Part shown: positions 1 through 64,000 of the stretch, piece by piece | Numbering within the stretch: the stretch's first letter is position 1 | Layout of the letters: every line of letters begins with the position of its first letter | Assembly (NCBI GenBank): GCA_001871445.1 | Contig: MNVD01000014.1 | Span: 28,776 to 92,775, forward strand | Source of the DNA: Candidatus Magasanikbacteria bacterium CG1_02_41_34 | Lineage (GTDB): Bacteria; Patescibacteriota; Patescibacteriia; Magasanikbacterales; UBA922 | DNA length: 64,000 nucleotides | Reading direction: 5' to 3' | Translations under genes and position numbers: made by a program | The notes under the pieces: model-generated | Database searches by the model: none | Told to the model about the DNA's origin: nothing | Seen by the model: only the letters and a program-made list of their open reading frames with translations

Positions 1-1113
1 CCTTCACATCTTGCCTTGGTATTTGAACCTGATGTCGCCTTTGTCACACAAAAGATGGTGCCAAAGGAAGGTGCAACGTTGAGCGAACGATTGTGGTTAA
101 TTGAAAATGTTGACGAACATGTTACCAGTACAAGTTATACTATTACTGGAGCATTTGCTGGAGGAGAGGGTTCACTTATGGTCAACGTGCGTCTCGTTGG
201 GTGGCAAGATGGTCAGTCTCGCAGTGACGCCTACACACTTGCCATCGCAGAAAAAGAACTCGCTATAGAAGATCAACAACTTTCCATATCTCTCGTTGCC
301 AATGGGAGTCAGCAGGATATTACTGTTCAGCCAGGAGAGCATGTGAATGCAACTATCGTGGTAAAAAATAATACAGAAGAATCGCTCAAGAATGTTCGTG
401 TAAGACTCATGTTTGATGCGCCGTCCTCGAAAGGGCGAAGTATTATGGACTGGCCATCACTCGAGGATGCTGCCGATGGAAGTATTGTCGGAGAACAGTT
501 ATCAGATACTGTTCGGCGTGGGCAGATCACATGGAGTAGTGGCCAGCTTCGCGATCTTCGAGAGATCAAGGCAGGTGATCAGGTGACGATCGATGTATCG
601 ATTCCTATTAAGTCTGGTGATGATATAGATCTTGCTTCATACGAATCATACGAGATCGCTCTTGCTGGCGATGCACAATATACTATTGCGAGCGGAGAAG
701 AAACTGCTGCTGCTGCTGTACCTCTCGTACTTACCTTAAATTCTGACACAACGTTTGATGTTCGTGATGAGATTGATGAAAGTACTCATACGATTACCTG
801 GCTCATTGGTAATACATTTCATGCACTCAAGGATATCGAAGCCGAAGTCGATCTCTATGGCGAGATTGCATTCTCTCAGGATGCTGCCGTAGTGCCTGCT
901 GGAGAAATTGTATATAACAAAGCTGAAAAGAAATTGACATGGAAGGTGGACAGTATGCCATTGTCTGTGGATGTTTTGGCATTGCAATTTCCTATCACAC
1001 TCAACCAAGCAAATCCATCGCAGACGCAACTTACGTCAAAAGTACGTGTGACAGCAATTGATGAAGTTACTGGCAAGCAGATACTGTTGATAGGGAATGA
1101 AGTGGGATTGTAG
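1..1113 (+). CDS. Hypothetical secreted protein, 5' truncated by window edge; frame open from position 16.
   Basis: Long ORF with no start inside the window. Repetitive beta-rich sequence and no catalytic motif recognised. Confidence 0.4.
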   Translation, partial: PSHLALVFEPDVAFVTQKMVPKEGATLSERLWLIENVDEHVTSTSYTITGAFAGGEGSLMVNVRLVGWQDGQSRSDAYTLAIAEKELAIEDQQLSISLVANGSQQDITVQPGEHVNATIVVKNNTEESLKNVRVRLMFDAPSSKGRSIMDWPSLEDAADGSIVGEQLSDTVRRGQITWSSGQLRDLREIKAGDQVTIDVSIPIKSGDDIDLASYESYEIALAGDAQYTIASGEETAAAAVPLVLTLNSDTTFDVRDEIDESTHTITWLIGNTFHALKDIEAEVDLYGEIAFSQDAAVVPAGEIVYNKAEKKLTWKVDSMPLSVDVLALQFPITLNQANPSQTQLTSKVRVTAIDEVTGKQILLIGNEVGL

Positions 1114-1162
1114 TGTTTGATTGATGTAATAAAAAAATAGACTATTTAGTCTATTTTTTTTG

Positions 1163-1234
1163 TGCTCCCGGAGGGAATCGAACCCCCAACCGCGGTTCCG
1201 AAGACCGCTGTTATATCCATTTAACTACAGGAGC
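1163..1234 (-). tRNA. tRNA-Arg (anticodon UCG).
   Basis: Hand-folded cloverleaf on the reverse complement: acceptor GCTCCTG/CGGGAGC with one G-U pair, anticodon loop CTTCGGA, T-loop TTCGATT, discriminator A. Confidence 0.7.
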
Positions 1235-1346
1235 AGAAGAAATTTCTTACTTGGTAGGTCAGGTTAGGTGAGGTTATAGATTAGCATGAGATTGCTTCTC
1301 CGTAACCCCCTCTAACTCCCCCTACCATGGGGAGAAAAATACTGTG

Positions 1347-1419
1347 TGCGCCCAGAGGGATTCGAACCCCCGACCGTTTGGTTAAGAGCCAACTGCTCTA
1401 CCAGCTGAGCTATGAGCGC
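1347..1419 (-). tRNA. tRNA-Lys (anticodon CUU).
   Basis: Reverse complement GCGCTCATAGCTCAGCTGGTAGAGCAGTTGGCTCTTAACCAAACGGTCGGGGGTTCGAATCCC.... Anticodon loop CTCTTAA, T-loop TTCGAAT. Confidence 0.75.
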
Positions 1420-1538
1420 ATATAAATGCAAGACGGATAATAACAAATATCAGTAGTTTTGTCAATAAAAAATATTCTATGCACTACTAGAATATTTTTA
1501 TCATCTGCTATTCGCTATTTGTTATATGCTATGTAAAA

Positions 1539-2300
1539 TTACCCAATCGGATCACTCACACTTCTTTCAAGAATCTCTGTTTTTGGCCCTTTCCATTTTT
1601 TTTTTGCAAGGGCTGCTTCTGCTGCGGCGACTTGCGCTTCTTGTTTACTGCCACCTTCACCTTCTGCAATTTTTTCTTTTTCGAGATACACACCCACAAC
1701 AAATTGCTTTGCATGATCAGGGCCATCTTCTCGCATGACTTTATAGGTTGGGGTAACACCAACAATATCTTGTGCAGATTCTTGAAATCTTGATTTTGGA
1801 TCCATCCATAGTCCTAGGTCGAGGACTTCTCCAAGTTTGCTCACGATCCAACGGAGAACAAATTGCTTTGCCATTTCCCATCCTTGATCAAGATAAATAG
1901 CACCGATGACAGCTTCTACTGCGTTGGCGAGGATATATTCACGCGCTTTACTATTACTGTCTTGTGATTCTCCACGACTCAGAAAGAGATATGGTTCTAT
2001 ACCAATCTCATTGCCGACAAGAGCACAATTTTTTCCATTGACCAGTGCTGCTCGCCAGTTGGTGAGTTCTCCTTCCGGATTCAAATAATTTGCAAATAAA
2101 AATTCAGTAACAATCAATTCAAGTACCGCATCGCCAAGAAACTCAAGACGTTCATTGTGCGCAAGAGGGAAGTCTCTATTTTCATTCAAGAAAGACCGGT
2201 GCACGAGTGCTTGGACGAGCATGTCTTTATTGTTGAAGACAATGCCGAGAGAGTCTTCGAGTTGTTTGAAGTTGTGCTCTTCGTATTGTGGGACGGGCAT
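1539..2300 (-). CDS. rnc: Ribonuclease III.
   Basis: RNase III signature ERLEFLGDAVLEL; C-terminal dsRBD-like region with AKKKW. 253 aa. Confidence 0.9.
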   Translation of the reverse strand: MPVPQYEEHNFKQLEDSLGIVFNNKDMLVQALVHRSFLNENRDFPLAHNERLEFLGDAVLELIVTEFLFANYLNPEGELTNWRAALVNGKNCALVGNEIGIEPYLFLSRGESQDSNSKAREYILANAVEAVIGAIYLDQGWEMAKQFVLRWIVSKLGEVLDLGLWMDPKSRFQESAQDIVGVTPTYKVMREDGPDHAKQFVVGVYLEKEKIAEGEGGSKQEAQVAAAEAALAKKKWKGPKTEILERSVSDPIG

Positions 2301-2398
2301 AGAATGATAGCTATCCGTTCCGACTCACATCAGCTCTTATATGGAGAAGAGATTATGTGAAACGAAAGGGTGAATGATATATATGCATTGCTTTTTGT

Positions 2399-2830
2399 TC
2401 ACTGTGTATTATTTTCTTCTACTTCTTTGAACATTGCGCCGAGGATACCGTTGACAAATTTTCCTGATGATTGTCCACCGTATGATTTTGCAATTTCGAT
2501 CGCTTCATTGATAGCAACTTTTGCTGGGATCTCGCTGTTGAAATATAGTTCGTATACTCCAATGCGCAGAATATTTCGGTCAACAATTGCCATTTGTTCG
2601 AGTGACCAGTTTGGTGCATGTTCTTCTATTTTTTTATCGATGTCCTTTAAATGAACAAGAACACCATCAACGGTGTTCTTGACAAACTCTATTTCTTTTT
2701 CAAGTCCGACACCAAACTCTTCGATCTGCTGATCGACGATTGCTGGAATTCCTGCTGTAGGTCTTCCTTTGAAGTCCCATTGATATAGGACTTGCATGAC
2801 GATTGATCGTGCGAGATGTCGGTGTGACAT
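2399..2830 (-). CDS. nusB: Transcription antitermination factor NusB.
   Basis: 143 aa. N-terminus [17 protein letters not shown] is typical of the NusB family. Adjacent to rnc. Confidence 0.7.
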
Positions 2831-2872
2831 GGAAGAAGCGGTTAGTGTGTTGGCAAGCGTACTGCGAGAGTA

Positions 2873-3088
2873 TTAGCTAGCTTTTTTGACACGTCGGATA
2901 CGTCGTGTAGTTCGTTTTTCAACATCTACTGCTTGTTTCCCTTTGTACTTTCCTGTCACTGGACTTGCATGATGGGGAAGATGTGGGTTGCCGTCTTCGT
3001 CTACGAGAACTTTTATTGGTTTGAGGGCGTGGTGTGATCGTCGTGCACGTTGACGTGGTTTCGATGTTTTTGTTTTTGGATGTGCCAT
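2873..3088 (-). CDS. rpmF: 50S ribosomal protein L32.
   Basis: MAHPKTKTSKPRQRARRSHHAL... matches the L32 N-terminal consensus. Start taken at MAHPK, not the longer ORF start at 3115. Confidence 0.7.
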   Translation of the reverse strand: MAHPKTKTSKPRQRARRSHHALKPIKVLVDEDGNPHLPHHASPVTGKYKGKQAVDVEKRTTRRIRRVKKAS

Positions 3089-3221
3089 ATAAAATATAGT
3101 ATAGCAAAAAATCAAAGAGATTGCATGGATAAAGCCAAAAGACTATAGCATAGAAAGGGAAAAAGATCAAGTGTATAGCTTTGCTTTGCGGTTTTTGGTA
3201 CTTTTCAGGTACAATGGAGAT

Positions 3222-4157
3222 ATGGCTATACAAGCAATTACCCAAAAGGCTGACTGGAAGCCACAGACACAGGAATTCCTCCAATCTTGGGAATGGGGGG
3301 AATTTCAGTGTGCTGTAGGTCATGAGCCTCTGCGACTGTTGGTTGGTGGAGAATATGTGCAGGGATTTGTGCATCGATTACCACTTGGGTTGAAATACAT
3401 TTATTTTCCACGTTGTGATATAAAAAATTGGAAATTAGAAATTTCTGATTATGCAAAAAAGAAAGGATTCCTTTTTGCACGTATAGAACCAACAAATACA
3501 ATTTTGAAATTAGAAATTCGAAATTTTAAGATTCGTTGTCGTCAACCGCAACACACACTGGTCTTTGATCTCACACAATCAGAAGATGTACTTCTCAAAA
3601 ACATGCACAGCAAGACACGTTACAATATTCGTCTTGCAGAAAAAAAAAGAGTGGAAATTCGTGAAGAAAAAAACATAGATATTTTTTGGCAGCTTAATAA
3701 TGAAACAACAGAGAGAGATACCTTCAAAAGTCATGAGAAGGCATACTATACAGCGATGTTGGAAATGTCTATCGTACACCAATTCACGGCATGGTACGAA
3801 GGAAAACCACTTGCATCAAATATTTATATCGTACATAGCGATCGCATGACATATCTCCATGGTGCTTCGTCAAATGAATATCGTAATGTCATGGCACCCT
3901 ATTTGTTGCAATGGCAGTCGTTGCTCTGGGCAAAGAAACAAGGTATACAAAAATATGATGTGTGGGGTGTGGCTGCGCCAAAAAAAGAAGGGAATACATT
4001 TCACACATACACATGGGATGAATCAGATAGATTACACAACGTGACGAGATTTAAAGCTGGTTTTGGTGGCATGACTGTATCATATCCAGACGCGTGTGAA
4101 ATTCCGCTCAAGTCTTTGTCATACAAACTTTTTCAACTAGCAAAAAAGGTTTTATGA
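3222..4157 (+). CDS. FemAB-family peptidoglycan interpeptide-bridge aminoacyltransferase.
   Basis: Fem-family segments KTRYNIRLAEKKRVEIRE and LQWQSLLWAKKQG. Start set at the ATG preceded by GGAGA (MAIQ...); the ORF track starts at 3171. Confidence 0.6.
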   Translation: MAIQAITQKADWKPQTQEFLQSWEWGEFQCAVGHEPLRLLVGGEYVQGFVHRLPLGLKYIYFPRCDIKNWKLEISDYAKKKGFLFARIEPTNTILKLEIRNFKIRCRQPQHTLVFDLTQSEDVLLKNMHSKTRYNIRLAEKKRVEIREEKNIDIFWQLNNETTERDTFKSHEKAYYTAMLEMSIVHQFTAWYEGKPLASNIYIVHSDRMTYLHGASSNEYRNVMAPYLLQWQSLLWAKKQGIQKYDVWGVAAPKKEGNTFHTYTWDESDRLHNVTRFKAGFGGMTVSYPDACEIPLKSLSYKLFQLAKKVL

Positions 4158-4687
4158 ATCAGCCGTGGACAAGCAAATTGTTTTTGAAGATAAATAGCCT
4201 AGTAGGAAGATGGTCAGTTGTTGATCTCACGATGATTTTTTCGGCTAAATATTTAATTTGGATACTCTCCCTATTTCTTTTCCTATTTTTTTTGTACGAC
4301 AACAGGTGGCGCGCTGGTTTTTTTATTGTGTGGTGTGTTGTATTCGGGACTATGTTTCTTTGTTCATTTTTTTTCAGCTATCTTATTGCTTGGCTGTTTC
4401 CACATCCACGACCGATTCGTCAGTTTCCTGATATACACGTATTGATTCGTACATGGGGGACATGGAAATCGTTTCCGTCTGATCATGCTATTGGTGCTAC
4501 TATTTTAGCCTATGGAGCCTTGCTAACACTCACTGGATCGATACGGAGTATCTTTATGGTATGTGCGGTGCTTGTCGCTGTCAGTCGTGTCTGGGTAGGT
4601 GTGCACTATCCGAGAGATATTATTGCTGGAATCGTTGTTGGCAGTACCGTGGCTCTTGTGATACAGCAGATGTTATTCATAGGTTGA
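4154..4687 (+). CDS. PAP2-family membrane phosphatase, undecaprenyl-diphosphatase-like.
   Basis: PAP2 motifs SFPSDHA and SRVWVGVHYPRD; multiple TM helices. Confidence 0.65.
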   Translation: MNQPWTSKLFLKINSLVGRWSVVDLTMIFSAKYLIWILSLFLFLFFLYDNRWRAGFFIVWCVVFGTMFLCSFFFSYLIAWLFPHPRPIRQFPDIHVLIRTWGTWKSFPSDHAIGATILAYGALLTLTGSIRSIFMVCAVLVAVSRVWVGVHYPRDIIAGIVVGSTVALVIQQMLFIG

Positions 4688-4721
4688 CCATTTGCCTTTC
4701 CTTTCGTACAATAGTCTTACT

Positions 4722-5417
4722 ATGAATGCTATTATTCTTTGTGGAGGTCTCTCCACCCGTCTTGGTGATATTACCAAGACAATTCCAAAAATCCTTCTGT
4801 CGATCGGTGACAAAACTGTTCTTGATTGGCAGCTCGATATGCTCAAAACATTGGGCGTGTCTGAAGTTGTACTCGCGGCAGGGCATCTTTCTGATGTTCT
4901 CAAAAAAGAAGTAGGAGAGCAGCGTCATGGCATGAATTTGATCCATGTAGTGGAAGAAAAAAAACTTGGCACAGGAGGTGCTATCAAGCACGCGATGAAC
5001 CATGTGTCATCTCCAGATGATGTGACACTTATTTTGAATGGAGATATTTTGACGAATATTGATCTTGTGGATATGGTATCTCGAGTCGACCAGGAGAGTG
5101 AAGGTATGCTTCTTGGTACGCGTGTCGACAATGCCTCGAGCTATGGAACGTTGGAATACGATGACTCTGGACACCTCAATGCATTCAAAGAAAAAGAAGG
5201 CATTCATACACCAGGATATATCAATGGAGGAATTTATTTGTTTACGCCACATGCAAAAAAACATTTTCCTACGGTTGATACGTTTAGTATCGAATACGAT
5301 GTTTTTCCAAATATGAAAAATTTGTATGTCTATGAATCAGAGAGTCCTTGGGTAGATGTCGGTGTTCCAGAGCGTCTCGAGTGGGCGCGAAACAATTGGC
5401 ATGTCATTCGCGCATAA
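4722..5417 (+). CDS. Sugar-phosphate nucleotidyltransferase.
   Basis: N-terminus MNAIILCGGLSTRLG is the NTP-transferase G-rich loop. Start moved to MNAI, since the ORF track start at 4692 would overlap the upstream gene. Confidence 0.7.
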   Translation: MNAIILCGGLSTRLGDITKTIPKILLSIGDKTVLDWQLDMLKTLGVSEVVLAAGHLSDVLKKEVGEQRHGMNLIHVVEEKKLGTGGAIKHAMNHVSSPDDVTLILNGDILTNIDLVDMVSRVDQESEGMLLGTRVDNASSYGTLEYDDSGHLNAFKEKEGIHTPGYINGGIYLFTPHAKKHFPTVDTFSIEYDVFPNMKNLYVYESESPWVDVGVPERLEWARNNWHVIRA

Positions 5418-5421
5418 TCAT

Positions 5422-6447
5422 ATGAAAAAGAAATTACTTCTCATCGTAGTCGGCATCCTCCTCTTTGGAGGGTTTCTTTTCTATCGAAATATCTACACCG
5501 CTATTGGGATTGAAACTGACACAAAAGTAATATCAATACCATCCGGTTTGTCTGTGAGGGAAATCGCGGTTCTTCTTGAAGAACAGGGTATTGTCCCGTC
5601 GAGTAACATCCTTGTTCGATATCTTGTATGGAAAAACATGGATACAAAAATTCAGCATGGTGATATTACGTTTGTTCCCCCACACTCCATTGCACATGTT
5701 GCTATGGAATTAGCGAATCCTCAGGGGAGAAAAGAACGAGAAATTACGTTATTACCTGGTTGGGATATACGGCAAATTGCTGAGTATTTTGAAAAAGAGG
5801 GCATTGCTTCAGCAGAAGATTTTTATCGTGCTGTCGGCACACCACTGAATGAACGTCCAAGTACGTACGACATGAGTGATGTCCCACAGTTTGATTCAAA
5901 ATCAAAGGATGCAAATCTTGAAGGATATCTGCGTCCAGATACATATCGTATTTTTGAAAGTGCAAGTGTAGATGATATTGTCGGGAAACTTGTTCACGGC
6001 AGAGCTGATCAGTTTACTGATCAGATGCTAGCAGATACCAACGTGCAGGGGAAAACTGTGCATGAGATTCTCACCATGGCAAGTATTTTGGAAAGAGAAG
6101 TGAGAACGCCAGAAGATCGACGTTTGGTATCAGATCTTTTTTGGCGTCGGTATAATATTGGTATGGCACTTCAAGCTGATTCGACCGTTCACTATATTAC
6201 CGGTACAGAAGGAAGTGTATTTACCACCAAGAATGCACGAGAGGTGGATTCCTTATGGAACACATATAAATATCCTGGATTGCCACCTGGTCCAATTAGC
6301 AACCCGTCCGTTGGTGCTATTATGGCAGCCATCTATCCAGAAAAAAATACGAATTGGTATTTTCTCACCACGTTAGACACCGGAGAAGTGAAGTATGCAA
6401 AAACACTTGATCAGCAAAATGCCAATAGTGCCACATATTTACGCTAA
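5422..6447 (+). CDS. mltG: Endolytic murein transglycosylase MltG (YceG family).
   Basis: N-terminal TM helix; YceG signature LEGYLRPDTYRIF. Start at MKKKLL to avoid overlap. Confidence 0.8.
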   Translation: MKKKLLLIVVGILLFGGFLFYRNIYTAIGIETDTKVISIPSGLSVREIAVLLEEQGIVPSSNILVRYLVWKNMDTKIQHGDITFVPPHSIAHVAMELANPQGRKEREITLLPGWDIRQIAEYFEKEGIASAEDFYRAVGTPLNERPSTYDMSDVPQFDSKSKDANLEGYLRPDTYRIFESASVDDIVGKLVHGRADQFTDQMLADTNVQGKTVHEILTMASILEREVRTPEDRRLVSDLFWRRYNIGMALQADSTVHYITGTEGSVFTTKNAREVDSLWNTYKYPGLPPGPISNPSVGAIMAAIYPEKNTNWYFLTTLDTGEVKYAKTLDQQNANSATYLR

Positions 6448-6455
6448 AAATATAT

Positions 6456-7592
6456 ATGGATTCATTGCAATTCCACAAACAACTCAGAGGAAAAATAGAA
6501 GTCATCTCGCGTGCACCGATTATGAATAGAGAAGATCTTTCACTTGCCTATACACCTGGTGTGGCACAAGCGTGTCTTGCGATTGTCGAGGACCCTACAC
6601 AAGTCTATGAACTCACGAGAAAAAATAACATGGTTGCTGTGGTGACAGATGGAAGTGCTGTTCTCGGACTTGGGAATATCGGACCAGCAGCGAGTCTACC
6701 TGTGATGGAAGGAAAGGCGATTCTTTTCAAACAATTTGCCGATGTTGATGCATTTCCTATTGCGCTCGATACACAAGATACCGAAGAGATTATTGAAACC
6801 GTTATTCGCATTGCCCCAATGTTTGGGGGTATTAATCTCGAAGATATATCAGCACCGCGGTGTTTTGAAATAGAAGAACGTTTACAGAAAGCACTCAACA
6901 TCCCTGTCTTTCATGATGATCAACATGGTACTGCGATTGTTGTACTCGCGGGACTGTACAATGCACTGAAGGTTGTTGGTAAGAACATTAATGAAATTAC
7001 AGTCACAATGAGTGGTGTTGGTGCTGCTGGAGTTGCGATTACAAAATTACTTCTTCTTGCAGGAGTCAAAGATGTTTTTCTTGTCGATTCAAAAGGGTTG
7101 ATCTATGAGGGACGTGAGGACTTGAATGATGTAAAAATAGCACTCGCAACACAAACAAACAGAGAAAAACGAACAGGTTCATTAGAAGATGCTTTGAAAG
7201 GTGCAGATGTTTTTGTAGGCGTGAGTAAGCCAAATCTCGTGACGCCAGAGATGATCAAGTCCATGGCACCAGATTCAATTATTTTTGCCATGGCAAATCC
7301 AGATCCAGAAATTCTTCCGGACATTGCAAAAGAGGCTGGAGCAGCTGTGGTGGCCACAGGGAGAAGCGATTTTCCAAATCAAATTAATAATGTCCTTGCA
7401 TTTCCAGGCGTATTTCGTGGACTTCTCGATGCGCGCATCCCAAATGTTACGAACGATATGAAGCTCGCGGCGGCTCGTGCGTTGGCAGATGCTGTCGCAG
7501 AGCCCACTGCCGAGTATATTATTCCAGGTCCCTTTGAAAAAGGGATTGCTGAGGTTGTAGCAAAAGCAGTACAAGATGCGTATGCTACGTAA
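6456..7592 (+). CDS. NAD(P)-dependent malic enzyme, short form.
   Basis: Malic-enzyme motifs YTPGVAQAC, VTDGSAVLGLGNIGP, FHDDQHGTA. 378 aa. Confidence 0.8.
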   Translation: MDSLQFHKQLRGKIEVISRAPIMNREDLSLAYTPGVAQACLAIVEDPTQVYELTRKNNMVAVVTDGSAVLGLGNIGPAASLPVMEGKAILFKQFADVDAFPIALDTQDTEEIIETVIRIAPMFGGINLEDISAPRCFEIEERLQKALNIPVFHDDQHGTAIVVLAGLYNALKVVGKNINEITVTMSGVGAAGVAITKLLLLAGVKDVFLVDSKGLIYEGREDLNDVKIALATQTNREKRTGSLEDALKGADVFVGVSKPNLVTPEMIKSMAPDSIIFAMANPDPEILPDIAKEAGAAVVATGRSDFPNQINNVLAFPGVFRGLLDARIPNVTNDMKLAAARALADAVAEPTAEYIIPGPFEKGIAEVVAKAVQDAYAT

Positions 7593-7604
7593 TAGAGAGA
7601 ATCT

Positions 7605-8258
7605 ATGAAAAATAATCGTTCGATTTCAACGTATTCACTCATTGTTGTAAATCTCATTCCATTGTTTGGTGTGCTGTTTTTGTCGTGGAGTTTGATAGAA
7701 ATTTTGTTTTTATTTTGGGCAGAGACAGCGGTGATTGGATTTTTTACGTTTTGGAAAATATTTCTTTCAAAAAAAATAGATCCGGAAGAATTGACAACAG
7801 CAAAAAAACTACCAAATACACATATCCAGCCAGGAAGAGCAATAAAAATTGTGTTACTTTTTTTCTTTCCTTTTCATTTTGGTATGTTTATGCTCGGTCA
7901 TTTTATTTTTCTTATCATTGTGTTTGTCGAACATGGACCTTTTCAAACGCTTGGCGAAAATTTGGGGAAAGGAATACTGTTTTCATTTGTCAGTTTGTTC
8001 ATAAGTCATCTCATATCATTTTTGGTCAACTATATTGGAAAAAAAGAATATGAACAGTATTCTCCACAAGAACTTATGATACAGCCATACAAACGAGTTG
8101 TGATTATGCATGTTACTATTTTACTTGGGGGTATCGTGATTTCTGCACTTGGCGCGCCTGTCTTTGCATTGGTGATGCTAGTTTTGATGAAAATTTTATT
8201 GGATCTCTTTGCTCATACAAAAGAACACAGCAATAAGCAGACCCAACCACAGATATGA
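7605..8258 (+). CDS. Hypothetical polytopic membrane protein.
   Basis: Several hydrophobic helices; no recognisable domain. Confidence 0.4.
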   Translation: MKNNRSISTYSLIVVNLIPLFGVLFLSWSLIEILFLFWAETAVIGFFTFWKIFLSKKIDPEELTTAKKLPNTHIQPGRAIKIVLLFFFPFHFGMFMLGHFIFLIIVFVEHGPFQTLGENLGKGILFSFVSLFISHLISFLVNYIGKKEYEQYSPQELMIQPYKRVVIMHVTILLGGIVISALGAPVFALVMLVLMKILLDLFAHTKEHSNKQTQPQI

Positions 8259-9316
8259 AAACAGTAGACTTTGACTACATCTTGCCAAAAGAGTTGATTG
8301 CACAACGGTCTGTTGTACCTCGAGACAGCTCTCGTCTTATGGTTATCAATAGAGAAAAAAAACTATGTGAACACAAAATATTTTCTGACGTTGTTGACTA
8401 TTTTAAAAAAGGAGATGTGCTTGTCTGGAACAATTCAAAAGTATTCAAAGCACGTCTGCTCGGAAAAATGCATTCTCGTACAGGCAGAGATCTTGTAAAC
8501 CACATGAGAGACGTAGAAATTTTTCTCGTCCGTCCTATGGAAAATGTCGGTGTTTGGAAAGTACTTGCAAAACCAGGAAAGCATGTGTTGCCTGGCATGA
8601 CTATTTCTTTTGCAGAAGATTTTTATTGTAATGTCATGCTTAAGGAAGAAAATGGAACAGTTCTTGTACAGTTTCCATACAATGCTGCGACTGTGAGACG
8701 AAAAGCAAATCAGCATGGGCATATTCCTATTCCTCCGTATGTAAAGGATGAACCAGAGCAATTTGAATTCTATCAGACAGTCTATGCAAAAGAAGAAGGA
8801 TCTGTCGCAGCACCAACTGCAGGATTTCATTTCACGCCACGTGTTATCGAAGCGCTAAAGAAAAAAGGTGTAGACTTTGCAGAAGTGACACTTCATGTTG
8901 GTCTTGGGACATTTCTTCCTGTGAAGTCAGAAGATGTGGAAGATCATATCATGCATGGCGAGTGGGTAGAGATTACGGAAGAGAATGCAGAAAAAATAAA
9001 TACTGCAAAACAAGAAGGCCGAAGAATCGTTGCTGTAGGAACAACGAGTGTCAGAACGCTGGAAGGTGTTGCACAGTTTGGCAGTGGGGGACGAGTGAAT
9101 GCATATGAAGGAGACATTAATATGTTTATCTTACCAGGATTCACATTTCAAATTGTTGATGTGTTGATTACTAATTTTCATCTCCCAAAATCTACACTTC
9201 TCATGCTCGTGAGTGCGTTTGCAGGAGATCGTGAGTTTATGTTACGCTGTTATGAGGAGGCCGTATCACAACGCTATAGATTTTTTAGTTTTGGAGATGC
9301 GATGATTATTTATTAA
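8255..9316 (+). CDS. queA: S-adenosylmethionine:tRNA ribosyltransferase-isomerase.
   Basis: N-terminus MKTVDFDYILPKELIAQRSVVPRDSSRLMV is the canonical QueA start. Confidence 0.9.
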   Translation: MKTVDFDYILPKELIAQRSVVPRDSSRLMVINREKKLCEHKIFSDVVDYFKKGDVLVWNNSKVFKARLLGKMHSRTGRDLVNHMRDVEIFLVRPMENVGVWKVLAKPGKHVLPGMTISFAEDFYCNVMLKEENGTVLVQFPYNAATVRRKANQHGHIPIPPYVKDEPEQFEFYQTVYAKEEGSVAAPTAGFHFTPRVIEALKKKGVDFAEVTLHVGLGTFLPVKSEDVEDHIMHGEWVEITEENAEKINTAKQEGRRIVAVGTTSVRTLEGVAQFGSGGRVNAYEGDINMFILPGFTFQIVDVLITNFHLPKSTLLMLVSAFAGDREFMLRCYEEAVSQRYRFFSFGDAMIIY

Positions 9317-9327
9317 ATAAACATTGT

Positions 9328-9759
9328 ATGGAACCAGGTCATACAGCACACACAGACATGGGAAGGTGGACTCCTATGGAAGACAATGAAGAAGACGATC
9401 GACCAAAGGGGTATGTTCCTATTGAAAAGGTGGCAGATCCACATGGATTAAATCCAGAAGAAGCATTGTTGGCAAAAGAAGCCAAAAAAGCCGGTGATGA
9501 ATTCGAAAATGGAGAAACCTCTCGTCATGATGCACCTGTTATGGGTGAGGAAGATGATGATATGGATATTGAAGATGTTGGCGAAGATCAGAAACCAGAA
9601 GACGCAGAAGAATCTCACGGCGGCAAAATGGGACTGCATAGATTGGGAGCAATGCAAGACGGTTTCGTGAAGGGAGATGCCTTTGATCGTGGAAAACAAC
9701 CACCTAATAAAGGTGTACCGAGAAGAAGAGATCTACCCAATGTTCAAGAATCTGCGTAA
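9328..9759 (+). CDS. Acidic hypothetical protein (D/E-rich).
   Basis: ORF with typical AT-rich codon usage. A terminator-like hairpin lies downstream at 9783-9806. No domain recognised. Confidence 0.3.
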   Translation: MEPGHTAHTDMGRWTPMEDNEEDDRPKGYVPIEKVADPHGLNPEEALLAKEAKKAGDEFENGETSRHDAPVMGEEDDDMDIEDVGEDQKPEDAEESHGGKMGLHRLGAMQDGFVKGDAFDRGKQPPNKGVPRRRDLPNVQESA

Positions 9760-9782
9760 TTGTACAGTAATATATGAAAAAT

Positions 9783-9806
9783 AGAGGTATATGCCTCTAT
9801 TTTTTG
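9783..9806 (+). terminator. Rho-independent terminator.
   Basis: Stem agagg/cctct followed by attttttg. Confidence 0.5.
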
Positions 9807-9894
9807 TCCAAAAGTTTTTTTGAAAAAAGTTGAGGGAGTCACAGCGCGCCCCTCAGTTCGGGGCGCGCTGTGACGAGTGTGGACGGGCGAAGTC

Positions 9895-10110
9895 TTACCG
9901 CCGCTTGCGCCAGCCCGTGGGACGGCGAGCATGTTGGTGGGAGGAGAATTTCTTCGAGCTCGTCGTGTCACGACGAGGCATCATGGGGACGTTGTTTCCC
10001 CAGGGGCTGAAGCGAGGCTTTTCTTCCCCTTCTCCGATGACATACTCCGGCGGGAAGATCCCGCTGTGGGAGTATTGTATACCAACGATGATCCTTCGCG
10101 GTTTAGGCAT
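9895..10110 (-). CDS. Small GC-rich ORF (71 aa) with a basic C-terminal tail.
   Basis: Strong RBS GGAAAGAGGAAAG before the ATG. A perfect hairpin at 9838-9874 plus a U-run lies downstream on the minus strand. GC content is visibly higher than the flanks. Confidence 0.35.
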   Translation of the reverse strand: MPKPRRIIVGIQYSHSGIFPPEYVIGEGEEKPRFSPWGNNVPMMPRRDTTSSKKFSSHQHARRPTGWRKRR

Positions 10111-10370
10111 CTTTCCTCTTTCCTTTTATTGAAGGGGTTGTTGGAGGAGGTCCGATCCATTTCAGCTTGGTGACGTTTCCGTAGGAGTCACGGAAGACAA
10201 TCAACCTTGCATGAACTTGGGTCATTGAACTCCGTTCGAAGGCACCAGTCGATACCACGCCGAATAGGCGTCGCAATCCGGAATCCTTTTTCTAGGAGTA
10301 ACGCTGCCGGCATATTGCTATAAAAAGCAAAAAAATGCAAGTTGATGCATTTTTCTGCTTTCTTTTTCAA

Positions 10371-11561
<1,191 letters not shown>

Positions 11562-11636
11562 CTAGCAAAGTTTGACCATTTTATCAATGGTGCTGTACAG
11601 TAGATACAGGTGTCTTCATCGCAGGAGGAGTACTAC

Positions 11637-12104
11637 ATGGGATCCACGAGATCGAGTAGCCCAAAGCAGATGACGAGACACCACAAAGTGCCTCGTTTCC
11701 GATGCATAAAAGGGATGCCACAGCCTGACAACGTTGTGCTCCTTGAGCGTCGGTTTCATGAGGCCTGGCATACGCTTTTTGCGGACCGAACCCCGTTCGA
11801 GATTGCTATTCTTCTCATCAAGAAGCGTTTCAATCACGGAGTAGTCAGGTCTGCCACGCTCCATGCAGCGTGGCAAGGGGGAGAAGAAACGTTTACCTAC
11901 CGATACCGACGCGATCATCCTCCATTTGAGCCCTGGACTTTCAAGGCGCCTCAGATGCGAGCGTGGCACATGCTCTTCGCTGATCGTAGCGATTACAGCG
12001 TGTTGCACGAAGTGGTGAGAGCTTCTCGTTGGTCTCCTGCTGGATATTTCCCCATGGGTCACATTGTCCTGGCGGGTGGTGGAAAGATCACGTACGGTTT
12101 TTGA
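11637..12104 (+). CDS. Small HNH-like nuclease-fold protein with an internal duplication; GC-rich.
   Basis: HHKVPR...DNVVLLERRFHEAWHTLFADRTP resembles the HNH core (HH..P...N..L..H...H). A second partial copy reads RRDHPPFEPW...RAWHMLFADRSD. AGGAGG RBS 8 nt upstream of the ATG at 11637. Confidence 0.4.
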   Translation: MGSTRSSSPKQMTRHHKVPRFRCIKGMPQPDNVVLLERRFHEAWHTLFADRTPFEIAILLIKKRFNHGVVRSATLHAAWQGGEETFTYRYRRDHPPFEPWTFKAPQMRAWHMLFADRSDYSVLHEVVRASRWSPAGYFPMGHIVLAGGGKITYGF

Positions 12105-12150
12105 TGAAGAAGGAAGGGATGGGCTACTTTCGGGTGGCCCTTTTCTCTAT

Positions 12151-12969
12151 ATGAAACAGGCTTTTTCAAAAATAAATACATTTCTCATATTTTTCAATAT
12201 TTTTCTTATGTTGAGTATTGCATATTTGTGGTATCCAACATACAAAGAGGAAAAAGATATTTCAGTATTTTATGTTGCTACCAAGGTGGAACATATAAAT
12301 ACGAAATTAGAAATTACAGATAATGTAGTAGAACAGAGTACTTCCTCAACTACATCAACCATTGATGTTCCACTAGATAGTGTCAGCACACCAATCGTTC
12401 TTTCTCCAACAATCAATCTTTCTGTTCCTTTCACATCGCAGGCACCCGAAGCAAATTGGGATCAGCCGTGGCAAGACGCATGTGAAGAAGCGGCGATTCT
12501 TATGCTTGATGCATATTACAAGGGATATACTTTGAGTCCACTTTTTGCAAAAGACGAATTATTAAAAATGGTGGCATGGGAAGAACAAAAATCGTGGGGG
12601 TATAGTATTCCTCTCGTAGATGTTCAGAAAGTGTCAGAGTGGTACATGGGAAATTCATTTTCATTTCATATACAAAAAGAACCGTCGATAGAAGGAATCA
12701 AACAAACCCTTGCAGCAGGAAATCCTGTGTTGGTTGTTGCATATGGGAAGTTACTCGAGAATCCAAACTTTCGTGAAGGTGGACCGGAATATCATGCATT
12801 GATTATTCGTGGGTACAATCAAGATGGGTTTATTACGAATGATCCTGGAACGAGAAATGGAAAAGAATTTTTTTACACATATGATAATTTGATGAGTAGT
12901 ATTCATGATTGGAACGGGGGAGATGTTGAACATGGCGATGCTGTAGTACTTGTTGTAGAACGGTTGTAG
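12151..12969 (+). CDS. Secreted or membrane-anchored protein with a C-terminal peptidase-C39-like (BtrH/DUF3335-like) domain.
   Basis: N-terminal TM helix, an S/T-rich linker, and a C-terminal region with a conserved Cys and ...YHALIIRGYNQDGFITNDPG. Confidence 0.4.
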   Translation: MKQAFSKINTFLIFFNIFLMLSIAYLWYPTYKEEKDISVFYVATKVEHINTKLEITDNVVEQSTSSTTSTIDVPLDSVSTPIVLSPTINLSVPFTSQAPEANWDQPWQDACEEAAILMLDAYYKGYTLSPLFAKDELLKMVAWEEQKSWGYSIPLVDVQKVSEWYMGNSFSFHIQKEPSIEGIKQTLAAGNPVLVVAYGKLLENPNFREGGPEYHALIIRGYNQDGFITNDPGTRNGKEFFYTYDNLMSSIHDWNGGDVEHGDAVVLVVERL

Positions 12970-13024
12970 CACGACGCAGCCTTTCTTTGATATTTCTGCC
13001 AAACTCCGCTATCATGATTACACT

Positions 13025-15049
13025 ATGAATATACAAGAGCTTAATGAAGAACAACAACAAGTCGTGCTTCATGGAGATGGACCATGTCTCGTACTCGCTG
13101 GCGCAGGGAGTGGAAAAACACGCACTATTACGTATCGTGTTGCATATTTATTAGAGCAAGGCATTGAGCCTGAACGCATTTTGCTCGTTACATTTACCAA
13201 TAAAGCGTCAAAAGAAATGATGGAGCGAGTGGCGGCAGCAAGTGGAGCTGGAATGAAATTGCCATGGGCTGGAACATTCCATCATATTTCCTATAGAATA
13301 TTAAAAAAATATGCTCCCCTCCTGGGGTATAAATCAAACTTTACTATTTTAGATTCTGGAGATAGTCTCGATATTCTCAAACTGTGTCTCAAGGTGGAGG
13401 GTATCAATAGAAATGAACGACGGTTTCCGTCACCAAAAGTGTTGCAATCTATTATTTCTTACGCCAGAAATGCAGAAACCACCATAGCGGATGTACTAGA
13501 TCTCAAACATCCGAATTGGCTCGACATTGCAGACGTCATCACACGCATTGCAGAAGAATATCGGAAGCGAAAGATCGATGCAAATGCAATGGATTTCGAT
13601 GACTTACTCGTCAATCTTTATTTACTCCTTCTCAAAGAGCCTTCTGTTAAACAAACATTTGCCAATCAATTTCTCTACATTCTTGTCGATGAGTATCAAG
13701 ATACGAATAAAATTCAAGCGTCGATTATCAATCAATTTGCTGCTGTGCATCACAATGTGCTCGTTGTTGGTGATGATGCACAAAGTATTTATTCATTTCG
13801 TGCGGCAGATATTCAAAACATTCTTGATTTTGATGTGCAATATCCCGGAGCAAACATGTTCCGACTCGAAACAAATTATCGGTCCACACCAAATATTCTT
13901 GACGTTGCAAATGATGTCATTGCAAATAATACACGTCAACATCAAAAAACATTGCGGAGTTCGAAAGAATCTTTTATGCGTCCCGAAGTGCATGCATTTG
14001 CTGACGATCGAGAAGAGGCAGAATTTATTGCAGGGCAAATATTGCAATTCCGTGAGGAAGGAATACAATTCGACCATATGGCTGTGCTCTTTCGAGCAGC
14101 ATTTCATTCTCAGGCACTCGAAATGGAACTCATGAAACGTGATATTCCGTATGATTATCGTGGCGGGGTGAGATTTTTTGAACGGTCTCATATAAAAAAT
14201 GTGTTGGCATATCTTAGAATTGTTGCAAATAAAGATGATGTCGTGGCATGGTCGCGCGTACTCAATATGCAGGTTGGCCTCGGTCCTGTAACGGTTGAAA
14301 AGATTATCCGAACGATTCGACAGTCGGAAGAATTAGAAAATCTTTCGCACATTGGTTCTTCTTTGCCAGCACGAGCGCAGATAGGGTGGATGGATTTTCT
14401 TGCTATCTGGCAAGATCTCTTGGCATCGGACCAAACCGTGTCTGGACTGATCCGAGCGGTAGCAGAATCAAAATATGCTGAATATCTGGAAAATGAACAT
14501 TCAGATTATCGTGAGCGATTGCAAGACATAGAACAACTTGCTGTGTTTGGTGAGCGCGCAACTGACCTTTCTACATTTCTCGCCGAAGCAAGCATGCAAG
14601 AAAGTTATCAGGCGACCACAGCCCAGGGAGGAAATGAAGAAGAAAAAGTGGTTCTCTCTACCATTCACCAAGCAAAAGGGCTCGAGTGGGAAGTCGTGTT
14701 TGTTATTGGTCTTGCCGCAGGAAAGTTTCCACACGAGCGATCGCTCAGAGAGACAAATGGCCTTGAAGAAGAACGTCGCCTTTTTTACGTTGCTGTGACA
14801 CGTGCAAAAAAATATTTGTACATGACGTATCCGCTTCTTGCCAGCTTTACCAGTTCATTGTCTGGACCAAGCATGTTTATTGAAGAAATTGGGAGGGACC
14901 TTGTGCATCATGAAGGATTTCATGAAGAAACGAGCATTTTTGATGATCCAAGCGATGACGTTGATGATATCACCTACGTACCAGATCCTGACTACGGAGA
15001 AGCACCTCCAAAACGACGTGGTATTTTGAAGAGTATTGATGAATTGTAG
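13025..15049 (+). CDS. ATP-dependent DNA helicase, UvrD/PcrA family.
   Basis: Walker A AGAGSGKT near the N-terminus; helicase motifs VDEYQDTN and TIHQAKGLEW. 674 aa. Confidence 0.9.
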   Translation: MNIQELNEEQQQVVLHGDGPCLVLAGAGSGKTRTITYRVAYLLEQGIEPERILLVTFTNKASKEMMERVAAASGAGMKLPWAGTFHHISYRILKKYAPLLGYKSNFTILDSGDSLDILKLCLKVEGINRNERRFPSPKVLQSIISYARNAETTIADVLDLKHPNWLDIADVITRIAEEYRKRKIDANAMDFDDLLVNLYLLLLKEPSVKQTFANQFLYILVDEYQDTNKIQASIINQFAAVHHNVLVVGDDAQSIYSFRAADIQNILDFDVQYPGANMFRLETNYRSTPNILDVANDVIANNTRQHQKTLRSSKESFMRPEVHAFADDREEAEFIAGQILQFREEGIQFDHMAVLFRAAFHSQALEMELMKRDIPYDYRGGVRFFERSHIKNVLAYLRIVANKDDVVAWSRVLNMQVGLGPVTVEKIIRTIRQSEELENLSHIGSSLPARAQIGWMDFLAIWQDLLASDQTVSGLIRAVAESKYAEYLENEHSDYRERLQDIEQLAVFGERATDLSTFLAEASMQESYQATTAQGGNEEEKVVLSTIHQAKGLEWEVVFVIGLAAGKFPHERSLRETNGLEEERRLFYVAVTRAKKYLYMTYPLLASFTSSLSGPSMFIEEIGRDLVHHEGFHEETSIFDDPSDDVDDITYVPDPDYGEAPPKRRGILKSIDEL

Positions 15050-15135
15050 CTATAGTAATATGGCCATACACATCGTCCCCATTGACAAAAGTGACATGTA
15101 TATCTATACTCTCGGCAACATAAATAAGAAAAAGT

Positions 15136-15618
15136 ATGCAATTTGAAGGAATTAGAGAAAAAACACTCGTGATTATCAAGCCAGACGCAATTCAACGTGG
15201 GTTGTTTGGTCAAATTACTTCACGATTTGAACAAAAAGGATTGAAACTTATTGGAACGAGAATGCTTCGACTTGAATCTGTGATTCTTCGTGAACATTAC
15301 GCACACATTGCAGACAAGCCTTTTTATCCTGGTGTAGAAGCATTTATGATGAGTGCTCCTGCGATTGTACAATGCTGGGAAGGTCTCGATGTTGTCAACA
15401 CTGTTCGAAAAATTACCGGTATCACAAAAGCTCGTGAAGCTGAAGCTGGTTCTATTCGAGGAGACTTCGCAATGAGTGTTGCGTGCAATGTAATCCATGC
15501 ATCAGATTCAGTAGAAACGGCAAAGTCAGAGGTCGTACGATTTTTCAAAGAAGAAGATCTCTATGAATACGACAAGACAGATTATATGCATGTATATATT
15601 GATGAAGAACGGGCATAA
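15136..15618 (+). CDS. ndk: Nucleoside diphosphate kinase.
   Basis: KTLVIIKPDAIQRGL... and the catalytic His region. A 160-aa size is unusually long for Ndk. Confidence 0.85.
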   Translation: MQFEGIREKTLVIIKPDAIQRGLFGQITSRFEQKGLKLIGTRMLRLESVILREHYAHIADKPFYPGVEAFMMSAPAIVQCWEGLDVVNTVRKITGITKAREAEAGSIRGDFAMSVACNVIHASDSVETAKSEVVRFFKEEDLYEYDKTDYMHVYIDEERA

Positions 15619-15640
15619 TTACGAAATACATATTACATAT

Positions 15641-15672
15641 AGCACGTACCAAATGGTACGTGCTTTTTTTTG
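15641..15672 (+). terminator. Rho-independent terminator after ndk.
   Basis: Palindrome agcacgtacc-aaat-ggtacgtgct followed by TTTTTTTT. Confidence 0.6.
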
Positions 15673-16213
15673 TGATCCTGCACGGCGCAGCTTTAGCAGA
15701 GTCGTGTGTGGATAACTCATTTGACCGATAGAAATATATCACGTAATCTTTTAATTAGTATGCATTACATAGAAACCGCAATCCAAAGTATCAAGAAGCA
15801 ACTCCTCCTCGTGGTGAATGTTGTGTTTGGCCGATTTACATGGCTCAATCTCAACATTATTACACCGACTGGGGTGTTGTATGCAGATGGATGCGGATGT
15901 GAAAAATGCGATTGTAAAGGATAACGATTCACACACATACATACAACACCCCGACTCAGAAAAGAGCGGGGTGTTTTATTTCCATACGTCAATTGTTGTG
16001 ATGATATATCGTCGCAACACCAGACAGATGGAAAAAGTTGTTCTTTTACATTGTTGTCGTTCATGTTTTTTCATGATACACAACGTATATTGCGACGCAG
16101 TAAGAAACATATATCCAGATGGATGAGTGTGCACATACATTGCATAGTCATCCGTCTGGATATGACCACCGAGAGCCGGTGATTCATTTTAGACTTCATC
16201 AGGAGGAAGCCAC

Positions 16214-16429
16214 ATGTGTACGGTCAGAACTTGGGAAGGAACTCCCGTGTCAGATGATTTGTACTGGAAGCTCGTCCGATCTGATCGTTCGGGAAATCCT
16301 AACAAGCCCTTTGAGCTTCTTGAGCTTGTGAAGAAGGCTCCGGCGAAGCTCGAGGATCCCGATGCGCGGCTGAACTGGGCACGTCTCCAGAGAGGACGGA
16401 AGAGGCAGAAGGCCAACACCAAGTCCTGA
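16214..16429 (+). CDS. Small GC-rich ORF (71 aa).
   Basis: AGGAGG RBS 7 nt upstream. A 17-bp inverted repeat lies in the upstream region at 16111-16127 / 16147-16163. Antisense ORFs here are judged GC artefacts. Confidence 0.35.
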   Translation: MCTVRTWEGTPVSDDLYWKLVRSDRSGNPNKPFELLELVKKAPAKLEDPDARLNWARLQRGRKRQKANTKS

Positions 16430-16663
16430 ACCTCGGAAAAAGGTACGGCATTCTCCCGCGCCGTGGACCATCTCGCTTGCGAGAACATACTGGTCCGGGC
16501 GTCTTCTCACTGCGTCGCCCACCTCCAATATCTTCATGTTCTTAAAGTTGATAACGTTTGTAACGTTTGTTGGCACCTTCAACAATGTTAGAAATCTCAG
16601 CAACCTCAAACAACATGAAGCTATTGGATGTGGTTCATACGATCAATGTAATTTGTATCTTTC

Positions 16664-16885
16664 TTGACAAGAGATACGTACGCGTTATACTAAGAGCGAT
16701 CCTTCGGACAGCATTATCTCATTCTATACATCTCCCTAGGGTTACCTAGTATCGACTTTGTTTGCTGATTCGTTCAGAGACATTGCTCTGCGGTTGCCCA
16801 CTTGATACACAGGGATGATGATAGCGCTGTCCAATACAAGGATCATGAAGACACAAACCCGACATCCGTCGGGTTTTGTCTTTTT
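16664..16885 (+). ncRNA. Candidate small non-coding RNA of about 180 nt; function unknown.
   Basis: Sigma70-like promoter TTGACA-16/17-TATACT at 16664-16691 and a terminator hairpin acccgac...gtcgggt plus U-run at 16856-16885. No ORF of 60 aa or more between them. Long-range complementarity gatccttcggacagc with gctgtcc..aaggatc. Confidence 0.3.
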
Positions 16886-16958
16886 GAACATAATGCTTGT
16901 ATTTTCTTTCGGTTTCGATATACTTTTGTCACAAAACATGTAGCAAAACCTTCCAAGA

Positions 16959-17032
16959 CGGACTATAGCGCAGTTGGCTAGCGCGCAGGGCTGGGGGTCC
17001 TGAGGTCGGCAGTTCGAGCCTGCCTAGTCCGA
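16959..17032 (+). tRNA. tRNA-Pro (anticodon GGG).
   Basis: CGGACTATAGCGCAGTTGGCTAGCGCGCAGGGCTGGGGGTCCTGAGGTCGGCAGTTCGAGCCTGCCTAGTCCGA. Anticodon loop CTGGGGG, T-loop TTCGAGC. Confidence 0.7.
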
Positions 17033-17043
17033 CAAGTAGTTGC

Positions 17044-18021
17044 TTGATGTCATTGACAAATATACGACAAATTCGGTATAGTTTTGCTTCTATGTACCAA
17101 ACATTGTTGTATTATAAAATTGTTCCAATCAAATATCCCGAGTCAGAGTTGAAAAAGCATCTCGAGGTATGTAAGGCACTTCAGCTGAAGGGTCGTATTT
17201 TGATAAGTAAAGATGGTGTCAACGGAAATATCGGCGGATCGCCAGAAAGCATAACACTGTATCGTGCTTACATGGATGTGCATGAGACATTTCAAAACAT
17301 AGATTTCAAACAGCACGATACAGATATCATGCCATTTCTAAAATTGTCTATCAAAGTGCGAGATGAGATTATAACGACAGAAGCACACAAAGATATTGAT
17401 TGGAGTAATAGGGGAACATATGTTGATAGAGATACGTTTCATCAGTGGTTAAAAAGTGGAGAAGAAATGGTCATCATCGACATGCGAAATGATTATGAAT
17501 GGGCGATCGGGCATTTCAAAAATGCAGTGAAGCCACCAGTAAAATATTTTAGAGAGATCAAACATACGATGGACTACTACGAACAGTTCAAAGACAAAAA
17601 AATTGTCATGTATTGTACTGGAGGTATCCGTTGTGAACCTGCAACTGCACTATTTGTAAAGTACGGATTCAATAAAAAAAACGTGTATCACCTCGAAGGA
17701 GGTATTGTGAAGTATGCAGAAAAGTATGGGAATGAAGGATTTTTTGAAGGAAAATGTTTTACGTTTGATGATCGACTTGCTATTGTTATCAATACGAGCG
17801 ATACTGCGGTCGTCCTCGGCAACTGTGAAGGATGTGGTGTAAATACAGACGAGTATCGCAATTGTTTGAACAAACATTGCAACAAATTATTTATTGGTTG
17901 TGATGATTGTATGGAGAAGACGAATAATACCTGTAAGCAAGCATGTCAGGATAGTATCAAGGATGCCGAGAACATGAGATCGCCACGAGCAAACACGAAG
18001 GCCTTGCATCGAAACAAATAA
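17044..18021 (+). CDS. Rhodanese-domain protein of the UPF0176/YceA family (tRNA uridine(34) hydroxylase TrhO-like) with a Cys-rich C-terminal extension.
   Basis: Rhodanese active-site loop MYCTGGIRCE. C-terminal CxxC-rich segment. True start may be the internal MYQTLL. Confidence 0.6.
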   Translation: MMSLTNIRQIRYSFASMYQTLLYYKIVPIKYPESELKKHLEVCKALQLKGRILISKDGVNGNIGGSPESITLYRAYMDVHETFQNIDFKQHDTDIMPFLKLSIKVRDEIITTEAHKDIDWSNRGTYVDRDTFHQWLKSGEEMVIIDMRNDYEWAIGHFKNAVKPPVKYFREIKHTMDYYEQFKDKKIVMYCTGGIRCEPATALFVKYGFNKKNVYHLEGGIVKYAEKYGNEGFFEGKCFTFDDRLAIVINTSDTAVVLGNCEGCGVNTDEYRNCLNKHCNKLFIGCDDCMEKTNNTCKQACQDSIKDAENMRSPRANTKALHRNK

Positions 18022-18072
18022 TTGCTATGATACAAGAGGGTACACCCTCTTGTATTTATACTATCATCTTTT

Positions 18073-18525
18073 ATGAAATTGACGTCGTCTGCATTTTTCA
18101 ATGAAATGTGTATCCCCGCAATATATACTTGTGATGGACAGGATATCAGTCCACCCCTTACGATTTCAGATGTCCCCTCTGAGGCAAAAAGTCTTGCACT
18201 CATTATGGACGATCCTGATGCCATGAAACCTACTGGCAACGTGTGGAATCATTGGCTTGTGTGGAATATTGATCCAACAACTGTTCATATCTCAGAGGGA
18301 GAAGAGCCTGTCGGGACGCATGGTACTGGCACAGGTGGGGAAACAATATATCATGGACCTTGTCCACCAGATGCAGAGCATCGATATTCATTTCGACTGT
18401 ATGCGCTGGATACGATGCTTGATCTTCAAGAAGGATCAACGAAAGGAGAGCTTGAGCAGGCAATGGATGGACATATTCTGGCGCAGGTAGAATTGGCAGG
18501 GACCTATAATAGAAAAATAAAGTAA
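18073..18525 (+). CDS. YbhB/YbcL-family Raf-kinase-inhibitor-like (PEBP) protein.
   Basis: PEBP motifs MDDPDA, HWLVWNI, YHGPCPP...HRYSFRLYALD. Confidence 0.75.
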   Translation: MKLTSSAFFNEMCIPAIYTCDGQDISPPLTISDVPSEAKSLALIMDDPDAMKPTGNVWNHWLVWNIDPTTVHISEGEEPVGTHGTGTGGETIYHGPCPPDAEHRYSFRLYALDTMLDLQEGSTKGELEQAMDGHILAQVELAGTYNRKIK

Positions 18526-18610
18526 TACAGTTTTTTATAGGGGAGGATCAGCGTACAACAAAAAAAAGAATGCAATATCGCATTCTTTTTTCTATATTTT
18601 TTGATTTATA

Positions 18611-19150
18611 TTATGATACTGGGATTTTTATACCCAATGCTTTTTCATACCCAGCAATGTCATTGGTATAGACTTGCATAATAAATTCGGCACCTCTTGT
18701 TATCGCTGCAATATTTCCTTGCATTGTGGCTGCAAACGTAATTTCATATTGTGCCTTTTTTCCACCGGTCGTTGCTGTAACACCTCCACTAGGGAGTGTG
18801 GCAAATGTATATCCCAAGTCTTTCCATGCTGCCACTTCTGTCTCGGTTAAATCATTCATAGAAAATACACTATAGACTATGGCATCCTTTTTATATGTTT
18901 GTGCAAAGATGATTCTTTTTTTATTCGTAATTTTGACGAGTGGTCGCATGAGAATATGATAGTTTCGATTTGTTTTTGCTCCTACAAGAGAATATTGTTT
19001 ATGTGCGAGATGAGATGGTTTTTCTTCAAATATACTAGTTTCTCCTTCTGTAAAAGGAAAATTACTTACTAATTTTGTTTTTTTGAAACGAGTATATACG
19101 AATATAGCCCCGACAAAAAATATGATAACTATGATCCATGTAGTGTTCAT
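18611..19150 (-). CDS. Hypothetical membrane-anchored protein.
   Basis: N-terminal TM helix; no recognised domain. Confidence 0.4.
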   Translation of the reverse strand: MNTTWIIVIIFFVGAIFVYTRFKKTKLVSNFPFTEGETSIFEEKPSHLAHKQYSLVGAKTNRNYHILMRPLVKITNKKRIIFAQTYKKDAIVYSVFSMNDLTETEVAAWKDLGYTFATLPSGGVTATTGGKKAQYEITFAATMQGNIAAITRGAEFIMQVYTNDIAGYEKALGIKIPVS

Positions 19151-19254
19151 ATAATGAGTATGTGTTATGAATAGCGACAGAAATAGTATAATCTAAAAAA
19201 GGAAAATAAACAAAAAAAGAATGTACCAAGTACATTCTTTTTTTTGTTTTTCAG

Positions 19255-19449
19255 TTATGCTATGACGATTGTAGCTGCAGTCGTCTTTGCAGCACGCTTT
19301 GCTGTAGTTCGGATGCATCGTGTGCAGACTTTTTGTCCATCCACCTTTTGAAGATTTGGATATTGTCTACGAATGGTTTTGATTTTTGAGTGGCTGCGGC
19401 TAGCGGCTTTTTTTGATCCCTTTCCGCATATGTCACAAGTTCGTGCCAT
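19255..19449 (-). CDS. rpmB: 50S ribosomal protein L28.
   Basis: MARTCDICGKG...SHS.KT.RRQYPNLQ resembles the L28 consensus. Start placed at MART, not the longer ORF. Confidence 0.6.
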   Translation of the reverse strand: MARTCDICGKGSKKAASRSHSKIKTIRRQYPNLQKVDGQKVCTRCIRTTAKRAAKTTAATIVIA

Positions 19450-19560
19450 AGGAATAGTGTTAGAGTTGATTTGTATGTGAAAGGAGTGTACACTACAGAC
19501 CAATCTTTGTCAAGAGATAAGGATAGCATGATGCTTTAGTACCAATTTCTTCTATATAGT

Positions 19561-20160
19561 ATGGATACTGTTTTTCTCGTATTTGTTATTGTCTTTTCTG
19601 CCATTATACATGAGTATGCTCATGGTTGGATGGCAAACCAGCTGGGGGATCCTACGGCAAAGTATGCCGGTCGTCTCACCCTGAATCCACTAAAACACAT
19701 CGATCCAATAGGGTCAATTTTGTTGCCACTTCTCCTCATCCCAACAGGCTTCCTCTTTGCATACGCAAAACCAGTACCCTACAATCCATACAATCTGAAA
19801 GATCAAAAGTGGGGACCAGTAAAAGTAGCTTTCGCAGGGCCTTTGGCAAACTTTTTTTTGGCATTCATCTTTGGTATCACGCTCCAACTCGTTCCTGCTG
19901 GACCTATGACCAGTTTTTTCTACATTATTGTCTATGCCAATGTCTTGCTCGGTGTGTTCAATTTGGTCCCGATTCCACCGCTAGATGGATCAAAGCTTCT
20001 CTTTGCGTTTTTGCCAAGTAATGCTATTCGTGTACGTCAAGTATTACAGCAATACGGATTTTTGATTCTCCTCGTCTTCATCATGTCTTTTTCTTCTATC
20101 TTGAGTCCGGTTATTCAGTTTTTCGTGAATTTGTTTGTAGGTGGGGGACCGAGGTTTTAG
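19561..20160 (+). CDS. Site-2 protease / M50-like membrane zinc metalloprotease (COG1994 family).
   Basis: HEYAH zinc motif in the first TM helix; NPLKHIDP; multiple TM helices. 199 aa. Confidence 0.7.
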   Translation: MDTVFLVFVIVFSAIIHEYAHGWMANQLGDPTAKYAGRLTLNPLKHIDPIGSILLPLLLIPTGFLFAYAKPVPYNPYNLKDQKWGPVKVAFAGPLANFFLAFIFGITLQLVPAGPMTSFFYIIVYANVLLGVFNLVPIPPLDGSKLLFAFLPSNAIRVRQVLQQYGFLILLVFIMSFSSILSPVIQFFVNLFVGGGPRF

Positions 20161-20212
20161 CTTCTCACTGAGAGTGAATAGTATTGTTATCCAGACAATA
20201 TAAAAATATGAA

Positions 20213-20247
20213 CCCCACGTAGCGCTAGGCGCCGCGTGGGGTTTTTT
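20213..20247. terminator. Bidirectional rho-independent terminator.
   Basis: ccccacg...cgtgggg stem enclosing a GC-rich inner palindrome. TTTTTT on the plus strand and a U-rich tract on the minus strand. Confidence 0.6.
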
Positions 20248-20248
20248 A

Positions 20249-20470
20249 TCAGCGTGGGTCGAAGCCGTTGTCTCTGCTCTCTTGGGCGACGATACCCACC
20301 GAGAAGCCCATTTGGAAGACTTTGTCTTCCGAGCTGGGGATGTCGAACTTGCTTTTTATGCCCTCGTCGTAGCCTTTACGCCATCGGATCTTTGTCTCCT
20401 GGTCGCTGCGCGGACACTGGACGGCGTGGTGGCCGTCTAGGTACTGGCAGTAGAAACACGATGCCATCAC
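20249..20470 (-). CDS. Small GC-rich ORF (73 aa) with a Cys/His cluster (CFYCQYLDGHHAVQC).
   Basis: RBS AAAGAGG before the ATG. Stop codon abuts the terminator hairpin. GC-rich relative to its surroundings. Confidence 0.35.
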   Translation of the reverse strand: MMASCFYCQYLDGHHAVQCPRSDQETKIRWRKGYDEGIKSKFDIPSSEDKVFQMGFSVGIVAQESRDNGFDPR

Positions 20471-20571
20471 TGAACCTCTTTGCGGGAAGTTGCAGTGATG
20501 AGTTTTTTTGAAAAATTTGCAACTTCTTGAGTAGAAAACTACAAAATATAGTTGATTTTGTCAATATCCCC

Positions 20572-20600
20572 TTGACATCCTCCCCCTTATATAGTATATT
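20572..20600 (+). promoter_or_regulatory. Sigma70-like promoter of the str operon (rpsL-rpsG-fusA).
   Basis: TTGACA at 20572-20577, a 17-nt spacer, TATATT at 20595-20600. A roughly 200-nt leader follows, with a hairpin at 20686-20711 and a T-run at 20758-20771. Confidence 0.5.
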
Positions 20601-20806
20601 CCTCGCACTACACAGGTTTCCTTGTGAGTGCAGTACCTCAATCCCGACTTTCGCTACCCGGGGCCGCTTGATTTCAAGCATGAGGGAAGTGTCCTTCTTT
20701 CTTCGGAAAGAAGGACAGCGCTCGAGGCAGTTGTTTTATTATAACTGGCTTGAGCAAAGCCGTTTTTTTTTATTCAAAAGTGTTTTAAGCCTTGTAAGCA
20801 TTTTCT

Positions 20807-21229
20807 ATGCCAACAATGAACCAGATTCTCCGCAAAGGGAGAACCTCACTAAAGGCGAAATCAAAATCGCCGGCGATGCAGTACACATGGGACAGTCTGC
20901 ACCGAAAATACACGAACCTCAAAAAAGGTTCCCCATTCAAACGTGGTGTGTGTACAAAGGTATACACCATGACTCCAAAGAAGCCAAACTCTGCGCTTCG
21001 AAAAGTTGCGAAGGTTCGTCTTTCAAACGGACAAGAAGTTATCGCATATATCGGGGGAGAAGGACACAATCTTCAAGAACACAGTATTGTACTCATCCGT
21101 GGTGGTCGTGTAAAAGATCTTCCGGGTGTTCGCTATCATATCGTTCGTGGTGTCTATGACACCCAAGGTGTCGACGGACGAAGACAAAGTCGTTCAAAAT
21201 ACGGAGCGAAACGACCTAAAAAAGCCTAA
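20807..21229 (+). CDS. rpsL: 30S ribosomal protein S12.
   Basis: [19 protein letters not shown]...[19 protein letters not shown]. Carries an insertion near the N-terminus relative to typical S12. Confidence 0.9.
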
Positions 21230-21317
21230 GCTTTGTTTATCGCTTATCGCTTATCCCGCCAGTGCTCTGCCTGGACGGGATCCCTGCCAAAGGCGGGATT
21301 GTTAATTGTTAATTGAT

Positions 21318-21791
21318 ATGTCTAGAGGAAAAGCAGCACCAAAGCGTGTCCCAATGCCGGATCCAGTATATGGTAACGAGCTCATTGGACGGTTTATCAA
21401 TTTTTTGATGGAACGTGGAAAAAAATCTGTTGCGCAATCAATCGTGTATGATGCACTCATACTCGTGAAGGCAAAAAAGAGTGAAGATCCTGTAAAGATT
21501 TTTGAACAAGTTATTAATACTGCAAAACCACAAGTCGAGGTTCGTTCTCGCCGTGTTGGTGGTGCAAACTATCAAGTTCCAATGCCTGTTGTTGGTAATC
21601 GTCAAGATTCGCTCGCATTCCGATGGATCATCGCAGCAGCACGATCACGAAAAGGATCTATGGCAGAAAAACTTTCTGCAGAATTTCTTGATATTCTCGA
21701 AGGTACTGGTGGCACGATGAAAAAGCGTGATGATGTTCACCGTATGGCAGAAGCAAATAAAGCATTTGCTCATTTTGCACGACGTGGATAA
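21318..21791 (+). CDS. rpsG: 30S ribosomal protein S7.
   Basis: MSRGKAAPKRVPMPDPVYGNELIGRFINFLMERGKKSVAQ is the canonical S7 start. Confidence 0.9.
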   Translation: MSRGKAAPKRVPMPDPVYGNELIGRFINFLMERGKKSVAQSIVYDALILVKAKKSEDPVKIFEQVINTAKPQVEVRSRRVGGANYQVPMPVVGNRQDSLAFRWIIAAARSRKGSMAEKLSAEFLDILEGTGGTMKKRDDVHRMAEANKAFAHFARRG

Positions 21792-21888
21792 AAAATCCAA
21801 CAAGGTGAGAAAGGCTTACGATGCCAACAAGGCAGCCTTGTAAGCCTTCCTAGCCTTATACGCTTTATAAGCCTTATATTTTATATTT

Positions 21889-23988
21889 ATGCCTAGAGAA
21901 TACTCACTCGAACGAACCCGAAATATCGGGATCATGGCGCACATCGATGCAGGGAAAACTACGTTTACCGAGCGCGTCCTCTTTTATACAGGAAAAAAGC
22001 ACAAGATTGGTGAAGTTCACGAAGGTGCTGCGGAAATGGACTGGATGGAACAAGAAAAAGAACGTGGTATCACCATTACGAGTGCGGCAACAACATGTTT
22101 TTGGACACCTACGATTGGTGAGACTCCTGTAGCACACCGTATCAATATTATCGATACACCAGGGCATGTAGATTTTACGGTAGAAGTAGAACGATCACTG
22201 CGTGTGCTTGACGGAGCTGTTGCTGTTTTTGATGGATCCCAAGGTGTGGAACCTCAGTCAGAAACTGTGTGGCGCCAAGCTGACAAATATCGTGTTCCTC
22301 GTGTTTGTTTTGTAAACAAAATGGATAAAACAGGTGCAGATTTTTACATGAGTTTAAAATCTGTTCAACATCGATTGTCAGATAAGGCTGTTGCTATCCA
22401 ACTTCCTGTTGGCCAGGAATCAGAATTCCGTGGCATTATTGATTTGATTGAACAAAAAGCATATGCCTTTGAAGGGGATCACGGTATCGATATGGTTGAG
22501 ATCCCTATACCGGCAGATATGACTGAAAAAGTAATAGAGTATCGTGATATTCTTCTTGAAAAAGTTGCTGAAGCAAATGACACGTTGATGGACAAATACC
22601 TGAATGGAGAAGCACTCAGTATTTCAGAAATCAGAGCGGGAATTCGAAGTCTTGTTCTTGGAGATAGCATCTATCCTGTAATGTGTGGATCAGCGCTCGC
22701 AAATATTGGTGTACAGCTCGCACTCAATGAAGTTGTACATTCATTGCCATCTCCACTCGACGTGCCTCCTGCTATTGCGACAGATCCCGATGATGAAGAA
22801 AAGAAAACTGAAGTGGTTGCAGATGACAGCGCACCATTTGCGGCATTGGCATTCAAAGTAGCAACAGATCCATACGTTGGAAAATTGACATTCTTCCGTG
22901 TGTATTCTGGAACGCTCAAAGCTGGAAGTTATGTCATAAATACGACGACAGGAGAAAAAGAACGTATCGGTCGTCTCGTTATGCTTCATGCAAATAGTCG
23001 CCAAGAAGTGGGAGAAGTATTTGCAGGAGATATTGCTGCAGGTATTGGATTCAAAAGAACAACCACTGGTGATACGATCTGTGCAGAAAATCGTGAGCTT
23101 GTACTTGAAAAAATTACGTTTCCTGAACCTGTTATTCACATTGCTATTGAACCAAAGACAAAACCAGACCAAGAAAAAATGGGTATGGCACTGCAAAAAC
23201 TTGCAGAAGAAGACCCTACGTTCAAAGTTCATACAGACGAGGAAACACTCCAGACTATTATTTCTGGTATGGGAGAACTTCATCTCGACATTCTCGTGGA
23301 TCGTATGAAACGTGAATTTGGCGTTGAGGCAAATATCGGTGCACCACAAGTTGCGTATCGTGAAGCCATCAAAAATGAAGCAGAAGCAGAAGGAAAATAT
23401 GTCAAACAGTCAGGTGGACGTGGACAATTTGGACATTGTTGGATTCGTATCGAACCAAAAGAGGGAGGTACTGGATTTGAATTTGTGGATGACATCAAAG
23501 GTGGTTCTATTCCAAAAGAATATATTCCAGCTATCCAAAAAGGTATTCGAGAAACCATGGACAAAGGTGTTGTTGCTGGCTATCCAATGCTTGATATCAA
23601 AGCAACGGTGTACGATGGATCGTACCATGAAGTTGACTCGAGCGAAATTGCTTTCAAAATGGCAGGAAGTATGGCATTCAAGGCAGCAGCAAAAGCTGCA
23701 AACCCTGTTGTCATGGAACCTATCATGAAGGTGGAAGTTACAACGCCAGAAGAACACATGGGAGACGTTATCGGAGATATTAGTTCAAAACGTGGAACGA
23801 TTGAGGAAATGACAGATCGTGGAAAAGCAAAAGTTATCCGCGCAAAAGTACCACTTTCAGAAATGTTTGGGTACGTAAACAATCTTCGTTCTATGACACA
23901 AGGTCGTGCTTCGTATGCCATGGAATTTTCGCATTATCAAGAAGTTCCAAAGAATATTGAAGCAGAGATCGTTGCAGGAAAAAAATAA
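21889..23988 (+). CDS. fusA: Elongation factor G.
   Basis: G-domain motifs [22 protein letters not shown]. 699 aa. Follows rpsL-rpsG. Confidence 0.95.
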
Positions 23989-24000
23989 GTATAGAGATTA

Positions 24001-24032
24001 AAAAAAGACGACTCACAAGAGTCGTCTTTTTT
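24001..24032 (+). terminator. Rho-independent terminator after fusA.
   Basis: aaaaaa-gacgactc-acaa-gagtcgtc-tttttt. Confidence 0.65.
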
Positions 24033-24077
24033 GTACTTATTGAATTATCCTGGTTTTTCCTATAGGATACCTCTACT

Positions 24078-25172
24078 ATGAAAGAGCACTTACAAGCATT
24101 ATTAGAAAAGATTACGTCCACGTGGGCGCTTTTGGATATTGATGGACAAAAGGAAGAGTTGCAAAAATTGGAACAGGATATGCAAGCAGAAGGGTTTTGG
24201 AATGATACCGAGCAGGCTACCAAGATCAGTAAGCGTCATGAAGAATTGAAATCAGAAATTGATACGTGGCAATTACTTCAAGATGAAGTAGAAGGGCTCC
24301 TCAGTTTGAGTAAAGAATTGGAAGAGTCGCCCGATGAGGACATGGAAGCTGAAATTGATCAAAAAACAGAAAGTCTCGAAAAACAATTTGAAAAACTCGA
24401 ATTTATTCTACTCTTTGACGGAAAGCATGATAGAGACAATGCGCTTGTTACTATTCAAGCGGGGAGTGGTGGTACGGAAGCGCAAGATTGGGCTGAGATG
24501 CTTGAGAGAATGATTTTGCGATATGTAGAGAAAAAGGGATGGAAGGCAACATTGCTAGATGAATCAAAAGGTGCAGAAGCCGGCATAAAGTCAGCAACAG
24601 TTGAAGTGACTGGGCGATATGCTTTTGGGCATTTGAAAAGTGAACATGGAACACATCGGCTCGTTCGTCTTTCTCCTTTTGACGCAGAAGGGATGCGACA
24701 CACGTCTTTTGCATCGATAGAAGTCATTCCAGAAATGGAGACTGGTGATGCGGTGGTGATTGATCCAAAAGAGTTACGTGTCGACACATTTATGGCTGGA
24801 GGAAAAGGGGGGCAGAGTGTGAACACCACATATTCTGCTGTTCGTATTGTACATGTTCCTACGGGTATTACCGTACAATGTCAAAATGAACGATCGCAAG
24901 TTCAAAATAAAGAAAGCGCCATGCGTGTCCTTCAGGCAAAGTTGCAAAAGGTGCAGGAGGATCAAGAAGAGGCGGAGCGATTGAAACTTCGTGGCGAGCA
25001 CAAAAGTCCAGAGTGGGGAAATCAGATTCGTAATTATGTATTGCATCCATACCATCTAGTAAAAGATGTTCGTACAAAATATGAAACAGCAGATGATGAG
25101 CGTGTGTTGAATGGGGAGATTGATGATTTTATTGAAGCCTATTTGCGATGGATAAAATCACAAAACATGTAA
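24078..25172 (+). CDS. prfB: Peptide chain release factor 2.
   Basis: SPF tripeptide (RLSPFDAEG) and GGQ motif (GGKGGQSVNTT). One continuous 364-aa frame with no internal programmed frameshift. Confidence 0.85.
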   Translation: MKEHLQALLEKITSTWALLDIDGQKEELQKLEQDMQAEGFWNDTEQATKISKRHEELKSEIDTWQLLQDEVEGLLSLSKELEESPDEDMEAEIDQKTESLEKQFEKLEFILLFDGKHDRDNALVTIQAGSGGTEAQDWAEMLERMILRYVEKKGWKATLLDESKGAEAGIKSATVEVTGRYAFGHLKSEHGTHRLVRLSPFDAEGMRHTSFASIEVIPEMETGDAVVIDPKELRVDTFMAGGKGGQSVNTTYSAVRIVHVPTGITVQCQNERSQVQNKESAMRVLQAKLQKVQEDQEEAERLKLRGEHKSPEWGNQIRNYVLHPYHLVKDVRTKYETADDERVLNGEIDDFIEAYLRWIKSQNM

Positions 25173-25189
25173 CACGTAACAATTGTTAT

Positions 25190-25798
25190 ATGAACGTTAT
25201 TGATAAAAAACAACTAGACATTTCATCTCTTGCCCAAGCATTATTTGCCGGACAGACCATTGTCTATCCCACAGAAACATGTTACGGGCTTGGGTGTGAT
25301 GCGACAAATCAATTGGCTGTTGATACAATTTTTGATATTAAAAAAAGACAACGCAATAAACCCGTGTTGGTTGTCGCGCATGATCTTTCTGTGATGCTTG
25401 AACATGTATTTGATTCAGAAACACTTTTTGAAATAGAAGAAAAATATTGGCCAGGACCACTCACTGTTGTGACCAAGGTTCGTCTAGATTCAACCCTTGC
25501 AAAAGGCGTGATCGCTGAAGATGGAACGGTAGCATTTCGTATTACAGAGCACCCCATCGCGGCAGCACTCTGCCAGGCAATAAACGGACCTCTTGTTTCT
25601 ACTTCTGCAAATATTTCTACACACGAAAGTCCGTATGATATCAAGAACGTACTTGCTATGTTTGATCATGAACTCGTGCAGCCTGATATTGTCATTGATG
25701 GAGGGAAGCTTTCACACGAAAGCCCATCGACTATTGTGAGAATTCATGAAGATGGTACACTGGAAGTTCTTCGCGAGGGAGAAATTATTCTACATTAA
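25190..25798 (+). CDS. tsaC: L-threonylcarbamoyladenylate synthase (YrdC/Sua5/TsaC family).
   Basis: YPTETCYGLGCDA, KKRQRNKPVLVVAHD. Start set at the MNVID downstream of the prfB stop. Confidence 0.8.
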   Translation: MNVIDKKQLDISSLAQALFAGQTIVYPTETCYGLGCDATNQLAVDTIFDIKKRQRNKPVLVVAHDLSVMLEHVFDSETLFEIEEKYWPGPLTVVTKVRLDSTLAKGVIAEDGTVAFRITEHPIAAALCQAINGPLVSTSANISTHESPYDIKNVLAMFDHELVQPDIVIDGGKLSHESPSTIVRIHEDGTLEVLREGEIILH

Positions 25799-25927
25799 AT
25801 TCTTCCCCTACGAGGGGGAGCTAGAGGGGGTCTTTAGTACAAAAGACTGTATAGGATATACTATGAAGTGATTTCTTGCTAAAGACCCCACCTAACCTCC
25901 CCTGATAGGGGAGGAATATATTATTCT

Positions 25928-27091
25928 ATGTTTCACACGTCAAAATATTATTTTCCTATATTTATTGTTGCTGTAGCTTTTTTTACTGCGGGTGTTGGTT
26001 GGCAGTGGATTGAGGTTCAACAGGAGAGTGGTTTTTATTATTATTTTGGAACGCTCGATGAAGCTCCAAAAGATGCACTCGCTGTCCGACTCTATCAAGC
26101 ACAAAAGAAAGATGCCGCAAAACCAGAGAAACTCGAAGTAAAAGGGATTTATCTCACAGCATATACTGCGAGCAATGATACATCGAGACAGCGACTTATT
26201 GATCTCATCAATGCGACAGAACTCAACGCGGTAGTGATAGATATAAAAGATTATACGGGGTATATGTTGTACGACAGCAATATTGATAGCGTGAATGAAC
26301 TCGGTACTGATAAAGACAGGCTTGGAGATGTAAAAAAAATCGTAGACGATTTTCATGATCATGATATTTACGTTATTGCGAGGCAGACCGTTTTTCAAGA
26401 TCCTGTGCTTGCAGAAAAAAAACATGCATGGGCAATTGGTGCAAAAACAGGAGGACTCTGGCGAGATAATAAAGGGCTTGCTTGGGTTGACCCAACAAAA
26501 GAAGAAGTGTGGCAATACAATGTGGATATTGCAAAGGAAGTTATTGCTTTTGGTTTCGATGAAGTGCAATTTGACTACGTGCGCTTCCCATCCGATGGTA
26601 ATATGAGCAATGTCGTCTACACCAATGGCGTAGAAGAAAAGTACGATGTCATGCGTCATTTTTATACGTTTCTCGGTGAACAGCTCGCAGATGAGCCTGC
26701 TTGGATCTCACTCGATATGTTTGGTTTTGTTATGGAACGGCATGATGGTATGAATATTGGTCAGAGGCTTGAAGATGCTGTCGGTAATGTCGATTACATC
26801 TCACCGATGATGTATCCTTCTCATTATCCTGCAGGCCATCTTGGCCTTGCAAATCCTGCAGCGTCTCCTGGTATTGTTATAGCAAATGGTATGCAAAAGG
26901 GGATATCGTTTTTTGAACATACAAAAACAGAAGTTCGTCCCTGGATACAAGCCTTCAATATAGGTGCTGTGTATGGTGCGACGAATATTCGGGCACAGAT
27001 AGATAATGTAGAAAAGTACACTGACGGCGGTTGGCTTTTGTGGAATGCGGCGAATCGGTATAGCAGTGCTGGATTGGAATCTGCTGAGTAA
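25928..27091 (+). CDS. Putative glycoside hydrolase-like TIM-barrel protein (DUF4015-like) with an N-terminal TM helix.
   Basis: GFDEVQFDYVRFPSDG and the surrounding pattern resemble the DUF4015 / GH-like family. Confidence 0.5.
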   Translation: MFHTSKYYFPIFIVAVAFFTAGVGWQWIEVQQESGFYYYFGTLDEAPKDALAVRLYQAQKKDAAKPEKLEVKGIYLTAYTASNDTSRQRLIDLINATELNAVVIDIKDYTGYMLYDSNIDSVNELGTDKDRLGDVKKIVDDFHDHDIYVIARQTVFQDPVLAEKKHAWAIGAKTGGLWRDNKGLAWVDPTKEEVWQYNVDIAKEVIAFGFDEVQFDYVRFPSDGNMSNVVYTNGVEEKYDVMRHFYTFLGEQLADEPAWISLDMFGFVMERHDGMNIGQRLEDAVGNVDYISPMMYPSHYPAGHLGLANPAASPGIVIANGMQKGISFFEHTKTEVRPWIQAFNIGAVYGATNIRAQIDNVEKYTDGGWLLWNAANRYSSAGLESAE

Positions 27092-27103
27092 CTTTTTGGA
27101 TGT

Positions 27104-27715
27104 ATGAACGCACATAAGGGGAAAACAGCGGTGGCGGTGTCAGCAGACGATATAAAACAAACATTGCCTGGCTATAATCCAAGAGCCTCTCATCTTGTTC
27201 ATAGAGAATCAACACGTATTGCGGATCGTCAGTTTTTTTTTCTTCTCAAAGACACGGATTATAACGATGTCGTGCTCATGTCTGGAGGTTCTGCATCTGG
27301 CAAAACGGAATATATTGAAACCTTCCTTTTGGACGAGGAGCATATCATTTTTGATGGTACACTTCCTACCGTGCTTGGTGCATCAATAAAGATAAAACAG
27401 GCTCAGAAATATAAAAAGAATGTTTCTATCCATGCTGTAATTCCAGATGACCTGCGTAGGGCATACCTTGCATTTTTGGGGAGGGAACGTCAGTATGAGG
27501 ATATACATTTTTTTCGAACTCACTCTGATTCGAGAAGAACCCTGTTGAATATAGCATCAGCATACCCTGATATGAAGATCACTCTCATTGAAAGTTCGTA
27601 TAGGAGGAATATGCTTCGGTTTGAAGAATTCATATTTCCTGTCAGAGAAGACATGATTGAATTTTTAGAGAGTATTCAGTATACTGAGAGTGAAATACAA
27701 CATTTCGTAGTATGA
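27104..27715 (+). CDS. P-loop kinase-like protein (zeta-toxin / AAA_33-like).
   Basis: Walker A-like SGGSASGKTEYI; no other motif recognised. Confidence 0.35.
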   Translation: MNAHKGKTAVAVSADDIKQTLPGYNPRASHLVHRESTRIADRQFFFLLKDTDYNDVVLMSGGSASGKTEYIETFLLDEEHIIFDGTLPTVLGASIKIKQAQKYKKNVSIHAVIPDDLRRAYLAFLGRERQYEDIHFFRTHSDSRRTLLNIASAYPDMKITLIESSYRRNMLRFEEFIFPVREDMIEFLESIQYTESEIQHFVV

Positions 27716-27969
27716 AAAAAAGAGTCTTGATACCAAAACGTCCATCCAATCCTTCCTTACGAGCGTATACAAGAGCTGTCCGCCAAGGACAACTCGGCAT
27801 CCATGTGGTAAAGCATGAAAAAGGATGGGTGGTGAAAAAAATTGGGGGTACTCAGCACCCAATATTTGATACCCAAGAAGATGCCGAAAAGCATGCTTTG
27901 CGTCAAAAGAAGAAAGCAAATACGGTATATGTGCATGGGCGTGATGGACGGATAAAACGGGTTCATTAG
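27712..27969 (+). CDS. DUF2188-family small protein.
   Basis: Two DUF2188-type signatures, HVVKHEKGWVVKKIGG...F.T.EDA and VYVHGRDGRIKR. Start overlaps the upstream stop (ATGA). Confidence 0.55.
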   Translation: MKKRVLIPKRPSNPSLRAYTRAVRQGQLGIHVVKHEKGWVVKKIGGTQHPIFDTQEDAEKHALRQKKKANTVYVHGRDGRIKRVH

Positions 27970-27999
27970 TATGTTTTATTATTCTAAACATGGAGGTGT

Positions 28000-28587
28000 A
28001 TGCTAGGCATTTTTTTAAAAAAATATGGAAATAAACAGCTCAGCTGGGCTGTGTTTAGTATTGTATTCCTTGTGTTGCTTGTGGGGGCTTTTTTGTTTTG
28101 GAGGAATAAAACAGTGACCCCTGAGGTTCGTGGAAGTGTTGAAGTGGTAGGTGAGGGGATTGAGGTCGTGGAGGAATATGGAAAGAAAGTTATTGTGAAT
28201 GAGGAGGATGGGTATCGGATTACCGTTGCGGATATAGAATGGGTAAAGAAAGAACCAGGTTCTCTTTTTATAGATTTACCGGATGTGTATGGAGATGGAA
28301 TAGAGGGTGGTGGATATAAACCGAGCATATCAATAACCTCTCATAAAACGTCTTTGACAGCACTGGAAGAAGCAGAAAAATGGATTTCCAATCAGAAGGA
28401 TTCCAAATACTATTCAGCCGAGGTGCAAAAAGATGATACAGGGAGGACCTATGCTGTTGTACACGATAATGCCTTTTTTGGTGGGCCAAAACCATATATC
28501 TTTTTTATATATGAGCAAACACTGCACGTCATAGATGCGGATTTTGTGGATGTGAAAGAAGTTTTAGATAGTTTGAGATTTCTATGA
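28000..28587 (+). CDS. Hypothetical membrane-anchored protein.
   Basis: N-terminal TM helix; no domain recognised. Confidence 0.35.
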   Translation: MLGIFLKKYGNKQLSWAVFSIVFLVLLVGAFLFWRNKTVTPEVRGSVEVVGEGIEVVEEYGKKVIVNEEDGYRITVADIEWVKKEPGSLFIDLPDVYGDGIEGGGYKPSISITSHKTSLTALEEAEKWISNQKDSKYYSAEVQKDDTGRTYAVVHDNAFFGGPKPYIFFIYEQTLHVIDADFVDVKEVLDSLRFL

Positions 28588-31500
28588 AAAAATTAGGAGG
28601 GGAAACACTGTTATTCATTTTAGCTTTTTATCTCTTGCCTTGTATTGCTATTGCGGCAACGATTGGATTTCAGCTGCCTATTAAAGAAAATTTTACGACA
28701 AGTCTCACGCTAGGGGAATCATGGAAAAATGGTGCTTGGCTGTTTGGTCATATGGGAGATGACTTGGTAGTGGGTGCGGGAACAAATGTGTATGCAGTCG
28801 CAGATGGAAAAGTTGTGTACGTCAAAAAATGGCCTCTGTGTGATGTGTATAAGGATGTCAGTGGAGTCAAAACATTGATTGAAAGTGATCATGGTTGGGG
28901 AGGAGTTGTTATTATTGAACACAGGTTACCTTCATCAGAAAGTTTTATTGTACAAGATTCGTACATTACATCTGATGGCATCGATATAGCTCCTCGAGCT
29001 GTATACACCCAGTATGGACACCTTGGAAATATTCTTGTTGAAGAAGGACAAGAGATCTCTTTCAATCAGAAAATTGCTGAGGTTGGAGATATGTGCAAAT
29101 GGAGACCTCATCTCCATTTTGAAGTAAAAAGTGTGCAAGGGTACAATACTGATCTTTCGTCATCATCAGGAGCAGGTTTTGGGTATTCCGGTACAGATGC
29201 GTACGCTCCTTATAGATACATACCATCAAAATTTGTAGAACTCAACAAGGCAGGAATTGTAGAAGAGGCTACCCAGTTTCCAGCCCAGCAAAATTCAAAC
29301 ACGATTTCCAACCCCAATACATCACCATCCTTTTGGCAAAAAATAAAACTCTTTTTTTCAGACGTATTCTCTCATAGCGGCAAAGCGGATACTCAATCCG
29401 AACAAAACATTGAGCCCATAGAAATTGCAGAGAAGACGCCGGAAATGACACAAGAGAAAAAAGAAACACCAACATCGGCGCAGACGAACGCCACTTTTCT
29501 TCCTGCATATATAACAATCACTGCTCTGCCCGGGCAAACGGATGCCGAGCTTATCATTTTTGCAAAAAATACCGGCAATACCACATGGCTGCGAGATAAT
29601 ACATCACTCAATGTTGTCGGGGGTTCACAGGCAAATATTCAATTTCATCACTCACAATGGGTCACTCAGCTGCGACCCACACTCATGAAAGAAGCAACCG
29701 TCCTTCCGGGTGATGTCGGCTCATTTGCATTCCGCGCATCATTGCCGGAGGATATCTCACAGATATTTCATCTTCAGCTCGTACAACAACAGGGGAGTAG
29801 CTTTACCCAAATAGGATCACAATTCGTACAGGTTGCTTTTGCTGTGAAAGAAAAAGAGGAAAAAACAGACATCACCGAACAGACGAATCCGCAGGATGAG
29901 AACACATTTTTTGAAAAGCTCAATACCATACAAGACGTCCTTGGTGAAAAGATTTCAGAGGTTTTTCAAGACATTGCAAAGATTATACCGAACACCTTTT
30001 TTGGTGGAGGGTCAGGTACCCAAGATACACAGCAAGAAGAACAAGCCGAGACAGATGAAGAGCCTGAAGAAGATACTGAACATCCTGAAATCACAATCAC
30101 CTCGCCGACCACAACAATGCTATATACAACCGTACCGACAACGACTCTTCATGGAACATCAAACGAAGATGTGGCACTCATCACCGTAAACGGCACTTCA
30201 ACACAGGATCTTGTACTCGATATTGTGAATGGTGTGTGGAAATTTTCGCCAACACTTCAGGAATACACGACGAGTACGTTTACGTTCATCGGGTGGAATG
30301 CCGAGAGCACCGTGAGCAGCACCTCACATTCTGTTTCGTATTATTACGAACGACCGGCGCCGCCTGCGCCGGAGATCAGTATCACATCACCGACATCGAG
30401 TGTGATATACGTGACCAGCATGCCGGTGACAATTGCCGGAGTGTTTAGCGACCAGACATCGTACCTTACGATAAACGGCGTGACCTCCTCAGTGTTTGTC
30501 TACGATGCGACAAGGAGTGAATGGTCTATTGAACTCAGTGATATCCCCGCGCATACAACGACCACCTACGAATTTGTCGGATGGAGTGCCGAAAGCACAA
30601 CAAGCAGCTCACCGGTCAGCATCGATGTCTTGTATGAACCTCAGATTGTTCCTCTTGCCAAAGCACCAACGATTTTGACTCCAACAGCAAGTGGTGAATA
30701 TACGACACATGCCATTTCAGTTCAGATTGGTGGAACAGCACCTACAGGAACAGTTTCTGTTGCGCTCGTTGCCGCAGGCGTCACGACGACTGTTTCTGTC
30801 GAACACAATGCATGGATGACCTCTATTCATCTGCCTGGCACCGGCGTCTATGACGTCGTCGCCTATGGAGTGAGTGTTGCGGCGAACATATCAGCAAGCA
30901 TTTCATTAGTGGTACATGTGGAACGGTATACCGAAGCGGAATATATCTCTTTGAGTGAAATAGCATGGATGGGGACAAAAGCCGCTGCGGACGATGAATG
31001 GTTTGAGGTCATGATTATCCCTCCTGAAGAAGGAGGCGTTCCATCTCTTTTTGAGGATGATGAGTTTTCACCCGACAGCTCAGAACTGTTTCGGGTGGTA
31101 TGGGGCACATACGATAGCGAGACAGGTCTGTACGATCATACTGTATCTTTTCATGAAGAAGATTTTGCTTTGATTCAAGGACCCGGCGCTCCGATAGATA
31201 TTGGTCAGGGTAATCGTTCGCTACAACCATCGCCAATACAGATCGTGTTCGAACGAACATCATCAAGCACGCTGAGGAATGCTTCGGGAATTGTGTATAC
31301 CGGTTTGCTAAAAAACACCGGCGAGCGTATGCTTGTCCTTCTGGGAGGAACAATTATTGTGGATGATGTTGATGCGCGAAATGCATGGTTTGAGAAAGGC
31401 GACAATACAACAAAACAGGCTATGCACAGAATTGATCCTACCCTGTCAGGGTCTGATCCCGGCAACTGGTGTACGTTTGATGAGTGCTCGGAAAACACAC

Positions 31501-31598
31501 AGTATCTCGGAGAAGCCCAGGCATTGGATGCCGGCGGGAACCTAGTTCACGGATCTCCTTATAGCCCGAACATAGACATCAGCGGTCCCTATTGGTAG
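28584..31598 (+). CDS. Large (1004 aa) secreted M23/LytM-family peptidase with three tandem S/T-rich Ig-like repeats of about 80 aa.
   Basis: M23 motifs near the N-terminus (GDDLVVGAGTNVYAVADGKVVYV and HLHFEV). Three repeats I[TS]ITSPT...GW[NS]AESTxSS. Signal peptide. Confidence 0.65.
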   Translation: MKKLGGETLLFILAFYLLPCIAIAATIGFQLPIKENFTTSLTLGESWKNGAWLFGHMGDDLVVGAGTNVYAVADGKVVYVKKWPLCDVYKDVSGVKTLIESDHGWGGVVIIEHRLPSSESFIVQDSYITSDGIDIAPRAVYTQYGHLGNILVEEGQEISFNQKIAEVGDMCKWRPHLHFEVKSVQGYNTDLSSSSGAGFGYSGTDAYAPYRYIPSKFVELNKAGIVEEATQFPAQQNSNTISNPNTSPSFWQKIKLFFSDVFSHSGKADTQSEQNIEPIEIAEKTPEMTQEKKETPTSAQTNATFLPAYITITALPGQTDAELIIFAKNTGNTTWLRDNTSLNVVGGSQANIQFHHSQWVTQLRPTLMKEATVLPGDVGSFAFRASLPEDISQIFHLQLVQQQGSSFTQIGSQFVQVAFAVKEKEEKTDITEQTNPQDENTFFEKLNTIQDVLGEKISEVFQDIAKIIPNTFFGGGSGTQDTQQEEQAETDEEPEEDTEHPEITITSPTTTMLYTTVPTTTLHGTSNEDVALITVNGTSTQDLVLDIVNGVWKFSPTLQEYTTSTFTFIGWNAESTVSSTSHSVSYYYERPAPPAPEISITSPTSSVIYVTSMPVTIAGVFSDQTSYLTINGVTSSVFVYDATRSEWSIELSDIPAHTTTTYEFVGWSAESTTSSSPVSIDVLYEPQIVPLAKAPTILTPTASGEYTTHAISVQIGGTAPTGTVSVALVAAGVTTTVSVEHNAWMTSIHLPGTGVYDVVAYGVSVAANISASISLVVHVERYTEAEYISLSEIAWMGTKAAADDEWFEVMIIPPEEGGVPSLFEDDEFSPDSSELFRVVWGTYDSETGLYDHTVSFHEEDFALIQGPGAPIDIGQGNRSLQPSPIQIVFERTSSSTLRNASGIVYTGLLKNTGERMLVLLGGTIIVDDVDARNAWFEKGDNTTKQAMHRIDPTLSGSDPGNWCTFDECSENTQYLGEAQALDAGGNLVHGSPYSPNIDISGPYW

Positions 31599-31608
31599 AA
31601 TAACGCAC

Positions 31609-32442
31609 ATGTTTCCTTCCCTTTCTCCCTCACAACTAAAATCTCTTTGCGAGACCTATCACCTTACACCTTCAAAAAAATACGGTCAGAATTATCTTAT
31701 CTCAGAATCACCAATCAATAAGATGATTGAAGCAGGGGAGTTGACTCCTGACGATACAATTGTTGAGATTGGGCCTGGTTTTGGGGTGCTCACCCTTGCG
31801 ATGGCACCACATGTAAAGAAGGTGGTGGCGTTTGAAATAGAAAAGAAATTGGAAACGTATTGGGAAGAAAAACAAAGAGCATATAAGAATATTCACGTTG
31901 TATGGGGAAATGCGCTGAAAGAAATTGGTAATAAGAAATTGGAAATTGGGCGTGTATACAAAGTACTTGCCAATCTTCCATATCAAATTACTTCTCACGT
32001 TATTCGTACACTCCTTGAGCTAGAGCAAAAACCTGAAAGAATTGTCATTATGGTACAAAAAGAAGTGGCTGAACGTATTTGTGCAAAAGCAGGGGATATG
32101 AGTGTATTAGCCGTATCGATTCAGTATTATGGTACGCCAAAGATTGTGACAAAAGTAACCAAAGGGAATTTTTGGCCATCACCAAAAGTTGATTCAGCAG
32201 TTGTTGCTATTACGAATATACAAGAAAGAAACGATGCTGAAACATTTTTTAGGTATGTTCGAGCAGGATTTCAAAATAAAAGAAAGCAACTGTGGAGAAA
32301 TCTTTCTCAAACATTGCATCTTGACCCTGATACGGTAAAGCGGACATTGCAGGACGTTGTAGGGGACGAGAAGGTTCGAGCGGAGGGTCTTTCCATAGAA
32401 CATTGGATACTTGTTATAGACAAATTGGAAGGAAAAACATAA
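31609..32442 (+). CDS. rsmA: 16S rRNA (adenine1518/1519-N6)-dimethyltransferase.
   Basis: KKYGQNYLISE, IVEIGPGFGVLT, NLPYQITS. Confidence 0.9.
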   Translation: MFPSLSPSQLKSLCETYHLTPSKKYGQNYLISESPINKMIEAGELTPDDTIVEIGPGFGVLTLAMAPHVKKVVAFEIEKKLETYWEEKQRAYKNIHVVWGNALKEIGNKKLEIGRVYKVLANLPYQITSHVIRTLLELEQKPERIVIMVQKEVAERICAKAGDMSVLAVSIQYYGTPKIVTKVTKGNFWPSPKVDSAVVAITNIQERNDAETFFRYVRAGFQNKRKQLWRNLSQTLHLDPDTVKRTLQDVVGDEKVRAEGLSIEHWILVIDKLEGKT

Positions 32443-32613
32443 AAAAGGAGACTGACGAGTGTTTGCTCGCTATTTCAGAATGAATGATTTGGACATTTTC
32501 AACAAGCGGATGAATACCATTCTTTTCTTTACTGTTAGATTTATCCCCGAACACGAACAGTACCGCTGTTCGTGTTTTTGTTTTTTTGGTATACTGAGAA
32601 CATTGAATTGATT

Positions 32614-33459
32614 ATGGCAGAATCGCCAAATCCAAAACGAATAACTATTGGACAAAAGGTTGGTGTGACCTTTATGTTTTTGTTTGCATTTTTGGCACTT
32701 GGCATGGGGGTATTGCAACTCCGTACAACAGTCTATGGACCTTTTGTGAGTCAGACTCGTTCAAAAGTCAGTGCGGCTGAACAAGCGCAATTGCAATTTG
32801 ATGAATCTCTCAAACTTCAGCGTATTGATACTGACAAAGATGGCTTGAATGATTTTGAAGAATTAAATTTTTATCAGACCAGTGCATATTTGCCAGATAC
32901 GGATTCAGATGGTATCAGTGATAAAAAAGAAATCAACGATGGAACAGATCCTCTTTGCCCAGAAGGAAAAGATTGTGGGCTCGGTGCTGATGGGACAAGT
33001 ACAGAAACAGTAGATGGTGCGACATTGGAAAACCCAATTTTTGATAAAGCATTTCAGACAAGTGGTAATATGTTGGGAGCGGGACAAACAGGGGAGGCGC
33101 CTAGTATATTGGATTTGAATGCATTACTCGGAGATCCAACGCAACTACGCGCTGCGCTTCTTGCCTCTGGTCAACTGAGTGCAGAAGAACTCGCACAGTT
33201 CAATGATGCTCAACTCATTGATCTTGCACAGAATGCACTCAAGTCTCAATCTGTCTCTACACAACAAACGCAAGCACCTGTTGCTGTCTCTACACAAACA
33301 GATGTGACAGTAGAACAACTGCAAGCATTGCTTGAAAAGCCAGATGAATTGCGTCAGCTTCTTATTACAACAGAAAAAATGACTAAAGAACAACTTGATC
33401 AAATAGATGATGCAACACTCATCTCGGTCACGAAGGACATTATTGCAAAAAATCGCTAG
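32614..33459 (+). CDS. Membrane-anchored protein with thrombospondin-type-3-like calcium-binding repeats.
   Basis: DTDKDGLNDFEE, DTDSDGISDKKEINDGTDP. Extended -10 TGgTATACT at 32589-32597. Start at MAESP. Confidence 0.45.
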   Translation: MAESPNPKRITIGQKVGVTFMFLFAFLALGMGVLQLRTTVYGPFVSQTRSKVSAAEQAQLQFDESLKLQRIDTDKDGLNDFEELNFYQTSAYLPDTDSDGISDKKEINDGTDPLCPEGKDCGLGADGTSTETVDGATLENPIFDKAFQTSGNMLGAGQTGEAPSILDLNALLGDPTQLRAALLASGQLSAEELAQFNDAQLIDLAQNALKSQSVSTQQTQAPVAVSTQTDVTVEQLQALLEKPDELRQLLITTEKMTKEQLDQIDDATLISVTKDIIAKNR

Positions 33460-33463
33460 ATCT

Positions 33464-36400
33464 ATGAATCGACAGAGAAGCATAAAAAAAATAAAAAAAG
33501 CACAGGCATATATATTTGTAAGTCTGTTTCTTTCATTTCAATTGAGTTTTTTTGTCATGAGCGCTACACAAGTGCAAGCAGCCTATGTAGATCCTGGCAT
33601 TATTAATATTGATCTCCCACGTAAGGTATCTGAAATACAGGAGAGTGTCTCTAAGTCACTCTTGTCGGGTGTCCTTGGCTCTCTTGTCAATATGGCATCA
33701 TACTTTATGAGGACGCTTGCCTATGATACTGCAAGTTATGTCGCATCTGGTGGAAAAGGACAAGGATCATTAATTTTTGAAAAACCATTTGGAGAATATA
33801 TCGCGGGTGTTGCGGCTAATTCTGTTGGAGAAGCTATTGATTCTTTGGGAAAAGGATTTGGTGTTAATCTTTGTGCGCCACCTGATTTGAGGTTGCAGGC
33901 GCAATTGAAAGTTGGACTCGATAGAATTTACAATCCTGTCACGGCTGCGGGAAAGAGTCTTGGTAATACGTCAGGCACGAGTGCCTCAGGACCACAATCA
34001 AGTTGTTCATGGCAAAAACTCAAAGAGAACTGGAGTGATGGTATCGACGTGGGGGTGGATATCAATGTCGCTGCAGACTTTGCATCTGAAGTAAATGTGA
34101 CTGAAACAGATTTTGGATATGCATTAAGTGCATTTCAACAACTGGATAGTCTCAAAGCAACACAAGAAAAAGCGGCTGAGCTTGAATCACTTGTGGGAAA
34201 TGGATTTAAGAGTGTTACTGATTTGGTGAGTGGGCATGTCAATACGCCGGCACAACAAATTCAAGACGAAACAAAAGCGCTCACGGCAAAGCATCAAGGA
34301 GAGTTGAGTTCACAGCAGATTGCGGGAATATATTCATCTGGTCTGTGGCAAGTTATCCCAACTGCAGCGTCAGTGTTTCTCAATACGCTCACATCACAAC
34401 TGCTCAATCGATTGTTTACTGGTGGGCTGGTACCATCAGAAAAAGAACGTGGGCAGGGAGTGGCAGATTTTTATGCTATCAATTCTGTTATCAGTCAACG
34501 ACAAGTTGCTCAGCGAGCTTTTAGTTTTCTCACTGCAAAAACAGGAGTCAAAGATCCGTCAGAATATGATATCCTCGCTGAATTTAGTGTCTGCCCAAGT
34601 AGCCCTGGCCTCAATAACTGTATCATGAATAATGACATGAAGACCGCTATTGACAGGGCATTGATCGGAAAGCCACTTACACTGTATGATGCAGTCTTTA
34701 AAGAAGGATTCATTTCTCCGAATACACCACTTATTTCTCCACGTAGAACAGCTGATAATGAATCTCTCGATTGTTATAAAGAGAATTTGTGTTATTCCAA
34801 CATTCAAAAAATGAGGAAAGCGCGTATCATGCCACTTGGTATGGAAATAGCTGCTCTGCGATCGGATCCAGATAACCCATGGACTATAGGAGAAGTACTC
34901 CAAGGATTTGAAAAATGTCCAACACTAAATGTGGATGGTTCAATAACGTCAGACATCACAAATTTCCCATTCTGTCATTTAGTTAATCCAAATTGGATTC
35001 TTCGTGCACCAGATGTTCGATGTGAAAATAGGGTTTATTCACCAGAATTATTAGTCCCTGAGTCCCCACGTCGACATGAAGATTGTGTTGATATTTCGAC
35101 ATGTCTTACTGAAGATGAAAATGGAAATTGTGTGGGTGATAAGTATTATGGATTCTGTACTCAAGAAAAAAATGTGTGGTTTTTTCCTGGTGATACCTGT
35201 GAACCAGCGTTTGCATCATGCAAAGCGTATACCAATCAGGAGACCAGAACGATAGTATCATATTTGTCACGTACACTTGAGTATGGTAGTTGTAATGAAA
35301 ACGCTGTTGGGTGTCTTCCATATGTGACAGAAAAGAAAGCTGGAACAGAGGAATGGAAAGGCACAAAAGATAGCATTGTCGGCGACAAGCTGTCTGGTGC
35401 TATGCAGGTATTGTATCTCAATGATCGTATCACCAATAGAGAGAATACATGTCCTGACACAGCTGATGGCTGTACCAAATTTGTTGGTGCTGAGCGAAAC
35501 AGTATGACCGGGGCATATATTCAAGATCCTGCCAAAGCGTATATTCAGGACACGACACGTCTTAGAAGTCTCAAAAAAGCACCAAATTATCTTGGGTGCT
35601 ACGATACAACGTTTACTGAAAATAGCCCAGAAGTCAATTTTCCAACAACACCACTTGAAATTGCTGTACTGACAGATGATCCACGTTGTGATGCCTACGC
35701 ATCTGTCTGTTTACCAGAAGAAGTGGGTTGTGAAGCTTATACCCCAGCAGGGGGCGGAGAAGCTGTCCCTGGTGTCGTCGGAGATAACTTTTGTCCAGCT
35801 GCTTGTGTTGGATACGATACCTTCCGTCAAGAAAAAACCAATTTTGAATCAAGTGAATATCCACTATACTTTATTCCAGCCAATGGCACAGAGTGTAGTG
35901 CACAACACGTTGGGTGTGACGAATTTACCAATATTGATGATGTTTCTCAAGGTGGGGAACAACTAGAGTACTATAGCTATATAAAGCAGTGTGAAGAACC
36001 TACTGGAGATAATAGAAGTGTTTATTATTCATGGGAAGGTTCTGAATCCACAGGATTTGTGTTGAGGGTTCACACGCTTGCAAAAGTCGGATCAGATTAC
36101 GAATTTATTCCATCAAGTCTTCAAGCAGATTTTCCACCTGAGTCTCCTGCCTATGCCGATGATTCTTCTGCAAATCTTTTAGAAAATGATGGACTATGTA
36201 ATGAAACGCTGTATACAAATGTTCTTAGTGGAGTTCCGGATGCACCACGTGCTTTTGCAGACTGTCGAGCACTCTATGATGCAAAAGGGGTGGCATATTA
36301 TCGACTGCTCGCTGAGACAGTGACGGTTTCTTCGGCATGTCATCCTATTCGTAAGACGGCGTCACGACTCGTTGTTAGTGATGATATTACGTCTGCAAAT

Positions 36401-39400
36401 ACCTGTTTACGAAAAAATGGATACTGGGACGGTAGCTCTTGTCAGGTGTGTTTTGGCGGGGGCAATTGGGTTGCGCAAGATGGCAATGCCACACAAGGAT
36501 CGTGTGTCTATTATGCGATTGATGCACCAGGAGAATCTGTCTCATGTCCTGCGTCGGCAAATGAATGTCGAGCCTATACCGGAAATGCTGGTAACAATGT
36601 CCGCCCAGTATTTGAAAGCGGGACGGATACGTTCGAACCTCTTGGTGATGATGCTGACTCACTGAGTCAAGCAAAATCTGCGTGGTCACCTGCTGATCAA
36701 GTGAGTATTGCGGCAGAGGCTCTCCAAGTAACATTCAATTCGCTCAGAGTCAATGGTGGTGCTGCTGCAAATAGCATTTCACGATCATTGCCGGCTGGAG
36801 CTTTCGAATCAAATACGGCGTACCAGCTGACATTTTGGGCACGGGGGACAGCGCAGACACTTAGTATTTCCTTGCAACAAGGTGATGATACCCGGTCGTT
36901 GACGACGGATCCTGTTACCAATACAAATCTTCCTATTTCTATTTCACAGACATGGCGAGCATATACGGTTGGCCCTGTGATATTTACCGGTGATGCCACA
37001 GCACCACTTGATCTTGTATTTCAGCGAGCAGGTGCATCAAACGGTATCTATTTCTTGGACAATGTTTCACTCTTGCGTACGGATGAAAATACCAATCGTA
37101 TCAAAAATTCATGGAAGACTGTCGAAGGATACGACGCACCAGCAGAATGTTTTGCTGATTCGCAAAATCCTCGTGGACCATTTCCTGGTGCAGCACTTGG
37201 CTGCCAAGAATACACGACCAGTCTTGGACAAACAGTATATGCAACAGGATTTGAACGACTCTGTAGAGAAAAAGCCGTAGGCTGTGCCCCATTGTGGGAC
37301 ACATTTAATTCTGATTCAACAGAAGCAGAGGTGTATAATGCGAGGTGTATCAGCGGTACATTGACACAAACACGGTATTCTCGAAATCCCGTTACTGCGG
37401 CAACAACATGTACGATCACGGTAGAAAGTTCAGAGTATACATGTTCTATTGCAGCAGGAGAGAGTTCCTGTGTGATTCCTGGGCCGATTCGTCTTTCATC
37501 GGATGAATTGATCACACCATTGAGTGCTCCTGGAACGGGTATACTAGTAATCAAAGAGGGTTCTGCTTCAGCATTGCATTTTGACAATCCTAGTTTCTTT
37601 GCTATTGTCGACAAATCAAGTGTCTATATTCCTGCAGACACGCCATTTGAATCTCCTGTATTTTTGACTGATACACCAGAATATATTTGTGCAGACAAAT
37701 ATCTTGGTTGTCGGGTGACAGGTCTCGAGGAACAGCATACGCCAGATAATGCAAGTGCGGTATCATATTCGTATACAGATCAGGGTGTGATCAATCTTCC
37801 TTCCACATATCTGGGTGATCAAGGGATTCTCTGTGTTCAAGATCAAGTTGCTTGTAGCGCTTTTACCACAAGTGATGGATCCACCAGTTATTTCAAGGAT
37901 CCTGCCGTCAATGCAAATAAACTGTGCGTGTATCAAGCTCCTCAAACAAATAATGTTGATGCACCTGAGGGATGGTTCCTCAAGTCTGTCGGGCATTGTA
38001 GTCAGGATGATGCTATTCTTTGTGATAGCAATGCTGCGTGTGGTGAAGGGAACACGTGTGTCGAGATTGGCGAATCAGAACCATGTTATCCAACATATCA
38101 GACAAATTTGGAAAGCTATGGTCTCTGGTCAAATGGATCGCAACAATATAGTGGTTATGTAGGGGAGTGTCCAGCGACACAAAATTTATGTACTGAGCTT
38201 GTTGATCCGTATGATGTAGATACGTCTGGCAAAAATCCTGATGGAAAACCATATTATGTTATCTATGATGATCAGGTAACTAAAAATGCGGATGAATGCG
38301 GCGGACAAGCAAGTCTCCGTGAAGGATGTGCTCTTTTTGATAATACCGAGGTTCCAACAAAATCATACGATACGGATGCTACATATGGATCCAGTGAGCA
38401 AAGAGCAGCAAAAGGCGACATTAATACACTCGTTGCGACAGTTTCGACAGACAAAAATGATGCGAATGTGCTTTTGAAAGTACAGCGAAATCGAGAGTGT
38501 AGTGAATGGCTTGCGTGTGAATCATATGAGCCGATTCAGACAGGAGATGGAAAACAAATATTTGCTTGTGAATCATTTGCTCGATGTATAGCCTTCGATG
38601 GTGTTGGGTGTTCGTCATGGGCAACAGACAATGGATCAACCAAACCATCAAATACATTTTTAAACCTAGACGTATATATCAGTCGTGATACGAGTTGGAA
38701 TGGTGCTGAATATACAGGATATTCACTGTACAACCGATTTGGATTGGGTGATCTCAAAATTATTAAGTTTTCTCAGAGTGAGCGTTTTTCGAATGCTGGT
38801 GTTGATGCCGATAATGGGTACCTCGGGTATGTTCTTTCTGATACCTATCTTACTGATAATCAAGGAGATACCTGCTTGAATGCGACCGTGGGAGATGTAT
38901 GTGGTATCAATGGGGAAGGACGTTGTATCAATACACAATGTGTTGTCCCCGCAGATGGTGCTTTTGATGCCAAGGATACGACTCTTTCTAATATTGCGAC
39001 AGCACTTGGTGTTGCCGAGTGTAAAGTCCCACCAGAACAAGATAGTCCATTTTCTTTTGATGTTATTCCACTCATTGAAAATAGAGATAAACATGGTTTT
39101 GCAAATAATAATGTTACTACAGATCTTGTACGATATACCTTTTCACACCGTCCTGCTGAGGTAAATGTTTGTCAAAGTGGTGATTGCACATGTAATTATG
39201 TGGCGGTTTCTTATGGTTCCTTAGTAAAAGATTATTGGGCATCAGACACGTATCACAAAAAGAGTAGTGATATTAGTCTGTGGGGTATTTGTACTGGTGC
39301 ATCTGAAACGGAAGGAGATTATTGTCGAGAAGATAATGACTGTAGTTTTGGGACATGTCAGAAAATAGATCGTATCGAGACACAAATAGGTTCGACAGGT

Positions 39401-42400
39401 CATTGTTTGGAATACGATTTTTCGAGGAAGATCTTTTCACCGAGTAGTGAACCACGGTATGCGTGTCTCACTTGGTACCCGTCTGATAAAAGCTTCGGGA
39501 ATGTAGACACCCGAAATCTTTTTTCTGCAGCAGGGTATGATCCTGCCATTGATGCATCAACCAGTAGTGGAGATACCGGAGGACAAGTGTATTGTACAAA
39601 CAGTTTTGGAAGAAGTGCCGGTGCATATGAAGGAGATGGTAATCTCTTGATACATCAGTTGTATGGAGGAGGATCAATGAAGAACGCTCCTGGATTACCA
39701 ATCGCTGCCTATGCGTATGATAGTCAGTCTTGTGCTCCTTTGACTATAGGACCAAATTCTGATAATCCATTTTTTAAGCAAAAAGCAGACGGAAGTATAT
39801 ATCTTCCAGAGTCATGGAGTCAGGTTGTCGGCTGTTCAATAGACTGGTTTTCAAAAATAAATACCAACCCTTTTGCGGGTTATGTCTGTGGGGCTCTGTA
39901 TGCTCATTCCTATAGTCGATCAGGAAATATCGATCCAAGTTGTGGATTAACAACCATACCTGAATATACACGAAAAGACTCTCTCAATTTCCTCTACAAT
40001 CTTATGTCCGGATTCGGATGGGAATTTATAGATAAAAATGCTGTGGTATTGCGCGTTGAAGGAGATACTTCTAGTGAATATTCTACCACGGGTGGACACC
40101 ACTTCGGTTATTGGGGTAAAGAAGATACATATCTTGTCAATGCTTTGGTCCCCAGTATGTCGATAATCGCTCAGATGAGGGATACACAGACACTCATGCA
40201 TCCACCGAGATTTGAGCTTACTGATGGTACATTTTCTTTTGACAACGCTGTACCAGTTGGAACTGGGGGAAATTTTATAGGGGTAAAAACAGATACGTTA
40301 TGTTTGCGTGCTGGGGGCTGTCCTTTTTACGAAGATTGGCCGACGCTTGCAACAGAAACTGAGGGATATCTTAATATACAGGCATTGAATTCTGTATACT
40401 TCATACCGTTACGCTCAACAGCTCCGTACAGTTCCCCTGTCATCTTCCAACCTGCAATTCTAAGTAAAGATCTAAAAATTGATTTTAGGGGACAACTTGG
40501 CACGAAACCAGAAGTATCAATATTATCGGCCCCTGATATGGTGGGTATTCCGGTTGGCCCAGATGCCACAACCAAAAGTACAAAAACGGCTGTAACGTCG
40601 TATAAATTGGAAAGAGATACTGCAAGTAATATTCCGTGCGATGGATTAGTTTCTTTTTGTTCCTATAGTGGGGGTTCTGATCTTGGTCAGGGAGAAAAAT
40701 ATACCTATACACCATCTAACACAGCAAATACTGATGATGCAGTAGCCTTTATTCAGTCAAAAAGAAATGAAGTTGCGACACGGTATGTTGTAGTATACTA
40801 TCCTCAGGAGCAGAATCTTTTACCATCATTTGTCAAAAATTCACCCAGTGAAAAGTTTACGAAACCTACATCTATAGAAACAGACCCATTTTCCGCCCAA
40901 TGTGTCTTCGCGGTAGGGAGTACTGTAAAAACAGATTATTTCGCTATAGGAATGGACTTTAATAAAGATGGAGAATTTCTAGGATATATCTCACGTAATT
41001 GTGGATATTATGGTATGCAAATGGCTGTCATCGCAACAATGAAGGATCAGTGTAGTGAATTTGTTAGTGTGTACAGAAATGTTGATCCGACCACTGAAAG
41101 CAACAAAGCCTGGACAAACCGGGTATGGAAAGGAACACAATATACACTCAAGGCAAGTTACACTGCACAGGTGTCGCAAGATGCGCAACATCCTCCATTT
41201 GGATCGTCACCATTTACAGAACAAGATATTACCACTGATGGCGCTGATTATAGAGCACAGGCGGCACTGTTAGCCTCTGTATTTACGAATTCAAAATTTG
41301 GTTATCCGTTCTTCTGTTACCCAGGCAACATAGCCAGTAGAAGTGTATTTGGTGATACCTCTCGCTGCGCATCACTAGTAGATGATGGATTTGATGCCAA
41401 TACTGTAGAAGCGTTCAGTGTGTTTAGCAATAAGGTGATGGGGGGGGGGTATTTCGACGGACCGTTTATTCATCCTTTCAATGGAGAAGAACTTCTATCT
41501 AGATTGTTTGCAAAATATTATGTAAAGAATGTATTCCCATTTGATACTGCTGTATCACTTGATTCACAGCATGGAGATTTGTATTATACGGATCCAGATA
41601 TGATTGAAGGAGCACATCTACAATATCCTCAGATATATTCGTTGAATCCTATCACTTGTTTCCCAAGAGAAAGCGCGATAAATTGTTCTGTTGCAAAAGA
41701 AAATGCGTTTTCTATCGGCGAAGCAGACAACGAGCAATATATTGGGAAAGGTACATATTCGGCAAAAGCACGGTTTTTCGCTTTTGCCGATGACAATCGT
41801 ATGCCTATTCGGCGTGTCATGATTGATTGGGATGATGGGGATACCACCAATAAAGGTGTGTTTGGAATGTATAAAAATAAAAAACCATATTGTGAGCCGA
41901 GCGACACACCTCCTACAGAGACATCTCTTGGATATTGTCGCAACCAAGCAACACGGGAATTTACACTTGTGACATGTCAGCAAGATTTGGACTGTCCAAC
42001 AGATGGAGAATATCATTGTTTACATACGTGGAGCAATACTCCTGAAGATGTCCAATATGGTATAGATGAACAAGTAGGTGGTGCAGAGTTTGTAGCGCCA
42101 CGGTTTGGAAATATGCCACGTGCATGTGATGCAAAACCATTTGAATATTATCATGCCTATGGTTGTGACAATCCTACACAAACAATATCCATGGTTCGTG
42201 ATCAACTGACAGATATAACCTACAACAAACTTATTGAAAGTGGATTGAATGATGGTAGTAAGATTTGTGTCTACCAACCGAAAGTGCAGGTACTTGACAA
42301 CTGGGGGTATTGTAATGGTAGTTGTAATGGAGCAGGGAATACTGGGTGTTATAATGATGATGGAATAGGTGGTATATTAGAATGTGATGCACCTGATTAT

Positions 42401-42451
42401 AGTACTCTCCATTGGACACCGTATCAGGGAATTATCGTAATTATCCCATAA
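33464..42451 (+). CDS. Giant (2995 aa) secreted Cys-rich surface protein.
   Basis: Uninterrupted frame over 9 kb. N-terminal signal/TM helix with AAY cleavage-like site. Many Cys and Gly residues, and one homopolymer G10. Start placed 5 nt after the upstream stop. Confidence 0.7.
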   Translation: MNRQRSIKKIKKAQAYIFVSLFLSFQLSFFVMSATQVQAAYVDPGIINIDLPRKVSEIQESVSKSLLSGVLGSLVNMASYFMRTLAYDTASYVASGGKGQGSLIFEKPFGEYIAGVAANSVGEAIDSLGKGFGVNLCAPPDLRLQAQLKVGLDRIYNPVTAAGKSLGNTSGTSASGPQSSCSWQKLKENWSDGIDVGVDINVAADFASEVNVTETDFGYALSAFQQLDSLKATQEKAAELESLVGNGFKSVTDLVSGHVNTPAQQIQDETKALTAKHQGELSSQQIAGIYSSGLWQVIPTAASVFLNTLTSQLLNRLFTGGLVPSEKERGQGVADFYAINSVISQRQVAQRAFSFLTAKTGVKDPSEYDILAEFSVCPSSPGLNNCIMNNDMKTAIDRALIGKPLTLYDAVFKEGFISPNTPLISPRRTADNESLDCYKENLCYSNIQKMRKARIMPLGMEIAALRSDPDNPWTIGEVLQGFEKCPTLNVDGSITSDITNFPFCHLVNPNWILRAPDVRCENRVYSPELLVPESPRRHEDCVDISTCLTEDENGNCVGDKYYGFCTQEKNVWFFPGDTCEPAFASCKAYTNQETRTIVSYLSRTLEYGSCNENAVGCLPYVTEKKAGTEEWKGTKDSIVGDKLSGAMQVLYLNDRITNRENTCPDTADGCTKFVGAERNSMTGAYIQDPAKAYIQDTTRLRSLKKAPNYLGCYDTTFTENSPEVNFPTTPLEIAVLTDDPRCDAYASVCLPEEVGCEAYTPAGGGEAVPGVVGDNFCPAACVGYDTFRQEKTNFESSEYPLYFIPANGTECSAQHVGCDEFTNIDDVSQGGEQLEYYSYIKQCEEPTGDNRSVYYSWEGSESTGFVLRVHTLAKVGSDYEFIPSSLQADFPPESPAYADDSSANLLENDGLCNETLYTNVLSGVPDAPRAFADCRALYDAKGVAYYRLLAETVTVSSACHPIRKTASRLVVSDDITSANTCLRKNGYWDGSSCQVCFGGGNWVAQDGNATQGSCVYYAIDAPGESVSCPASANECRAYTGNAGNNVRPVFESGTDTFEPLGDDADSLSQAKSAWSPADQVSIAAEALQVTFNSLRVNGGAAANSISRSLPAGAFESNTAYQLTFWARGTAQTLSISLQQGDDTRSLTTDPVTNTNLPISISQTWRAYTVGPVIFTGDATAPLDLVFQRAGASNGIYFLDNVSLLRTDENTNRIKNSWKTVEGYDAPAECFADSQNPRGPFPGAALGCQEYTTSLGQTVYATGFERLCREKAVGCAPLWDTFNSDSTEAEVYNARCISGTLTQTRYSRNPVTAATTCTITVESSEYTCSIAAGESSCVIPGPIRLSSDELITPLSAPGTGILVIKEGSASALHFDNPSFFAIVDKSSVYIPADTPFESPVFLTDTPEYICADKYLGCRVTGLEEQHTPDNASAVSYSYTDQGVINLPSTYLGDQGILCVQDQVACSAFTTSDGSTSYFKDPAVNANKLCVYQAPQTNNVDAPEGWFLKSVGHCSQDDAILCDSNAACGEGNTCVEIGESEPCYPTYQTNLESYGLWSNGSQQYSGYVGECPATQNLCTELVDPYDVDTSGKNPDGKPYYVIYDDQVTKNADECGGQASLREGCALFDNTEVPTKSYDTDATYGSSEQRAAKGDINTLVATVSTDKNDANVLLKVQRNRECSEWLACESYEPIQTGDGKQIFACESFARCIAFDGVGCSSWATDNGSTKPSNTFLNLDVYISRDTSWNGAEYTGYSLYNRFGLGDLKIIKFSQSERFSNAGVDADNGYLGYVLSDTYLTDNQGDTCLNATVGDVCGINGEGRCINTQCVVPADGAFDAKDTTLSNIATALGVAECKVPPEQDSPFSFDVIPLIENRDKHGFANNNVTTDLVRYTFSHRPAEVNVCQSGDCTCNYVAVSYGSLVKDYWASDTYHKKSSDISLWGICTGASETEGDYCREDNDCSFGTCQKIDRIETQIGSTGHCLEYDFSRKIFSPSSEPRYACLTWYPSDKSFGNVDTRNLFSAAGYDPAIDASTSSGDTGGQVYCTNSFGRSAGAYEGDGNLLIHQLYGGGSMKNAPGLPIAAYAYDSQSCAPLTIGPNSDNPFFKQKADGSIYLPESWSQVVGCSIDWFSKINTNPFAGYVCGALYAHSYSRSGNIDPSCGLTTIPEYTRKDSLNFLYNLMSGFGWEFIDKNAVVLRVEGDTSSEYSTTGGHHFGYWGKEDTYLVNALVPSMSIIAQMRDTQTLMHPPRFELTDGTFSFDNAVPVGTGGNFIGVKTDTLCLRAGGCPFYEDWPTLATETEGYLNIQALNSVYFIPLRSTAPYSSPVIFQPAILSKDLKIDFRGQLGTKPEVSILSAPDMVGIPVGPDATTKSTKTAVTSYKLERDTASNIPCDGLVSFCSYSGGSDLGQGEKYTYTPSNTANTDDAVAFIQSKRNEVATRYVVVYYPQEQNLLPSFVKNSPSEKFTKPTSIETDPFSAQCVFAVGSTVKTDYFAIGMDFNKDGEFLGYISRNCGYYGMQMAVIATMKDQCSEFVSVYRNVDPTTESNKAWTNRVWKGTQYTLKASYTAQVSQDAQHPPFGSSPFTEQDITTDGADYRAQAALLASVFTNSKFGYPFFCYPGNIASRSVFGDTSRCASLVDDGFDANTVEAFSVFSNKVMGGGYFDGPFIHPFNGEELLSRLFAKYYVKNVFPFDTAVSLDSQHGDLYYTDPDMIEGAHLQYPQIYSLNPITCFPRESAINCSVAKENAFSIGEADNEQYIGKGTYSAKARFFAFADDNRMPIRRVMIDWDDGDTTNKGVFGMYKNKKPYCEPSDTPPTETSLGYCRNQATREFTLVTCQQDLDCPTDGEYHCLHTWSNTPEDVQYGIDEQVGGAEFVAPRFGNMPRACDAKPFEYYHAYGCDNPTQTISMVRDQLTDITYNKLIESGLNDGSKICVYQPKVQVLDNWGYCNGSCNGAGNTGCYNDDGIGGILECDAPDYSTLHWTPYQGIIVIIP

Positions 42452-42463
42452 GCAAAATTAAAC

Positions 42464-42500
42464 AAAAAACGACCATTAATATAAAAATGGTCGTTTTTTT
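42464..42500. terminator. Bidirectional rho-independent terminator.
   Basis: A-run, cgaccatt...aatggtcg stem, then TTTTTTT. Confidence 0.55.
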
Positions 42501-42621
42501 ATCCTTTAGTATGTCATTGAATATAACATGCTAAAGGATCAGGTGTGAGGGCACAAGATCCACTGTTTGTTCTATCGCAAACTTGTTCGTTACACCCTCT
42601 CAAGTGCGATAGTCAGGGGTT

Positions 42622-43065
42622 CTACTCGATCAAGATTCCGCCAAATGAACATCGCTCCATGCCGAGCGGTCGTTCGAGTTGGAATCCCGTGTCTGTCTTG
42701 ACGAGGTCAGACACGTACACATGAAAAGATGGCGTACACTTCGCGACACAGACCCCTTCGCTCTCGTAGAGCTCTAGAGTGCATTGCCCCGTGGTACCGA
42801 TGCCATTCTCGAGCGCACATGTGATGGTGTCACCGATGTGCTCGTAGAGCCACGGGTAGGTCTCACAGCCCTGCGCCGCGGGGACCGTGTCAGCCGCCTT
42901 CGGGATCGACGACGTGTCGGTCGGGTAGGGGCTGTCGGCCTTGCCGGAATCGGAGGAGTACGTGTCACTCCCGGCTTGGCCCGGGCTGTTGTCTCCACAC
43001 GCGGTGAAGGGAAAGAACAGGAGAGCCGCCAGGATGGCGGCGAAGGTGGTCAGCTGCTGGATCAT
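42622..43065 (-). CDS. GC-rich putative lipoprotein (148 aa, 6 Cys).
   Basis: AAGGAG RBS 8 nt before the ATG (MIQQLTTFAAILAALLFFPFTAC). Lipobox-like FTAC. The segment is visibly GC-rich; overlapping antisense ORFs are judged artefacts. Confidence 0.45.
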   Translation of the reverse strand: MIQQLTTFAAILAALLFFPFTACGDNSPGQAGSDTYSSDSGKADSPYPTDTSSIPKAADTVPAAQGCETYPWLYEHIGDTITCALENGIGTTGQCTLELYESEGVCVAKCTPSFHVYVSDLVKTDTGFQLERPLGMERCSFGGILIE

Positions 43066-43363
43066 GGCGGTCGCTCCTTGTCCCGACTGAGTCGGGACGG
43101 AAAGGGAAGGGTTGAGTTCGGACAGACGATGACACATCATCATTTCTCGGAACCCAATCCTTCTGTAGTGGAGGACGCCTTGTTGTTCTTCTCACACACC
43201 ATTATGTGATATCCCATATCCATATATGACATATAGGTAAAGGATACGATTGAAAAAGAACGAGATATATATTTCCCTCAGAAGAGAAACATTCCTCCAA
43301 ATTGAGCATAGTATAAAAAATATGATTTGTCAATATGTCAAGGGGATAACATTCTTCACGTAA

Positions 43364-43393
43364 CACGCCGTGCCTGCCGGCAGGCTGGTAACA
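43364..43393. repeat. Left copy of a 30-bp perfect inverted repeat containing the palindrome GCCTGCCGGCAGGC.
   Basis: cacgccgtgcctgccggcaggctggtaaca; its exact reverse complement lies at 44160-44189. Confidence 0.8.
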
Positions 43394-43588
43394 AGTTTGT
43401 AGCGCACGGGTTTGGTTTGCAAAACGACAGTCTTGGGTATGCAATGCTATCCATTATATATTTTTTTACCCTGTTAATACCTCCTTGTTACATGTTATGT
43501 GATTTGTGTTTCGTGAAGTTACGTGTATATTGACATGCCAGCCTAATTCCGACATACTAGATATATCTATACACCTAACTTCACACAT

Positions 43589-44053
43589 ATGGAGGAATCA
43601 ACCACAAAAAAACTTACCCTTGACGACAAAGTGGATATTCTTATAGAAAAAGTGGATGGGAATACCAAAAACATAGACTCTCTCACAGATACCCTTTCAG
43701 AATTTATGGGCTTTGTTCGGGATAACATGGCGACAAAAGATGATATTGAAGACCTTAGGAAAGAGGTAAAAGGTGATAGTGCTACCCTCAGGACAGAATT
43801 AAAAGGCGAGATGGCTGAGATGAAGGAAGAAATTGGGGACTTGCGTTTGGAGATGCAAGCGGGCTTTCGTGGCATAGAAAAGGAGTTAATGGACATCAAA
43901 GCATCGCTCGACCGTCTTGAGAAAAAAACACAAGAAGATGATGATGCAACAGTACAAGAAATCTTCCTTCTCAAAAAACGGGTCGCCCAGGTTGAGAAAG
44001 AATTAGTACTTCTCAAAAAGGATCAAAAACATCACGTAACACATAGCACGTAA
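43589..44053 (+). CDS. Small coiled-coil protein (154 aa).
   Basis: Heptad-like K/E/L-rich sequence. The last codons are encoded by the CACGTAACA repeat array. Flanked by the 30-bp inverted-repeat pair. Confidence 0.45.
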   Translation: MEESTTKKLTLDDKVDILIEKVDGNTKNIDSLTDTLSEFMGFVRDNMATKDDIEDLRKEVKGDSATLRTELKGEMAEMKEEIGDLRLEMQAGFRGIEKELMDIKASLDRLEKKTQEDDDATVQEIFLLKKRVAQVEKELVLLKKDQKHHVTHST

Positions 44054-44159
44054 CATGTAGCATGTAACATGTCTGTAATGCGTTAGTTGAGTGGCACACA
44101 GTGGTCTTGGATATGCAATGAACCCATTGTATATTTTTTGCTCTTGTTAGCTTCGACCA

Positions 44160-44189
44160 TGTTACCAGCCTGCCGGCAGGCACGGCGTG
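44160..44189. repeat. Right copy of the 30-bp inverted repeat.
   Basis: tgttaccagcctgccggcaggcacggcgtg is the reverse complement of 43364-43393. Confidence 0.8.
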
Positions 44190-44565
44190 CTAAGTGATAT
44201 GTGTATCGTGACATAGGATTTGCTTGTACATACATGAATGGAGTAACGAACGCAAGTTCGTTTGTTAGCGGCGAGTACCTTGCTAATAGACGAACTTGCG
44301 TTCGTCACTCCTGCAGTATGGTAGGAAATATTTTGATCTTGACTATGTCGAGACAGGATGATAGCACGTAGCACGTTTGTAAGGAGAAGGTCTTCCATAT
44401 GCAATTCTACCCATTGCATATTCACCCAAACCCATAGCTCCGACCTTGCTACATGTTTCGTGTTACGTGCTATGTGCTCCATGTTCCGTGTTATAAAATC
44501 TGTCCCCATTTCCCTCTACGCAAGTCAAAATTTGTGATATACTCTGTGTATATTTATCCTGTTCC

Positions 44566-47500
44566 ATGCTTGCACGGATAACACACTACAATCGAGCCTT
44601 TTTTTCGCTATGTAAGAAACTTCTCCCGAAAGGACGTGCGAAGTTTTTTGTATTGCCGGTTGTTGGTGCGATTGCAAGTATTGGTATTTTCGTGGTCGTC
44701 GATCCTGCACATGCACAGGGGTTTTTAGAAGATATCATAAATGGCATGATGGTCTTTTTTAGCTGGGTCATGTTTATTCTTGCGCGATTGTTTATTGGTA
44801 TTACGATTTTTGCTCTCAAGTTTTTTATAGAAGTCGCATCATACAACAATTTTATTAATACGCCTACCGTCAAGATCGGTTGGTTCCTTGTGCGTGATGT
44901 AGCAAATATGTTTTTTGTGGTACTGCTTCTCGTCATTGCCTTTGGGACGATCCTAGGCCTGGAGCAATATGAATGGAAAAAGACACTGATCAAGTTGATT
45001 CTTGCGGCAGTCTTTATCAATTTTTCCAACATGATCGCACAGCTCATCATTGATGTGGCGCATGTCTTTACTATTACCTTTGTCAATGCAATATCAGCGA
45101 CAGCGGGAGGTAATATTATTCAGTTGTTCAATATCGACTCGGTGTATAAAATCACCGGGGCAGACAAGCTCGGCGTAGGGGGGGATCTTAAAATAGAGGC
45201 ATTTGCCGCTTCGGTAGCGTCATTTTTGCTGGCACTCATCATGATGACGACGATGGGCGCGTTTGCGATCGTCATGGCGGCTCGCATGGTCATTTTATGG
45301 GTACTCATCATTTTGTCTCCTCTCGCCTATATTTTTCAAGTTATTCCCCAAACACAAAAGTATGCTCAAGAGTGGTGGAGTGAATTTACCAATCATGTCA
45401 TCGTCGCGCCAGTTATGGTGTTTTTTCTCTGGCTTGCGTTTGCGACACTCAATAGCTCCGTACCACAGCTTGATTTTGGAAGTGCTGGAGCAGAAGCGAC
45501 AAGCGTTATAGGGAGTGGGGCACAAGTCGTTGACGCGCAGAAGAAATTGAGTATTTCAGATGCAACGACCTGGGAGAATCTTGCGAGCTTTATGATTGCT
45601 ACGGTCTTTCTTATTATTGGTCTGAAAACTGTGCGGAATCTCGGTGTTGTTGCTGGTGGTTTGACCTCGAGTGCAACAGGATTTGTGAAGAATGTTGCGA
45701 CTATTGCGACGGGAATTACTGCTGCTCGTGCTGTTGGTAGATATGCAAAGAAGAAGGGTGATGAAAATTTTCTTCAGCCTGTACGTGAATTTGGTGATCG
45801 TGTCAAGAAACGTGTCAATATTGCCAGAGCAAAAGTGCCGTATTTACGAAAAATTCCGTTTATTGGGAGAATGGGTCAATTGCGTCGTCAAAAATTAAAT
45901 GAGGAACTCGACCGAAATAGTAAAATGACAGATGAAAATATTATTGATACTATAAGTCGAAAGGAAAATATAGGGACGTTGGATAGAATTGGAAATAAAT
46001 TTGGGTTTGGTATTGAGTCGTGGAAGAAAAAAAGATATAAGCTCGAAGCTGAATCTGATATTATACAAGCAGAAAAAGCAGAATCAAAACGAGAGCGTAA
46101 AGCAAAAGCTGCGGCTGCTTTTGCTGATAAAGCAAATAAAGTAATCAAAGAAAATGGCGGAGAAAAACAAATTGCAGCTGAAAAAGAAAAAGCGCTAAAC
46201 ACTTTTCGAAATGCTGAGGAGAATAAAGATGAGCTTGCTGAAGTTGGAGATGACTGGGCGAATGGAAAAGTGAATGCTGACGCCATGAAAGCGCAGGCAA
46301 TACGGACTCTCCAAGAGGAAACAGAAGAAATTTTGAAAGAAGGATTTGAGGCTACTGATGATGGTAAAAAATTGGAAGCCCCTGTAGCTGCTTTGCAGAC
46401 GCATCTTCAGGGTGTTACAGAAACGTATAAAACAGAATTTCAAAAATATTTGAATGGGCTTGCCGCAAAAGATTTGGAACCAATCATAGCAGATGATTTT
46501 ACTGATAAAGACAAACAAAAAATTGCTGATGCAAGAAAGGCTGATCCAACAAAACAGGATGCTGAAATTATACAAACATTAGTGCGTAATGGACAAATTG
46601 CTGTCGATCCTGAGAGTGAAACAGGAAAAGCGCTTCGTGAAGAATTTGAACAAACGACGACTGGCAAAGGAACTATGGCTGCTATTGCTGGTGTAAACAC
46701 TAACTTAGAAGCATCCCGTACTGCGAAACAGGTCGCGCTTGACGCGTATAAGAAAGAAAACGGTTCAAAAGCAGAAGAAAAAGCATTAGCAAAGTCTGGT
46801 TTTAAAGAGAGAGTCGCTAGTGCAAAGAAAAAAGTAATAAATGAAGAAAACGTAAAACGTCGAGAACAGGCAGAAAGGGCGTTTGGCGAAACAGAACCTG
46901 CAAAGAAGCTTGTAGCAAAGTCTCAAGAAAATATTCTTCAGTTAGCAAATGATATCGCTAAAGGTAAAACAAAATTGCCTGGAAATCCAGATCTCAAAAC
47001 ACGACAAGGTATTGCCGAGCGATTGCGTATGCAGGCAAAAACTATGGGTGCTGACAGACAAGAAGCCGAGAAAAAGCGAGCAGATGCTCAAATTGCTGGT
47101 ACATTACAGAAAACTGAATTTGGCCAAGCTATGATGATGCAGCAGGATATCGCAGAGAGGGCAGAAGCTGCTTCTAAAGATACGGCAGAGATATTTAAGA
47201 ATGAAAAAATTACCAAAGAACTCAAACATACAGCAGAATTGTTAGCCCAAAAAATGAAACTCGGGGGAGGCGAAGCTGCTGCGGCGATTGATAAAGCGTT
47301 GAAAAAAAATATATATGCTCAGTCTGCCGAGCAATCTCAAATACTCGAAAAGACTAAGTTTGATAGAGGACGACAAGACACATTGCTGAAAGAAGCTGCG
47401 AATGGGCTTGCTGTTGAGAAAAAAAATAATGGAGAGGCTACTCCTACTCAGGCTTTGATTCCTTATATAAAACGAGACATCGAAGCATTGAGCGGACAAG

Positions 47501-48813
47501 AAGCCGATGCTGCAGGAGCATATGCTCAAAAGTTATTGGCTCATATTTTGTATGATGCTTCTGCTGGAAAAATGACAGGAGAACAGCACGCTGCTCTTAT
47601 GACGACTGTTATGAGTCTTGCCAAAGGTGGATATCTGGACGATGCGGTAGGATCTGTGTTGAAAAATGTTGATAAGTTAGACACGGGCGTAATAACGGAA
47701 GATTCTGATGAAGGAAAACAAACCAAAAATTTGAAGACTATTTTTAACCAGTTGGGTATTTTGCAGAAAGATGCACAAGGTGCATGGATATACAATAGGA
47801 CCAACGCAGCACGATTGCAACAGCTTGTGGTGTCTGGTGGAGACGCTGCGCTTGTGAGTGACAATAAAATGATTAGTGATATCCAGCAACAAGCACAAAG
47901 AGATGGTAGCGTAAAACTCAAAAATGATCAGAAAATTGAAGCAGCTGATTCGTACCAAGCAATGCTTGAAAAGTTAAGTGCCGCGGGTATGTTGTTATCA
48001 GGCACCGTAGATAAATTCAAAGAAAAACTTGAGGCTTCACAAGAGTTTATGCAAGAAGGGGCAAGTTATTTCAAACGAGAGGCACTCAATACCAATCATC
48101 CTGAAGTCGGTGGTCATTTTAAATATGATGATGATCTTGGCATGTACCGCATGTCGACAGTAAAGGAAGCTGATGATTTGATGGCGGCAGAACAGGCAAA
48201 GAGAAAAGGAAAATTAGCAACACAAATTCATGGATTGGGAACAATTGGTTTGGTAGATGGTCAGTTGAAAGCTATTGATCGGCAGGCCGCGACTAGTATC
48301 TTGGAAGAATTGAAGTCTTCTCAGGCAACCAGACAAATGCCACAGAGAACTGTCAATCGTATGTTGGGGTATGAGCAAAATGAAGAGATGGCAACCGATG
48401 CACAGGGAAATGTGATAGTAGGAAAGAGTGACGCGTATATAGACAAAAATCATGGAAATTTTGATAATTATATGAAGAACATTGTTCTTCCTATGCTTCT
48501 TGCCAACTCTGAATCACTCAAGTACATCGCGAGAGAAAAGGCACAACATGTGGATACCATAAGTTCTGATCGTGGTATGGCTCGAATATCTATTGCTGGT
48601 CATATAACAGGAGAAACCAATAGCGCTTTATTGAAAGACGTTATTAGGTATGCAACAGAAAACGGACGTAACTTATTGAATGATGCTGATTTAACCACGT
48701 TGCGACGAGGTGTGGAAGCATCGGAGAAAAAGGAAGCTACGTTAGATAAGAGGGGAAGGGTAAGTAAGGCTGATCAAGAAGCAGAAGAGGAACGACAATC
48801 TCGCGAGTCTTGA
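44566..48813 (+). CDS. VirB6/TrbL-like polytopic membrane protein with a roughly 1000-aa K/E/A-rich coiled-coil C-terminal extension (1415 aa).
   Basis: Signal peptide (AHA-QG), then 6-8 hydrophobic helices over the first 400 aa, then a low-complexity charged alpha-helical tail. Extended -10 TGaTATACT at 44537-44545. Confidence 0.5.
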   Translation: MLARITHYNRAFFSLCKKLLPKGRAKFFVLPVVGAIASIGIFVVVDPAHAQGFLEDIINGMMVFFSWVMFILARLFIGITIFALKFFIEVASYNNFINTPTVKIGWFLVRDVANMFFVVLLLVIAFGTILGLEQYEWKKTLIKLILAAVFINFSNMIAQLIIDVAHVFTITFVNAISATAGGNIIQLFNIDSVYKITGADKLGVGGDLKIEAFAASVASFLLALIMMTTMGAFAIVMAARMVILWVLIILSPLAYIFQVIPQTQKYAQEWWSEFTNHVIVAPVMVFFLWLAFATLNSSVPQLDFGSAGAEATSVIGSGAQVVDAQKKLSISDATTWENLASFMIATVFLIIGLKTVRNLGVVAGGLTSSATGFVKNVATIATGITAARAVGRYAKKKGDENFLQPVREFGDRVKKRVNIARAKVPYLRKIPFIGRMGQLRRQKLNEELDRNSKMTDENIIDTISRKENIGTLDRIGNKFGFGIESWKKKRYKLEAESDIIQAEKAESKRERKAKAAAAFADKANKVIKENGGEKQIAAEKEKALNTFRNAEENKDELAEVGDDWANGKVNADAMKAQAIRTLQEETEEILKEGFEATDDGKKLEAPVAALQTHLQGVTETYKTEFQKYLNGLAAKDLEPIIADDFTDKDKQKIADARKADPTKQDAEIIQTLVRNGQIAVDPESETGKALREEFEQTTTGKGTMAAIAGVNTNLEASRTAKQVALDAYKKENGSKAEEKALAKSGFKERVASAKKKVINEENVKRREQAERAFGETEPAKKLVAKSQENILQLANDIAKGKTKLPGNPDLKTRQGIAERLRMQAKTMGADRQEAEKKRADAQIAGTLQKTEFGQAMMMQQDIAERAEAASKDTAEIFKNEKITKELKHTAELLAQKMKLGGGEAAAAIDKALKKNIYAQSAEQSQILEKTKFDRGRQDTLLKEAANGLAVEKKNNGEATPTQALIPYIKRDIEALSGQEADAAGAYAQKLLAHILYDASAGKMTGEQHAALMTTVMSLAKGGYLDDAVGSVLKNVDKLDTGVITEDSDEGKQTKNLKTIFNQLGILQKDAQGAWIYNRTNAARLQQLVVSGGDAALVSDNKMISDIQQQAQRDGSVKLKNDQKIEAADSYQAMLEKLSAAGMLLSGTVDKFKEKLEASQEFMQEGASYFKREALNTNHPEVGGHFKYDDDLGMYRMSTVKEADDLMAAEQAKRKGKLATQIHGLGTIGLVDGQLKAIDRQAATSILEELKSSQATRQMPQRTVNRMLGYEQNEEMATDAQGNVIVGKSDAYIDKNHGNFDNYMKNIVLPMLLANSESLKYIAREKAQHVDTISSDRGMARISIAGHITGETNSALLKDVIRYATENGRNLLNDADLTTLRRGVEASEKKEATLDKRGRVSKADQEAEEERQSRES

Positions 48814-48856
48814 TGTCCATTGGTAACAACACTATATCATTGCAATTAGTCTTCGT

Positions 48857-50356
48857 ATGATGTTAGAAGAAAAACAATTTGAACAATTTCACACGAGTGA
48901 CTTTATAAAAAGTGTGGAGGCATTTCGTGCACTTGAACAATTTTTTGCAGGGCAAACTGTTGTTCGTTTTTCAGAAGATCCACAGTCATTCCCTGTCATG
49001 ATTCGTGATATTGCTGATATCGCAGATACCTATACAAAAGAAACGTCGGAAGCCTATCCGTTTGTCCAAGAAAAGAGTGTGCTGGAAATGTTTGATATGG
49101 ATACGGTCACCACATTTGTGAAGACATGGAATGCCTGGATTGCTTCATATACACAGATACCCGACACATCGTCAATTGAAGATCAGACGTATCGAGTGGT
49201 TTCTTCTGCCGACATGAATAATTTTGCAAAGAAGTGCGGTGTTGCTCCAGACAGTATCAATTTTTTGACTACCCAGTATGATGGCTTTTCCGATGTGGTA
49301 AAACAGAATATCTCACGTACATTTGGAGACGTTGAAAACAGTGGTGAGGATATGATAGCTCAGATAGAACTTCTTGCTGGATTTTTGAAAGTTTCTTCTA
49401 TACAAACATATTCGACAGATGAATTTAAAGCAGTACTTGCTGGAGATATTTCTACATACGAAGGACCTCGTCTTGCTGCTACGATTCGGTATATGCTCGA
49501 TAATGATGAGGGACTAGCGTTAAGTGCGATTGCGTATGAACATTTGCATGTGGTGGATATCTACAAAAAATCGACATATACTTGGGACGAAGCTTTTTAT
49601 CTGACGGCGTTGCTCCATGCACCGTTCATCCATTTCCGACGGTTGTATTGGGAATTTCAAGAATTTTGGCTGATGTTTTATTTCGTCAAGGCACAAATTG
49701 CTGGTGTTCCATTGACACATATTTTGCAAGACTATTTGTATCAAGAGACAGCGACACTCCTAGAGTATGCAGAAGAAAATATTTTTTTGATGAAGAGTCT
49801 TGATAAAAATAAGGAAATGTTGCCTCTTGGATTGGATGGAGAAGCCATTGCGCTCAGTGCTTTGTATAAGGATTACATGCTTCGATTGGGAGACAAATTC
49901 AATGATGGTTACCGAAGAGAAGAATATATCCAAGAGCATGTGGTACACGTGAAACACAAAGAATTATGGAAGCATGTTCTCAGAACAGTGTTGTATATCT
50001 ATAGCCATATAAAATCTGTAGATCTTATTGAAAAAAATAGGGGATCCGAACCGACAGAAAAAGAAATATATGACAATCAACTTCGACATCTCTTGACGTG
50101 GTGGATGGATGAAGATTTTTGGCAACTGATTGCAGACTTCTTTACAAAACCACACACGCCACCTGCTATTGTCCCCTTGCACGCAGTTATAGCACAGATT
50201 CAACAACACGAATCACTCGAAGATCCCAAAGTGCAAGATAAAGCTGTCCGATTCAACGAATTTTTGCGTGAGCAGGGTGTGTTAAAAGAGGAGCAAGATA
50301 TTGTTGTGTATAATGAACAGACAACGACATTTGAATGGAATAAAGATATTTTCTAA
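48857..50356 (+). CDS. Hypothetical cytoplasmic protein (499 aa) within the T4SS-like locus.
   Basis: Clean ORF; no NTP-binding or other motif recognised. Confidence 0.4.
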   Translation: MMLEEKQFEQFHTSDFIKSVEAFRALEQFFAGQTVVRFSEDPQSFPVMIRDIADIADTYTKETSEAYPFVQEKSVLEMFDMDTVTTFVKTWNAWIASYTQIPDTSSIEDQTYRVVSSADMNNFAKKCGVAPDSINFLTTQYDGFSDVVKQNISRTFGDVENSGEDMIAQIELLAGFLKVSSIQTYSTDEFKAVLAGDISTYEGPRLAATIRYMLDNDEGLALSAIAYEHLHVVDIYKKSTYTWDEAFYLTALLHAPFIHFRRLYWEFQEFWLMFYFVKAQIAGVPLTHILQDYLYQETATLLEYAEENIFLMKSLDKNKEMLPLGLDGEAIALSALYKDYMLRLGDKFNDGYRREEYIQEHVVHVKHKELWKHVLRTVLYIYSHIKSVDLIEKNRGSEPTEKEIYDNQLRHLLTWWMDEDFWQLIADFFTKPHTPPAIVPLHAVIAQIQQHESLEDPKVQDKAVRFNEFLREQGVLKEEQDIVVYNEQTTTFEWNKDIF

Positions 50357-50358
50357 CT

Positions 50359-51570
50359 ATGGCAGAGCCGACCGTCCTCATAAAAAAAGCCGATGGAACG
50401 AGCGAGCGAGTGCCGTTGTCTTTGCTTAGAAAAAAAACAAGCGAGAATACTACTCCACCAACCCCAAACAACCCCATACCCACAGAAGAAAAAATATCGC
50501 AACCTGCAACCAGTGATCAGAAACCAGTTTTAGACGTATCCTCAGAAAGTTCTGATGCAGCAGAACCAAAAGAATTTGTTCCACCCAACAGCGAACACCG
50601 TTCAGCACCCCAAACGCCAAATCCTGCACCCACAAAAAAACAAACATTTCTCACCGCACCACCAGACCACGACACGCCAAGACAGACAGACGTATCTTCA
50701 AAAAGCGATCTCCCCATGGAAGAATCACCACACGAACTCGCAACCACGACGCCTGTTTCTGATTACTTCACTGATCTTGCAAAAGCACATGAGTGGAACG
50801 AACGTGATCATAGATCTCCACTCGAAGAGACAATCAATCATGAAGATGTAACAAATCCTCTTTCAACGACGATGCCGTCTGCCCGGTTTGAGGATGTTAC
50901 TATGGTGACAAAAAAACTTTCATTTTCAATACCAGTAGATCTTGAAAGTCGATTGCATTCTCTGATACAGTCACGACTCAAAGATATCCGAAGTGATGAA
51001 CAAGTTATCGACTATGCGACACGTCCTACAGAACATGGTGGTCTTGCGCTCACGAGTGAACAGGCACAGGAGCTCATACAAGTAATTCAGACGTCACTCG
51101 AGACATCTCGACAAGAACATATCCCCGCACCAAGAAGAACGGTCCAACAAACACCCTCAGCACAAAAAACATCGACAATTTTCGCAGACGCACCAACAAT
51201 GTCGCCATCTTCTGTGGGAAAAGACACGTCGTTTACAGACATTCATGCTCCAGAACCACTACAAAAAATTGTCGGGCCACTCGAGGAAATAGGGCAGATC
51301 ACATTGACTGATTTTCGTCGCTATGGAAAAGATCCCGCAAAAGCTACCGCAATACTGAAAGCGAAAATAACTGTTATCCGAGATGAATCTTACCTTGAGT
51401 TTCAAAAAGTAAAAGTGGCATGGACACAAAGTCCGCTGTATGGGCAGTATCTCTCACATATCGCACAGTCGCTCTCAGAAAAAACACCGCTTGCCATCTC
51501 AGACAGCGATGATATGTCTCCTGATGATATGAAAGAAATTGCCGTGTTTAGTGCGATGTTACGCATGTAA
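50359..51570 (+). CDS. Hypothetical Pro/Thr/Ser-rich protein (403 aa).
   Basis: Start 3 nt after the upstream stop. Low-complexity N-terminal half. The stop is embedded in a CACATAACA array. Confidence 0.4.
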   Translation: MAEPTVLIKKADGTSERVPLSLLRKKTSENTTPPTPNNPIPTEEKISQPATSDQKPVLDVSSESSDAAEPKEFVPPNSEHRSAPQTPNPAPTKKQTFLTAPPDHDTPRQTDVSSKSDLPMEESPHELATTTPVSDYFTDLAKAHEWNERDHRSPLEETINHEDVTNPLSTTMPSARFEDVTMVTKKLSFSIPVDLESRLHSLIQSRLKDIRSDEQVIDYATRPTEHGGLALTSEQAQELIQVIQTSLETSRQEHIPAPRRTVQQTPSAQKTSTIFADAPTMSPSSVGKDTSFTDIHAPEPLQKIVGPLEEIGQITLTDFRRYGKDPAKATAILKAKITVIRDESYLEFQKVKVAWTQSPLYGQYLSHIAQSLSEKTPLAISDSDDMSPDDMKEIAVFSAMLRM

Positions 51571-51728
51571 CACATAACACATAACACATAACAAGAGGCT
51601 GATTATGGGATTGGGATACTATGCAATGGATAACATCGCATGATAAAGATCCATATATTCCTCAGCCAACCCTCGCATTACAAACTTGTTACGTGCTACG
51701 TGCTACGTGCTACGTGTTACGTGAGTAT

Positions 51729-52163
51729 ATGCAACAATTCGTTGTTCCACAATTTATCGATGTTGAAGACAAGATTTTTGGTCCGATTACCACGAGGCAA
51801 TTTGTTATTTTACTTGCTGCCGGCATTACTATTTTCGGAACATATAGACTTGCCGATACGACATTGTTTATTTCGATTGCGGTTCTTGTAGGTATTATTG
51901 CGATCGTCTTTTCGTTTGTCAGAGTAAATGGTCAGGTGTTTCATGTTTTTCTTCTCAATATTATTCAGACCATGAAACGTCCAGGACTTCGTATTTGGCA
52001 CAAATCATATACAGACAAAGATTTGGAATATTTTATGCACAGTGGTGATGACGATGAAATTTCTGATCATGTAATCAAAAAGGCTGTGCACAAACAACAT
52101 ATTAAAGACCTGTCGCTGGTAGTAAATACAGGGGGATATTATAGACCTGATGAACATCTGTAG
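51729..52163 (+). CDS. PrgI/VirB3-like small membrane protein of type IV secretion systems.
   Basis: MQQFVVPQFIDVEDKIFGPITTRQFVILLAAG followed by two TM helices, which matches the PrgI-family N-terminus. The ORF track start at 51621 reads through the repeat array and is rejected. Confidence 0.5.
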   Translation: MQQFVVPQFIDVEDKIFGPITTRQFVILLAAGITIFGTYRLADTTLFISIAVLVGIIAIVFSFVRVNGQVFHVFLLNIIQTMKRPGLRIWHKSYTDKDLEYFMHSGDDDEISDHVIKKAVHKQHIKDLSLVVNTGGYYRPDEHL

Positions 52164-52223
52164 ATTGGGTGACCTTTCGTTCTGTTCATGATATACTTGA
52201 CACACTGCGTGTCAACGCATTGT

Positions 52224-52907
52224 ATGAAAGATACCAAAAAAAAAGCAAAGAAACATACGCGTCCTGCGACACAAACCTATCTTCCAATTGCGGAGATTCG
52301 AGATGGCGTTGTCGTATTGAAGGATGGAACGCTGAGAAAAGTGCTGATAACATCGAGCATAAATTTTGCATTAAAATCAGAAGATGAACAAAACGCGCTT
52401 ATTTCTTCGTATGTTAGCTTTCTCAATTCGCTTGAATTTCCTATACAGATTGTTGTACAGTCGCGTCGTTTGCAGATCAAGCCATATCTTGCAAAACTGG
52501 TAGAAAAAGAAAAAAAACAAACAAGTGAGTTGTTGCGAGTACAAATTGCCGATTATCGTGCCTTTGTGGAGGAGCTTGTAGATATCGGGCAGATCATGAC
52601 AAAACGGTTTTATGTGGTTGTTCCGTATGATTCATTATCAAACAGAAAAAAAGGTTTTTTTGCTCAATTTAAGGAAGTTTTGAAGCCTGCGTTCACGGTT
52701 CGACTAAAGGATGAACGATTTCAAAAGAGAAAAGAAGATTTGGAAGTACGTGTGCGTCAGGTGATGGGAGGTCTCGATGGCATGTCACTCCAGACCGTCG
52801 AGCTTGACACCGAGGCACTCATCGAGCTCTACTATATGGGCTACAATCCCGACATTGCCTTTGCCGAAAGCCTCGGAGATGTCGATGCATTGCAGATAGA
52901 CACATAA
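52224..52907 (+). CDS. VirB4/PrgJ/TraC-type conjugative ATPase, N-terminal domain, encoded as a separate ORF.
   Basis: YLPIAEIRDGVVVLKDGTLRKVLITSSINFALKSEDEQNALISSYVSFLNSLEFPIQIVVQS is the characteristic VirB4 N-terminal segment. Stop TAA at 52905-52907. Confidence 0.6.
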   Translation: MKDTKKKAKKHTRPATQTYLPIAEIRDGVVVLKDGTLRKVLITSSINFALKSEDEQNALISSYVSFLNSLEFPIQIVVQSRRLQIKPYLAKLVEKEKKQTSELLRVQIADYRAFVEELVDIGQIMTKRFYVVVPYDSLSNRKKGFFAQFKEVLKPAFTVRLKDERFQKRKEDLEVRVRQVMGGLDGMSLQTVELDTEALIELYYMGYNPDIAFAESLGDVDALQIDT

Positions 52908-52978
52908 CACGAATCACGTAACACATAGCACGTAACAATTCTTAAAAAATGTGTTATGTGCTACGTGATATGTGATTC
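52908..52978. repeat. 71-bp palindromic element built from CACGTAACA / CACATAACA repeats, separating the two VirB4 ORFs.
   Basis: Left arm cacgaatcacgtaacacatagcacgtaaca, AT-rich loop aattcttaaaaaat, right arm tgttatgtgctacgtgatatgtgattcgtg. About 26 of 30 arm positions are complementary. Confidence 0.7.
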
Positions 52979-52990
52979 GTGAAAAATAGT

Positions 52991-54859
52991 ATGCCATTCA
53001 AACCACTCACAAGAAAAACAGCCAAAAAAGAGCGTGGTCATGACCCGAAAAAGGATTTGACCAAGGATGATCTTATCACGCTCGAAGAAGAGCGGCTGTA
53101 TCGAGAGGGTACTGTAGCAATCAAAGATTTGATTGCACCATCCGCTTTTCGTGTAGAATCAAACTTTCTTCAGCTTGGTGAAGTTTTTTTGCGCACCATG
53201 TATGTCATTACGTATCCAAGATACATTTCTGTTGGGTGGAGTTCGCCAATTTTGAATTTGAATTCAACCATGGACCTCTCGATGTTTTTTTATCCTGTAG
53301 AATCTGCATTGATTCTCAAACAACTCAAGAAAAAAGTTGGTGCACTCCAAGCACAGTTATCAGGTGATGCAGAAAAAGGGGCTCCACGTGATCCTCTGAG
53401 AGAAACAGCACTTCGTGATATCGAGCAACTCCGTGATGATTTGACGCAAGGTATTGAACATTTTTTTCAATTTGCTTTTTATGTAACGATTTATGCAAAT
53501 GATAGAAAGGAACTTGATACGTTGACAGAAGATTTAGAAAATATTTTTGGCACAAGACTTATTTATACCAAAAATGTTCTGTTTCAGTCAGAACAAGGAT
53601 TCACCTCCACTATGCCGCTCGGGATTGATGATTTGATGGTGGCATTCAATATGAATTCGTCTCCTATTGCATCATCATTTCCATTTATGTCGTCAGAACT
53701 TACCAGTGACGATGGTATTCTCTACGGCATCAATCGGCACAATAATAGTTTGATTTTGTTTGATAGATTTTCACTCCAAAATGCGAACATGGTTGTCTTT
53801 GCAACGTCTGGTGCTGGAAAATCCTATGCTGTAAAGCTCGAAGTGTTGCGTAGTCTTATGATGGGGATCGATGTGATTGTTATCGACCCAGAACGTGAGT
53901 ACGAGCATCTTTCCGAAGCTGTAGGTGGCACATATATCAATATTTCGCTTGCTTCAGAAGGAAAGGTTAATCCGTTTGATTTGCCGCGTCCTGTTGGAGA
54001 ACAAGTGTCAACAGAAGATATCATTCGTAGTGCGGTCATCACGGCAAAAGGATTACTTCGTATCATGCTTGGCACGGTGACGGCGACAGAGGATTCTCTT
54101 CTTGACCGCGCTCTTCTCGAGGCATATGCCAAAAAAGATATTACCTCGTCATCTGACCTTGCGACAGTGGAGCCACCCATTATGCAGGATCTGCTCGATG
54201 TTCTCGAAGGTATAGATGGAGCAAGTGAATTGGTTATTAAACTGAGCAAATATACCGACGGGACCTTTGCAGGATTGTTCAATGCACCTACCAATGTGGA
54301 CGTGAATAATGCACTTGTTATATTCAGTGTCAGAGATCTTGAGGATGAATTACGTCCAATGGCGATTTATACGTTGGTAAATTATATTTGGAATATTGTA
54401 CGCAGTGAACGAAAAAAACGGTTGCTTATTATTGATGAAGCCTGGTGGCTCATGCAACATGAAGACAGTGCGAAGTTTATTTTTGCACTGGTAAAACGTT
54501 GTCGAAAGTATTATCTAGGCGTGACAACAATCACACAGGATGTCAATGATTTTTTGAGTTCTCAATATGGACAAGCGATTGTGACGAACTCTGCCTTACA
54601 ACTTTTGCTCCGACAGTCGCCAGCATCTATAGATATGATCCAAAAGACATTTTTGCTTACAGAAGGAGAAAAATATTTATTGCTTGAAGGAGCTGTAGGT
54701 GAAGGTATATTTTTTGCTGGATTAAAGCACGCAGCTATCAAAGTCGTTGCATCGTATACAGAGGATCAGCTCATTACGTCAGATCCAGAGCAACTTATGC
54801 AGATAGAACAAGCCAAAAAAGATTTTGAACAACAAGTTATTAGCCCTGGTAGATCATAA
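52991..54859 (+). CDS. VirB4/PrgJ/TraC-type type IV secretion ATPase, ATPase domain.
   Basis: Walker A FATSGAGKSY and Walker B LLIIDEAWWLM (the DEAW signature). Preceded by the VirB4 linker region P.AF....LQLGEVFLRTMYVITYP. Alternative GTG start at 52979. Confidence 0.8.
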   Translation: MPFKPLTRKTAKKERGHDPKKDLTKDDLITLEEERLYREGTVAIKDLIAPSAFRVESNFLQLGEVFLRTMYVITYPRYISVGWSSPILNLNSTMDLSMFFYPVESALILKQLKKKVGALQAQLSGDAEKGAPRDPLRETALRDIEQLRDDLTQGIEHFFQFAFYVTIYANDRKELDTLTEDLENIFGTRLIYTKNVLFQSEQGFTSTMPLGIDDLMVAFNMNSSPIASSFPFMSSELTSDDGILYGINRHNNSLILFDRFSLQNANMVVFATSGAGKSYAVKLEVLRSLMMGIDVIVIDPEREYEHLSEAVGGTYINISLASEGKVNPFDLPRPVGEQVSTEDIIRSAVITAKGLLRIMLGTVTATEDSLLDRALLEAYAKKDITSSSDLATVEPPIMQDLLDVLEGIDGASELVIKLSKYTDGTFAGLFNAPTNVDVNNALVIFSVRDLEDELRPMAIYTLVNYIWNIVRSERKKRLLIIDEAWWLMQHEDSAKFIFALVKRCRKYYLGVTTITQDVNDFLSSQYGQAIVTNSALQLLLRQSPASIDMIQKTFLLTEGEKYLLLEGAVGEGIFFAGLKHAAIKVVASYTEDQLITSDPEQLMQIEQAKKDFEQQVISPGRS

Positions 54860-54870
54860 CCTTTGCATGT

Positions 54871-55467
54871 ATGTTGGATATTCGTCAACGTCTGTTTCTC
54901 ATTGTAAGTATTGCTGTTCTACTTGTCTTGGCAATTGTCTTGAGTATTCTGGGAATAAAAAAATACAATGATACCACGTCTGTGAAGCTAGATATTATAC
55001 AGCAAGAATCTGGTAGTGGTGAAGAGCAGCCTCAAATGTATGATGCATCACTCAATTTGCAGCCAGTCATAGGTGATCCTCAGCAGCTTGGAAGTGTACT
55101 TGCAAATGAAGACGAAACCGAACGTTTTGTACGGCAGCGTTCCATTGATTTTGTAGAACGTTTTCTTTCTTATTCCAATCAATCACGGAATACTCATATT
55201 CGTGATGTACTTCCTCTCGTCACACCTGAGATGGCGTCTTGGATAGAGACGCAGTCGCAACACTATAGTGATATCTATCAAGGTAGTACCACACAGGTCA
55301 TCGTGAGTCGTATCGAAAATGTGACAGACCAGACTGCCTCAGTTCATGTAGAAGCACAACAACATCTTGAATCAAAAGATATCGATGAACGGGTATATCA
55401 TGTGGGTCGTGTAGAACTCGTCGAGACAAATGGTGTATGGTATGTCGATGGGTTGTATTGGGAATAA
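54871..55467 (+). CDS. Membrane-anchored hypothetical protein; candidate VirB8/PrgL-like component.
   Basis: One N-terminal TM helix plus a compact C-terminal domain. Assignment is by size, topology and position only. Confidence 0.3.
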   Translation: MLDIRQRLFLIVSIAVLLVLAIVLSILGIKKYNDTTSVKLDIIQQESGSGEEQPQMYDASLNLQPVIGDPQQLGSVLANEDETERFVRQRSIDFVERFLSYSNQSRNTHIRDVLPLVTPEMASWIETQSQHYSDIYQGSTTQVIVSRIENVTDQTASVHVEAQQHLESKDIDERVYHVGRVELVETNGVWYVDGLYWE

Positions 55468-55494
55468 CCATGTATGGTATTTGTAAGGGGGGCT

Positions 55495-56190
55495 ATGAAA
55501 ACAGTGAAAGACTACCTCTTTCCTGTTTTTTGTTTGTCATGTGGAATAGAAGGGTTCTGGATGTGTGACAATTGTTTTAGTTTTATAGATATCACCACAC
55601 AATTGTTTTGTCCATTGTGTCATGAGAAAACATCTGCTGGGGAAGTGTGTCTCGTATGTATGAAAAAACAATTAACATCATTTCTTACGCAGCATATCGC
55701 AAGCACTATGTATGAAGAATCAGGACGTATTGGAAAAATTATTCATACATTAAAGTACGATTTTGCCGACGACAGCATGCCTGTGATTGAAAAGATTATT
55801 CAAACATGGGTAAAAAAACATAGAGATCATCTCCCAGACGTCGATGTGATTATTCCTGTCCCACTGCACAAAAAACGCTATGCCGAACGAGGATTCAACC
55901 AGGCAATATTGCTTGCTCGTGTGTTAGCAAAAGAGGGGGAAATTCCTATTGATGAAAACATACTTACACGTTCAAGAAATACGCCACATCAAGCTAGGCT
56001 CGATAGAGAAGGAAGGCTGCAGAATGTTAAGGAGGCATTCCATGTATTCACACTAGACAGTATACAAGGCAAACGTGTCTTATTAGTAGATGATGTGTAT
56101 ACCACAGGAGCCACTATGCAGACCTGTGCTGAGGCGCTTCTTGCTTCTGGGGCATCTTCTGTATATGGATGGACGTTGGCTCGTGGGTAA
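55495..56190 (+). CDS. comFC: ComF-family competence protein (ComFC; double zinc ribbon plus phosphoribosyltransferase domain).
   Basis: N-terminal CLSCG...CDNC...CPLC...CLVC and the PRTase motif VLLVDDVYTTGATM. RBS AAGGGGGG. Confidence 0.75.
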   Translation: MKTVKDYLFPVFCLSCGIEGFWMCDNCFSFIDITTQLFCPLCHEKTSAGEVCLVCMKKQLTSFLTQHIASTMYEESGRIGKIIHTLKYDFADDSMPVIEKIIQTWVKKHRDHLPDVDVIIPVPLHKKRYAERGFNQAILLARVLAKEGEIPIDENILTRSRNTPHQARLDREGRLQNVKEAFHVFTLDSIQGKRVLLVDDVYTTGATMQTCAEALLASGASSVYGWTLARG

Positions 56191-56240
56191 GTGTTTTTTT
56201 GTATAAAAAAAACAAAGTTGTATATGACTTTGTTTTTTTG

Positions 56241-56327
56241 CGGAGAGTGGAGGATTCGAACCCCCGGTCCTCTTTCAAGGACGACAGTTTAGTAAACTGC
56301 TGCTATAGACCGCTCAGCCAACTCTCC
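56241..56327 (-). tRNA. Class II tRNA (long variable arm), Ser-type; anticodon reads ACU in my fold, which is unusual.
   Basis: GGAGAGTTGGCTGAGCGGTCTATAGCAGCAGTTTACTAAACTGTCGTCCTTGAAAGAGGACCGGGGGTTCGAATCCTCCACTCTCCG. Discriminator G, T-loop TTCGAAT. Anticodon stem GCAGT/ACTGT with loop TTACTAA. Confidence 0.55.
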
Positions 56328-56445
56328 ATATGTCTCTCTGTGAGGAAAGGGTAGAATTCGTTCCGACAGATGTCGGGATTATTGTTCCCTGAAATCCTTC
56401 CTTTTTTTCTTTCAATACGATATTCTTTTTTTGGGAAAAACGTCC

Positions 56446-56531
<86 letters not shown>

Positions 56532-56549
56532 CGATATTTTGATGCACAG

Positions 56550-56636
56550 CGGAGGGATAGGGATTCGAACCCTAGGTGGACTTTCATCCACAACGGTTTT
56601 CAAGACCGCCGCCTTCGACCGCTCAGCCATCCCTCC
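56550..56636 (-). tRNA. tRNA-Ser (anticodon UGA).
   Basis: GGAGGGATGGCTGAGCGGTCGAAGGCGGCGGTCTTGAAAACCGTTGTGGATGAAAGTCCACCTAGGGTTCGAATCCCTATCCCTCCG. Anticodon loop CTTGAAA, long variable arm. Confidence 0.7.
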
Positions 56637-56766
56637 GCTTTACATCAAAATATATACGCTCTCTTAGAGAGAGCCTGAATAGTATAGCTTGTAATGCTAC
56701 ATTCGTCAATATATGTATGCAGAGGATTTCAAAAAATTAAAAAATTTGCTATAGTATAGCTATTAT

Positions 56767-57231
56767 ATGAACACACAAGGTGATGACATTTTTTCATTGA
56801 TTTTGGAGTCTCAAAAAGCCGATAGGCAGACACCAATCAATATATCCTCAAAGAAAAAAGAGGATGCATTTTCTGATTGGGCACCAACTGGAGAAGGTCG
56901 TCTTGCTATCGATGTCTATGACATGGATCAAGAGATTCTTGTCCTTGCACCAATGGCAGGCGTTGATCCCGAAACTGTGGATGTACATATTCATGAAGAT
57001 TTACTTTCTATCCGTGGTACACGACAAAAACCTGCATTAACAGATACGGCATCTGGACAGTATCATGCAGAGTGTTATTGGGGACCTTTTTCTCGAAGTA
57101 TTGTACTCCCTGCAGACGTTGTGTCAGGTGGGGCTGTTGCTGAATATACGCACGGACTTCTGAGCATCCGTATTCCAAAAGCAATGGAATCAAAAGGAAG
57201 AACAATTCCTATAGAAATTGTTGAAGAATAG
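56767..57231 (+). CDS. Hsp20/alpha-crystallin family small heat-shock protein.
   Basis: Alpha-crystallin domain pattern LAIDVYDMDQEILVLAPMAGVDPETVDVHIHEDLLSIRG...GLLSIRIPK. Confidence 0.8.
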   Translation: MNTQGDDIFSLILESQKADRQTPINISSKKKEDAFSDWAPTGEGRLAIDVYDMDQEILVLAPMAGVDPETVDVHIHEDLLSIRGTRQKPALTDTASGQYHAECYWGPFSRSIVLPADVVSGGAVAEYTHGLLSIRIPKAMESKGRTIPIEIVEE

Positions 57232-57233
57232 AT

Positions 57234-59318
57234 ATGGAACATGATGTGCAACAAGAATTGAAAGAAGTAACAAAAAAAATGCAAACAATTTCTTGGGGGC
57301 GCATTTGGGTATGGGTTGTTTCTTTTCTTGTTATATTGGGCATTGGTTTTGGGGGATTGGTCTCCTATGCGTCTTCATACGAAAACCGTGTATTGCCAGG
57401 AGTATCAATAGGGAGTGTCCATGTTGGTGGTATGGACAGGGAAGAATTGACAACGTTTTTTCGAGAGATGAATAATAAGTTGGTGGATGCAGGAATTGTT
57501 CTTTCCTTTGATATAAATGGAAATACACAGCGTGTGTATATAGAATCAAGTGTGGTGGCACAAGATGCTTTTTTTGAGTTGATTCAAATGAATGTAGAAC
57601 AAGAGGTTGAACAGTTGTTGTCATACCAAAAAACTGGAAATTTATTGATACGTGGGTGGTCAGCATTGCTTGTGCGTGTTTCAAAACCTCAATTAGAACT
57701 GACTACCGTTATGCTTGATAGAGAACGGTTCGAAGAAGTTGTTGCTGAAAAATTGGCTCCATATATAGAAGAGGCGCGGAATGCTGATATTGACGTTTCT
57801 AGCATACAGCCACTTCTTTTTACTACTGTGAGTTCGACTGTAGGTGTGACATTTGCATATCAAGATATTATTGGAAAAATTGTTGCAGCATGGAATGCTC
57901 TTGAAGTACCAGAAATTACTATTGTGCGTATTGTCCAAAAACCAACACTTGTAGAAGTCGACCTTCAGCCGTTGCTCAATCGTTTACCCTACGTGTTTGA
58001 TGGAGGAGATATTGATCTCACATATACAGATGAACAAACAAAAAAAGAATCTACTTGGACAATTTTTACTGATGATATCGCACAGTGGCTAGAAGTTCAA
58101 ATGCATGAAGACGCCGTTGGTTTTGGGCTCAATGCTTCGTCGACAAAAGCATTTTTGGAAGAAACTATTGCACAAGAGATAGATCAAGATGCCCGAGAAG
58201 CAAAATTTGCGATAGGGCAAAACAATAAAGTCAATGAGTTCCAAGGATCTCGGCCTGGTATAGTTGTAGACATAGATGCTCTATATACCTCTCTCAATGA
58301 GGCTGTACTTCAGCGTACATGGGATGATGGGAGATATGTGACGTCATTGCCAGTCATAGTCAAACAAGTAGAACCAGCGGTAAAAACAGGAGAAGTCAAT
58401 GACCTTGGTATTACTGAAATTCTGGGTACAGGATATTCCAATTTTAGTGGTAGTCCAACAAATCGTGTTAAAAATATTCGTCATGCCGTGGTCGATAAAT
58501 TGAATGGATTATTGATAAAGCCAGATGAAGTTTTTTCATTGCTTGGTGCACTGCAACCTTTTACGATAGAAGGTGGGTATTTACCAGAACTGGTTATTAA
58601 AGGAGATGAAATTAAACCTGAGGTTGCCGGTGGTCTTTGCCAAGTGGGAACAACTTTGTTTCGAAGCGTCATGAATGCAGGGCTTGATGTTGTCAGTCGC
58701 CGAAACCATTCCCTTGTGGTGAGTTATTATAATGACCAGCGCAATGGAAATCCTGGGACTGATGCAACTATTTATGATCCTGCACCTGATTTTACATTCA
58801 AAAATGACACTGGAAATTATATTCTTTTGACCACCAACATGAATACGCAAAATGGTGATTTGACGTTCACTTTTTGGGGAACTAATGATGGCAGAAAAGG
58901 ATATTACACTGAGCCTGTTGTTCACAGGTGGATTCCAACAGGACCAGCACAGACTATTGAGACGATTGATCTTGCACCCGGTGTGCGAAATTGTCAAAGT
59001 GCCCATCCTGGAGCAGAAACATCGTTTACGTATGTACGTGTTTTACCAAATGGAGAGGAAGAAAAAGAAGTGTTTAGCAGTTATTATCGTCCATTACCAA
59101 AAATTTGTCTTGTCGGTATAGAAAAGAAGATCATACCAGAGCAAACATGTGAAACGCTCCCAGATGGCAATATCAATTGTTCTATTATTGAACAAACAGG
59201 TGATATCGTGCAAGAAGGGGTTACTATGGAAGATGACATACCTACTATCAATGCAGATACACTGACGCAGCAGGATGTCCTTTCGCAAGAAGACATGGTA
59301 GATCCTGGACAAGCATAA
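57234..59318 (+). CDS. VanW-domain membrane-anchored protein (694 aa).
   Basis: N-terminal TM helix. VanW-like core EVAGGLCQVGTTLFRSVMNAG near residues 440-480. Confidence 0.6.
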   Translation: MEHDVQQELKEVTKKMQTISWGRIWVWVVSFLVILGIGFGGLVSYASSYENRVLPGVSIGSVHVGGMDREELTTFFREMNNKLVDAGIVLSFDINGNTQRVYIESSVVAQDAFFELIQMNVEQEVEQLLSYQKTGNLLIRGWSALLVRVSKPQLELTTVMLDRERFEEVVAEKLAPYIEEARNADIDVSSIQPLLFTTVSSTVGVTFAYQDIIGKIVAAWNALEVPEITIVRIVQKPTLVEVDLQPLLNRLPYVFDGGDIDLTYTDEQTKKESTWTIFTDDIAQWLEVQMHEDAVGFGLNASSTKAFLEETIAQEIDQDAREAKFAIGQNNKVNEFQGSRPGIVVDIDALYTSLNEAVLQRTWDDGRYVTSLPVIVKQVEPAVKTGEVNDLGITEILGTGYSNFSGSPTNRVKNIRHAVVDKLNGLLIKPDEVFSLLGALQPFTIEGGYLPELVIKGDEIKPEVAGGLCQVGTTLFRSVMNAGLDVVSRRNHSLVVSYYNDQRNGNPGTDATIYDPAPDFTFKNDTGNYILLTTNMNTQNGDLTFTFWGTNDGRKGYYTEPVVHRWIPTGPAQTIETIDLAPGVRNCQSAHPGAETSFTYVRVLPNGEEEKEVFSSYYRPLPKICLVGIEKKIIPEQTCETLPDGNINCSIIEQTGDIVQEGVTMEDDIPTINADTLTQQDVLSQEDMVDPGQA

Positions 59319-59707
59319 ATTTTGCTAAAATTAGCCAAAAAATACTCTTTCCACAGTACACACCTTGACAAAGGTGTGTTTGTGTGGTATAGTGAGCAAT
59401 CGGTTCATGAACCGTACAACTCTATCCCGCTTGCGGGACACATTATTATATTCGGCTGGACCGAATCGTACCAAGATATTATCGTATAGACTCGCAGTAA
59501 AGAAACGTGATAATGTGCTCTTTCATCGTACATCCTAGGAGATACAGTGAGTATTTATTAGATCGATTGCATATTCGTTTTAGTAAATACAACTCTGTAT
59601 CCACGACAAGCATGGAGGTGTGTCCTCGGCCTGCGTAGGCTCCGGCTCACACTTGAACAAGAACACACCTTCTTGGATACAGTTTCAGGGCATGCCCTGT
59701 ACATATG

Positions 59708-59748
59708 CAAAAAAAAGCTCGTTAGCCATATTGGTAGACGAGTTTTTT
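59708..59748. terminator. Bidirectional terminator-like hairpin.
   Basis: aaaaaaaa-gctcgttagccatattggtagacgagc-tttttt. Shares the core ccatattggtagacg with the terminator at 60157-60193. Confidence 0.5.
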
Positions 59749-59858
59749 GTTTGTTAGAGATATGGAGTTGTCCCCATCTGTTTTTACAACTACTGCATAC
59801 ATGTAAAGTATGGTATACTTTTAGTACTATTCTTTTATTTATTTTTTACCATTCTTTT

Positions 59859-60140
59859 ATGATGGCAAAATCATGTGGATGCACAGCATCCAAAGTACTC
59901 GGAGCGCTCGTTGTTATCGGCGCACTCAACTGGGGTTTGATTGGCCTCGGTGGATTTTTTGGTGGCAATTGGAACGTGGTCAATTTATTGCTCGGTAGTT
60001 GGGCATGGCTTGAATGGTTTGTATATCTCCTCGTCGGTGTAGCCGGTGTGATGATGTTGCTTGGTGGATGCAAGTGTCGCAAATGCAAGGCTTGCAATGG
60101 TGGTGACATGATGAAAAAAGATGCCAACATGTCTGCGTAA
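59859..60140 (+). CDS. DUF378-family small membrane protein with a Cys/Lys-rich C-terminus.
   Basis: VIGALNWGLIGLGGFFGGNWNVVNLLLG...WFVYLLVGVAGV is DUF378-typical. Start at MMAKS; the longer ORF start is rejected. Confidence 0.6.
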   Translation: MMAKSCGCTASKVLGALVVIGALNWGLIGLGGFFGGNWNVVNLLLGSWAWLEWFVYLLVGVAGVMMLLGGCKCRKCKACNGGDMMKKDANMSA

Positions 60141-60156
60141 GTGTTTTGACTCGAAT

Positions 60157-60193
60157 AAAAAAAACGTCTACCAATATTGGTAGACGTTTTTTT
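60157..60193. terminator. Bidirectional rho-independent terminator (perfect 24-bp palindrome).
   Basis: aaaaaaaa-acgtctaccaatattggtagacgt-ttttttt. Serves the plus-strand DUF378 gene and the minus-strand gene ending at 60207. Confidence 0.7.
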
Positions 60194-60206
60194 ATATGTA
60201 CAAGAT

Positions 60207-61040
60207 TTATGAGTTTTGTTGATTTGTGAATACCCCATGTATACCTCGACGTCCTTTCATCATTCCCATACCTCCACTTTCACCATGTTGTTGGTCTGCT
60301 GGAATACCCAGTTCGTCTGCAATCGTTTTTGCCCCTTCCCAGTCACCAGCTTGCATGAGGTCATGCATCTCGGCAAACTGTGCGAAGTTTGTTTCGTTGA
60401 TATGATCAAGAAAAGGTGTCCGTGTTCCCGCAGCTTTTACAAATGCAGAGTAATCTCTCGCGTCTATTGCAGCATCCACTGCTGCACGGTTTGTTTCTTT
60501 TTCTTGATGTTGCAATGACATTCTATTAAATTGTGTTTCAGTAATGCGTGTAGCATTGTCGCCATGAGCTTTTACAAATGCAGAGTAATCTCCAGTTTCG
60601 AGTGCTGCGTTTACGGCAGTTCTTTGTTCTTTAGTAAGCTGTAGTCCTCCTCGATCCCCACGTGGTTTCATTCTTTCATTACCACCACCACGATGTATGT
60701 TGCCCATTGCTGGGATGCCTAGCTCGTTTGCAATAGCTTTTGCTCCTTCTATATCATCTGATTGCATCAGTTCGTGCATCTTAAAAAATTGATCAAAATT
60801 TTCTGCAGTAATAACATCAAGAATCTTTGCATCAGTTCCTACGGCATCTACAAATGATACATAGTCTTTTGCTTCAAGTGCGTGTGCCATAGCGTTGTTA
60901 TGTTCTTGTACAAAAGAACGATTTTGTTGGGCATTCCCACCTTGTGAAGAGGTGTTGCCCTGTGCATTTGCGATACCTATTCCTATTGTTGCGACAGCAA
61001 AGAGAATAGCTGCCGTTGTTGTTATTTGGGGTTTGTTCAT
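60207..61040 (-). CDS. Secreted protein with three tandem repeats of about 45 aa (DYSAFVKA...EGAKxIAxELGIPA).
   Basis: Signal peptide with AQG cleavage-like site. Three internal repeats and a Gly/Met-rich C-terminus. Confidence 0.45.
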   Translation of the reverse strand: MNKPQITTTAAILFAVATIGIGIANAQGNTSSQGGNAQQNRSFVQEHNNAMAHALEAKDYVSFVDAVGTDAKILDVITAENFDQFFKMHELMQSDDIEGAKAIANELGIPAMGNIHRGGGNERMKPRGDRGGLQLTKEQRTAVNAALETGDYSAFVKAHGDNATRITETQFNRMSLQHQEKETNRAAVDAAIDARDYSAFVKAAGTRTPFLDHINETNFAQFAEMHDLMQAGDWEGAKTIADELGIPADQQHGESGGMGMMKGRRGIHGVFTNQQNS

Positions 61041-61163
61041 ATGAAATATGAATGAGTGAATATAGATTGTGTCTGTTTTTGTGCCCTTCTGTTATCTATT
61101 ACGCATCCCTCGTACATTTTCTTTCATATGAAAAAAGAGGCATGGTTTGCCTCTTTTTCTTGG

Positions 61164-61958
61164 TTAATCTTCATACATTTGGATAAGTGGTGGTATGGAA
61201 GATTGTTTATTATGTTTTTTCCATCTTGGATCAATGCTCAGGGTATTGAAGGGCAGAATAACTTGAGCGAAAAATTGGTGTTCCTCAATTTCATTATCTT
61301 CCATTTCTTCTCCTAAGGCTCGAATACGGTCCTGGAGATGTATTCCTGTTGGTGGAAGGATTGTTGTTGGTTTTACAATCACAATCCATGTACCTTCTAA
61401 AAGTGGATTTTCGATATACACTCTGGTCGTTGTAGAGGACATTGATTCTATAATAGCAACACGACCTGTTAAGATACCTTTTTCAGGATGACTGAGTCCT
61501 TTGAGTCGTGGATTGAATATGTGTGCTTGTCCTGGGACACCCTGTGTGATAAGCGTGTCAATTTTTTGACCAACACCAATCACGTGAAGACAAAATCCAA
61601 GCAATATGCTTGTACCTAAAGCGGCAAAGAAAAGAGGAAGTGAGGTATATTTGTATCCTCGCTTTGTGTGGCGAATATCAATATAGAGTAATACCAACAT
61701 GAGCAAAAAAATTGCAAGCCACAAATAGGGAAGTGTTGATACAATATGTATCATTTTCGATTCGTGCAACTCATTGTAGATATCCCAATCATTTTTTGTA
61801 AAAATGAATACCATTGTTGCGACACCAACAGACCCTAGTATTAGAAGCAAACTAGAAAGCACCCATAATCCATACGTACGTGTCAAAAATTTCCATGCAG
61901 GAATTGGCGTGAGCTGTTTTTCTTTTATTGTATCTAGAATTTTTTGTTTGATGTTCAT
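61164..61958 (-). CDS. Membrane protein; putative anti-sigma factor cognate to the upstream ECF sigma.
   Basis: Directly downstream of the sigma gene, 4 nt apart. 6-7 TM helices. No conserved anti-sigma motif recognised. Confidence 0.3.
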   Translation of the reverse strand: MNIKQKILDTIKEKQLTPIPAWKFLTRTYGLWVLSSLLLILGSVGVATMVFIFTKNDWDIYNELHESKMIHIVSTLPYLWLAIFLLMLVLLYIDIRHTKRGYKYTSLPLFFAALGTSILLGFCLHVIGVGQKIDTLITQGVPGQAHIFNPRLKGLSHPEKGILTGRVAIIESMSSTTTRVYIENPLLEGTWIVIVKPTTILPPTGIHLQDRIRALGEEMEDNEIEEHQFFAQVILPFNTLSIDPRWKKHNKQSSIPPLIQMYED

Positions 61959-61962
61959 ATGG

Positions 61963-62607
61963 TTATGATCTGATATTCATGTCGTGTCCTGCGATGATGT
62001 GCCGAAGTTGTTTTTTTGCTCTATTTATTCTTGTTCCTACTGTTTTTACTGGAATTTTGAGGATATCTGATATTTCTTGGTAGCTTTTTTCTTCGAGATA
62101 TCTAAGAATTAATACATCTTTATATTTCGGACCAAGACTATCTAATACGTCCTGAATTTGACGTTGAAGTGTTTCACGATCTATGTCTGCAGTAATATCT
62201 AGATCGGCGGCAACATTCTGAAGGTACGTATTGCCATCTTCTTCCCGAATAATTTTTGGTCTGACTGACCGTTTGCGGAAGTGACTAATGGTTTCATTGT
62301 GAGCAATGCGGTACATCCATGAAGAAAAAGAGAGAGATGGATCAAAATTGTGCAAATAGCGATAGGATTTCAAAAACGTTTCTTGCAAAATATCTTCACA
62401 TTCTTCATGGTTCACATCTGTGATACGACGAACATAGCGATAGAGTTTTTGCTCATATCGCCCAACAAGTGCTCCAAATGCGTCATGATCGGTCGCAGAG
62501 AGAAGAGCAAGAGATTCATCTGTTTGGTCAGAATAATCAGTCATGAAGAGAGTATACACACTTTTTCTGTATCTTGTAATACGTATAAATGCTGTACATT
62601 CTTTCAT
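61963..62607 (-). CDS. ECF-type (sigma-70 family) RNA polymerase sigma factor.
   Basis: Region 2 FLKSYRYLHNFDPSLSFSSWMYRIAHN and region 4 SYQEISDILKIPVKTVGTRINRAKKQLR. Confidence 0.8.
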   Translation of the reverse strand: MKECTAFIRITRYRKSVYTLFMTDYSDQTDESLALLSATDHDAFGALVGRYEQKLYRYVRRITDVNHEECEDILQETFLKSYRYLHNFDPSLSFSSWMYRIAHNETISHFRKRSVRPKIIREEDGNTYLQNVAADLDITADIDRETLQRQIQDVLDSLGPKYKDVLILRYLEEKSYQEISDILKIPVKTVGTRINRAKKQLRHIIAGHDMNIRS

Positions 62608-62663
62608 TTCAATAGAGACAAAAAACGCCTTGTAAAGCGTTTTTTTATTATATGTGTTTGTTG

Positions 62664-64000
62664 TTATGCCTTTCTTCCTGAACGCTTGCGGTCGTTTTCT
62701 GTAAGGAATTGTTTTCTGATACGAATATTTTTTGGTGTAATTTCGAGATATTCATCTTCGCTCATAATTTCGAGTCCTCGTTCGAGAGTGACATCCATAT
62801 GGGGGGTGAGATTCAAAGCGTCATCCGTTCCACTTGCACGCATGTTGGTAAGTTGTTTTCCTTTGATTGGGTTCACAGCCATATCTTCTCCTTTTGCTGT
62901 ATTCCCAATGACCATACCTTCGTATACTTCTACGGTAGGTCCGATATAGAGTGTTCCTCGATCTTGGAGATTGGCGAGTGAGTACCCAAGAGCTTTTCCG
63001 GCAACCATAGAAATCATAGATCCGACATTTCGTTTTTCTATTTCACCTACATATGGTTTGAATCCCGCTCCTTGACTTGCCATGAGACCTTCACCCTTTG
63101 TGTCCATGATAAATGGTCCTCGATATCCGAGAAGTCCTCGTGATGGTATGTCAAAAGTAATGCGTGCATGGCCATTTTTTGAAACCATGTTTGTCATGAC
63201 TCCTTTTCTTTTACTCAATTTTTCGATGACCGTTCCTGTAAATTGTTCTGGGACATCGATAGTTACTTCTTCAAATGGTTCACTTTTCTTCCCCTCAATT
63301 TCTTTGATAATAACTTTTGGTTGACTAACCTGAATTTCAAATCCTTCGCGACGCATTTGTTCAAGTAAAATGGCAATATGAAGTTCTCCACGTCCATATA
63401 CTTTAAATTTGTCTGAGTCAGAAAAATCAATTTTTAGACCCACGTTAATTTCCAATTCTTTTTGCAGTCGTTCTTTAATTTGTCTTGTTGTGACAAATTT
63501 TCCTTCTTTGCCGGCAAACGGTGAGTTGTTTACCAAAAAATCGACACCAATCGTTGGTTCATCAACTTGAATTGCAGGCAGTGGTTCTTGATCAGCACTA
63601 TGACAAATGGTTTCTCCAATATCGATATCTGGAATACCTGATATCATAACAATGTCTCCGGCAAATGCTTCCGTCGTTTCGATACGATCAAACCCTTTAA
63701 ATTGTTGCAATTTTGTAATTGTACCACTGCGTGTTTCGCCAGATGATTTTTTGATAATGACTTTGTCACTCACATGAAGTTTTCCTTCATAAATGCGTCC
63801 AATGGCAAGTCGTCCAACAAAATCATCATAAGCAAGATTGAATGGCTGCATTCGAAATGGTGCAGATGTATCGTGCGGTGCTGGTGATACATGCTCGAGT
63901 ATGAGATCCAGGAGTGGTGTCATGTCTGTCGACGTATCATCCAATGTTTTTTTTGCAATGCCCTGTTTGCCGATTGCGTAGCAATAAGGGAAATTCATTT
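62664..64000 (-). CDS. typA: Translational GTPase TypA/BipA, 3' portion; N-terminal G-domain lies beyond the window edge.
   Basis: BipA-typical PLLDLILEHVSPAP and EF-G-like domains III-V. The Met at 63998 is internal. Confidence 0.8.
   Translation of the reverse strand, partial: MNFPYCYAIGKQGIAKKTLDDTSTDMTPLLDLILEHVSPAPHDTSAPFRMQPFNLAYDDFVGRLAIGRIYEGKLHVSDKVIIKKSSGETRSGTITKLQQFKGFDRIETTEAFAGDIVMISGIPDIDIGETICHSADQEPLPAIQVDEPTIGVDFLVNNSPFAGKEGKFVTTRQIKERLQKELEINVGLKIDFSDSDKFKVYGRGELHIAILLEQMRREGFEIQVSQPKVIIKEIEGKKSEPFEEVTIDVPEQFTGTVIEKLSKRKGVMTNMVSKNGHARITFDIPSRGLLGYRGPFIMDTKGEGLMASQGAGFKPYVGEIEKRNVGSMISMVAGKALGYSLANLQDRGTLYIGPTVEVYEGMVIGNTAKGEDMAVNPIKGKQLTNMRASGTDDALNLTPHMDVTLERGLEIMSEDEYLEITPKNIRIRKQFLTENDRKRSGRKA

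Follow-up and report, generated by a model that had tools for sequence, protein, structure and literature searches.

6S RNA is among the few near-universal bacterial regulatory RNAs, and in Escherichia coli and Bacillus subtilis it is established that it sequesters RNA polymerase and is released through synthesis of a product RNA (pRNA). The mycobacterial 6S-like RNA Ms1 is about 300 nt long and is structurally different from the RNA described here. A canonical 6S molecule is closed by an outer stem, opens into a large central bulge that contains the pRNA start, and ends in an apical stem (PMC8414754). Ms1 is described as abundant and structured and as binding core RNA polymerase in place of canonical 6S (PMC11077062). 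No description of a link between 6S RNA and the candidate phyla radiation (CPR) was found in the literature searched.

The window analyzed here, a 64-kb stretch of DNA from Candidatus Magasanikbacteria (CPR/Patescibacteria), contains a promoter-to-terminator small RNA (sRNA) unit (16664–16885, plus strand) upstream of tRNA-Pro that is very probably a divergent 6S RNA (ssrS-type) gene of this lineage; as such it extends the known family and is not a new kind of system. The initial annotation had read the unit as a stand-alone sRNA with 6S-like architecture, and that reading is supported by conservation of the unit, by covariation, and by the alignment of two members of its family to the Rfam 6S model (RF00013).

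The unit begins with a sigma70-type promoter (16664–16691, plus strand) made up of a −35 hexamer TTGACA (16664–16669), a 16-nt spacer, and a −10 hexamer TATACT (16686–16691); it matches the consensus at 11 of 12 positions, with a predicted start at about 16697–16699. Sigma70-type promoters matching at 9 or more of 12 positions and ending no more than 25 nt upstream of the RNA are found in 34 of 36 family members. The scanned region as a whole holds no excess of promoter-like sites (14 found versus 14.5 expected from shuffles); the sRNA promoter is credible because it is conserved in those 34 orthologues and because the onset of conservation falls sharply and exactly at the −35 hexamer. Within the 5.5 kb scanned, only three sites match at 11 of 12 positions, those preceding ndk (15082), the sRNA unit (16664), and trhO (17053), so the organism appears to use near-consensus promoters.

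At the other end, an intrinsic terminator (16847–16885, plus strand) comprises a 9-bp G+C-rich stem (16855–16876) followed by TGTCTTTTT, with the U-run ending at 16885; the stem extends to a 16-pair hairpin (16847–16883) whose 3′ arm overlaps the U-tract. A hairpin and U-run lie just downstream of the RNA in 32 of the 36 members. Both the promoter, now with its spacer fixed at 16 nt, and the strong terminator had been proposed at the outset, and both stand. The predicted primary transcript spans about 188 nt (approximately 16698 to 16885) around a structured core of 152 nt, sizes that lie within the range of stand-alone 6S RNAs (approximately 150–200 nt).

A scan of genome contigs with TrhO yielded 36 CPR loci. 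Exact NDK and TrhO protein matches place the window among Candidatus Magasanikbacteria genomes from groundwater and Crystal Geyser (GCA_002322435.1 and GCA_002788415.1). The loci obtained in this way (L001–L014) are 100% identical to the window across the region and useless for covariation; in a sister species (L015–L018, TrhO 87% identical) the unit is present at 86–88% DNA identity. Conservation between the window and this sister starts abruptly at the −35 hexamer, the upstream sequence being unrelated, and continues through the terminator into the promoter of tRNA-Pro. A covariance model (R1) trained on nothing but the window copy and a single sister species matched 19 further loci over its full length, always on the trhO strand (E 1e-8 to 0.2), and a metagenome pattern scan contained 13 family members among the 120 matches listed. 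The refined model (R2) has at least 36 members, exactly one per locus, each scoring at least 43 bits, and no other match up to E = 1 in the approximately 1.2 Mb searched. In the 64-kb window the structured core (16695–16847, plus strand) is the only match (173 bits with R1, 107.8 bits with R2). Judged on the sequences, the existence of this family excludes chance as the origin of the unit.

The metagenome-assembled genomes (MAGs) that carry family members are titled Magasanikbacteria or Magasanikiibacteriota, with one Nomurabacteria, one Paceibacteria, and several "Gammaproteobacteria". Searches with R2 within 10 kb on either side of trhO found no member in L019, L024, L027, L038, L046, and L051 or in distant CPR (Peribacteria, SR1/Absconditabacteria, and OLB19; L052–L058), a span too short to carry much weight as to absence from these genomes. 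Canonical 6S was absent from the 20 scanned non-member loci of the pattern scan, which had been tested as a possible general 6S signature. A viral pattern scan gave six matches and no R1 match among them, and thus no sign of a phage link. As a separate observation, the MAGs titled "uncultured Gammaproteobacteria bacterium" (L027, L029, L030, L032, L035–L037, L039–L041, L044, L045, and L049) encode a Magasanikbacteria-like TrhO (53–65% identity); since all but L027 carry the 6S family as well, these titles look wrong.

Folding of 16697–16885 gives a minimum free energy of −73.3 kcal/mol, as against −43.3 ± 3.9 for shuffled sequences (z = −7.6). The consensus derived from the window and the sister species is a rod consisting of a 28-bp closing stem, a central loop, a helix of eight positions, an asymmetric loop, and a terminal hairpin. 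In the window copy the 5′ strand of the closing stem (16696–16725, plus strand) pairs in three segments, 28 bp in all, with a 3′ strand (16812–16846, plus strand; GGGAUGAUGAUAGCGCUGUCCAAUACAAGGAUCAU) assigned from the fold and from covariation. The long-range pairing initially proposed between the 5′ GAUCCUUCGGACAGC and GCUGUCC...AAGGAUC proves correct and closes the fold; in the sister species it shows a compensatory A-U to G-C change at column pair 14:136 together with G-U wobbles.

The central internal loop of the window copy has 13 nt on its 5′ side (16726–16738, plus strand; AUACAUCUCCCUA), unpaired in the consensus, and 12 nt on its 3′ side (16800–16811, plus strand; ACUUGAUACACA), where the family consensus ACCU-N7-UA matches CCCACCUgg of the Rfam 6S consensus. 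A 3-bp mini-helix within the loop is only 60% paired across the family, so the loop is best regarded as open. The apical stem (16739–16799, plus strand) is formed by GGGUUACC and GGUUGCCC, a conserved asymmetric internal loop with UAGUAUC (16747–16753) opposite UGC (16789–16791), and a terminal hairpin with the loop UUCGU (16769–16773). Across 36 sequences, 85–95% of cells are paired in closing-stem helices 1–3, with both-side changes in 26 of 28 pairs; the figure for apical helices 5 and 6 is 89–92%.

Covariation strongly supports the predicted closing stem, large central internal loop, and apical stem. In the sister comparison alone, three pairs changed on both sides and still pair (column pairs 14:136, 47:103, and 61:93), and several others changed to or from G-U. 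The covariation analysis called for in the initial annotation was run on two alignments. In the model-fitted alignment of 36 sequences, 88.4% of cells are paired versus 37–45% in slid-partner controls, and 43 of 48 pairs show both-side changes. Because fitting biases an alignment towards the model used, the count was repeated on 24 diverse members aligned structure-blind with MAFFT: 77.6% of cells are paired (at most 52% in slid-partner controls), with both-side changes in 25 of 35 pairs. With either alignment, none of 500 shuffles reaches any of these measures. RNAalifold applied to the MAFFT alignment recovered the apical stem independently, with compensatory pairs at 12 of 16.

The scan of Rfam suggested earlier was carried out; it gave no 6S match for the window copy, but two homologues match RF00013. 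At gathering score the whole window returned tRNAs only, and at E ≤ 10 the window copy, searched as 701 nt and as 159 nt, gave no RF00013 match and nothing relevant. The 6S assignment therefore reaches the window copy through a chain of homologues. In a permissive scan of nine short loci with family members, L152 matches RF00013 at 269–424 on the minus strand (42.4 bits, E 1.4e-6; gathering score 46.4), and L080 at 603–747 on the plus strand (28.6 bits, E 0.003). Both matches cover model positions 1–187, coincide with the R2 matches, and lie on the correct strand. The seven other members gave no RF00013 match at E ≤ 10 in this 18-kb search, and none of the scanned members reached the gathering score of 46.4 bits.

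In both alignments, the 16 consecutive unpaired nucleotides of the Rfam 6S model line up with the 5′ side of the central loop of the family, and CCCACCUgg lines up with its 3′ side. The most conserved motif of the family, GGGA (5′) and ACCCACCU (3′) flanking the central loop, is the same pair that the Rfam 6S consensus carries (...auaGGGagccc...gggcaCCCACCUggaAc...). Across the 36 members GGG and CCC vary little or not at all, and ACCU is at least 70% conserved; the window copy has GGGU...GCCCACUU, one change from GGGa/CCCACCU. L152 is absent from the sequences on which R2 was trained, is matched by R2 at 49 bits (E 7.6e-9), and has the apical loop specific to the lineage, which makes it a true link from the family to 6S. 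In the reciprocal direction, R2 run on 3 kb around E. coli ssrS ranks ssrS first, with a full-length and co-linear match that is weak (9.8 bits, E 0.28) and not significant on its own, though it agrees with the 6S assignment.

The main competing explanation, which we consider unlikely, is a structured sRNA specific to the lineage that resembles 6S in shape only and has another partner, either a protein recognizing the apical UAUAUYG/YUGC loop or a dimer that binds the two UAGGGA elements of the quasi-symmetric central loop. The absence of an Rfam 6S match for the window copy and the scores of all scanned members below the gathering score would fit such an RNA, as would the unusually strong sequence conservation within helices, an internal loop that is absent from the 6S consensus, and the pseudo-symmetry of the central loop, in which each strand reads helix, AC(A/C), N, UA-GGGA. 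These points are set against the full-length RF00013 alignments of two members, which place the central loop in register, against a most conserved motif that is itself part of the 6S consensus, and against an architecture, size class, and strong housekeeping promoter that all fit 6S. The differences of the family from textbook 6S also leave a small probability of a 6S offshoot specific to CPR, in which the invariant apical UAUAUYG/YUGC loop and the quasi-symmetric central loop would act with a partner, or in a mode, unseen in model 6S RNAs; one example would be the binding of a lineage-specific protein, or of another form of RNA polymerase, in these symbiotic, reduced bacteria.

If the unit is a 6S RNA, its mode of action can be outlined by analogy. 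The rod would mimic an open promoter and occupy the active-site cleft of the holoenzyme of housekeeping sigma and RNA polymerase, and this occupancy would damp transcription under nutrient scarcity. Upon a rise in NTPs or a nutrient upshift, the polymerase would transcribe a short product RNA from the 5′ side of the central loop and the closing-stem strand next to it. This product RNA is predicted to be 5′-AUAGAAUGAGAUAAU, complementary to 16713–16727, and to start opposite U16727; it would then unzip the closing stem and free the enzyme. The pRNA start of E. coli 6S is U44, and the register of the Rfam 6S alignment hints that U16727 may be its equivalent; the corresponding position is C in most family members. 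By analogy with the model systems, we infer that the Magasanikbacteria RNA may bind RNA polymerase and direct product-RNA synthesis.

The gene order of the family is uvrD, ndk, a variable stretch, the RNA, an aminotransferase or tRNA gene, and then trhO. Downstream of the unit in the window is tRNA-Pro(GGG) (16959–17033, plus strand; identified with ARAGORN, 58.2 bits in a local Rfam scan), which has a weaker promoter of its own, read from the sequence as TTGTAT, a 16-nt spacer, and TATACT (16897–16924, plus strand) and conserved in L015–L018. This arrangement raises the question of a cis-acting leader or riboswitch that uses the terminator as an expression platform, with read-through into tRNA-Pro and trhO. 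A terminator directly after the closing stem would suit a leader, as would the frequent position of the RNA upstream of, and on the same strand as, tRNA-Pro and trhO. In the family, however, the gene immediately downstream varies (tRNA-Pro, another tRNA, an aminotransferase, or hypothetical proteins) and so does the distance from the RNA to trhO (0.2–8 kb), which indicates a gene in its own right and not a leader. Further points against a leader are the tRNA of L152, which is on the strand opposite to the family RNA, the conserved tRNA-Pro promoter located after the terminator, a 28-bp closing stem that is not riboswitch-like, and the lack of any riboswitch or T-box family match in Rfam. Regulation in cis is thus very improbable.

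Several further features of the neighborhood were recorded. The ATG start of trhO at 17092 gave exact-protein matches and a TTG start gave none. A tRNA gene, often tRNA-Pro, adjoins the 6S gene downstream in many family members. Between ndk and the 6S gene the sequence varies (window 15665–16660; L015 832–1179; L023 4832–5182): the sister species have a gene of the four-helix-bundle 23S_rRNA_IVP/bAvd family directly after ndk and the window does not, and 15980–16660 of the window has no counterpart in the sister species L015 and L023 and no Pfam match. The annotation of 15980–16660 is inconsistent, with a 71-aa ORF on the plus strand (16214–16429) in some assemblies and a 95-aa ORF on the minus strand in another. 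A possible separate small gene (15721–15980) has a promoter-like TTGACC-N17-TAATCT, a 54-aa ORF (15760–15924, plus strand) with a Cys-rich C-terminal tail (...GVLYADGCGCEKCDCKG), and its own terminator (15945–15980), and is 82–88% conserved in two sister species (L015 1302–1501 and L023 5233–5502). Its ORF looks coding because the stop varies (TAA/TAG) and there is a synonymous GAT/GAC change; the product could be a small metal-binding or RiPP-like peptide. Elsewhere in the window, three tRNA-Ser genes are clustered on the minus strand (56240–56636), one of which (56240–56327) has the unusual anticodon ACT according to ARAGORN. The tRNA-Pro gene (16959–17032) is missing from the whole-window Rfam list at gathering score, yet it is the gene that scores 58.2 bits in the local scan, so speed filters can evidently lose real matches in long inputs.

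The initial statement that the interval has no ORF of 60 aa or more is right for ORFs wholly inside it and fails for ORFs that overlap it: one of 65 aa is antisense (16742–16939, minus strand) and one of 60 aa lies on the plus strand (16567–16749). The former exists as an annotated protein in GCA_002788415.1 (L013 11607–11804) and in a JGI contig (L005 5328–5525), and a small protein-coding gene of this kind is the remaining explanation of the locus. It is an exceedingly improbable one: neither ORF is conserved in the family, where the longest open frame changes strand and length between members; substitutions are compensatory in RNA helices and not codon-periodic; the sRNA promoter and terminator both lie on the plus strand; and neighboring spurious ORFs have no Pfam match. 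Judging from these sequence patterns, the annotated 65-aa antisense protein is probably a mis-call.

Other identities, considered on inspection of motifs, were rejected: a reverse-complement T-box (wrong strand, no covariance-model match), a hammerhead (UGAUGA not conserved), a CsrA sponge (only two GGA motifs, both within helices), a Y RNA or YrlA (no T-arm), and a retron or omega RNA (no nearby RT, TnpB, or IscB; single copy; housekeeping synteny). Inspection by eye had initially found no RNase P, tmRNA, or signal recognition particle (SRP) signature, and the searches agree: ARAGORN finds no tmRNA in the window and Rfam gives no tmRNA match, nor is there a match to SRP RNA or RNase P RNA at gathering score or at E ≤ 10. 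In the metagenome contig L080, positions 480–559, immediately upstream of the 6S gene, weakly match the Rhizobiales sRNA Atu_C8 in Rfam (30 bits, E 0.0025); this is probably a mere terminator-like hairpin.

If the unit is 6S, Magasanikbacteria have retained a strongly promoted gene for it in genomes of about 1 Mb, which would suggest that even bacteria that are very reduced and probably symbiotic maintain global tuning of RNA polymerase. In current annotation, Rfam thresholds miss the gene and an apparently spurious antisense ORF is called over it; the alignment and model would let annotators locate the gene throughout the lineage and remove the antisense "hypothetical protein".

Among described RNAs, the bacterial small SRP RNA (4.5S) resembles the family in being a rod-like hairpin of about 100–150 nt with conserved internal loops near the apex, but the family RNA has neither a GNRA tetraloop nor the AGCAGC/GGAA motif of domain IV, and no SRP match appears at E ≤ 10. 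Ms1 shares the character of a structured, 6S-like RNA that binds RNA polymerase (PMC11077062); the RNA analyzed here, however, has no Rfam Ms1 match and aligns to 6S proper. From 6S RNA/SsrS (RF00013; E. coli ssrS and B. subtilis 6S-1) the family differs in several respects. Its core is about 150 nt long, compared with 184 nt for E. coli 6S, and its intrinsic terminator directly abuts the closing stem. The nearly invariant apical asymmetric loop, UAUAUYG opposite YUGC, lies eight positions from the central loop and is no feature of 6S as modelled in Rfam; the central loop has a quasi-symmetric appearance; and most members are capped by a YGUG (CGUG)/CUUG-type tetraloop, whereas the window clade has an extended hairpin with the loop UUCGU. 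The synteny with the 5-formyl-THF cyclo-ligase gene seen in E. coli is absent, the family gene being located between ndk and tRNA-Pro/trhO. In common with 6S RNA, the family consists of single stand-alone genes with a strong housekeeping promoter, the product being a rod with closing stem, central internal loop, and apical stem, and with GGG.../...CCCACCU at the loop; this architecture agrees with the canonical description of 6S (PMC8414754).

Follow-up and report, generated by a model that had tools for sequence, protein, structure and literature searches.

The genes described here lie in a 64-kb window, the whole stretch of DNA analyzed, from Candidatus Magasanikbacteria (class ABY1), a small-genome Patescibacterium. 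Eight genes in one direction span 44566-56190 (+) and encode, in order, a VirB6/TrbL-like protein, a 499-aa protein, a 403-aa protein, PrgI/VirB3, a TrsD-like protein, VirB4, a VirB8-like protein and ComF (Table 1). The comparison set consisted of 80 related loci (species genomes), and the identical eight-gene order was found in ~70 of the 80 species. All genes named in an earlier, sequence-only reading of this DNA were present where it had placed them, but its list of the block was incomplete, as the TrsD-like ORF had been missed. The genome, described there as reduced and AT-rich, is small but, at a GC content of 41.7%, only moderately AT-rich.

Table 1. Features at and around the gene cluster, with window coordinates
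Feature	Position	Strand	Basis
1004-aa M23 peptidase	28584..31598	+	PF01551, 46.9 bits
Giant Cys-rich secreted protein	33407..42451	+	Composition, signal-like N-terminus
Bidirectional terminator after giant-protein gene	42464-42499		Terminator search
Small convergent lipoprotein gene	42622-43143	-	Beyond giant-protein terminator
Heptamer RYRTARC repeat elements 5′ of VirB6	43356..44495		Repeat analysis, RNA fold
VirB6/TrbL-like polytopic membrane protein	44566..48813	+	Pfam TrbL, hydropathy, composition
Soluble 499-aa protein, no assigned family	48857..50356	+	Iterative search, alignment
Soluble 403-aa protein, no assigned family	50359..51570	+	Family search, alignment
Same heptamer inverted-repeat element, between 403-aa gene and PrgI	51560..51728		RNA fold
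PrgI/VirB3-like two-TM protein	51729..52163	+	PF12666, hydropathy
TrsD-like protein, free-standing VirB4 N-terminal-domain homologue	52188..52907	+	NCBIfam TrsD, PF26593
Short form of heptamer element, between TrsD and VirB4	52901..52981		RNA fold
VirB4 ATPase, motor domain	52991..54859	+	NF045971, PDB 4AG5
VirB8-like bitopic protein	54871..55467	+	Predicted fold
ComF(C)-family protein, last gene of run	55474..56190	+	TIGR00201, GntX, Pfam
Three tRNA-Ser genes (ACU, GCU, UGA)	56240..56636	-	ARAGORN, Rfam

Components of the gene cluster

The ATPase, a 622-aa protein (ORF start 52979/52991) with Walker A GAGKSY at 53810-53827 and Walker B IIDEAW at 54428-54445, was matched by the NCBIfam model for CD1110-family VirB4 (NF045971; 337.5 bits, cutoff 325) and by the Thermoanaerobacter VirB4 structure (PDB 4AG5; 5.9e-49), while CedB aligned with it only in the P-loop region, over ~70 residues (46.8 bits, cutoff 700). 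These matches bear out the earlier VirB4 call and point to the Gram-positive (MPF-FATA) type. The protein is 100% identical to that of a Magasanikbacteria MAG, its relatives form >120 clusters at ≥79% identity, and its median identity across the 80 species is 78%, versus 38-46% for the neighbors ComF, Hsp20 and VanW. The preceding TrsD-like ORF (239/227 aa, likely 227 aa from 52224), present in 79/80 loci, was matched by NCBIfam TrsD (1.2e-6) and carries the precomputed annotation PF26593 TraC-like on an identical 227-aa product. In the CD1110 VirB4 model it covers positions 9-93 and in TIGR00929 positions 4-167, and the VirB4 ORF covers positions 169-728 and 237-724, respectively; these alignments show the predicted VirB4 motor to be divided between a TrsD-like N-terminal protein and an ATPase.

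The PrgI ORF opens at 51621 (51621-52163), but the initial 36 codons coincide with part of a repeat element and translation likely starts at 51729, giving 144 aa; orthologues, encoded in 74/80 loci, have 141-145 aa. PF12666 matched with 44 bits (cutoff 27) and two TM segments were found, as expected from the earlier VirB3/PrgI assignment. The 1415-aa VirB6/TrbL-like protein has its membrane part in the N-terminal ~400 aa, with ~7 hydrophobic segments at aa 27-362 by hydropathy, followed by a hydrophilic, Ala/Lys/Glu-rich C-terminal extension of ~1000 aa. Pfam TrbL matched aa 125-316 (E = 2.7e-5, 24.5 bits) and the family matches 16 of 44 orthologues, in favor of the VirB6/TrbL reading proposed earlier; the score lies 1.4 bits under the gathering score, and the putative VirB6 assignment is that of a remote match. 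The gene occurs in 61/80 related loci, where the length of the tail is very variable (776-1832 aa).

The 198-aa protein consists of an N-terminal TM helix, a variable linker and an NTF2-like domain. The nearest solved folds are VirB8-family proteins, so that this membrane-anchored candidate is VirB8-like by its predicted fold. The ComFC protein noted directly downstream was matched over the whole of TIGR00201 (E = 1.2e-33, under the NCBI trusted cutoff) and by the GntX model (4.9e-31, under the curated cutoff); it contains a double zinc ribbon with eight Cys and a phosphoribosyltransferase domain with the PRTase motif (Pfam DZR_2 and Pribosyltran). Taken as predicted proteins, the encoded set is shown to be the cytoplasmic-membrane core of a monoderm T4SS.

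The two unassigned proteins of the block proved real and conserved. The 499-aa family, which iterative search located in 68/80 loci, each time in the same place, is fast-evolving and all-helical, with conservation at the extreme C-terminus (motif YFDE..G.F.W in the alignment). The 403-aa gene, found in 73/80 loci directly 5′ of PrgI, encodes short conserved modules, seen as conserved columns in the family alignment, that are joined by Pro/Ser/Thr-rich linkers. For both proteins, hydropathy revealed no TM segment and searches of Pfam, PDB and PHROG no match; both are, as predicted from their sequences, clade-specific soluble proteins.

Repeat elements and chromosomal setting

The elements 5′ of VirB6 are RYRTARC arrays, inverted relative to each other, on either side of a conserved promoter-like core (RNA fold z = -7.3), and are lineage-specific, as they are common only to the closest relative (L036). 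They enclose a coiled-coil ORF (43589-44053) that had been counted as part of the block; it was found in 0/80 related loci, which makes it a strain-specific insert outside the conserved system. The right arm of the element preceding PrgI stops 3 nt before the start codon (z = -2.7), and the short form between TrsD and VirB4 is a ~36-bp imperfect hairpin (-38.9 kcal/mol, z = -8.0), of which L036 has an extended form at the corresponding place. This type of system and the hypothesis that it imports DNA are both already in print, as the available text of Quinonero-Coronel et al. (2025, Microb Genom, PMC12102498) makes clear. What is added here are minor details, the two conserved unfamiliar soluble families and the lineage-specific heptamer inverted-repeat hairpins between operon genes, of which no mention was found in the available parts of that account or of Wang et al. 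(2023, Cell, PMC10633639).

The three tRNA-Ser genes, the Cys-rich protein and the M23 peptidase reported around the block are all present. The tRNA-Ser cluster follows ComF in 10/10 relatives scanned. The giant protein (3014/2995 aa, 3.5% Cys) gave tblastn matches 5′ of VirB6 in 18 loci, and its C-terminal motif and the convergent lipoprotein recur in related loci; as a frequent upstream neighbor it is possibly associated with the T4SS. The M23 peptidase gene lies 13 kb upstream of the cluster, with KsgA in between, and is a candidate cell-wall hydrolase and VirB1 analogue; M23-containing VirB1-like proteins are among those reported in Patescibacteria (Quinonero-Coronel et al., 2025).

Housekeeping genes flank the cluster for >40 kb on one side and about 13 kb on the other, the neighbors including RNase III, EF-G, RF, KsgA, UvrD, Tgt, QueA, a sigma factor and BipA. 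The GC content of the locus (41.2%) is close to that of the window (41.7%), with no compositional anomaly, and the same chromosomal setting recurs in dozens of species. The gene order in ~70/80 species, together with VirB4 conservation above that of its neighbors, supports vertical inheritance of the predicted cluster and selection on it. Given these flanks, the normal GC and this inheritance, the module is neither that of a conjugative plasmid nor that of an ICE; the sequence-only reading had likewise favored something other than a conventional conjugative plasmid module. That reading had also reported no VirD4 or relaxase, and no VirD4 coupling protein, relaxase or integrase was detected among ORFs ≥150 aa of the window or in ~5 kb past its right end.

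It is therefore highly improbable that the block belongs to an integrated conjugative element, decayed or still active, whose relaxase and coupling-protein genes lie beyond the window, although the block's nearest non-Patescibacteria relatives are Firmicutes/Mollicutes conjugative systems (CD1110 and Mbov_0397 families; 4AG5) and distant VirD4 homologues are reported in most Patescibacteria genomes; relaxases were reported in 103/3035 of these genomes (Quinonero-Coronel et al., 2025). The best explanation, held with high confidence, is a Patescibacteria T4SS derived from Gram-positive (MPF-FATA) conjugation machinery.

Cargo and the position of comF

In such a system, VirB4 hexamers would associate with VirB3 and VirB6 and, where the cell touches its host, would drive either macromolecule movement or the building of a surface structure across the single membrane, with the VirB6-like protein as the channel and the VirB8-like protein as a bitopic scaffold. 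We infer that the Patescibacteria-type T4SS here serves something other than conjugation; conjugation with distant or unknown partners ranks last and is very unlikely. Protein export or assembly of a host-contact structure ranks first, as a tentative choice by analogy: in the Saccharibacterium Southlakia epibionticum, the sole system with experimental data, the T4SS is essential and ComEC, ComF and DprA are not, according to the available text of Wang et al. (2023). The data behind this preference are from another class, in which the locus has pilin arrays missing here. Some other cargo is a minor possibility.

Nucleic-acid import, in which VirB4 would power the passage of host or environmental DNA through VirB6 and a single strand would reach ComF, as in a monoderm analogue of ComB or Ced, was proposed in the sequence-only reading and voiced by Quinonero-Coronel et al. 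(2025). The T4SS-type module of the earlier interpretation (VirB3, VirB4, VirB6 and VirB8-like, with no coupling protein or relaxase) stands, and its DNA-import part is kept as a hypothesis. The missing coupling protein and relaxase are parts dedicated to DNA export, and ComB is a precedent for an uptake T4SS without VirD4. In addition, Patescibacteria are described as without nucleotide synthesis and ComEC as dispensable for growth, which would call for a different route of import. ComF follows the VirB8-like gene, as terminal gene of the cluster, in 72/80 relatives with a median gap of 16 nt, and radA and recG lie near the cluster instead in other ABY1 lineages; comF, recG and radA are likewise reported in ABY1 T4SS loci (Quinonero-Coronel et al., 2025). 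Against import, Southlakia transformation depends on ComEC (Wang et al., 2023) and its ComF and DprA are dispensable whereas its T4SS is not, the 64-kb window contains no ComEC, ComEA or DprA, the CedB match is only partial, and comF is not a member of the cluster where loci are Komeilibacteria-like and has a displaced position in L027. On balance, DNA import is possible but rather unlikely.

The comF linkage is itself weak evidence, because long co-directional runs of tightly packed, unrelated genes occur throughout the window, whatever their function. KsgA and the tRNA-Ser cluster are equally conserved neighbors with no plausible T4SS role, ComF (median identity across species 38%) evolves like a neighbor and unlike the T4SS core, and other ABY1 lineages do not have ComF in the cluster. 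Even with the linkage retained in so many species, and with three DNA-transaction genes recurring by ABY1 T4SS clusters, we lean slightly toward an incidental adjacency, in which ComF would be an ordinary competence protein acting with ComEC and type IV pili encoded elsewhere, with no tie to the T4SS. An incidental ComF is compatible with the Patescibacteria T4SS explanation.

Relation to known systems

Archaeal Ced (CedA/A1/A2/CedB), a proposed DNA importer of a single-membrane cell, resembles the locus in its VirB4/HerA-type ATPase. Unlike Ced, the locus has components of bacterial MPF-FATA types, its likeness to CedB is limited to the P-loop region, and no CedA-like proteins were found. Helicobacter pylori ComB is likewise a T4SS without VirD4, VirB11 or relaxase, with VirB4 as sole ATPase, and has a functional tie to competence proteins, as may be the case here with ComF. 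VirB2, B7, B9 and B10 belong to ComB, which operates in a diderm, and the locus here is monoderm, without such parts; ComB moves DNA across the outer membrane only, with ComEC performing the inner-membrane step, and DNA uptake by the present system is a hypothesis. Homology between the two is at the general VirB3/4/6/8 level only.

MPF-FATA comparators were the CTn2 CD1110 family, pCW3 Tcp, pCF10 Prg, pIP501 Tra, pGO1 Trs and ICEBs1 Con. Features in common with these conjugative T4SSs are the CD1110 family as best-scoring VirB4 model, a TrsD of pGO1 type, a VirB3 of PrgI type and a VirB8-like protein whose predicted fold matches TcpC, TraH, TraM and PrgL. There, too, some VirB6-like proteins (TcpH, ConG) have a long hydrophilic tail. 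Unlike MPF-FATA systems, the locus has no relaxase, coupling protein (VirD4/TcpA) or oriT, and no in-operon cell-wall hydrolase, PrgB-type surface adhesin or mobile-element context.

The Patescibacteria T4SS, as set out in the available text of Quinonero-Coronel et al. (2025), comprises VirB4, TrsD, PrgI and VirB6, with VirB8 homologues mostly in ABY1, KsgA nearby and relaxases rare. No hydrolase gene adjoins VirB4 here, unlike in the systems described, and no VirB2-like pilin genes or arrays were found within about 10 kb of the cluster, unlike in Saccharimonadia/Microgenomatia. The locus shares with the Patescibacteria systems (PMC12102498; Southlakia SEML1_0006-0019, PMC10633639) the MPF-FATA VirB4, adjacent TrsD, PrgI/VirB3 and VirB6, and a chromosomal site among housekeeping neighbors that include KsgA, with no relaxase or coupling protein nearby; with the ABY1 version it shares a VirB8 homologue and comF. 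Judged by its predicted products, it is very probably the published chromosomal, relaxase-less Patescibacteria T4SS cluster in the Candidatus Magasanikbacteria/ABY1 arrangement, with comF last.

Gene content and conservation of the cluster

Eight closely spaced genes on one strand (Table) encode a type IV secretion system (T4SS), in the order VirB6, 499-aa protein, 403-aa protein, PrgI, TrsD, VirB4, VirB8-like protein and ComF. The block recognized in the sequence-only reading is thus real and lies where it was placed, with two corrections: the genes listed there stood, but the TrsD-like ORF had been left out and a small coiled-coil ORF wrongly taken in. In a synteny comparison with relatives, the same gene order was found in 80 species-representative genomes. 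Presence in these loci, with a shortfall that comes partly from contig ends, was 61/80 for VirB6, 68/80 for the 499-aa family, 73/80 for the 403-aa family, 74/80 for PrgI, 79/80 for TrsD, 80/80 for VirB4, 71/80 for the VirB8-like protein and 72/80 for ComF. Median identity across species was 78% for VirB4, 66% for TrsD, 55% for PrgI, 43% for the membrane domain of VirB6, 38% for ComF, 33% for the VirB8-like protein, and 30% and 25% for the two soluble proteins of no assigned family. By these values the motor is more conserved than the adjoining housekeeping genes. The cluster is a vertically inherited cellular system under strong selection, not a mobile element.

Features of the T4SS locus and its surroundings (positions in the window)
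Feature	Position	Strand	Remarks
Non-coding stretch	9760-10370		~0.6 kb
Non-coding stretch	15620-16959		~1.3 kb
M23 peptidase	28584-31598	+	1004 aa
Giant Cys-rich protein	33407-42451	+	
Giant-protein C-terminus and small lipoprotein gene	42200-43143		convergent
Terminator	42464-42499		
48-nt inverted repeat	43356-43403/44150-44197		88% complementary, 746 nt apart
Repeat element, RNA fold	43356-44495		z = -7.3
Coiled-coil ORF	43589-44053		154 aa
Hairpin	44240-44311		30-nt arms, 12-nt loop
T4SS cluster	44566-56190	+	eight genes
499-aa protein	48857-50356	+	alignment A3
Repeat element, RNA fold	51560-51728		z = -2.7
PrgI/VirB3	51729-52163	+	PF12666, 44 bits (cutoff 27)
TrsD-like protein	52188-52907	+	227 aa
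Repeat element, RNA fold	52901-52981		z = -8.0
VirB4 motif GAGKSY	53810-53827	+	
VirB4 motif IIDEAW	54428-54445	+	
VirB8-like protein	54871-55467	+	198 aa
tRNA-Ser	56240-56327	-	anticodon ACU
DUF378 protein	59673-60140		

An integrative conjugative element or plasmid was considered and rejected, since no integrase, relaxase or coupling protein was found in the scanned ORFs, the flanks are housekeeping genes, base composition is normal and synteny is conserved. Pfam scans of ORFs of at least 150 aa in the 64-kb window and in ~5 kb beyond its right end detected no relaxase (MOB) domain, and ORFs of the same size and range contained no VirD4/TcpA coupling protein; no integrase occurred among the scanned ORFs of this region. 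The earlier statement that VirD4 and relaxase are missing from the window is therefore borne out for ORFs of this size, and the pair, which would have made the locus an ordinary conjugative element, was likewise missing from the ~5 kb to the right. The sole T4SS-DNA_transf signal in the window fell within VirB4, at 12 bits and below threshold. GC content was 41.2% for the locus and 41.7% for the window. The rest of the window carries chromosomal genes (RNase III, FemAB, MltG/YceG, QueA, Tgt, UvrD, Ndk, S7, EF-G, release factor, Sua5, KsgA, Hsp20, VanW, sigma factor and BipA), and BipA and a MacB-type ABC transporter lie beyond its right end. These data support a non-conjugative T4SS.

Components of the apparatus

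VirB4 (626/622 aa) matched NF045971 (CD1110 family) with 337.5 bits (curated cutoff 325), followed by the Mycoplasma ICE VirB4 (270.7), F-type TraC (196.8) and generic VirB4/CagE (TIGR00929, 114) models. Its best solved relative was PDB 4AG5, a Firmicute VirB4 from Thermoanaerobacter (5.9e-49), while TrwK gave only 2.4e-5; by these matches its affinity is closest to the MPF-FATA VirB4s. VirB4 was 100% identical to a protein of Candidatus Magasanikbacteria bacterium CG1_02_41_34; more than 120 database clusters reached 79% identity or higher, the best 120 spanning 79-100%, and all named ones came from Magasanikbacteria or Patescibacteria, a comparison that serves only as a proxy for membership in the Patescibacteria VirB4 clade. 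The GAGKSY and IIDEAW motifs quoted earlier were located in the gene. Identification as FtsK or HerA, which would have undone the VirB4 assignment, was rejected because a full-length VirB4-specific model passes its curated cutoff; the DUF87/HerA Pfam match (34.7 bits) reflects a shared P-loop only.

The ORF adjoining virB4 matched TrsD (NF041427, 1.2e-6) and aligned with the N-terminal part of three VirB4 models; an identical protein carries a precomputed match to PF26593 (TraC-like). Since this ORF covers the N-terminus of the VirB4 models and the next ORF the rest, the two genes together amount to one full-length VirB4. Two ORFs in different frames could also indicate a frameshifted or pseudogenized virB4. 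This was rejected because the split into TrsD and a 622-aa VirB4 is found in 79 of the 80 relatives, which makes it ancestral and not a sequencing error.

Assignment of the 144-aa protein to PrgI/VirB3 was confirmed by a Pfam match above cutoff, near virB4. For the 1415-aa protein, the proposed VirB6/TrbL relationship was recovered as a family match but not above the gathering score: the N-terminal ~400 aa matched Pfam TrbL (PF04610) at E = 2.7e-5, 24.5 bits against 25.9. TrbL was the sole recurrent family among VirB6 orthologues (16/44, best E 2.6e-6) and the topology is polytopic, so that the protein is best described as a putative VirB6/TrbL homologue with a remote match below the curated threshold. 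The tail (aa ~430-1415) is rich in Ala, Lys and Glu, ranges from ~400 to 1400 aa in length among relatives, and had no match in PDB, Pfam or PHROG.

The 198-aa protein has a single N-terminal TM helix and an extracytoplasmic NTF2-like domain to which VirB8 structures are nearest. An AlphaFold model built from a 70-sequence alignment of database homologues had a mean pLDDT of 84 (>95 across the C-terminal domain), and a Foldseek search with it agreed with a VirB8-like fold. The protein did not match the Pfam/NCBIfam VirB8, TraE or PrgL profiles, and a profile of 45 orthologues retrieved no VirB8 from PDB by sequence. The earlier VirB8-like candidacy thus held by predicted fold and architecture but not by sequence profile, and because no profile detects the relationship, the model supports a VirB8-like assignment at the level of fold and architecture only.

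The 499-aa and 403-aa proteins lack TM segments, and neither sequence nor profile searches gave a match in Pfam, NCBIfam, PHROGs or PDB. Divergence within the 499-aa family is extreme (mean column identity 15%), and a single-sequence AlphaFold model of the protein reached a pLDDT of 37. The family nevertheless keeps its extreme C-terminus, with the motif YFDE..G.F.W in a predicted beta-hairpin; such conservation amid near-unalignable sequence would be in keeping with a docking or secretion signal. In the 403-aa family, short conserved modules alternate with Pro/Ser/Thr-rich linkers. Since no coupling protein was found in the neighborhood, the VirB6 tail and these two proteins are obvious candidates for recruiting substrates, or may be the substrates themselves.

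Repeat elements, insert and flanking genes

Every larger spacer of the cluster contains a tandem heptamer, RYRTARC (ACGTAAC, ACGTAGC, ACATAAC), in inverted arrays. The window holds 18 copies of the two-unit pattern, where 0.09 would be expected, and 16 of these fall inside the cluster. Within a spacer, the forward array comes after the stop codon of the preceding gene, and the reverse array stops a few bases short of the following start codon; in longer copies, the arrays surround a conserved promoter-like core, GTCTTGGrTATGCAATG..CCATTrTATATT, and the palindrome GCCTGCCGGCAGGC. RNA folding of the elements gave long stems (z-scores in Table). Only L036, the relative nearest to this genome (98% VirB4 identity), carries elements at the same sites; the other 78 loci have none, and their genes lie directly against one another. 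When metagenomes were scanned with the palindromic core, four stretches matched: three T4SS loci of the L036 lineage and a 1.1-kb contig without T4SS genes. A widespread repeat family was accordingly rejected; the elements are a recent, lineage-specific addition and may act in regulation, as operators or promoters, or as hairpins in RNA processing or stability. Upstream of VirB6, a near-perfect hairpin also lies between two of the repeat elements.

The 154-aa coiled-coil ORF, which the sequence-only reading had counted within the block, was missing from each of the 80 related loci, the two closest included; it was therefore rejected as a system component and taken as a strain-specific insert. 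Its sole family match was phrog_9415 (1.3e-7), a phage protein family of unassigned function. Together with the 48-nt inverted repeat around it, the ORF looks like a small inserted cassette.

Further upstream is the giant Cys-rich protein, with a terminator and a convergent lipoprotein gene between it and the cluster, and the M23 peptidase lies 13 kb away. The giant protein ends in a conserved ..KP.VQ..DNWGWCNGSC.. motif, after which comes the small lipoprotein gene. This pair stands upstream of VirB6 in many related loci (L002, L011, L038, L062, L066, L068), which hints at a T4SS-associated surface module.

On the other side, one of three tRNA-Ser genes has the anticodon ACU (A at position 34) and adjoins tRNA-Ser(GCU), which reads AGY. 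Serine tRNAs with A34 are unusual in bacteria; the gene recurred in 5 of 10 Magasanikbacteria loci scanned (L001, L005, L030, L034, L036). Two non-coding stretches of the window contained no convincing ORF and had no Rfam match, and a search of the stretches left unexplained gave no credible Rfam match. Roughly half of the contigs carrying the 80 related loci (L002, L003, L009-L012 and others) are titled 'uncultured Gammaproteobacteria bacterium'; these titles appear mislabelled, the T4SS cluster and its neighbors being plainly Magasanikbacteria-like. In two more distant ABY1-type loci, located via VirB8-like homologues, the VirB8-like gene is followed by ~400-aa proteins with a weak T4SS_pilin domain (L084, 3583-4779; L085, 2588-3832 and 5712-6974), with RadA as the final gene; in Magasanikbacteria loci that position is taken by ComF, and T4SS_pilin proteins are lacking.

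ComF, possible DNA import and known systems

The last gene had been read as ComFC, and the ComF model TIGR00201 was indeed covered in full (positions 1-190/190, E = 1.2e-33), although at 116.7 bits it fell below the cutoff of 233.55. The double zinc ribbon and the PRTase domain were matched by Pfam DZR_2 and Pribosyltran; the N-terminal ribbons have Cys at 20, 23, 31, 34, 46, 49, 59 and 62, and the PRPP-binding-loop motif VLLVDDVYTTGAT begins at residue 202. The product is thus a ComF/ComFC-family protein with N-terminal Cys4 ribbons and a C-terminal PRTase fold.

ComF directly follows the VirB8-like gene here and in 72 of 80 relatives (~90%), with a median gap of 16 nt (60 nt or less in 56 of 69 loci), a spacing that would favor a functional tie to the T4SS. 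Also consistent with one, in the two distant ABY1-type loci (one a Komeilibacteria MAG) the cluster leads into RadA, has RecG beside it and lacks ComF, so that three DNA-transaction genes recur next to ABY1 T4SS clusters. However, unrelated genes are packed back to back throughout this genome, KsgA and the tRNA-Ser cluster are equally faithful neighbors, ComF evolves at the rate of its neighbors, unlike the slower-changing core, and it has been relocated in one relative (L027). On balance, we consider it unlikely that this T4SS is a DNA importer, one of the two functions that the sequence-only reading suggested. Spelled out, and as doubtful as a whole, the ABY1 T4SS would be a monoderm importer in which VirB4/TrsD draw in host DNA by way of the VirB6 channel, co-transcribed ComF (RadA/RecG in sister lineages) processes it, and the 499-aa and 403-aa proteins replace the coupling protein. 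Were this true, nucleotide-auxotrophic epibionts would gain a ComEC-independent route for DNA. If the comF/radA/recG linkage is functional, ABY1 is where import of DNA by a monoderm T4SS would best be tested; we know of no cultured Magasanikbacteria.

Among known import systems, ComB shares with the cluster only the components found here (VirB3, VirB4, VirB6 and a VirB8-like protein) and has VirB2, VirB7, VirB9 and VirB10 in addition. For a VirB2-like pilin, no suitable small two-TM ORF was present near the cluster, where only a DUF378 protein was found. For the Ced system, the CedB match covered ~70 residues with 46.8 bits (cutoff 700), CedD scored 20 bits, and CedA gave no match.

The closest correspondence is with the T4SS of Patescibacteria. 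Quinonero-Coronel et al. (2025, PMC12102498) describe a Patescibacteria-specific VirB4 clade nested in MPF-FATA with TrsD as the commonest companion, PrgI/VirB3 and VirB6 near virB4, VirB8 homologues almost confined to class ABY1, relaxases in ~3% of genomes, common neighbors that include KsgA and replication genes, and comF, recG and radA inside ABY1 loci; import of DNA or other macromolecules is proposed there. The present locus has TrsD by virB4, PrgI/VirB3, VirB6, and no relaxase or coupling protein in scanned ORFs, and it shows the ABY1 arrangement of comF within the locus and a VirB8-like homologue. By Tn-seq, Wang et al. (2023, PMC10633639) found the T4SS genes of Southlakia epibionticum to be essential and ComEC, ComF and DprA dispensable; transformation needs ComEC, and protein export or another role is favored there. 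A 2025 review holds that T4SS essentiality is not attributable to ComEC interaction. The possible DNA-uptake role of this T4SS is therefore in print already, and because Quinonero-Coronel et al. describe the same arrangement, the cluster is an instance of the published Patescibacteria T4SS and adds no new kind of system. Epibiotic life has been shown to depend on few machines; that T4SS is one of them, and the only one of its type known to be essential to its owner. The locus is a clean ABY1 example of it, offering as handles the split TrsD/VirB4 motor, the confidently modelled VirB8-like scaffold, the two conserved soluble partners, the ~1000-aa VirB6 tail and a comF gene kept at the operon end in most related species.

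Follow-up and report, generated by a model that had tools for sequence, protein, structure and literature searches.

Heptad arrays of a T4SS-like locus are the arms of palindromic elements, probably ORF-less relatives of rRNA intervening sequences

Introduction

Short tandem arrays mark gene boundaries in the secretion-system (T4SS-like) locus of the window, the whole 64-kb stretch of DNA analysed here. The initial annotation read them either as an operator array for a dedicated DNA-binding regulator or as a family of miniature repeats that had spread into the locus, and we asked which of these, or what else, they are.

Results

Heptad arrays and their pairing

The array unit is a tandem CAYRTAR heptad with a period of 7. 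Over 41 heptads, the base counts at successive positions were C 40, A 40, C 33 or T 7, G 27 or A 13, T 32, A 37, and A 21, G 12 or T 8. A pattern of three heptads with at most two mismatches had 28 matches in the window, with 0.14 expected from shuffles, and this number was reached by 0 of 100 shuffles; the heptad arrays are real and far above chance. All the arrays listed previously were found again, at most a few bases from where they had been placed; that list left out a degenerate reverse array at 44186-44211, and the reverse array given as 51687-51716 extends over 51686-51723, one unit more than quoted.

The arrays are always paired, a forward array being followed by a loop and a reverse-complement array, with the constant polarity 5'-CAYRTAA...TTAYRTG-3'. 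Neighbouring array pairs were convergent in 28 cases and divergent in 2, both of the latter representing adjacent elements. In an element, 3-6 tandem CAYRTAR heptads are followed by a loop of 11 to ~100 nt and then by 3-7 heptads in reverse complement, most arms having 4-5 heptads (28-35 nt). Paired in this way, the arrays form the arms of small palindromic insertion elements.

Five modules of the secretion-system locus

We detected five modules in the window, at 43.36-44.49 (M1, M2a and M2b), 51.56-51.72 (M3) and 52.90-52.98 kb (M4), with the forward arms on the plus strand and the reverse arms on the minus strand. The M1 forward arm (43357-43393) reads CACGTAACACG plus TAACA and belongs to an inverted repeat of 48 nt whose partner is 44150-44197 (88% complementary). 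A GC palindrome of 21 nt (43368-43388) interrupts the arm, and its removal restores CACGTAACACGTAACA. The M1 loop (43435-43467, plus strand) contains the hairpin H1 (GGGTATGCAATG..CATTATATA) and then T7, together resembling a weak terminator, and the reverse arm of about five heptads (43485-43525) stops 4 nt short of a -35-like hexamer (TTGACA, 43530). H1 recurs at 44109-44139, at 44395-44422, inverted at 51604-51641, and in the related locus L036.

The 154-aa gene (43589-44053) has its final 7 codons and its stop within the six-heptad forward arm of M2a (44033-44074); the M2a loop (44109-44139, plus strand) is H1 plus T6, and the reverse arm (44160-44211) consists of TGTTA, a 21-nt GC palindrome (44165-44185) and CGTGCTAAGTGATATGTGTATCGTGA. 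M2b has a forward arm of two heptads (44362-44375, TAGCACGTAGCACG), an H1 loop (44395-44422, plus strand, CCATATGCAATT..CATTGCATATT) and a reverse arm of about seven heptads (44446-44494). The VirB6/TrbL-like gene (44566-48813) begins 71 nt downstream of this arm, which is orthologous to L036 1201-1233 with 92.5% identity over 40 nt.

The M3 forward arm (51564-51594) is CATGTAA followed by three CACATAA units, the first heptad providing the stop of the 403-aa gene, and the reverse arm (51686-51723) has five heptads, three CTACGTG flanked by TTACGTG. The M3 loop (51595-51685) is an inverted copy of the loop of M1, M2b and L036-A, with H1 on the opposite strand (76% identity over 74 nt to L036-A on the minus strand). 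M4 has five heptads in the forward arm (52901-52937), the first providing the stop of the 239-aa gene, and four to five in the reverse arm (52949-52981), which ends 9 nt before the real start of the VirB4-like gene (52991); its 30-nt arms are 87% complementary around a 14-nt loop (dG -38.9, z -8.3).

Every module folds to a hairpin, with z ranging from -3 to -8.3 except on the sense strand of M1, where it is about -1.3. The loop sequence is common to the modules in both orientations, and other small palindromes are held in the loops between opposite arrays. These data support the suggestion of a colonising repeat family: all five modules are copies of a single composite palindromic element that inserted in either orientation. 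We found no arm-arm co-variation within an element beyond the genome's general heptad preference, arms of different elements on the same contig being more similar (score 17.7) than arms of the same element (about 15.8). The M3 units are 100% identical within the forward arm and 96% within the reverse arm, and the M3 stem has A.C mismatches on the sense strand where the antisense strand would have G.U pairs, which argues against strong selection for perfect pairing in the sense RNA.

As the initial annotation had noted, the stop codons of the 154-aa and 403-aa genes (44051-44053 and 51568-51570) lie within forward arrays, and so does that of the 239-aa gene (52905-52907). The reverse array at 51686-51723 contains no stop in any frame and therefore gives PrgI a false N-terminal extension, the long ORF from 51621; the real start is the ATG at 51729.

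Elements outside the locus and in related genomes

The arrays had been described as locus-specific, with none elsewhere in the 64 kb. They are concentrated in the locus within the window, but are not strictly limited to it: a 24-nt mini-element (25166-25189, CATGTAACACGTAACA-ATTG-TTAT) between prfA and sua5/tsaC supplies the prfA stop (25170-25172) and directly adjoins the sua5 ATG (25190), a heptad-like array with a terminator hairpin follows ndk (15629-15672, plus strand, GCACGTACC-AAAT-GGTACGTGC plus T8), and a remnant lies at 1517-1535. On other metagenome contigs, convergent CAYRTAA elements occur between rpsL and rpsG, after rpsO and groEL, before pth and murI, in one 16S leader and in one HU 5'UTR, all transcribed, non-coding positions. 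The heptad is conserved across contigs of 31-57% GC, and no heptad elements were found inside 23S genes.

Among 80 related Magasanikbacteria loci the same operon junctions usually have 0 nt or overlap, with no spacer. About 20 species have inserts of the same architecture, but with species-specific units of 7-9 nt; insert presence is patchy among species and clusters by genome. Over the 80 loci, the T4SS-like block showed no higher frequency of hairpin inserts than its flanks did. Array positions are common to the window and L036 despite ~15% DNA divergence, and orthologous arrays are present in the independent assemblies L036 (NCBI) and L088 (JGI).

Relatives carrying PF05635 genes

Full-length relatives of the elements have in the loop a PF05635 gene (23S rRNA intervening-sequence protein, IVP; an Avd-like four-helix bundle). 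We detected such a gene in the L042 element at the 239-aa/VirB4 junction and in the L031 element directly before PrgI, and CAYRTAA heptads form the arms around the PF05635 gene in L195/L273 and L275. The flanking inverted-repeat score exceeded the control 95th percentile for 13 of 14 IVP genes (medians 15 for IVP genes and 7 for controls; Mann-Whitney p=2e-8), and the IVP genes with recorded called neighbours are co-directional with them. The arm unit type partly follows the IVP subfamily. No IVP gene is present in the elements of the window or anywhere else in the 64 kb. The window modules are probably the ORF-less miniature form of the PF05635-bearing family; since the arms are short motifs, shared ancestry with the IVP-bearing elements can only be inferred.

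Discussion

We suggest, with a probability of roughly 0.55, that the modules are ORF-less elements of the intervening-sequence (IVS) type situated in mRNA spacers and probably processed by RNase III, and not T4SS operators. The window copies occupy presumably transcribed spacers, some ahead of the T4SS-like operon and some within it. An element would be co-transcribed with its host genes, its arms would pair into a long imperfect stem in the transcript, and cleavage of this stem by RNase III would release the loop and split the neighbouring cistrons from each other. Replication slippage may cause the arm length to drift, and further small palindromes lie nested within loops and arms. A new stop codon for the gene upstream, provided by the forward arm, and false N-terminal extensions, produced by the open reverse arm, would be side effects.

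The closest parallel is the 23S rRNA IVS of the Coxiella, Leptospira, Brucella and Xanthomonas type, with an S23p/PF05635 ORF. The Coxiella IVS carries its S23p ORF in the loop of a 28-bp terminal-repeat stem; depending on the strain there are 3 or 4 tandem heptamers, and RNase III cleaves at the first repeat (PMC4990558). Shared with the heptad elements are terminal inverted repeats forming a stem of ~28 bp, tandem heptamers of variable copy number in the stem, a loop with a PF05635 four-helix-bundle gene or, as in short IVSs, with none, and dependence on host read-through transcription; both are regarded as selfish elements. Classical IVSs are located in helices 9, 25 or 45 of 23S rRNA, whereas the elements described here occupy mRNA spacers, 5'UTRs and a 16S leader; instead of their GACAGAT heptad, CAYRTAA is found here, and the window copies have no ORF. 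RNase III cutting is known for Coxiella, while for the heptad elements it is suggested by homology of architecture. Counting against the IVS reading are the lack of arm-arm co-variation, the A.C mismatches in the M3 sense strand, the absence of an IVP gene from the window and the result that no element lay inside a 23S gene.

The strongest alternative, which we consider unlikely, is repeat DNA, selfish or neutral, that plays no part in RNA processing, either MITE-like palindromes or heptamer microsatellites made by slippage, tolerated only in spacers and having only incidental effects (the new stop codons and false ORF extensions). The patchy distribution clustered by genome, the independent homogenisation of the arms seen in M3, the lack of arm-arm compensation and the nested palindromes are all consistent with it, and heptanucleotide repeats are the commonest prokaryotic long-SSR class, attributed to slippage, in the account of PMC4679880 citing Mrazek. 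The Correia elements (CREE/NEMIS) and other bacterial MITEs are likewise short, palindromic, dispersed intergenic repeats co-transcribed with neighbour genes, and RNase III cleaves Correia transcripts at their inverted repeats (PMC10969869); both kinds of element also cluster, nest into one another and can change gene ends. However, MITEs have unique terminal inverted repeats as arms, carry target-site duplications and derive from transposase-bearing IS elements, whereas the heptad elements have tandem-heptad arms, no visible duplication and a full-length relative with an IVP gene instead of a transposase. Neutral repeats also fit poorly with the strict polarity, the narrow arm size, the same heptad kept across the GC range, the positions common to the window and L036 and the PF05635 association with its parallel to RNase III-processed IVSs.

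Less probable still is that the heptads are single binding sites read one by one by a protein, the arrays being a protein platform and not mainly a stem; the readers could be S1, Csp or CsrA-type proteins on RNA or the element's own four-helix-bundle IVP. Cyanobacterial STRR heptamers are intergenic heptamer direct repeats, like the TAACTGA repeats. The latter, found in Beggiatoaceae, Cyanobacteria and Bacteroidetes, are tandem 7-nt intergenic units of patchy phylogenetic distribution, for which S1, Csp or CsrA-type protein binding on RNA was proposed (PMC4679880). They adjoin start codons with no Shine-Dalgarno sequence, as do our reverse arms, which end 0-15 nt before start codons, and both they and the heptad elements overlap upstream stop codons because, in forward orientation, every reading frame meets a stop. 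A platform would also explain that C1, A2, T5 and A6 are kept in each heptad despite the absence of arm-arm compensation, and that unit type partly follows IVP subfamily. Against it, no IVP gene is present in the window, related genomes have units of 7, 8 and 9 nt, and the always-convergent layout points to the need of a stem and not of a linear platform. The TAACTGA repeats, in contrast, form direct arrays (1 inverted case in 170 sets), differ in unit sequence and are not reported to be linked to PF05635 genes.

Double-stranded DNA operators or centromere-like arrays for a heptad-reading RHH protein of the omega/ParB type (pSM19035), T4SS-dedicated or global, appear very improbable. The period of exactly 7 bp, the 3-6 contiguous heptads per arm in both orientations and the -35-like hexamer abutting the M1 reverse arm resemble the omega operators/parS of pSM19035, which have 7-bp units in both orientations in arrays of at least four. 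Omega sites comprise 7-10 contiguous WATCACW heptads, at least 4 being needed, and a gap abolishes function (PMC9499535), whereas the consensus here is CAYRTAR and loops of 4-145 nt come between the arms. Omega arrays also overlap promoters and lie beside the omega gene, and neither feature, nor contiguity, is present here. The opposite arrays had been thought to bracket promoter-like modules, but promoter-like sites are at chance level (27 found, 23.7 expected), and M3 and M4 are inside the operon. No RHH or HTH candidate gene was found in the 64 kb. A dedicated T4SS operator is unsupported because copies of the element occur between unrelated housekeeping genes, among them ribosomal protein genes, in the 16S leader and in the HU 5'UTR, most relatives have no spacer at these junctions, the T4SS block shows no excess of hairpin inserts and no RHH/HTH gene is present.

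An assembly or sequencing artefact, for which nothing speaks beyond the general difficulty of repeat assembly, is refuted by the orthologous arrays of the independent assemblies and by the same architecture in dozens of other MAGs and metagenome contigs.

Taken together, these elements, which lie between genes of many kinds in these tiny-genome bacteria, are not switches dedicated to the secretion-system genes, and the presence of five modules within 10 kb, conserved in L036, may reflect local spread or inheritance. The heptad-element family is widespread in Patescibacteria, and its full-length members, as seen in the relatives, carry a PF05635 gene.

Convergent heptad arrays in the window

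The arrays of the T4SS-like locus are built of a 7-nt unit, CAYRTAR, according to direct reading of the region. Over 41 heptads the position counts are C40, A40, C33/T7, G27/A13, T32, A37 and A21/G12/T8, with positions 3 and 4 varying by transitions only, around a CpG (CG, TG, CA, TA). A three-heptad pattern allowing up to 2 mismatches detected 28 matches in the window versus 0.14 expected from shuffles (28 was reached in 0 of 100), and at all sites Tandem Repeats Finder (TRF) likewise reported arrays of period 7 or 14. Forward arrays are without exception followed by a loop and a reverse-complement array, resulting in five modules: M1 (43357-43525), M2a (44033-44211), M2b (44362-44494), M3 (51564-51723) and M4 (52901-52981). 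The array coordinates of the initial annotation were accurate within a few bases, and a degenerate reverse arm at 44186-44211 had been overlooked. Its statement that no copies exist elsewhere in the 64 kb was not exact: we detected a 24-nt mini-element between prfA and sua5/tsaC (25166-25189) that provides the stop codon of prfA, a T8-bearing heptad-like hairpin 3' of ndk (15629-15672) and a remnant (1517-1535).

The arms comprise 3-7 heptads, mostly 4-5, and the loops 4-145 nt. Heptad copy number varies from arm to arm, from module to module and between the window and L036, a related locus from NCBI. In all sequence examined, neighbouring arrays were convergent in 28 cases and divergent in 2, both divergent cases being adjacent elements.

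The genes of the locus encode a VirB6/TrbL-like protein (1415 aa), PrgI, a VirB4/TraG-P-loop ATPase and a ComF-like protein, followed by HSP20 and VanW, and the flanking genes are housekeeping (e.g., EF-G, RF-1, Sua5, NDK, KsgA, BipA). The T4SS-like block is immediately preceded by a 3014-aa ORF without a Pfam match (33407-42451). The VirB6/TrbL-like protein is fast-diverging, with 55% identity to L036 versus 98% for VirB4. Three tRNA-Ser genes are clustered at 56240-56327 and conserved in both genomes (L036 13369-13456); one of them has the anticodon ACT, an unusual unmodified-A34 anticodon for serine. A G+C-rich palindromic element unrelated to the heptads (25796-25920; 49-nt arms, 76% complementarity, CCCCTACGAGGGGGAGCTAGAGGGGG...) is located between sua5/tsaC and a DUF4015 glycosyl-hydrolase-like gene.

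The arrays distort gene calls by moved stop codons, false N-terminal extensions and spurious ORFs. It had been proposed that arrays encode the stop codons of the 154-aa and 403-aa genes and a spurious N-terminal extension of PrgI, and both points were confirmed. The stop codons lie in forward arrays, likewise for the 239-aa gene; the reverse array before PrgI is open in all frames, and the real PrgI start is at 51729. The VirB4-like ORF is extended by a reverse array in the same manner, its real start being at 52991. Three ORFs of 80, 56 and 115 aa (43202-43444, 44013-44183 and 44162-44509, minus strand) consist almost wholly of repeat-module sequence and are very likely spurious. A role of forward arms as three-frame translation stops and of reverse arms as start-codon suppliers holds for CAYRTAA units only, and was rejected as a general rule because other unit families have stops in reverse arms too.

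Folding and loop content of the modules

Hairpin folding is possible for all modules, the weakest being the sense strand of M1 (z about -1.3) and the rest ranging from z -3 to -8.3; M4, with 30-nt arms of 87% complementarity, reaches dG -38.9 (z -8.3). In the sense strand of M3, a forward arm of CACATAA x3 faces a reverse arm of CTACGTG x3, giving A.C mismatches; each of these two arms is 96-100% uniform internally, which indicates independent homogenisation by slippage. Arm-arm compensatory change, the test for a selected RNA stem, was not detected beyond the genome-level heptad preference. Arms within one element are no more alike than same-contig arms from different elements, so that pairing stems from a shared consensus, not from compensatory change.

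BLAST between modules demonstrated that loop sequence as well as heptads is common to them, on either strand; in M3, for instance, the loop repeats those of M1 and L036 module A in inverted form (74 nt, 76% identity). All modules are thus copies of a single composite element. Opposite arrays had been thought to bracket promoter-like modules; the number of promoter-like matches in the region agrees with chance (27 vs 23.7 expected), and the loops contain other small palindromes, not promoters. The small loop hairpin H1 (GGATATGCAATG..CATTGCATATCC) has a T6-7 run in M1 and M2a but not in M2b; the M3 copy is inverted. A 21-nt GC palindrome (CCAGCCTGCCGGCAGGCACGG) interrupts a heptad at 43368-43388, at 44165-44185 and, in L036, at about 9951-9971; when it is removed, CACG and TAACA on its two sides join into a perfect CACGTAACA. 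Always placed directly after TTAC and constant in orientation relative to the heptad, this palindrome resembles either a tiny element that prefers one target or a copied arm variant.

A separate 72-nt hairpin at 44240-44311 belongs to a family of ~70-nt hairpins (GGAGTAACGAACGC...GCGTTCGTCACTCC; 30-nt arms, 90% complementary), found in L036 at 8395-8465 and 8970-9030. In L036 this hairpin occurs inside a heptad-module loop and, as an additional hairpin, occupies the spacer between PrgI and the 239-aa gene, only 25 nt long in the window. Rfam, at gathering and E-value thresholds, gave no family for the modules and only chance miRNA-like matches on the 44240-44311 hairpin. Between two heptad modules of L036 (820-889, minus strand) there is a tRNA/tmRNA-like 3' end (GGTTCAACTCCCCCTCACTCCACCA) where the window has the 154-aa coiled-coil gene; as a tmRNA it scored below the Rfam threshold (18.6 bits vs 47), and ARAGORN found nothing.

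The modules were rejected as intrinsic terminators with a G+C-rich stem and U-tract. Downstream of the reverse arms there is no T-run (A5 in the case of M4), and T-runs are restricted to the nested H1 of M1 and M2a and to the 15629-15672 copy. Ordinary terminators (42464-42499, 60158-60193, 19205-19251) are perfect hairpins between an A-run and a T-run, hence bidirectional, and are clearly distinct from the heptad modules.

Related loci and heptads on other contigs

With the VirB4-like protein as query, 80 loci were retrieved, nearly all of them labelled Candidatus Magasanikbacteria or Patescibacteria, and identical heptads were found among them only in L036, from the same genus (82-87% DNA identity). 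The L036 modules occupy orthologous positions, but with other heptad numbers and nested content; its junction between the 239-aa gene and VirB4 is 156 nt, including H1 and the GC palindrome, versus 83 nt in the window. In most species these two genes overlap or abut, and about 20 species have an insert of 50-460 nt at the junction, made, like the modules, of tandem units, a loop and a second, inverted set of units. Each species has its own unit of 7-9 nt (e.g., GAATTTG, AAATCAT, CATTAAAA, CACTTNAG, TACGAAA, CTAATTA). In L077 the same spacer is filled by a G+C-rich palindrome resembling window 25796-25920. Expanded spacers cluster by genome, with 3-5 junctions in some genomes and none in about 50.

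A k-mer scan was biased to the T4SS block because its k-mers came from that block, and it is superseded by an unbiased hairpin survey of 1170 gene junctions in the 80 loci and the window. A stringent TRF/autocorrelation detector missed most degenerate arrays; junction-length and hairpin surveys were used instead. On co-directional junctions, hairpin frequency was 12% just upstream and 3% just downstream of VirB4, 6-23% at 4.5-10.5 kb upstream and 3-12% at 3-9 kb downstream, demonstrating no excess in the T4SS-like core.

Metagenome contigs were scanned with a query of 3.3 CAYRTAR heptads, and at least 120 matched; among the contigs listed, many carry plain arrays and about 20 carry convergent elements of the heptad family. 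T4SS homologues near convergent elements were detected, among the matches listed, only in L088, an L036-like contig from JGI, the neighbours elsewhere being housekeeping genes (rpsL/rpsG, rpsO, groEL, pth, yidC/murI, rpsU, HU, HSP20). In L083 (reverse complement), a convergent CAYRTAA element is located in a 16S leader; it lies about 90-220 nt before the 16S gene (8661-10166, minus strand) and is preceded by a TTGACA promoter-like site. Two related contigs (L083 4421-4499; L174 9427-9590) have one element, or two in tandem, in the HU-gene 5'UTR. Every copy seen lies in an mRNA spacer, a 5'UTR or the 16S leader, and the contigs examined have 16S genes only and no 23S gene; the heptad elements occupy transcribed, non-coding positions. 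Among viral contigs, 72 arrays were detected, all of them simple and none in a convergent pair.

The initial annotation had offered two explanations, an operator array dedicated to the T4SS-like locus and a miniature repeat family that colonised it. The first is not supported, given the same heptads amid housekeeping genes, hairpins without excess in the T4SS core and the mostly abutting junctions of relatives. The second agrees with our data: the arrays are the arms of a dispersed palindromic element family, represented in the window by five modules in both loop orientations, and this family is not tied to T4SS genes.

PF05635 genes between convergent arms

The 239-aa/VirB4 junction of locus L042 has a 461-nt insert in which (AAATCAT)4 arms surround a 130-aa ORF matching PF05635, the 23S rRNA intervening-sequence protein (IVP), with 77.5 bits. 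Further IVP genes were detected in the examined loci by tblastn with this ORF, each between inverted arms of short tandem units, including an element directly before the PrgI start in L031. CAYRTAA-heptad arms, the unit type of the window, surround IVP genes in L195/L273 and L275. A database search with the L195 protein gave 1579 homologues (E <=1e-5) named four-helix-bundle or S23 ribosomal protein, several of them from Patescibacteria. The names of the homologues suggest that the metagenome contigs may be patescibacterial too.

Seven IVP genes were found in varied contexts, beside TrmB, Aminotran_5/NifU_N, Phage_integrase/UvrD-helicase, polyprenyl synthase/GcpE and TPP-enzyme-domain matches. 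All seven are co-directional with their neighbours and lie within convergent tandem-unit arms, with CAYRTAA units in two, CATTAAAA or CATTAAAG in two, and CATTTAAA, AACACTNN and TAAAGTTA in one each. The median flank inverted-repeat score was 15 for IVP genes versus 7 for 109 control genes of the same loci, and 13 of 14 IVP genes exceeded the control 95th percentile (Mann-Whitney p=2e-8). The ORF-bearing relatives carry PF05635 genes; no IVP gene is present in the five window modules or anywhere in the 64 kb. One genome can carry several PF05635 genes with different arm unit families: L279 has two copies 1 kb apart (1590-1934 and 3001-3411, arms TAAAGTTA and AACACTNN), and L034 has two with different units (265-585, 16970-17305).

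Discussion

We suggest that the ORF-less modules of the window are miniature members of the PF05635-bearing family. The closest known kind is the intervening sequence (IVS) of 23S rRNA, alike in architecture and cargo and different in host site; many IVSs are ORF-less, and the loop gene is optional. IVS features found in the heptad elements are a stem of roughly 25-35 bp from terminal inverted repeats, variable-copy tandem heptamers in the stem region and the loop association with a PF05635 gene, the last via relatives and not the window modules. The Coxiella 23S IVS (428-444 nt) has a 28-bp terminal-repeat stem, a loop with an S23p ORF and tandem GACAGAT heptamers, three or four according to strain; it is excised by RNase III, cut at the first repeat, and is of unknown origin, considered selfish or possibly once mobile (PMC4990558). 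No heptad element was seen in a 23S rRNA helix (9, 25 or 45) on the contigs examined, which carry no 23S gene, so the elements resemble the IVS in design and are not classical rRNA IVSs. The local concentration of modules in the window and in L036 is a weak point for the IVS-type reading.

Terminal inverted repeats and several dispersed copies in either orientation in the window are shared with MITEs, but the ORF-bearing relatives encode a PF05635 protein only, with no transposase parent, and no transposase was found in the window. A comparison of the 239-aa/VirB4 junction with the relatives' empty sites revealed no evident direct repeat of a target-site duplication, the element boundaries being ambiguous because the arms are repetitive. 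There is also a resemblance to Correia-type MITEs (PMC10969869), whose copies are co-transcribed, can nest and undergo RNase III cleavage, whereas the heptad elements have no visible target-site duplication or transposase-bearing parent. TAACTGA/STRR-type repeats are similar as intergenic tandem heptamers, and the heptad reverse arms end 0-15 nt 5' of start codons; they differ in the unit and in the convergent arrangement (28 vs 2). The intergenic heptamer direct repeats of Beggiatoaceae and Cyanobacteria are not convergent (PMC4679880).

By analogy with the Coxiella IVS, the arms would pair after co-transcription and RNase III would cut the stem; the operon transcript would then be severed at two junctions, 403-aa/PrgI and 239-aa/VirB4, as well as upstream of the VirB6-like gene, and slippage would alter the arm length. 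The missing arm-arm compensation and the A.C mismatches of the M3 sense strand are weak points of this reading, and one alternative is selfish or neutral DNA without processing. Another alternative is an RNA- or DNA-binding protein that reads the heptads, possibly IVP itself: IVP relatedness is partly followed by arm unit type. The dedicated regulator expected by the initial annotation was sought in silico among the ORFs of the 64 kb; neither an RHH (ribbon-helix-helix) nor an HTH gene was detected, and the sole transcription factor is an ECF sigma (61963-62607). An omega-type RHH operator as in pSM19035 shares the period of 7 with the arrays but fails in consensus (CAYRTAR vs WATCACW), in heptad contiguity (at least 4 contiguous gapless heptads over promoters, versus arms split by 4-145-nt loops), in promoter overlap (M3 and M4 are intra-operonic) and in a cognate RHH gene at the locus, absent within 64 kb (PMC9499535). 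An assembly artefact is excluded by independent assemblies.

The wider proposal, which we regard as unlikely, is that IVS-type elements are a mobile hairpin family invading any transcribed spacer in Patescibacteria (operons, 5'UTRs, rRNA leaders), in which the tandem 7-8-nt arm units are recognition sites of the element-encoded four-helix-bundle (Avd-like, PF05635) protein, with unit type and protein subfamily co-evolving. If true, it would give the large orphan PF05635 family a function and explain the source of rRNA intervening sequences.

The literature searched describes neither tandem-unit hairpin elements from CPR genomes nor PF05635 genes that have arms of this type outside rRNA, and the link of a heptad element in mRNA spacers to IVSs is new relative to it. 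The finding removes a tempting but wrong annotation of the arrays as a T4SS operator. It also connects the heptamer-stemmed 23S rRNA IVSs and the orphan S23p/four-helix-bundle gene with the intergenic tandem-repeat hairpins of CPR genomes, subjects usually treated apart. If RNase III cuts the stems, many CPR operons would be post-transcriptionally split at inserted elements, and where IVSs come from, whether they move and what PF05635 proteins do, questions since about 1990, would become testable in a far larger set of examples.

Follow-up and report, generated by a model that had tools for sequence, protein, structure and literature searches.

The gene at 44566..48813 (+ strand) of the window, a 64-kb stretch of a Candidatus Magasanikbacteria chromosome (Patescibacteria, class ABY1), encodes the VirB6 subunit of a chromosomal, relaxase-less T4SS. 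The protein is of the 'extended VirB6' type: a polytopic membrane domain (residues 1-365) precedes a composite tail made of a basic juxtamembrane segment, a variable helical-hairpin spacer and a folded alpha/beta C-terminal domain (CTD), which constitutes a new, previously undescribed domain family. The tail and an adjacent gene, here called A, form a hypervariable cassette exchanged by recombination; the membrane domain and the VirB3, TrsD and VirB4 genes are nearly invariant. The reading frame is real: it is open throughout (1415 aa) with exactly the limits originally predicted, its product matches residue for residue a hypothetical protein already deposited for Candidatus Magasanikbacteria, and homologs number in the hundreds. 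Outside the operon the window is housekeeping chromosome, in which no relaxase, integrase or coupling protein was found. The features discussed below are as follows.

44566..45663, + strand: VirB6/TrbL membrane domain, residues ~1-366 (hydropathy, AF2, Pfam TrbL, Foldseek, conservation)
45664..46005, + strand: basic juxtamembrane segment, residues ~366-480 (net charge; conserved with the TM block)
46006..47397, + strand: variable all-helical spacer, K/E/A-rich, residues 481-944 (predicted model)
46268..48868, + strand: divergence block relative to the closest relative, L009 (blastn HSP map; DNA similarity is lost and returns at gene A)
47398..48750, + strand: CTD, conserved alpha/beta domain, residues 945-1395 (pLDDT 94-97, alignment A3)
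48751..48813, + strand: charged, disordered C-terminal end, residues 1396-1415, and stop codon (pLDDT 57-61)
48857..50356, + strand: slot gene A, 499 aa, soluble, acidic (net charge -34), no signal peptide or TM segment
50359..51570, + strand: gene B, 403 aa, soluble, acidic, found in every locus
51621..52163, + strand: PrgI (VirB3-like; Pfam PF12666, E=3.2e-11)
52188..52907, + strand: TrsD/TraC-like protein, a homolog of the N-terminal domain of VirB4 (NCBIfam hits to TrsD and to the VirB4 N-terminal family)
52979..54859, + strand: VirB4 ATPase, CD1110 family (NCBIfam NF045971, 337.5 bits against a cutoff of 325; Pfam TraG P-loop, AAA_10)
54871..55467, + strand: conserved bitopic 198-aa protein with an N-terminal TM helix (locus comparison)
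55474..56190, + strand: ComF-family protein, last gene of the operon (TIGR00201 comF, E=1.2e-33)

The VirB6 gene is the first of an operon, shared with PrgI/VirB3, TrsD, VirB4 and ComF, that keeps its gene order in up to 65 complete loci at species level. The slot of gene A is filled in all loci by A or by a divergent A' (hhalign 97.8%), the two forming one fast-evolving fold superfamily. Gene B has no match in Pfam, NCBIfam or PDB. Orthologs of the TrsD/TraC-like protein match PF26593 (TraC-like), and the ComF gene is found in all loci extending that far. A relationship of the bitopic protein to VirB8 was looked for and was not demonstrable. Among the annotations obtained for the window, none pointed to a VirB2-like pilin gene. 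This organisation fits the published Patescibacterial T4SS (PMC12102498) and ABY1 loci with comF (PMC12102498, PMC10633639). Indeed, the T4SS described by Quinonero-Coronel et al. 2025 (PMC12102498) and, in Southlakia epibionticum, by Wang et al. 2023 (PMC10633639) is the same system: a monoderm-type VirB4, TrsD, PrgI/VirB3 and VirB6 are shared, as are the lack of a nearby relaxase or coupling protein and a chromosomal context with ksgA and, in ABY1 loci, comF. A text search of these two papers found no mention of the VirB6 C-terminal extension, the CTD family, its fusion or fission, proteins A and B or tail hypervariability.

The proposed N-terminal signal peptide and 6-8 hydrophobic helices were recovered. 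A signal-peptide-like first helix (residues ~26-46) has a basic n-region and a 19-aa hydrophobic core and leads to a site, ...PAHA followed by QG, at which A50 is nearly invariant. Hydropathy places ~7 more helices within the first ~365 aa and the AF2 model of the domain has 8; the count in this predicted topology is 7-8, with some ambiguity near residues 135-187 and 208-259. The Pfam TrbL match at residues 125-316 is borderline (24.5 bits, below the 25.9 cutoff), but 6 of 7 relatives show it at the same position, two of them above the cutoff, and homologs carry TrbL_3 in precomputed annotation. When the N-domain model was compared with the PDB by Foldseek, the best five matches were all TrwI/VirB6 (probability 0.99-1.00, ~300 aligned columns), with modest scores (E~5e-3, TM 0.31-0.38). 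The membrane block is conserved at ~50% identity in 115 of 119 homologs. Together with the operon context, the recurring TrbL and TrwI/VirB6 matches bear out the VirB6/TrbL assignment; the membrane helices lie at the N-terminus, and no match of the tail to an SMC, tape-measure or phage family was found. Canonical VirB6 proteins (A. tumefaciens VirB6; R388 TrwI, PDB 7O3V/8RT9) share the membrane-domain fold, the TrbL signature and the association with VirB3 and VirB4 but, at ~260-300 aa, have no tail. By homology to TrwI/VirB6, residues 1-365 would build the base of the translocation channel. That the architecture is unusual for VirB6, as first suggested, is overstated, because extended VirB6 is a recognised class (PMC12857230, PMC7648143) and every one of the 65 complete Magasanikbacterial loci has a tail no shorter than 578 aa, the family range being 578 to 1807 aa.

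The original prediction also described the tail as a low-complexity K/E/A/Q-rich coiled coil of roughly 1000 aa with repeats, and this holds in part. The ~1050 aa following the membrane domain have a hydrophilic composition, with A (13.2%), K (11.0%), E (9.4%) and Q (6.1%) enriched, and the predicted model is helical over residues ~480-960. However, the tail is not of low complexity (mean Shannon entropy over 40 aa 3.57 bits, vs 3.61 in the TM block), self-BLAST reveals no internal repeats in the tail, TRF yields only a 29-bp array, and each of the peptides quoted as repeats occurs once. Sustained heptad periodicity is absent from the spacer, only residues ~569-640 scoring above shuffles. The modelled spacer consists instead of helices of 20-47 residues arranged like antiparallel hairpins, the longest (47 residues) corresponding to ~7 nm. 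It is the least conserved part of the protein (41% identity to the homolog P0002, vs 85% for the juxtamembrane segment), and family tails keep a constant composition (K+E ~20%, A ~11-12%) despite wide variation in sequence and length. Nor is the tail uniform, since its last ~450 residues (945-1395) form a mixed alpha/beta globular domain and not a coiled coil. The C-terminal end carries no charge signature conserved across the family.

The CTD is confidently modelled and contains 13 invariant residues (G956, D1025, D1026, G1072, Y1130, K1170, H1178, D1188, K1212, G1232, R1261, G1286 and G1337; alignment A3). Among 1.84 billion proteins its family has just 145 cluster representatives, and the CTD has no match in Pfam, PHROG or PDB. 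No P-loop was found, apart from one weak GxxxxGKS-like string at residue 1281. In the absence of a structural or sequence relative and of a P-loop, no biochemical function can be assigned to it. The CTD is kept at the C-terminus in about half of the homologs and is absent from 31 of 65 loci; it is thus not essential to the core function of the machine. In sister lineages it stands alone as a protein without a signal peptide, whose gene directly follows that of a CTD-less VirB6 (hhalign of the CTD with this free-standing family, 98.4%, E=8.6e-15), the gene order B6-spacer-CTD, A, B, PrgI being colinear with B6-spacer, CTD-like, A, B, PrgI. The CTD is therefore an accessory part of the T4SS that behaves as a module.

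The tail is probably cytoplasmic, as judged from sequence. Positive-inside statistics over 51 homologs give a net charge of +4.8 for the N-terminus, acidic loops L1, L4 and L6, and +8.3 for the first 80 residues past the last TM segment (+3.2 and +5.1 for the two 40-aa stretches). Canonical VirB6 likewise has a cytoplasmic C-terminus and its N-terminus outside (PMC6120205). Free-standing CTD homologs have neither signal peptides nor TM segments, and the same is true of proteins A and B. The sole Cys of the window protein is residue 16, with none in the tail, and family tails average 0-0.3 Cys. The adjacent giant surface protein contains 106. A tail spanning a periplasm-like space or reaching a neighbouring cell, as originally envisaged, is disfavoured by the charge after the last TM segment, the canonical orientation and the signal-less free-standing CTDs. 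In spite of this, the best-studied extended VirB6 C-terminal domains are extracytoplasmic, periplasmic in F TraG and surface-exposed in Anaplasma VirB6-3/-4 (PMC7648143). Moreover, five tails of ~1000 aa would crowd the centre of the VirB4 ring if the R388 architecture applies, and allelic replacement is unusual for a purely internal scaffold, the pattern being one more often associated with proteins in contact with other cells.

Evidence for such replacement comes from pairwise comparison. Between L070 and L078, 4-fold sites differ by 2-14% in flanking genes but by 45% in the tail, and the transition is abrupt on both sides, at residue ~440 and at gene B; this divergence requires allelic replacement and not drift. 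The window locus and that of L009 share 38-39% aa identity in the tail (breakpoint at residue ~567), 97-98% in VirB4 and 73% in gene A. For this pair, synonymous sites of the flanking genes are already ~50% diverged, so that the tail identity is compatible with weak constraint alone. Across the family, trees built from the CTD and from the TM block are incongruent, and tail types swap among unrelated C-terminal sequences: the CTD, a CTD subtype best matching the free-standing-family profile, or neither. The A subfamily follows the tail type.

Similar architectures are known elsewhere. TraG of the F plasmid and SXT also combines an N-terminal polytopic VirB6-like domain with a large hydrophilic C-terminal domain (PMC7648143; PMC12857230), which confers specificity by acting with TraS in entry exclusion (summarised in PMC7648143). 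That domain is periplasmic, whereas the window tail is predicted to be cytoplasmic, and the two extensions have no common sequence or Pfam similarity. In contrast to these diderm systems, the host here is monoderm, the locus is chromosomal and relaxase-free, and the tail varies far more. The Rickettsiales VirB6 paralogs (Anaplasma VirB6-3/-4, Rickettsia RvhB6) are, like the window protein, much larger than canonical VirB6 as a result of hydrophilic extensions beside the TrbL/VirB6 domain, and both groups of hosts are obligately host-dependent with reduced genomes. However, the Rickettsiales proteins occur as 4-5 tandem paralogs whose repeat-rich extensions are surface-exposed by experiment (PMC7648143), whereas the window protein is single-copy, lacks repeats, has a folded, non-repetitive CTD and is predicted to hold its tail in the cytoplasm.

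CDI/Rhs toxins and the evolved VgrG of the T6SS join a conserved N-terminal delivery part to a hypervariable, sharply delimited C-terminal part, with a co-varying downstream gene and recombination between variants. The cassette resembles them by analogy, with no claim of membership: here neither a toxin domain nor an immunity family was detected, the downstream gene stays within a single fold superfamily and the tail is predicted to be cytoplasmic. A comparable role, for which we see a limited chance, would make the tail or CTD a T4SS cargo that starts at the cytoplasmic mouth, is cleaved or threaded through and is delivered or exposed toward the host bacterium. Delivery of this kind has been suggested for the extended VirB6 of Rickettsiales and for F-plasmid TraG. 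The tail would then serve host interaction, exclusion or effector functions as a polymorphic module ('evolved VirB6'), with gene A as its co-varying chaperone, adaptor or immunity partner. Recombination-shuffled tails and gene A between nearly invariant machine genes, as in effector/immunity or TraG/TraS modules, the exchange of unrelated C-terminal sequences and the coupling of A subfamily to tail type are consistent with this, as are the surface-exposed Anaplasma C-termini, for which release into target cells was proposed (PMC7648143). The lack of a coupling protein or relaxase in the system likewise makes protein delivery plausible (PMC10633639). However, none of the tails shows a recognisable toxin, enzyme or effector family, their C-termini carry no conserved charge signal such as T4SS substrates use, A and A' keep one fold superfamily although immunity proteins change fold with the toxin, and the tail boundary has no cleavage motif and varying breakpoints (~440 in L070/L078, ~567 in the window protein and L009).

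The constant composition of tails that vary in sequence and length, the low conservation of the spacer and the L009 comparison would also suit a mainly weakly constrained spacer or ruler that binds nothing specific, keeps its bulk or end beyond the VirB4/TrsD ATPase layer and diverges under relaxed selection. This seems improbable given the tail-specific synonymous divergence between L070 and L078, the confident fold and invariant polar residues of the CTD and its maintenance as a separate gene when unfused; a length range of 250-900 aa also speaks against a precise ruler. The original reading, in which an extracellular coiled-coil fibre or ruler crosses the cell wall or reaches a neighbouring cell, is very unlikely. 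It would draw on the long hydrophilic helical region with its hairpin or coiled-coil-like structural matches, a composition resembling the envelope-spanning TolA domain II, the extracytoplasmic extensions of F TraG and Anaplasma VirB6 (PMC7648143) and the epibiotic lifestyle of Patescibacteria. Against it stand the positive-inside statistics, the lack of sustained heptads or of any single long helix, the globular C-terminal third, the absence of export signals on free-standing CTD homologs, A and B, and a tail without Cys beside a surface protein with 106.

The best explanation, which we put forward tentatively, joins the VirB6 identity, the composite architecture and the cytoplasmic tail to a channel-tethered docking or specificity module. 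The tail would anchor this module where the channel opens into the cytoplasm, in a T4SS lacking a nearby coupling protein, and the spacer would hold it clear of the VirB4/TrsD ATPase layer. With the soluble proteins A and B, the docking module may recruit the substrate or the machinery of a partner, perhaps proteins that handle DNA, of which the ComF of the operon is an example. The protein that carries it, VirB6, is the membrane-channel subunit of a secretion machine on which the ultra-small Patescibacteria rely.

The 1415-aa open reading frame at 44566..48813 (+) lies exactly where the original prediction placed it. Its product is identical to a deposited hypothetical protein from a Candidatus Magasanikbacteria metagenome-assembled genome (MAG; CPR/Patescibacteria), and more than 700 homologs are detectable. 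The N-terminus is basic and leads into a signal-peptide-like first helix (hydropathy and AlphaFold2 model) with a 19-residue hydrophobic core, followed by PAHA/QG, in which A50 is nearly invariant. About seven more hydrophobic helices follow, the last ending near residue 362. The protein is therefore polytopic in the sense of having at least five such helices, with eight within residues 26-362 in both hydropathy and the AlphaFold2 model. It matches the Pfam TrbL/VirB6 family (PF04610) with 24.5 bits (E=2.7e-5), just under the gathering cutoff of 25.9. A one-by-one Pfam scan of seven family members returned this match at the same position in 6/7 relatives, above the cutoff in two of them, P0002 (27.4) and P0005 (26.1). 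Precomputed TrbL_3 (PF19590) annotations are present on the window protein and its relatives, and homologs also carry precomputed TrbL. When the modelled membrane block (residues 1-365) was compared with the PDB using Foldseek, the best five matches were all R388 TrwI/VirB6 chains, with modest scores (probability 0.99-1.00, E 5e-3 to 2e-2, 291-319 aligned columns). The VirB6/TrbL identity proposed from sequence alone is supported by the recurrent Pfam TrbL matches, by the TrwI/VirB6 structural matches and by VirB3 and VirB4 homologs in the same operon. The protein is a VirB6 homolog of a Patescibacterial T4SS and carries a composite tail.

The genes downstream of VirB6 are as follows:
48857-51570 (+): genes A (499 aa) and B (403 aa), encoding soluble acidic proteins, between VirB6 and PrgI
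downstream of B and upstream of the TrsD/TraC-like gene: PrgI/VirB3
52188-54859 (+): TrsD/TraC-like gene (239 aa), then VirB4 (626 aa) (NCBIfam and other assignments)
54871-55467 (+): bitopic 198-aa protein, with an N-terminal TM helix and a ~150-aa domain, directly after VirB4
after the gene for the 198-aa protein in operon order: ComF

Neighbouring genes in this series lie 3-71 bp apart, and strong terminators are absent between them. VirB4 models match the TrsD/TraC-like protein through their N-terminal part; the VirB4 that follows belongs to the CD1110 family (NF045971, 337.5 bits; cutoff 325). VirB4 function appears to be split over two genes (239 aa + 626 aa), an arrangement kept in all loci examined. 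The 198-aa protein is kept directly downstream of VirB4 in more than 40 loci. Its architecture resembles that of VirB8/PrgL, a component reported to be mostly missing in Patescibacteria; a PDB profile search and Pfam gave no sequence support for this assignment. The joint presence of a CD1110-family VirB4, a TrsD-like protein and PrgI corresponds to the monoderm (MPF-FATA-like) type. Neither a coupling protein (T4CP) nor a relaxase or integrase occurs in the whole annotated 64-kb window, the rest of which is housekeeping chromosome (RNase III, NusB, QueA/Tgt, UvrD, S7, EF-G, RF1, KsgA, BipA and tRNAs). The system is a chromosomal relaxase-less Patescibacterial T4SS. Such systems were described in 2025, with a comF association in class ABY1 (PMC12102498), and the window shares with them the chromosomal setting, the lack of relaxase and T4CP, and comF. 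In Saccharibacteria, epibiotic growth requires the counterpart of this system (PMC10633639).

Several other features surround the operon. A gene at 33407-42451 (+) encodes a giant protein of 3014 aa that bears a signal anchor at its N-terminus, contains 106 cysteines and has a net charge of -139. In four related loci (L003, L004, L005 and L007), a gene for a ~2600-3100-aa protein is found at the equivalent place ahead of the extended VirB6 gene, and the giant is probably a surface adhesin of the same locus. A 1004-aa secreted M23 peptidase (28584-31598, +), with ksgA and the giant gene lying between it and the T4SS operon, is a candidate for the role played elsewhere by the cell-wall hydrolase VirB1. 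The interval from the giant gene to the operon contains a perfect hairpin with a 14-bp stem, flanked on both strands by A and T runs (42464-42499), which resembles a bidirectional terminator. Just upstream of VirB6, a 154-aa charged helical protein (43589-44053, +) shows weak matches to coiled-coil families (SF-assemblin, apolipoprotein, NheC-like). On the other side of the operon, ARAGORN reports a tRNA-Ser with anticodon ACT (A34) at 56240-56327 (-), adjoining tRNA-Ser(GCT) and tRNA-Ser(TGA). A serine tRNA with A34 is unusual in bacteria.

Related loci were collected by scanning species-representative genomes with an alignment of the VirB6 membrane block, which identified a relative in 291 genomes. 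The best 80 of these are all MAGs of Magasanikbacteria or other Patescibacteria. Many species-representative MAGs with the Magasanikbacteria-type operon are titled 'uncultured Gammaproteobacteria bacterium' (L011, L012, L014, L017, L019 and others), evidently taxonomic mislabels in public records. The order of VirB6 with the VirB3 and VirB4 homologs is kept over 65 complete loci, as far as the contigs reach, in a census that rests on HMMs built from few sequences and on ORF calls made in this analysis.

The combination of a TM block and a very long charged tail, as originally proposed, is borne out by hydropathy and by the AlphaFold2 model. The last ~1050 residues are hydrophilic (A 13.2%, K 11.0%, E 9.4%, Q 6.1%), and a long tail is the norm in the family (median ~1070 aa and K+E ~20% in the 120 best homologs). 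The accompanying picture of a low-complexity, repetitive and uniform coiled coil does not hold. Sequence entropy per 40-aa window is 3.57 bits, equal to that of the TM block (3.61). Self-BLAST shows no internal repeat, and TRF finds a 29-bp array and nothing else. In a Fourier test, 3.5-residue periodicity beats shuffled sequences only in the spacer, at ~569-640, and the longest modelled helix in the tail has 47 residues, so that no single helix extends over hundreds of residues. No SMC-like, tape-measure or TolA-like rod family matches the tail in Pfam or PHROG. PDB profile matches to TolA and polyQ proteins were rejected as purely compositional, and a single-alpha-helix (ER/K) reading of the spacer was discarded because its K+E+R content is too low (~25-35%).

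Conservation mapping instead splits the protein into four regions:
residues 1-365: TM block, aligned in 115/119 homologs, ~50% identity
residues 366-480: basic juxtamembrane segment, conserved along with the TM block
residues 481-944: spacer, poorly conserved, ~250 to 900 aa long among homologs
residues 945-1395: C-terminal domain (CTD), conserved, forming the C-terminus of about half of the homologs, ~25% identity

In the AlphaFold2 model of residues 396-1415 (mean pLDDT 81.9), the spacer consists of many separate helices of 20-47 residues each, and the CTD forms a globular domain of mixed alpha/beta type (pLDDT 94-97).

The CTD alignment contains 13 invariant positions, including D1025-D1026, Y1130, K1170, H1178, D1188, K1212 and R1261. 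Searches of Pfam, NCBIfam, PHROG and PDB-sequence profiles gave no relatives, and when the CTD profile was run exhaustively with HMMER against 1.84 billion cluster representatives, only 145 proteins matched. On inspection, the His motifs fit neither an HNH-like nor a PLD (HKD)-like reading in spacing and conservation, and both were rejected. Weak matches to the CTD profile led to a family of soluble 615-757-aa proteins sharing the His/Asp/Lys/Arg motifs of the CTD, and profile-profile comparison supports the relationship (98.4% probability, E=8.6e-15, 263 columns). In three loci (L005, L007 and L008), genes of this free-standing type lie directly downstream of extended VirB6 genes with CTD-less tails. 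The two arrangements are colinear: VirB6-spacer-CTD, A, B, PrgI in the window, and VirB6-spacer, CTD-like, A, B, PrgI in these loci. Among the 65 complete loci, the CTD is fused in 28, split in 6 and absent in 31; all 65 tails are at least 578 aa long and alike in composition. The CTD thus represents a new conserved family, either fused to VirB6 or encoded as the next gene, and is, as this gene fusion/fission shows, a modular T4SS component.

Two individual loci show further irregularities. In L066, VirB6 is encoded in two pieces, of 690 aa and then 1181 aa, with the break inside the spacer and the CTD on the second piece; this is either real fission at another point or the result of a frameshift or of faulty assembly. 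In the split-type locus L008, an ISL3-family transposase gene (12100-13332, -) immediately follows a truncated 115-aa ORF at the PrgI position and seems to disrupt the T4SS operon.

Proteins A and B have no relatives in Pfam, NCBIfam, PHROG or PDB, and PDB profile searches with A, B and the free-standing CTD family gave nothing meaningful. Their arrangement between VirB6 and PrgI is universal. A diverges fast and B more slowly, and some loci carry tandem A paralogs, one long and one of ~320 aa. An apparent restriction of A to CTD-containing loci (29/34 vs 0/31) was dismissed, since the slot is filled in CTD-less loci by a divergent homolog, A' (hhalign 97.8% with A). The A superfamily is universal; only its subfamily co-varies with tail type, as judged from raw locus counts that ignore kinship. 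Paralogy between A and the CTD was rejected (hhalign probability 0.1%).

Comparison with L009, the locus of the closest relative and of one lineage with P0002, shows that divergence is unevenly distributed along the operon.

Table. Amino acid identity between the window and L009
VirB4: 97-98%
TrsD: 96%
VirB6 residues 1-480: 89-90%
PrgI: 80-87%
198-aa protein: 82%
A: 73%
B: 68-71%
VirB6 tail: 38-39%

DNA similarity between the two is lost over 46268-48868 and returns at gene A. Similar patterns are found in other pairs of loci. Between L052 and L057, the TM block is 94% and VirB4 99% identical, and the tail 21%. Between L070 and L078, the TM block and VirB4 are both 100% identical and the tail 60%. 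In this last pair, divergence at 4-fold sites reaches 45% in the tail versus 2-14% in flanking genes, an excess which implies a deeper ancestry of the tail and so indicates allelic replacement; the divergent stretch has abrupt limits, at residue ~440 and where gene B begins. Moreover, the CTD tree is incongruent with the TM-block tree. The CTDs of the window protein and its sister share 37% identity, compared with 90% for their TM blocks, and the sister's CTD shares 47-48% with CTDs from proteins related to it at only 46-49% in the TM block. For the window and L009, flanking synonymous sites are already ~50% diverged, so that weak constraint could explain much of the 39% tail identity; 4-fold divergence in the tail is higher (69%). 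The mosaic pattern recurs across independent assemblies, all of them MAG-derived and thus with some risk of assembly artefacts. The layout is that of a polymorphic cassette: the N-terminal part is conserved, the C-terminal part is variable within sharp bounds, and the gene downstream co-varies. The tail and gene A form a hypervariable cassette.

Over 51 homologs, the N-terminus carries a net charge of +4.8, loops L1, L4 and L6 are net acidic, and the 80 residues beyond the last TM helix carry +8.3. With either eight TM helices (an uncleaved N-in first helix) or seven (a cleaved signal peptide, N-out), the C-terminus would be cytoplasmic. Canonical VirB6 has its N-terminus outside and its C-terminus in the cytoplasm (PMC6120205), and the window protein is predicted to share this N-out/C-in topology. 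Independent backing comes from the missing export signals and the low cysteine content: the free-standing CTD homologs, A and B have neither signal peptide nor TM segment, and the tail has no cysteine, the only one in the protein being residue 16. Family tails average 0-0.3 cysteines, and the neighbouring 3014-aa surface protein has 106. It is therefore probable, as a sequence-based prediction, that the tail lies in the cytoplasm.

We infer that the tail may be a docking or specificity module tethered to the channel of a system that lacks a coupling protein. It might act together with A, B and the DNA-handling ComF, and the hairpin spacer would keep it clear of the ATPase layer. The main alternative is that the tail, or the CTD itself, is a polymorphic determinant that leaves the cell or is displayed to the host. 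The pattern of recombination fits this well. However, the CTD, its free-standing homologs, A and B match no toxin, enzyme or cognate immunity family, and no C-terminal secretion signature is conserved, whether acidic or basic as in T4SS-like signals. A reading in which the tail and A would be a recombination-shuffled specificity cassette, with an 'evolved VirB6' whose new-fold CTD is presented to or delivered into the host and sets host range or self/non-self discrimination, seems unlikely; its analogues would be TraG/TraS exclusion or polymorphic effector/immunity modules. The extracellular coiled-coil fibre of the original prediction fares least well of the readings.

Extended VirB6 proteins, defined by at least five hydrophobic helices and a large hydrophilic central or C-proximal domain, are a recognised class, in which the function of the extra domains is explicitly called unknown (PMC12857230). 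With its 1050-aa hydrophilic C-terminal region, the window protein belongs to this class. The extensions of F TraG and of Anaplasma VirB6-3/-4 are extracytoplasmic (PMC7648143). Unlike extensions of this F TraG/Rickettsiales kind, the window tail is predicted by charge bias to lie inside; it also differs from these studied members in lacking repeats and in its cassette-like variability. Kinship to TraG C-domains or Rickettsial repeats was not detected: TrbL is the only Pfam/NCBIfam match on the window protein, and repeats are absent. A C-terminal extension of VirB6 is not mentioned in PMC12102498 or PMC10633639. The searched literature appears not to describe the CTD family and its fusion/fission, proteins A and B, or the hypervariability.

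Among T4SSs, that of Patescibacteria was the first shown to be essential to the bacterium bearing it (PMC12857230); its substrate and mechanism are given as unknown in PMC10633639. The domain map of the tail, the CTD with its invariant His/Asp/Lys/Arg residues, and the universal soluble operon proteins A and B provide experimental handles. Within a machine that is extremely conserved elsewhere, only the tail and A are hypervariable and recombine. Since the diversifying part of a secretion machine usually sets cargo, partner or target-cell specificity, the tail and A are a likely determinant of specificity between CPR bacteria and their hosts, and worth experiments.
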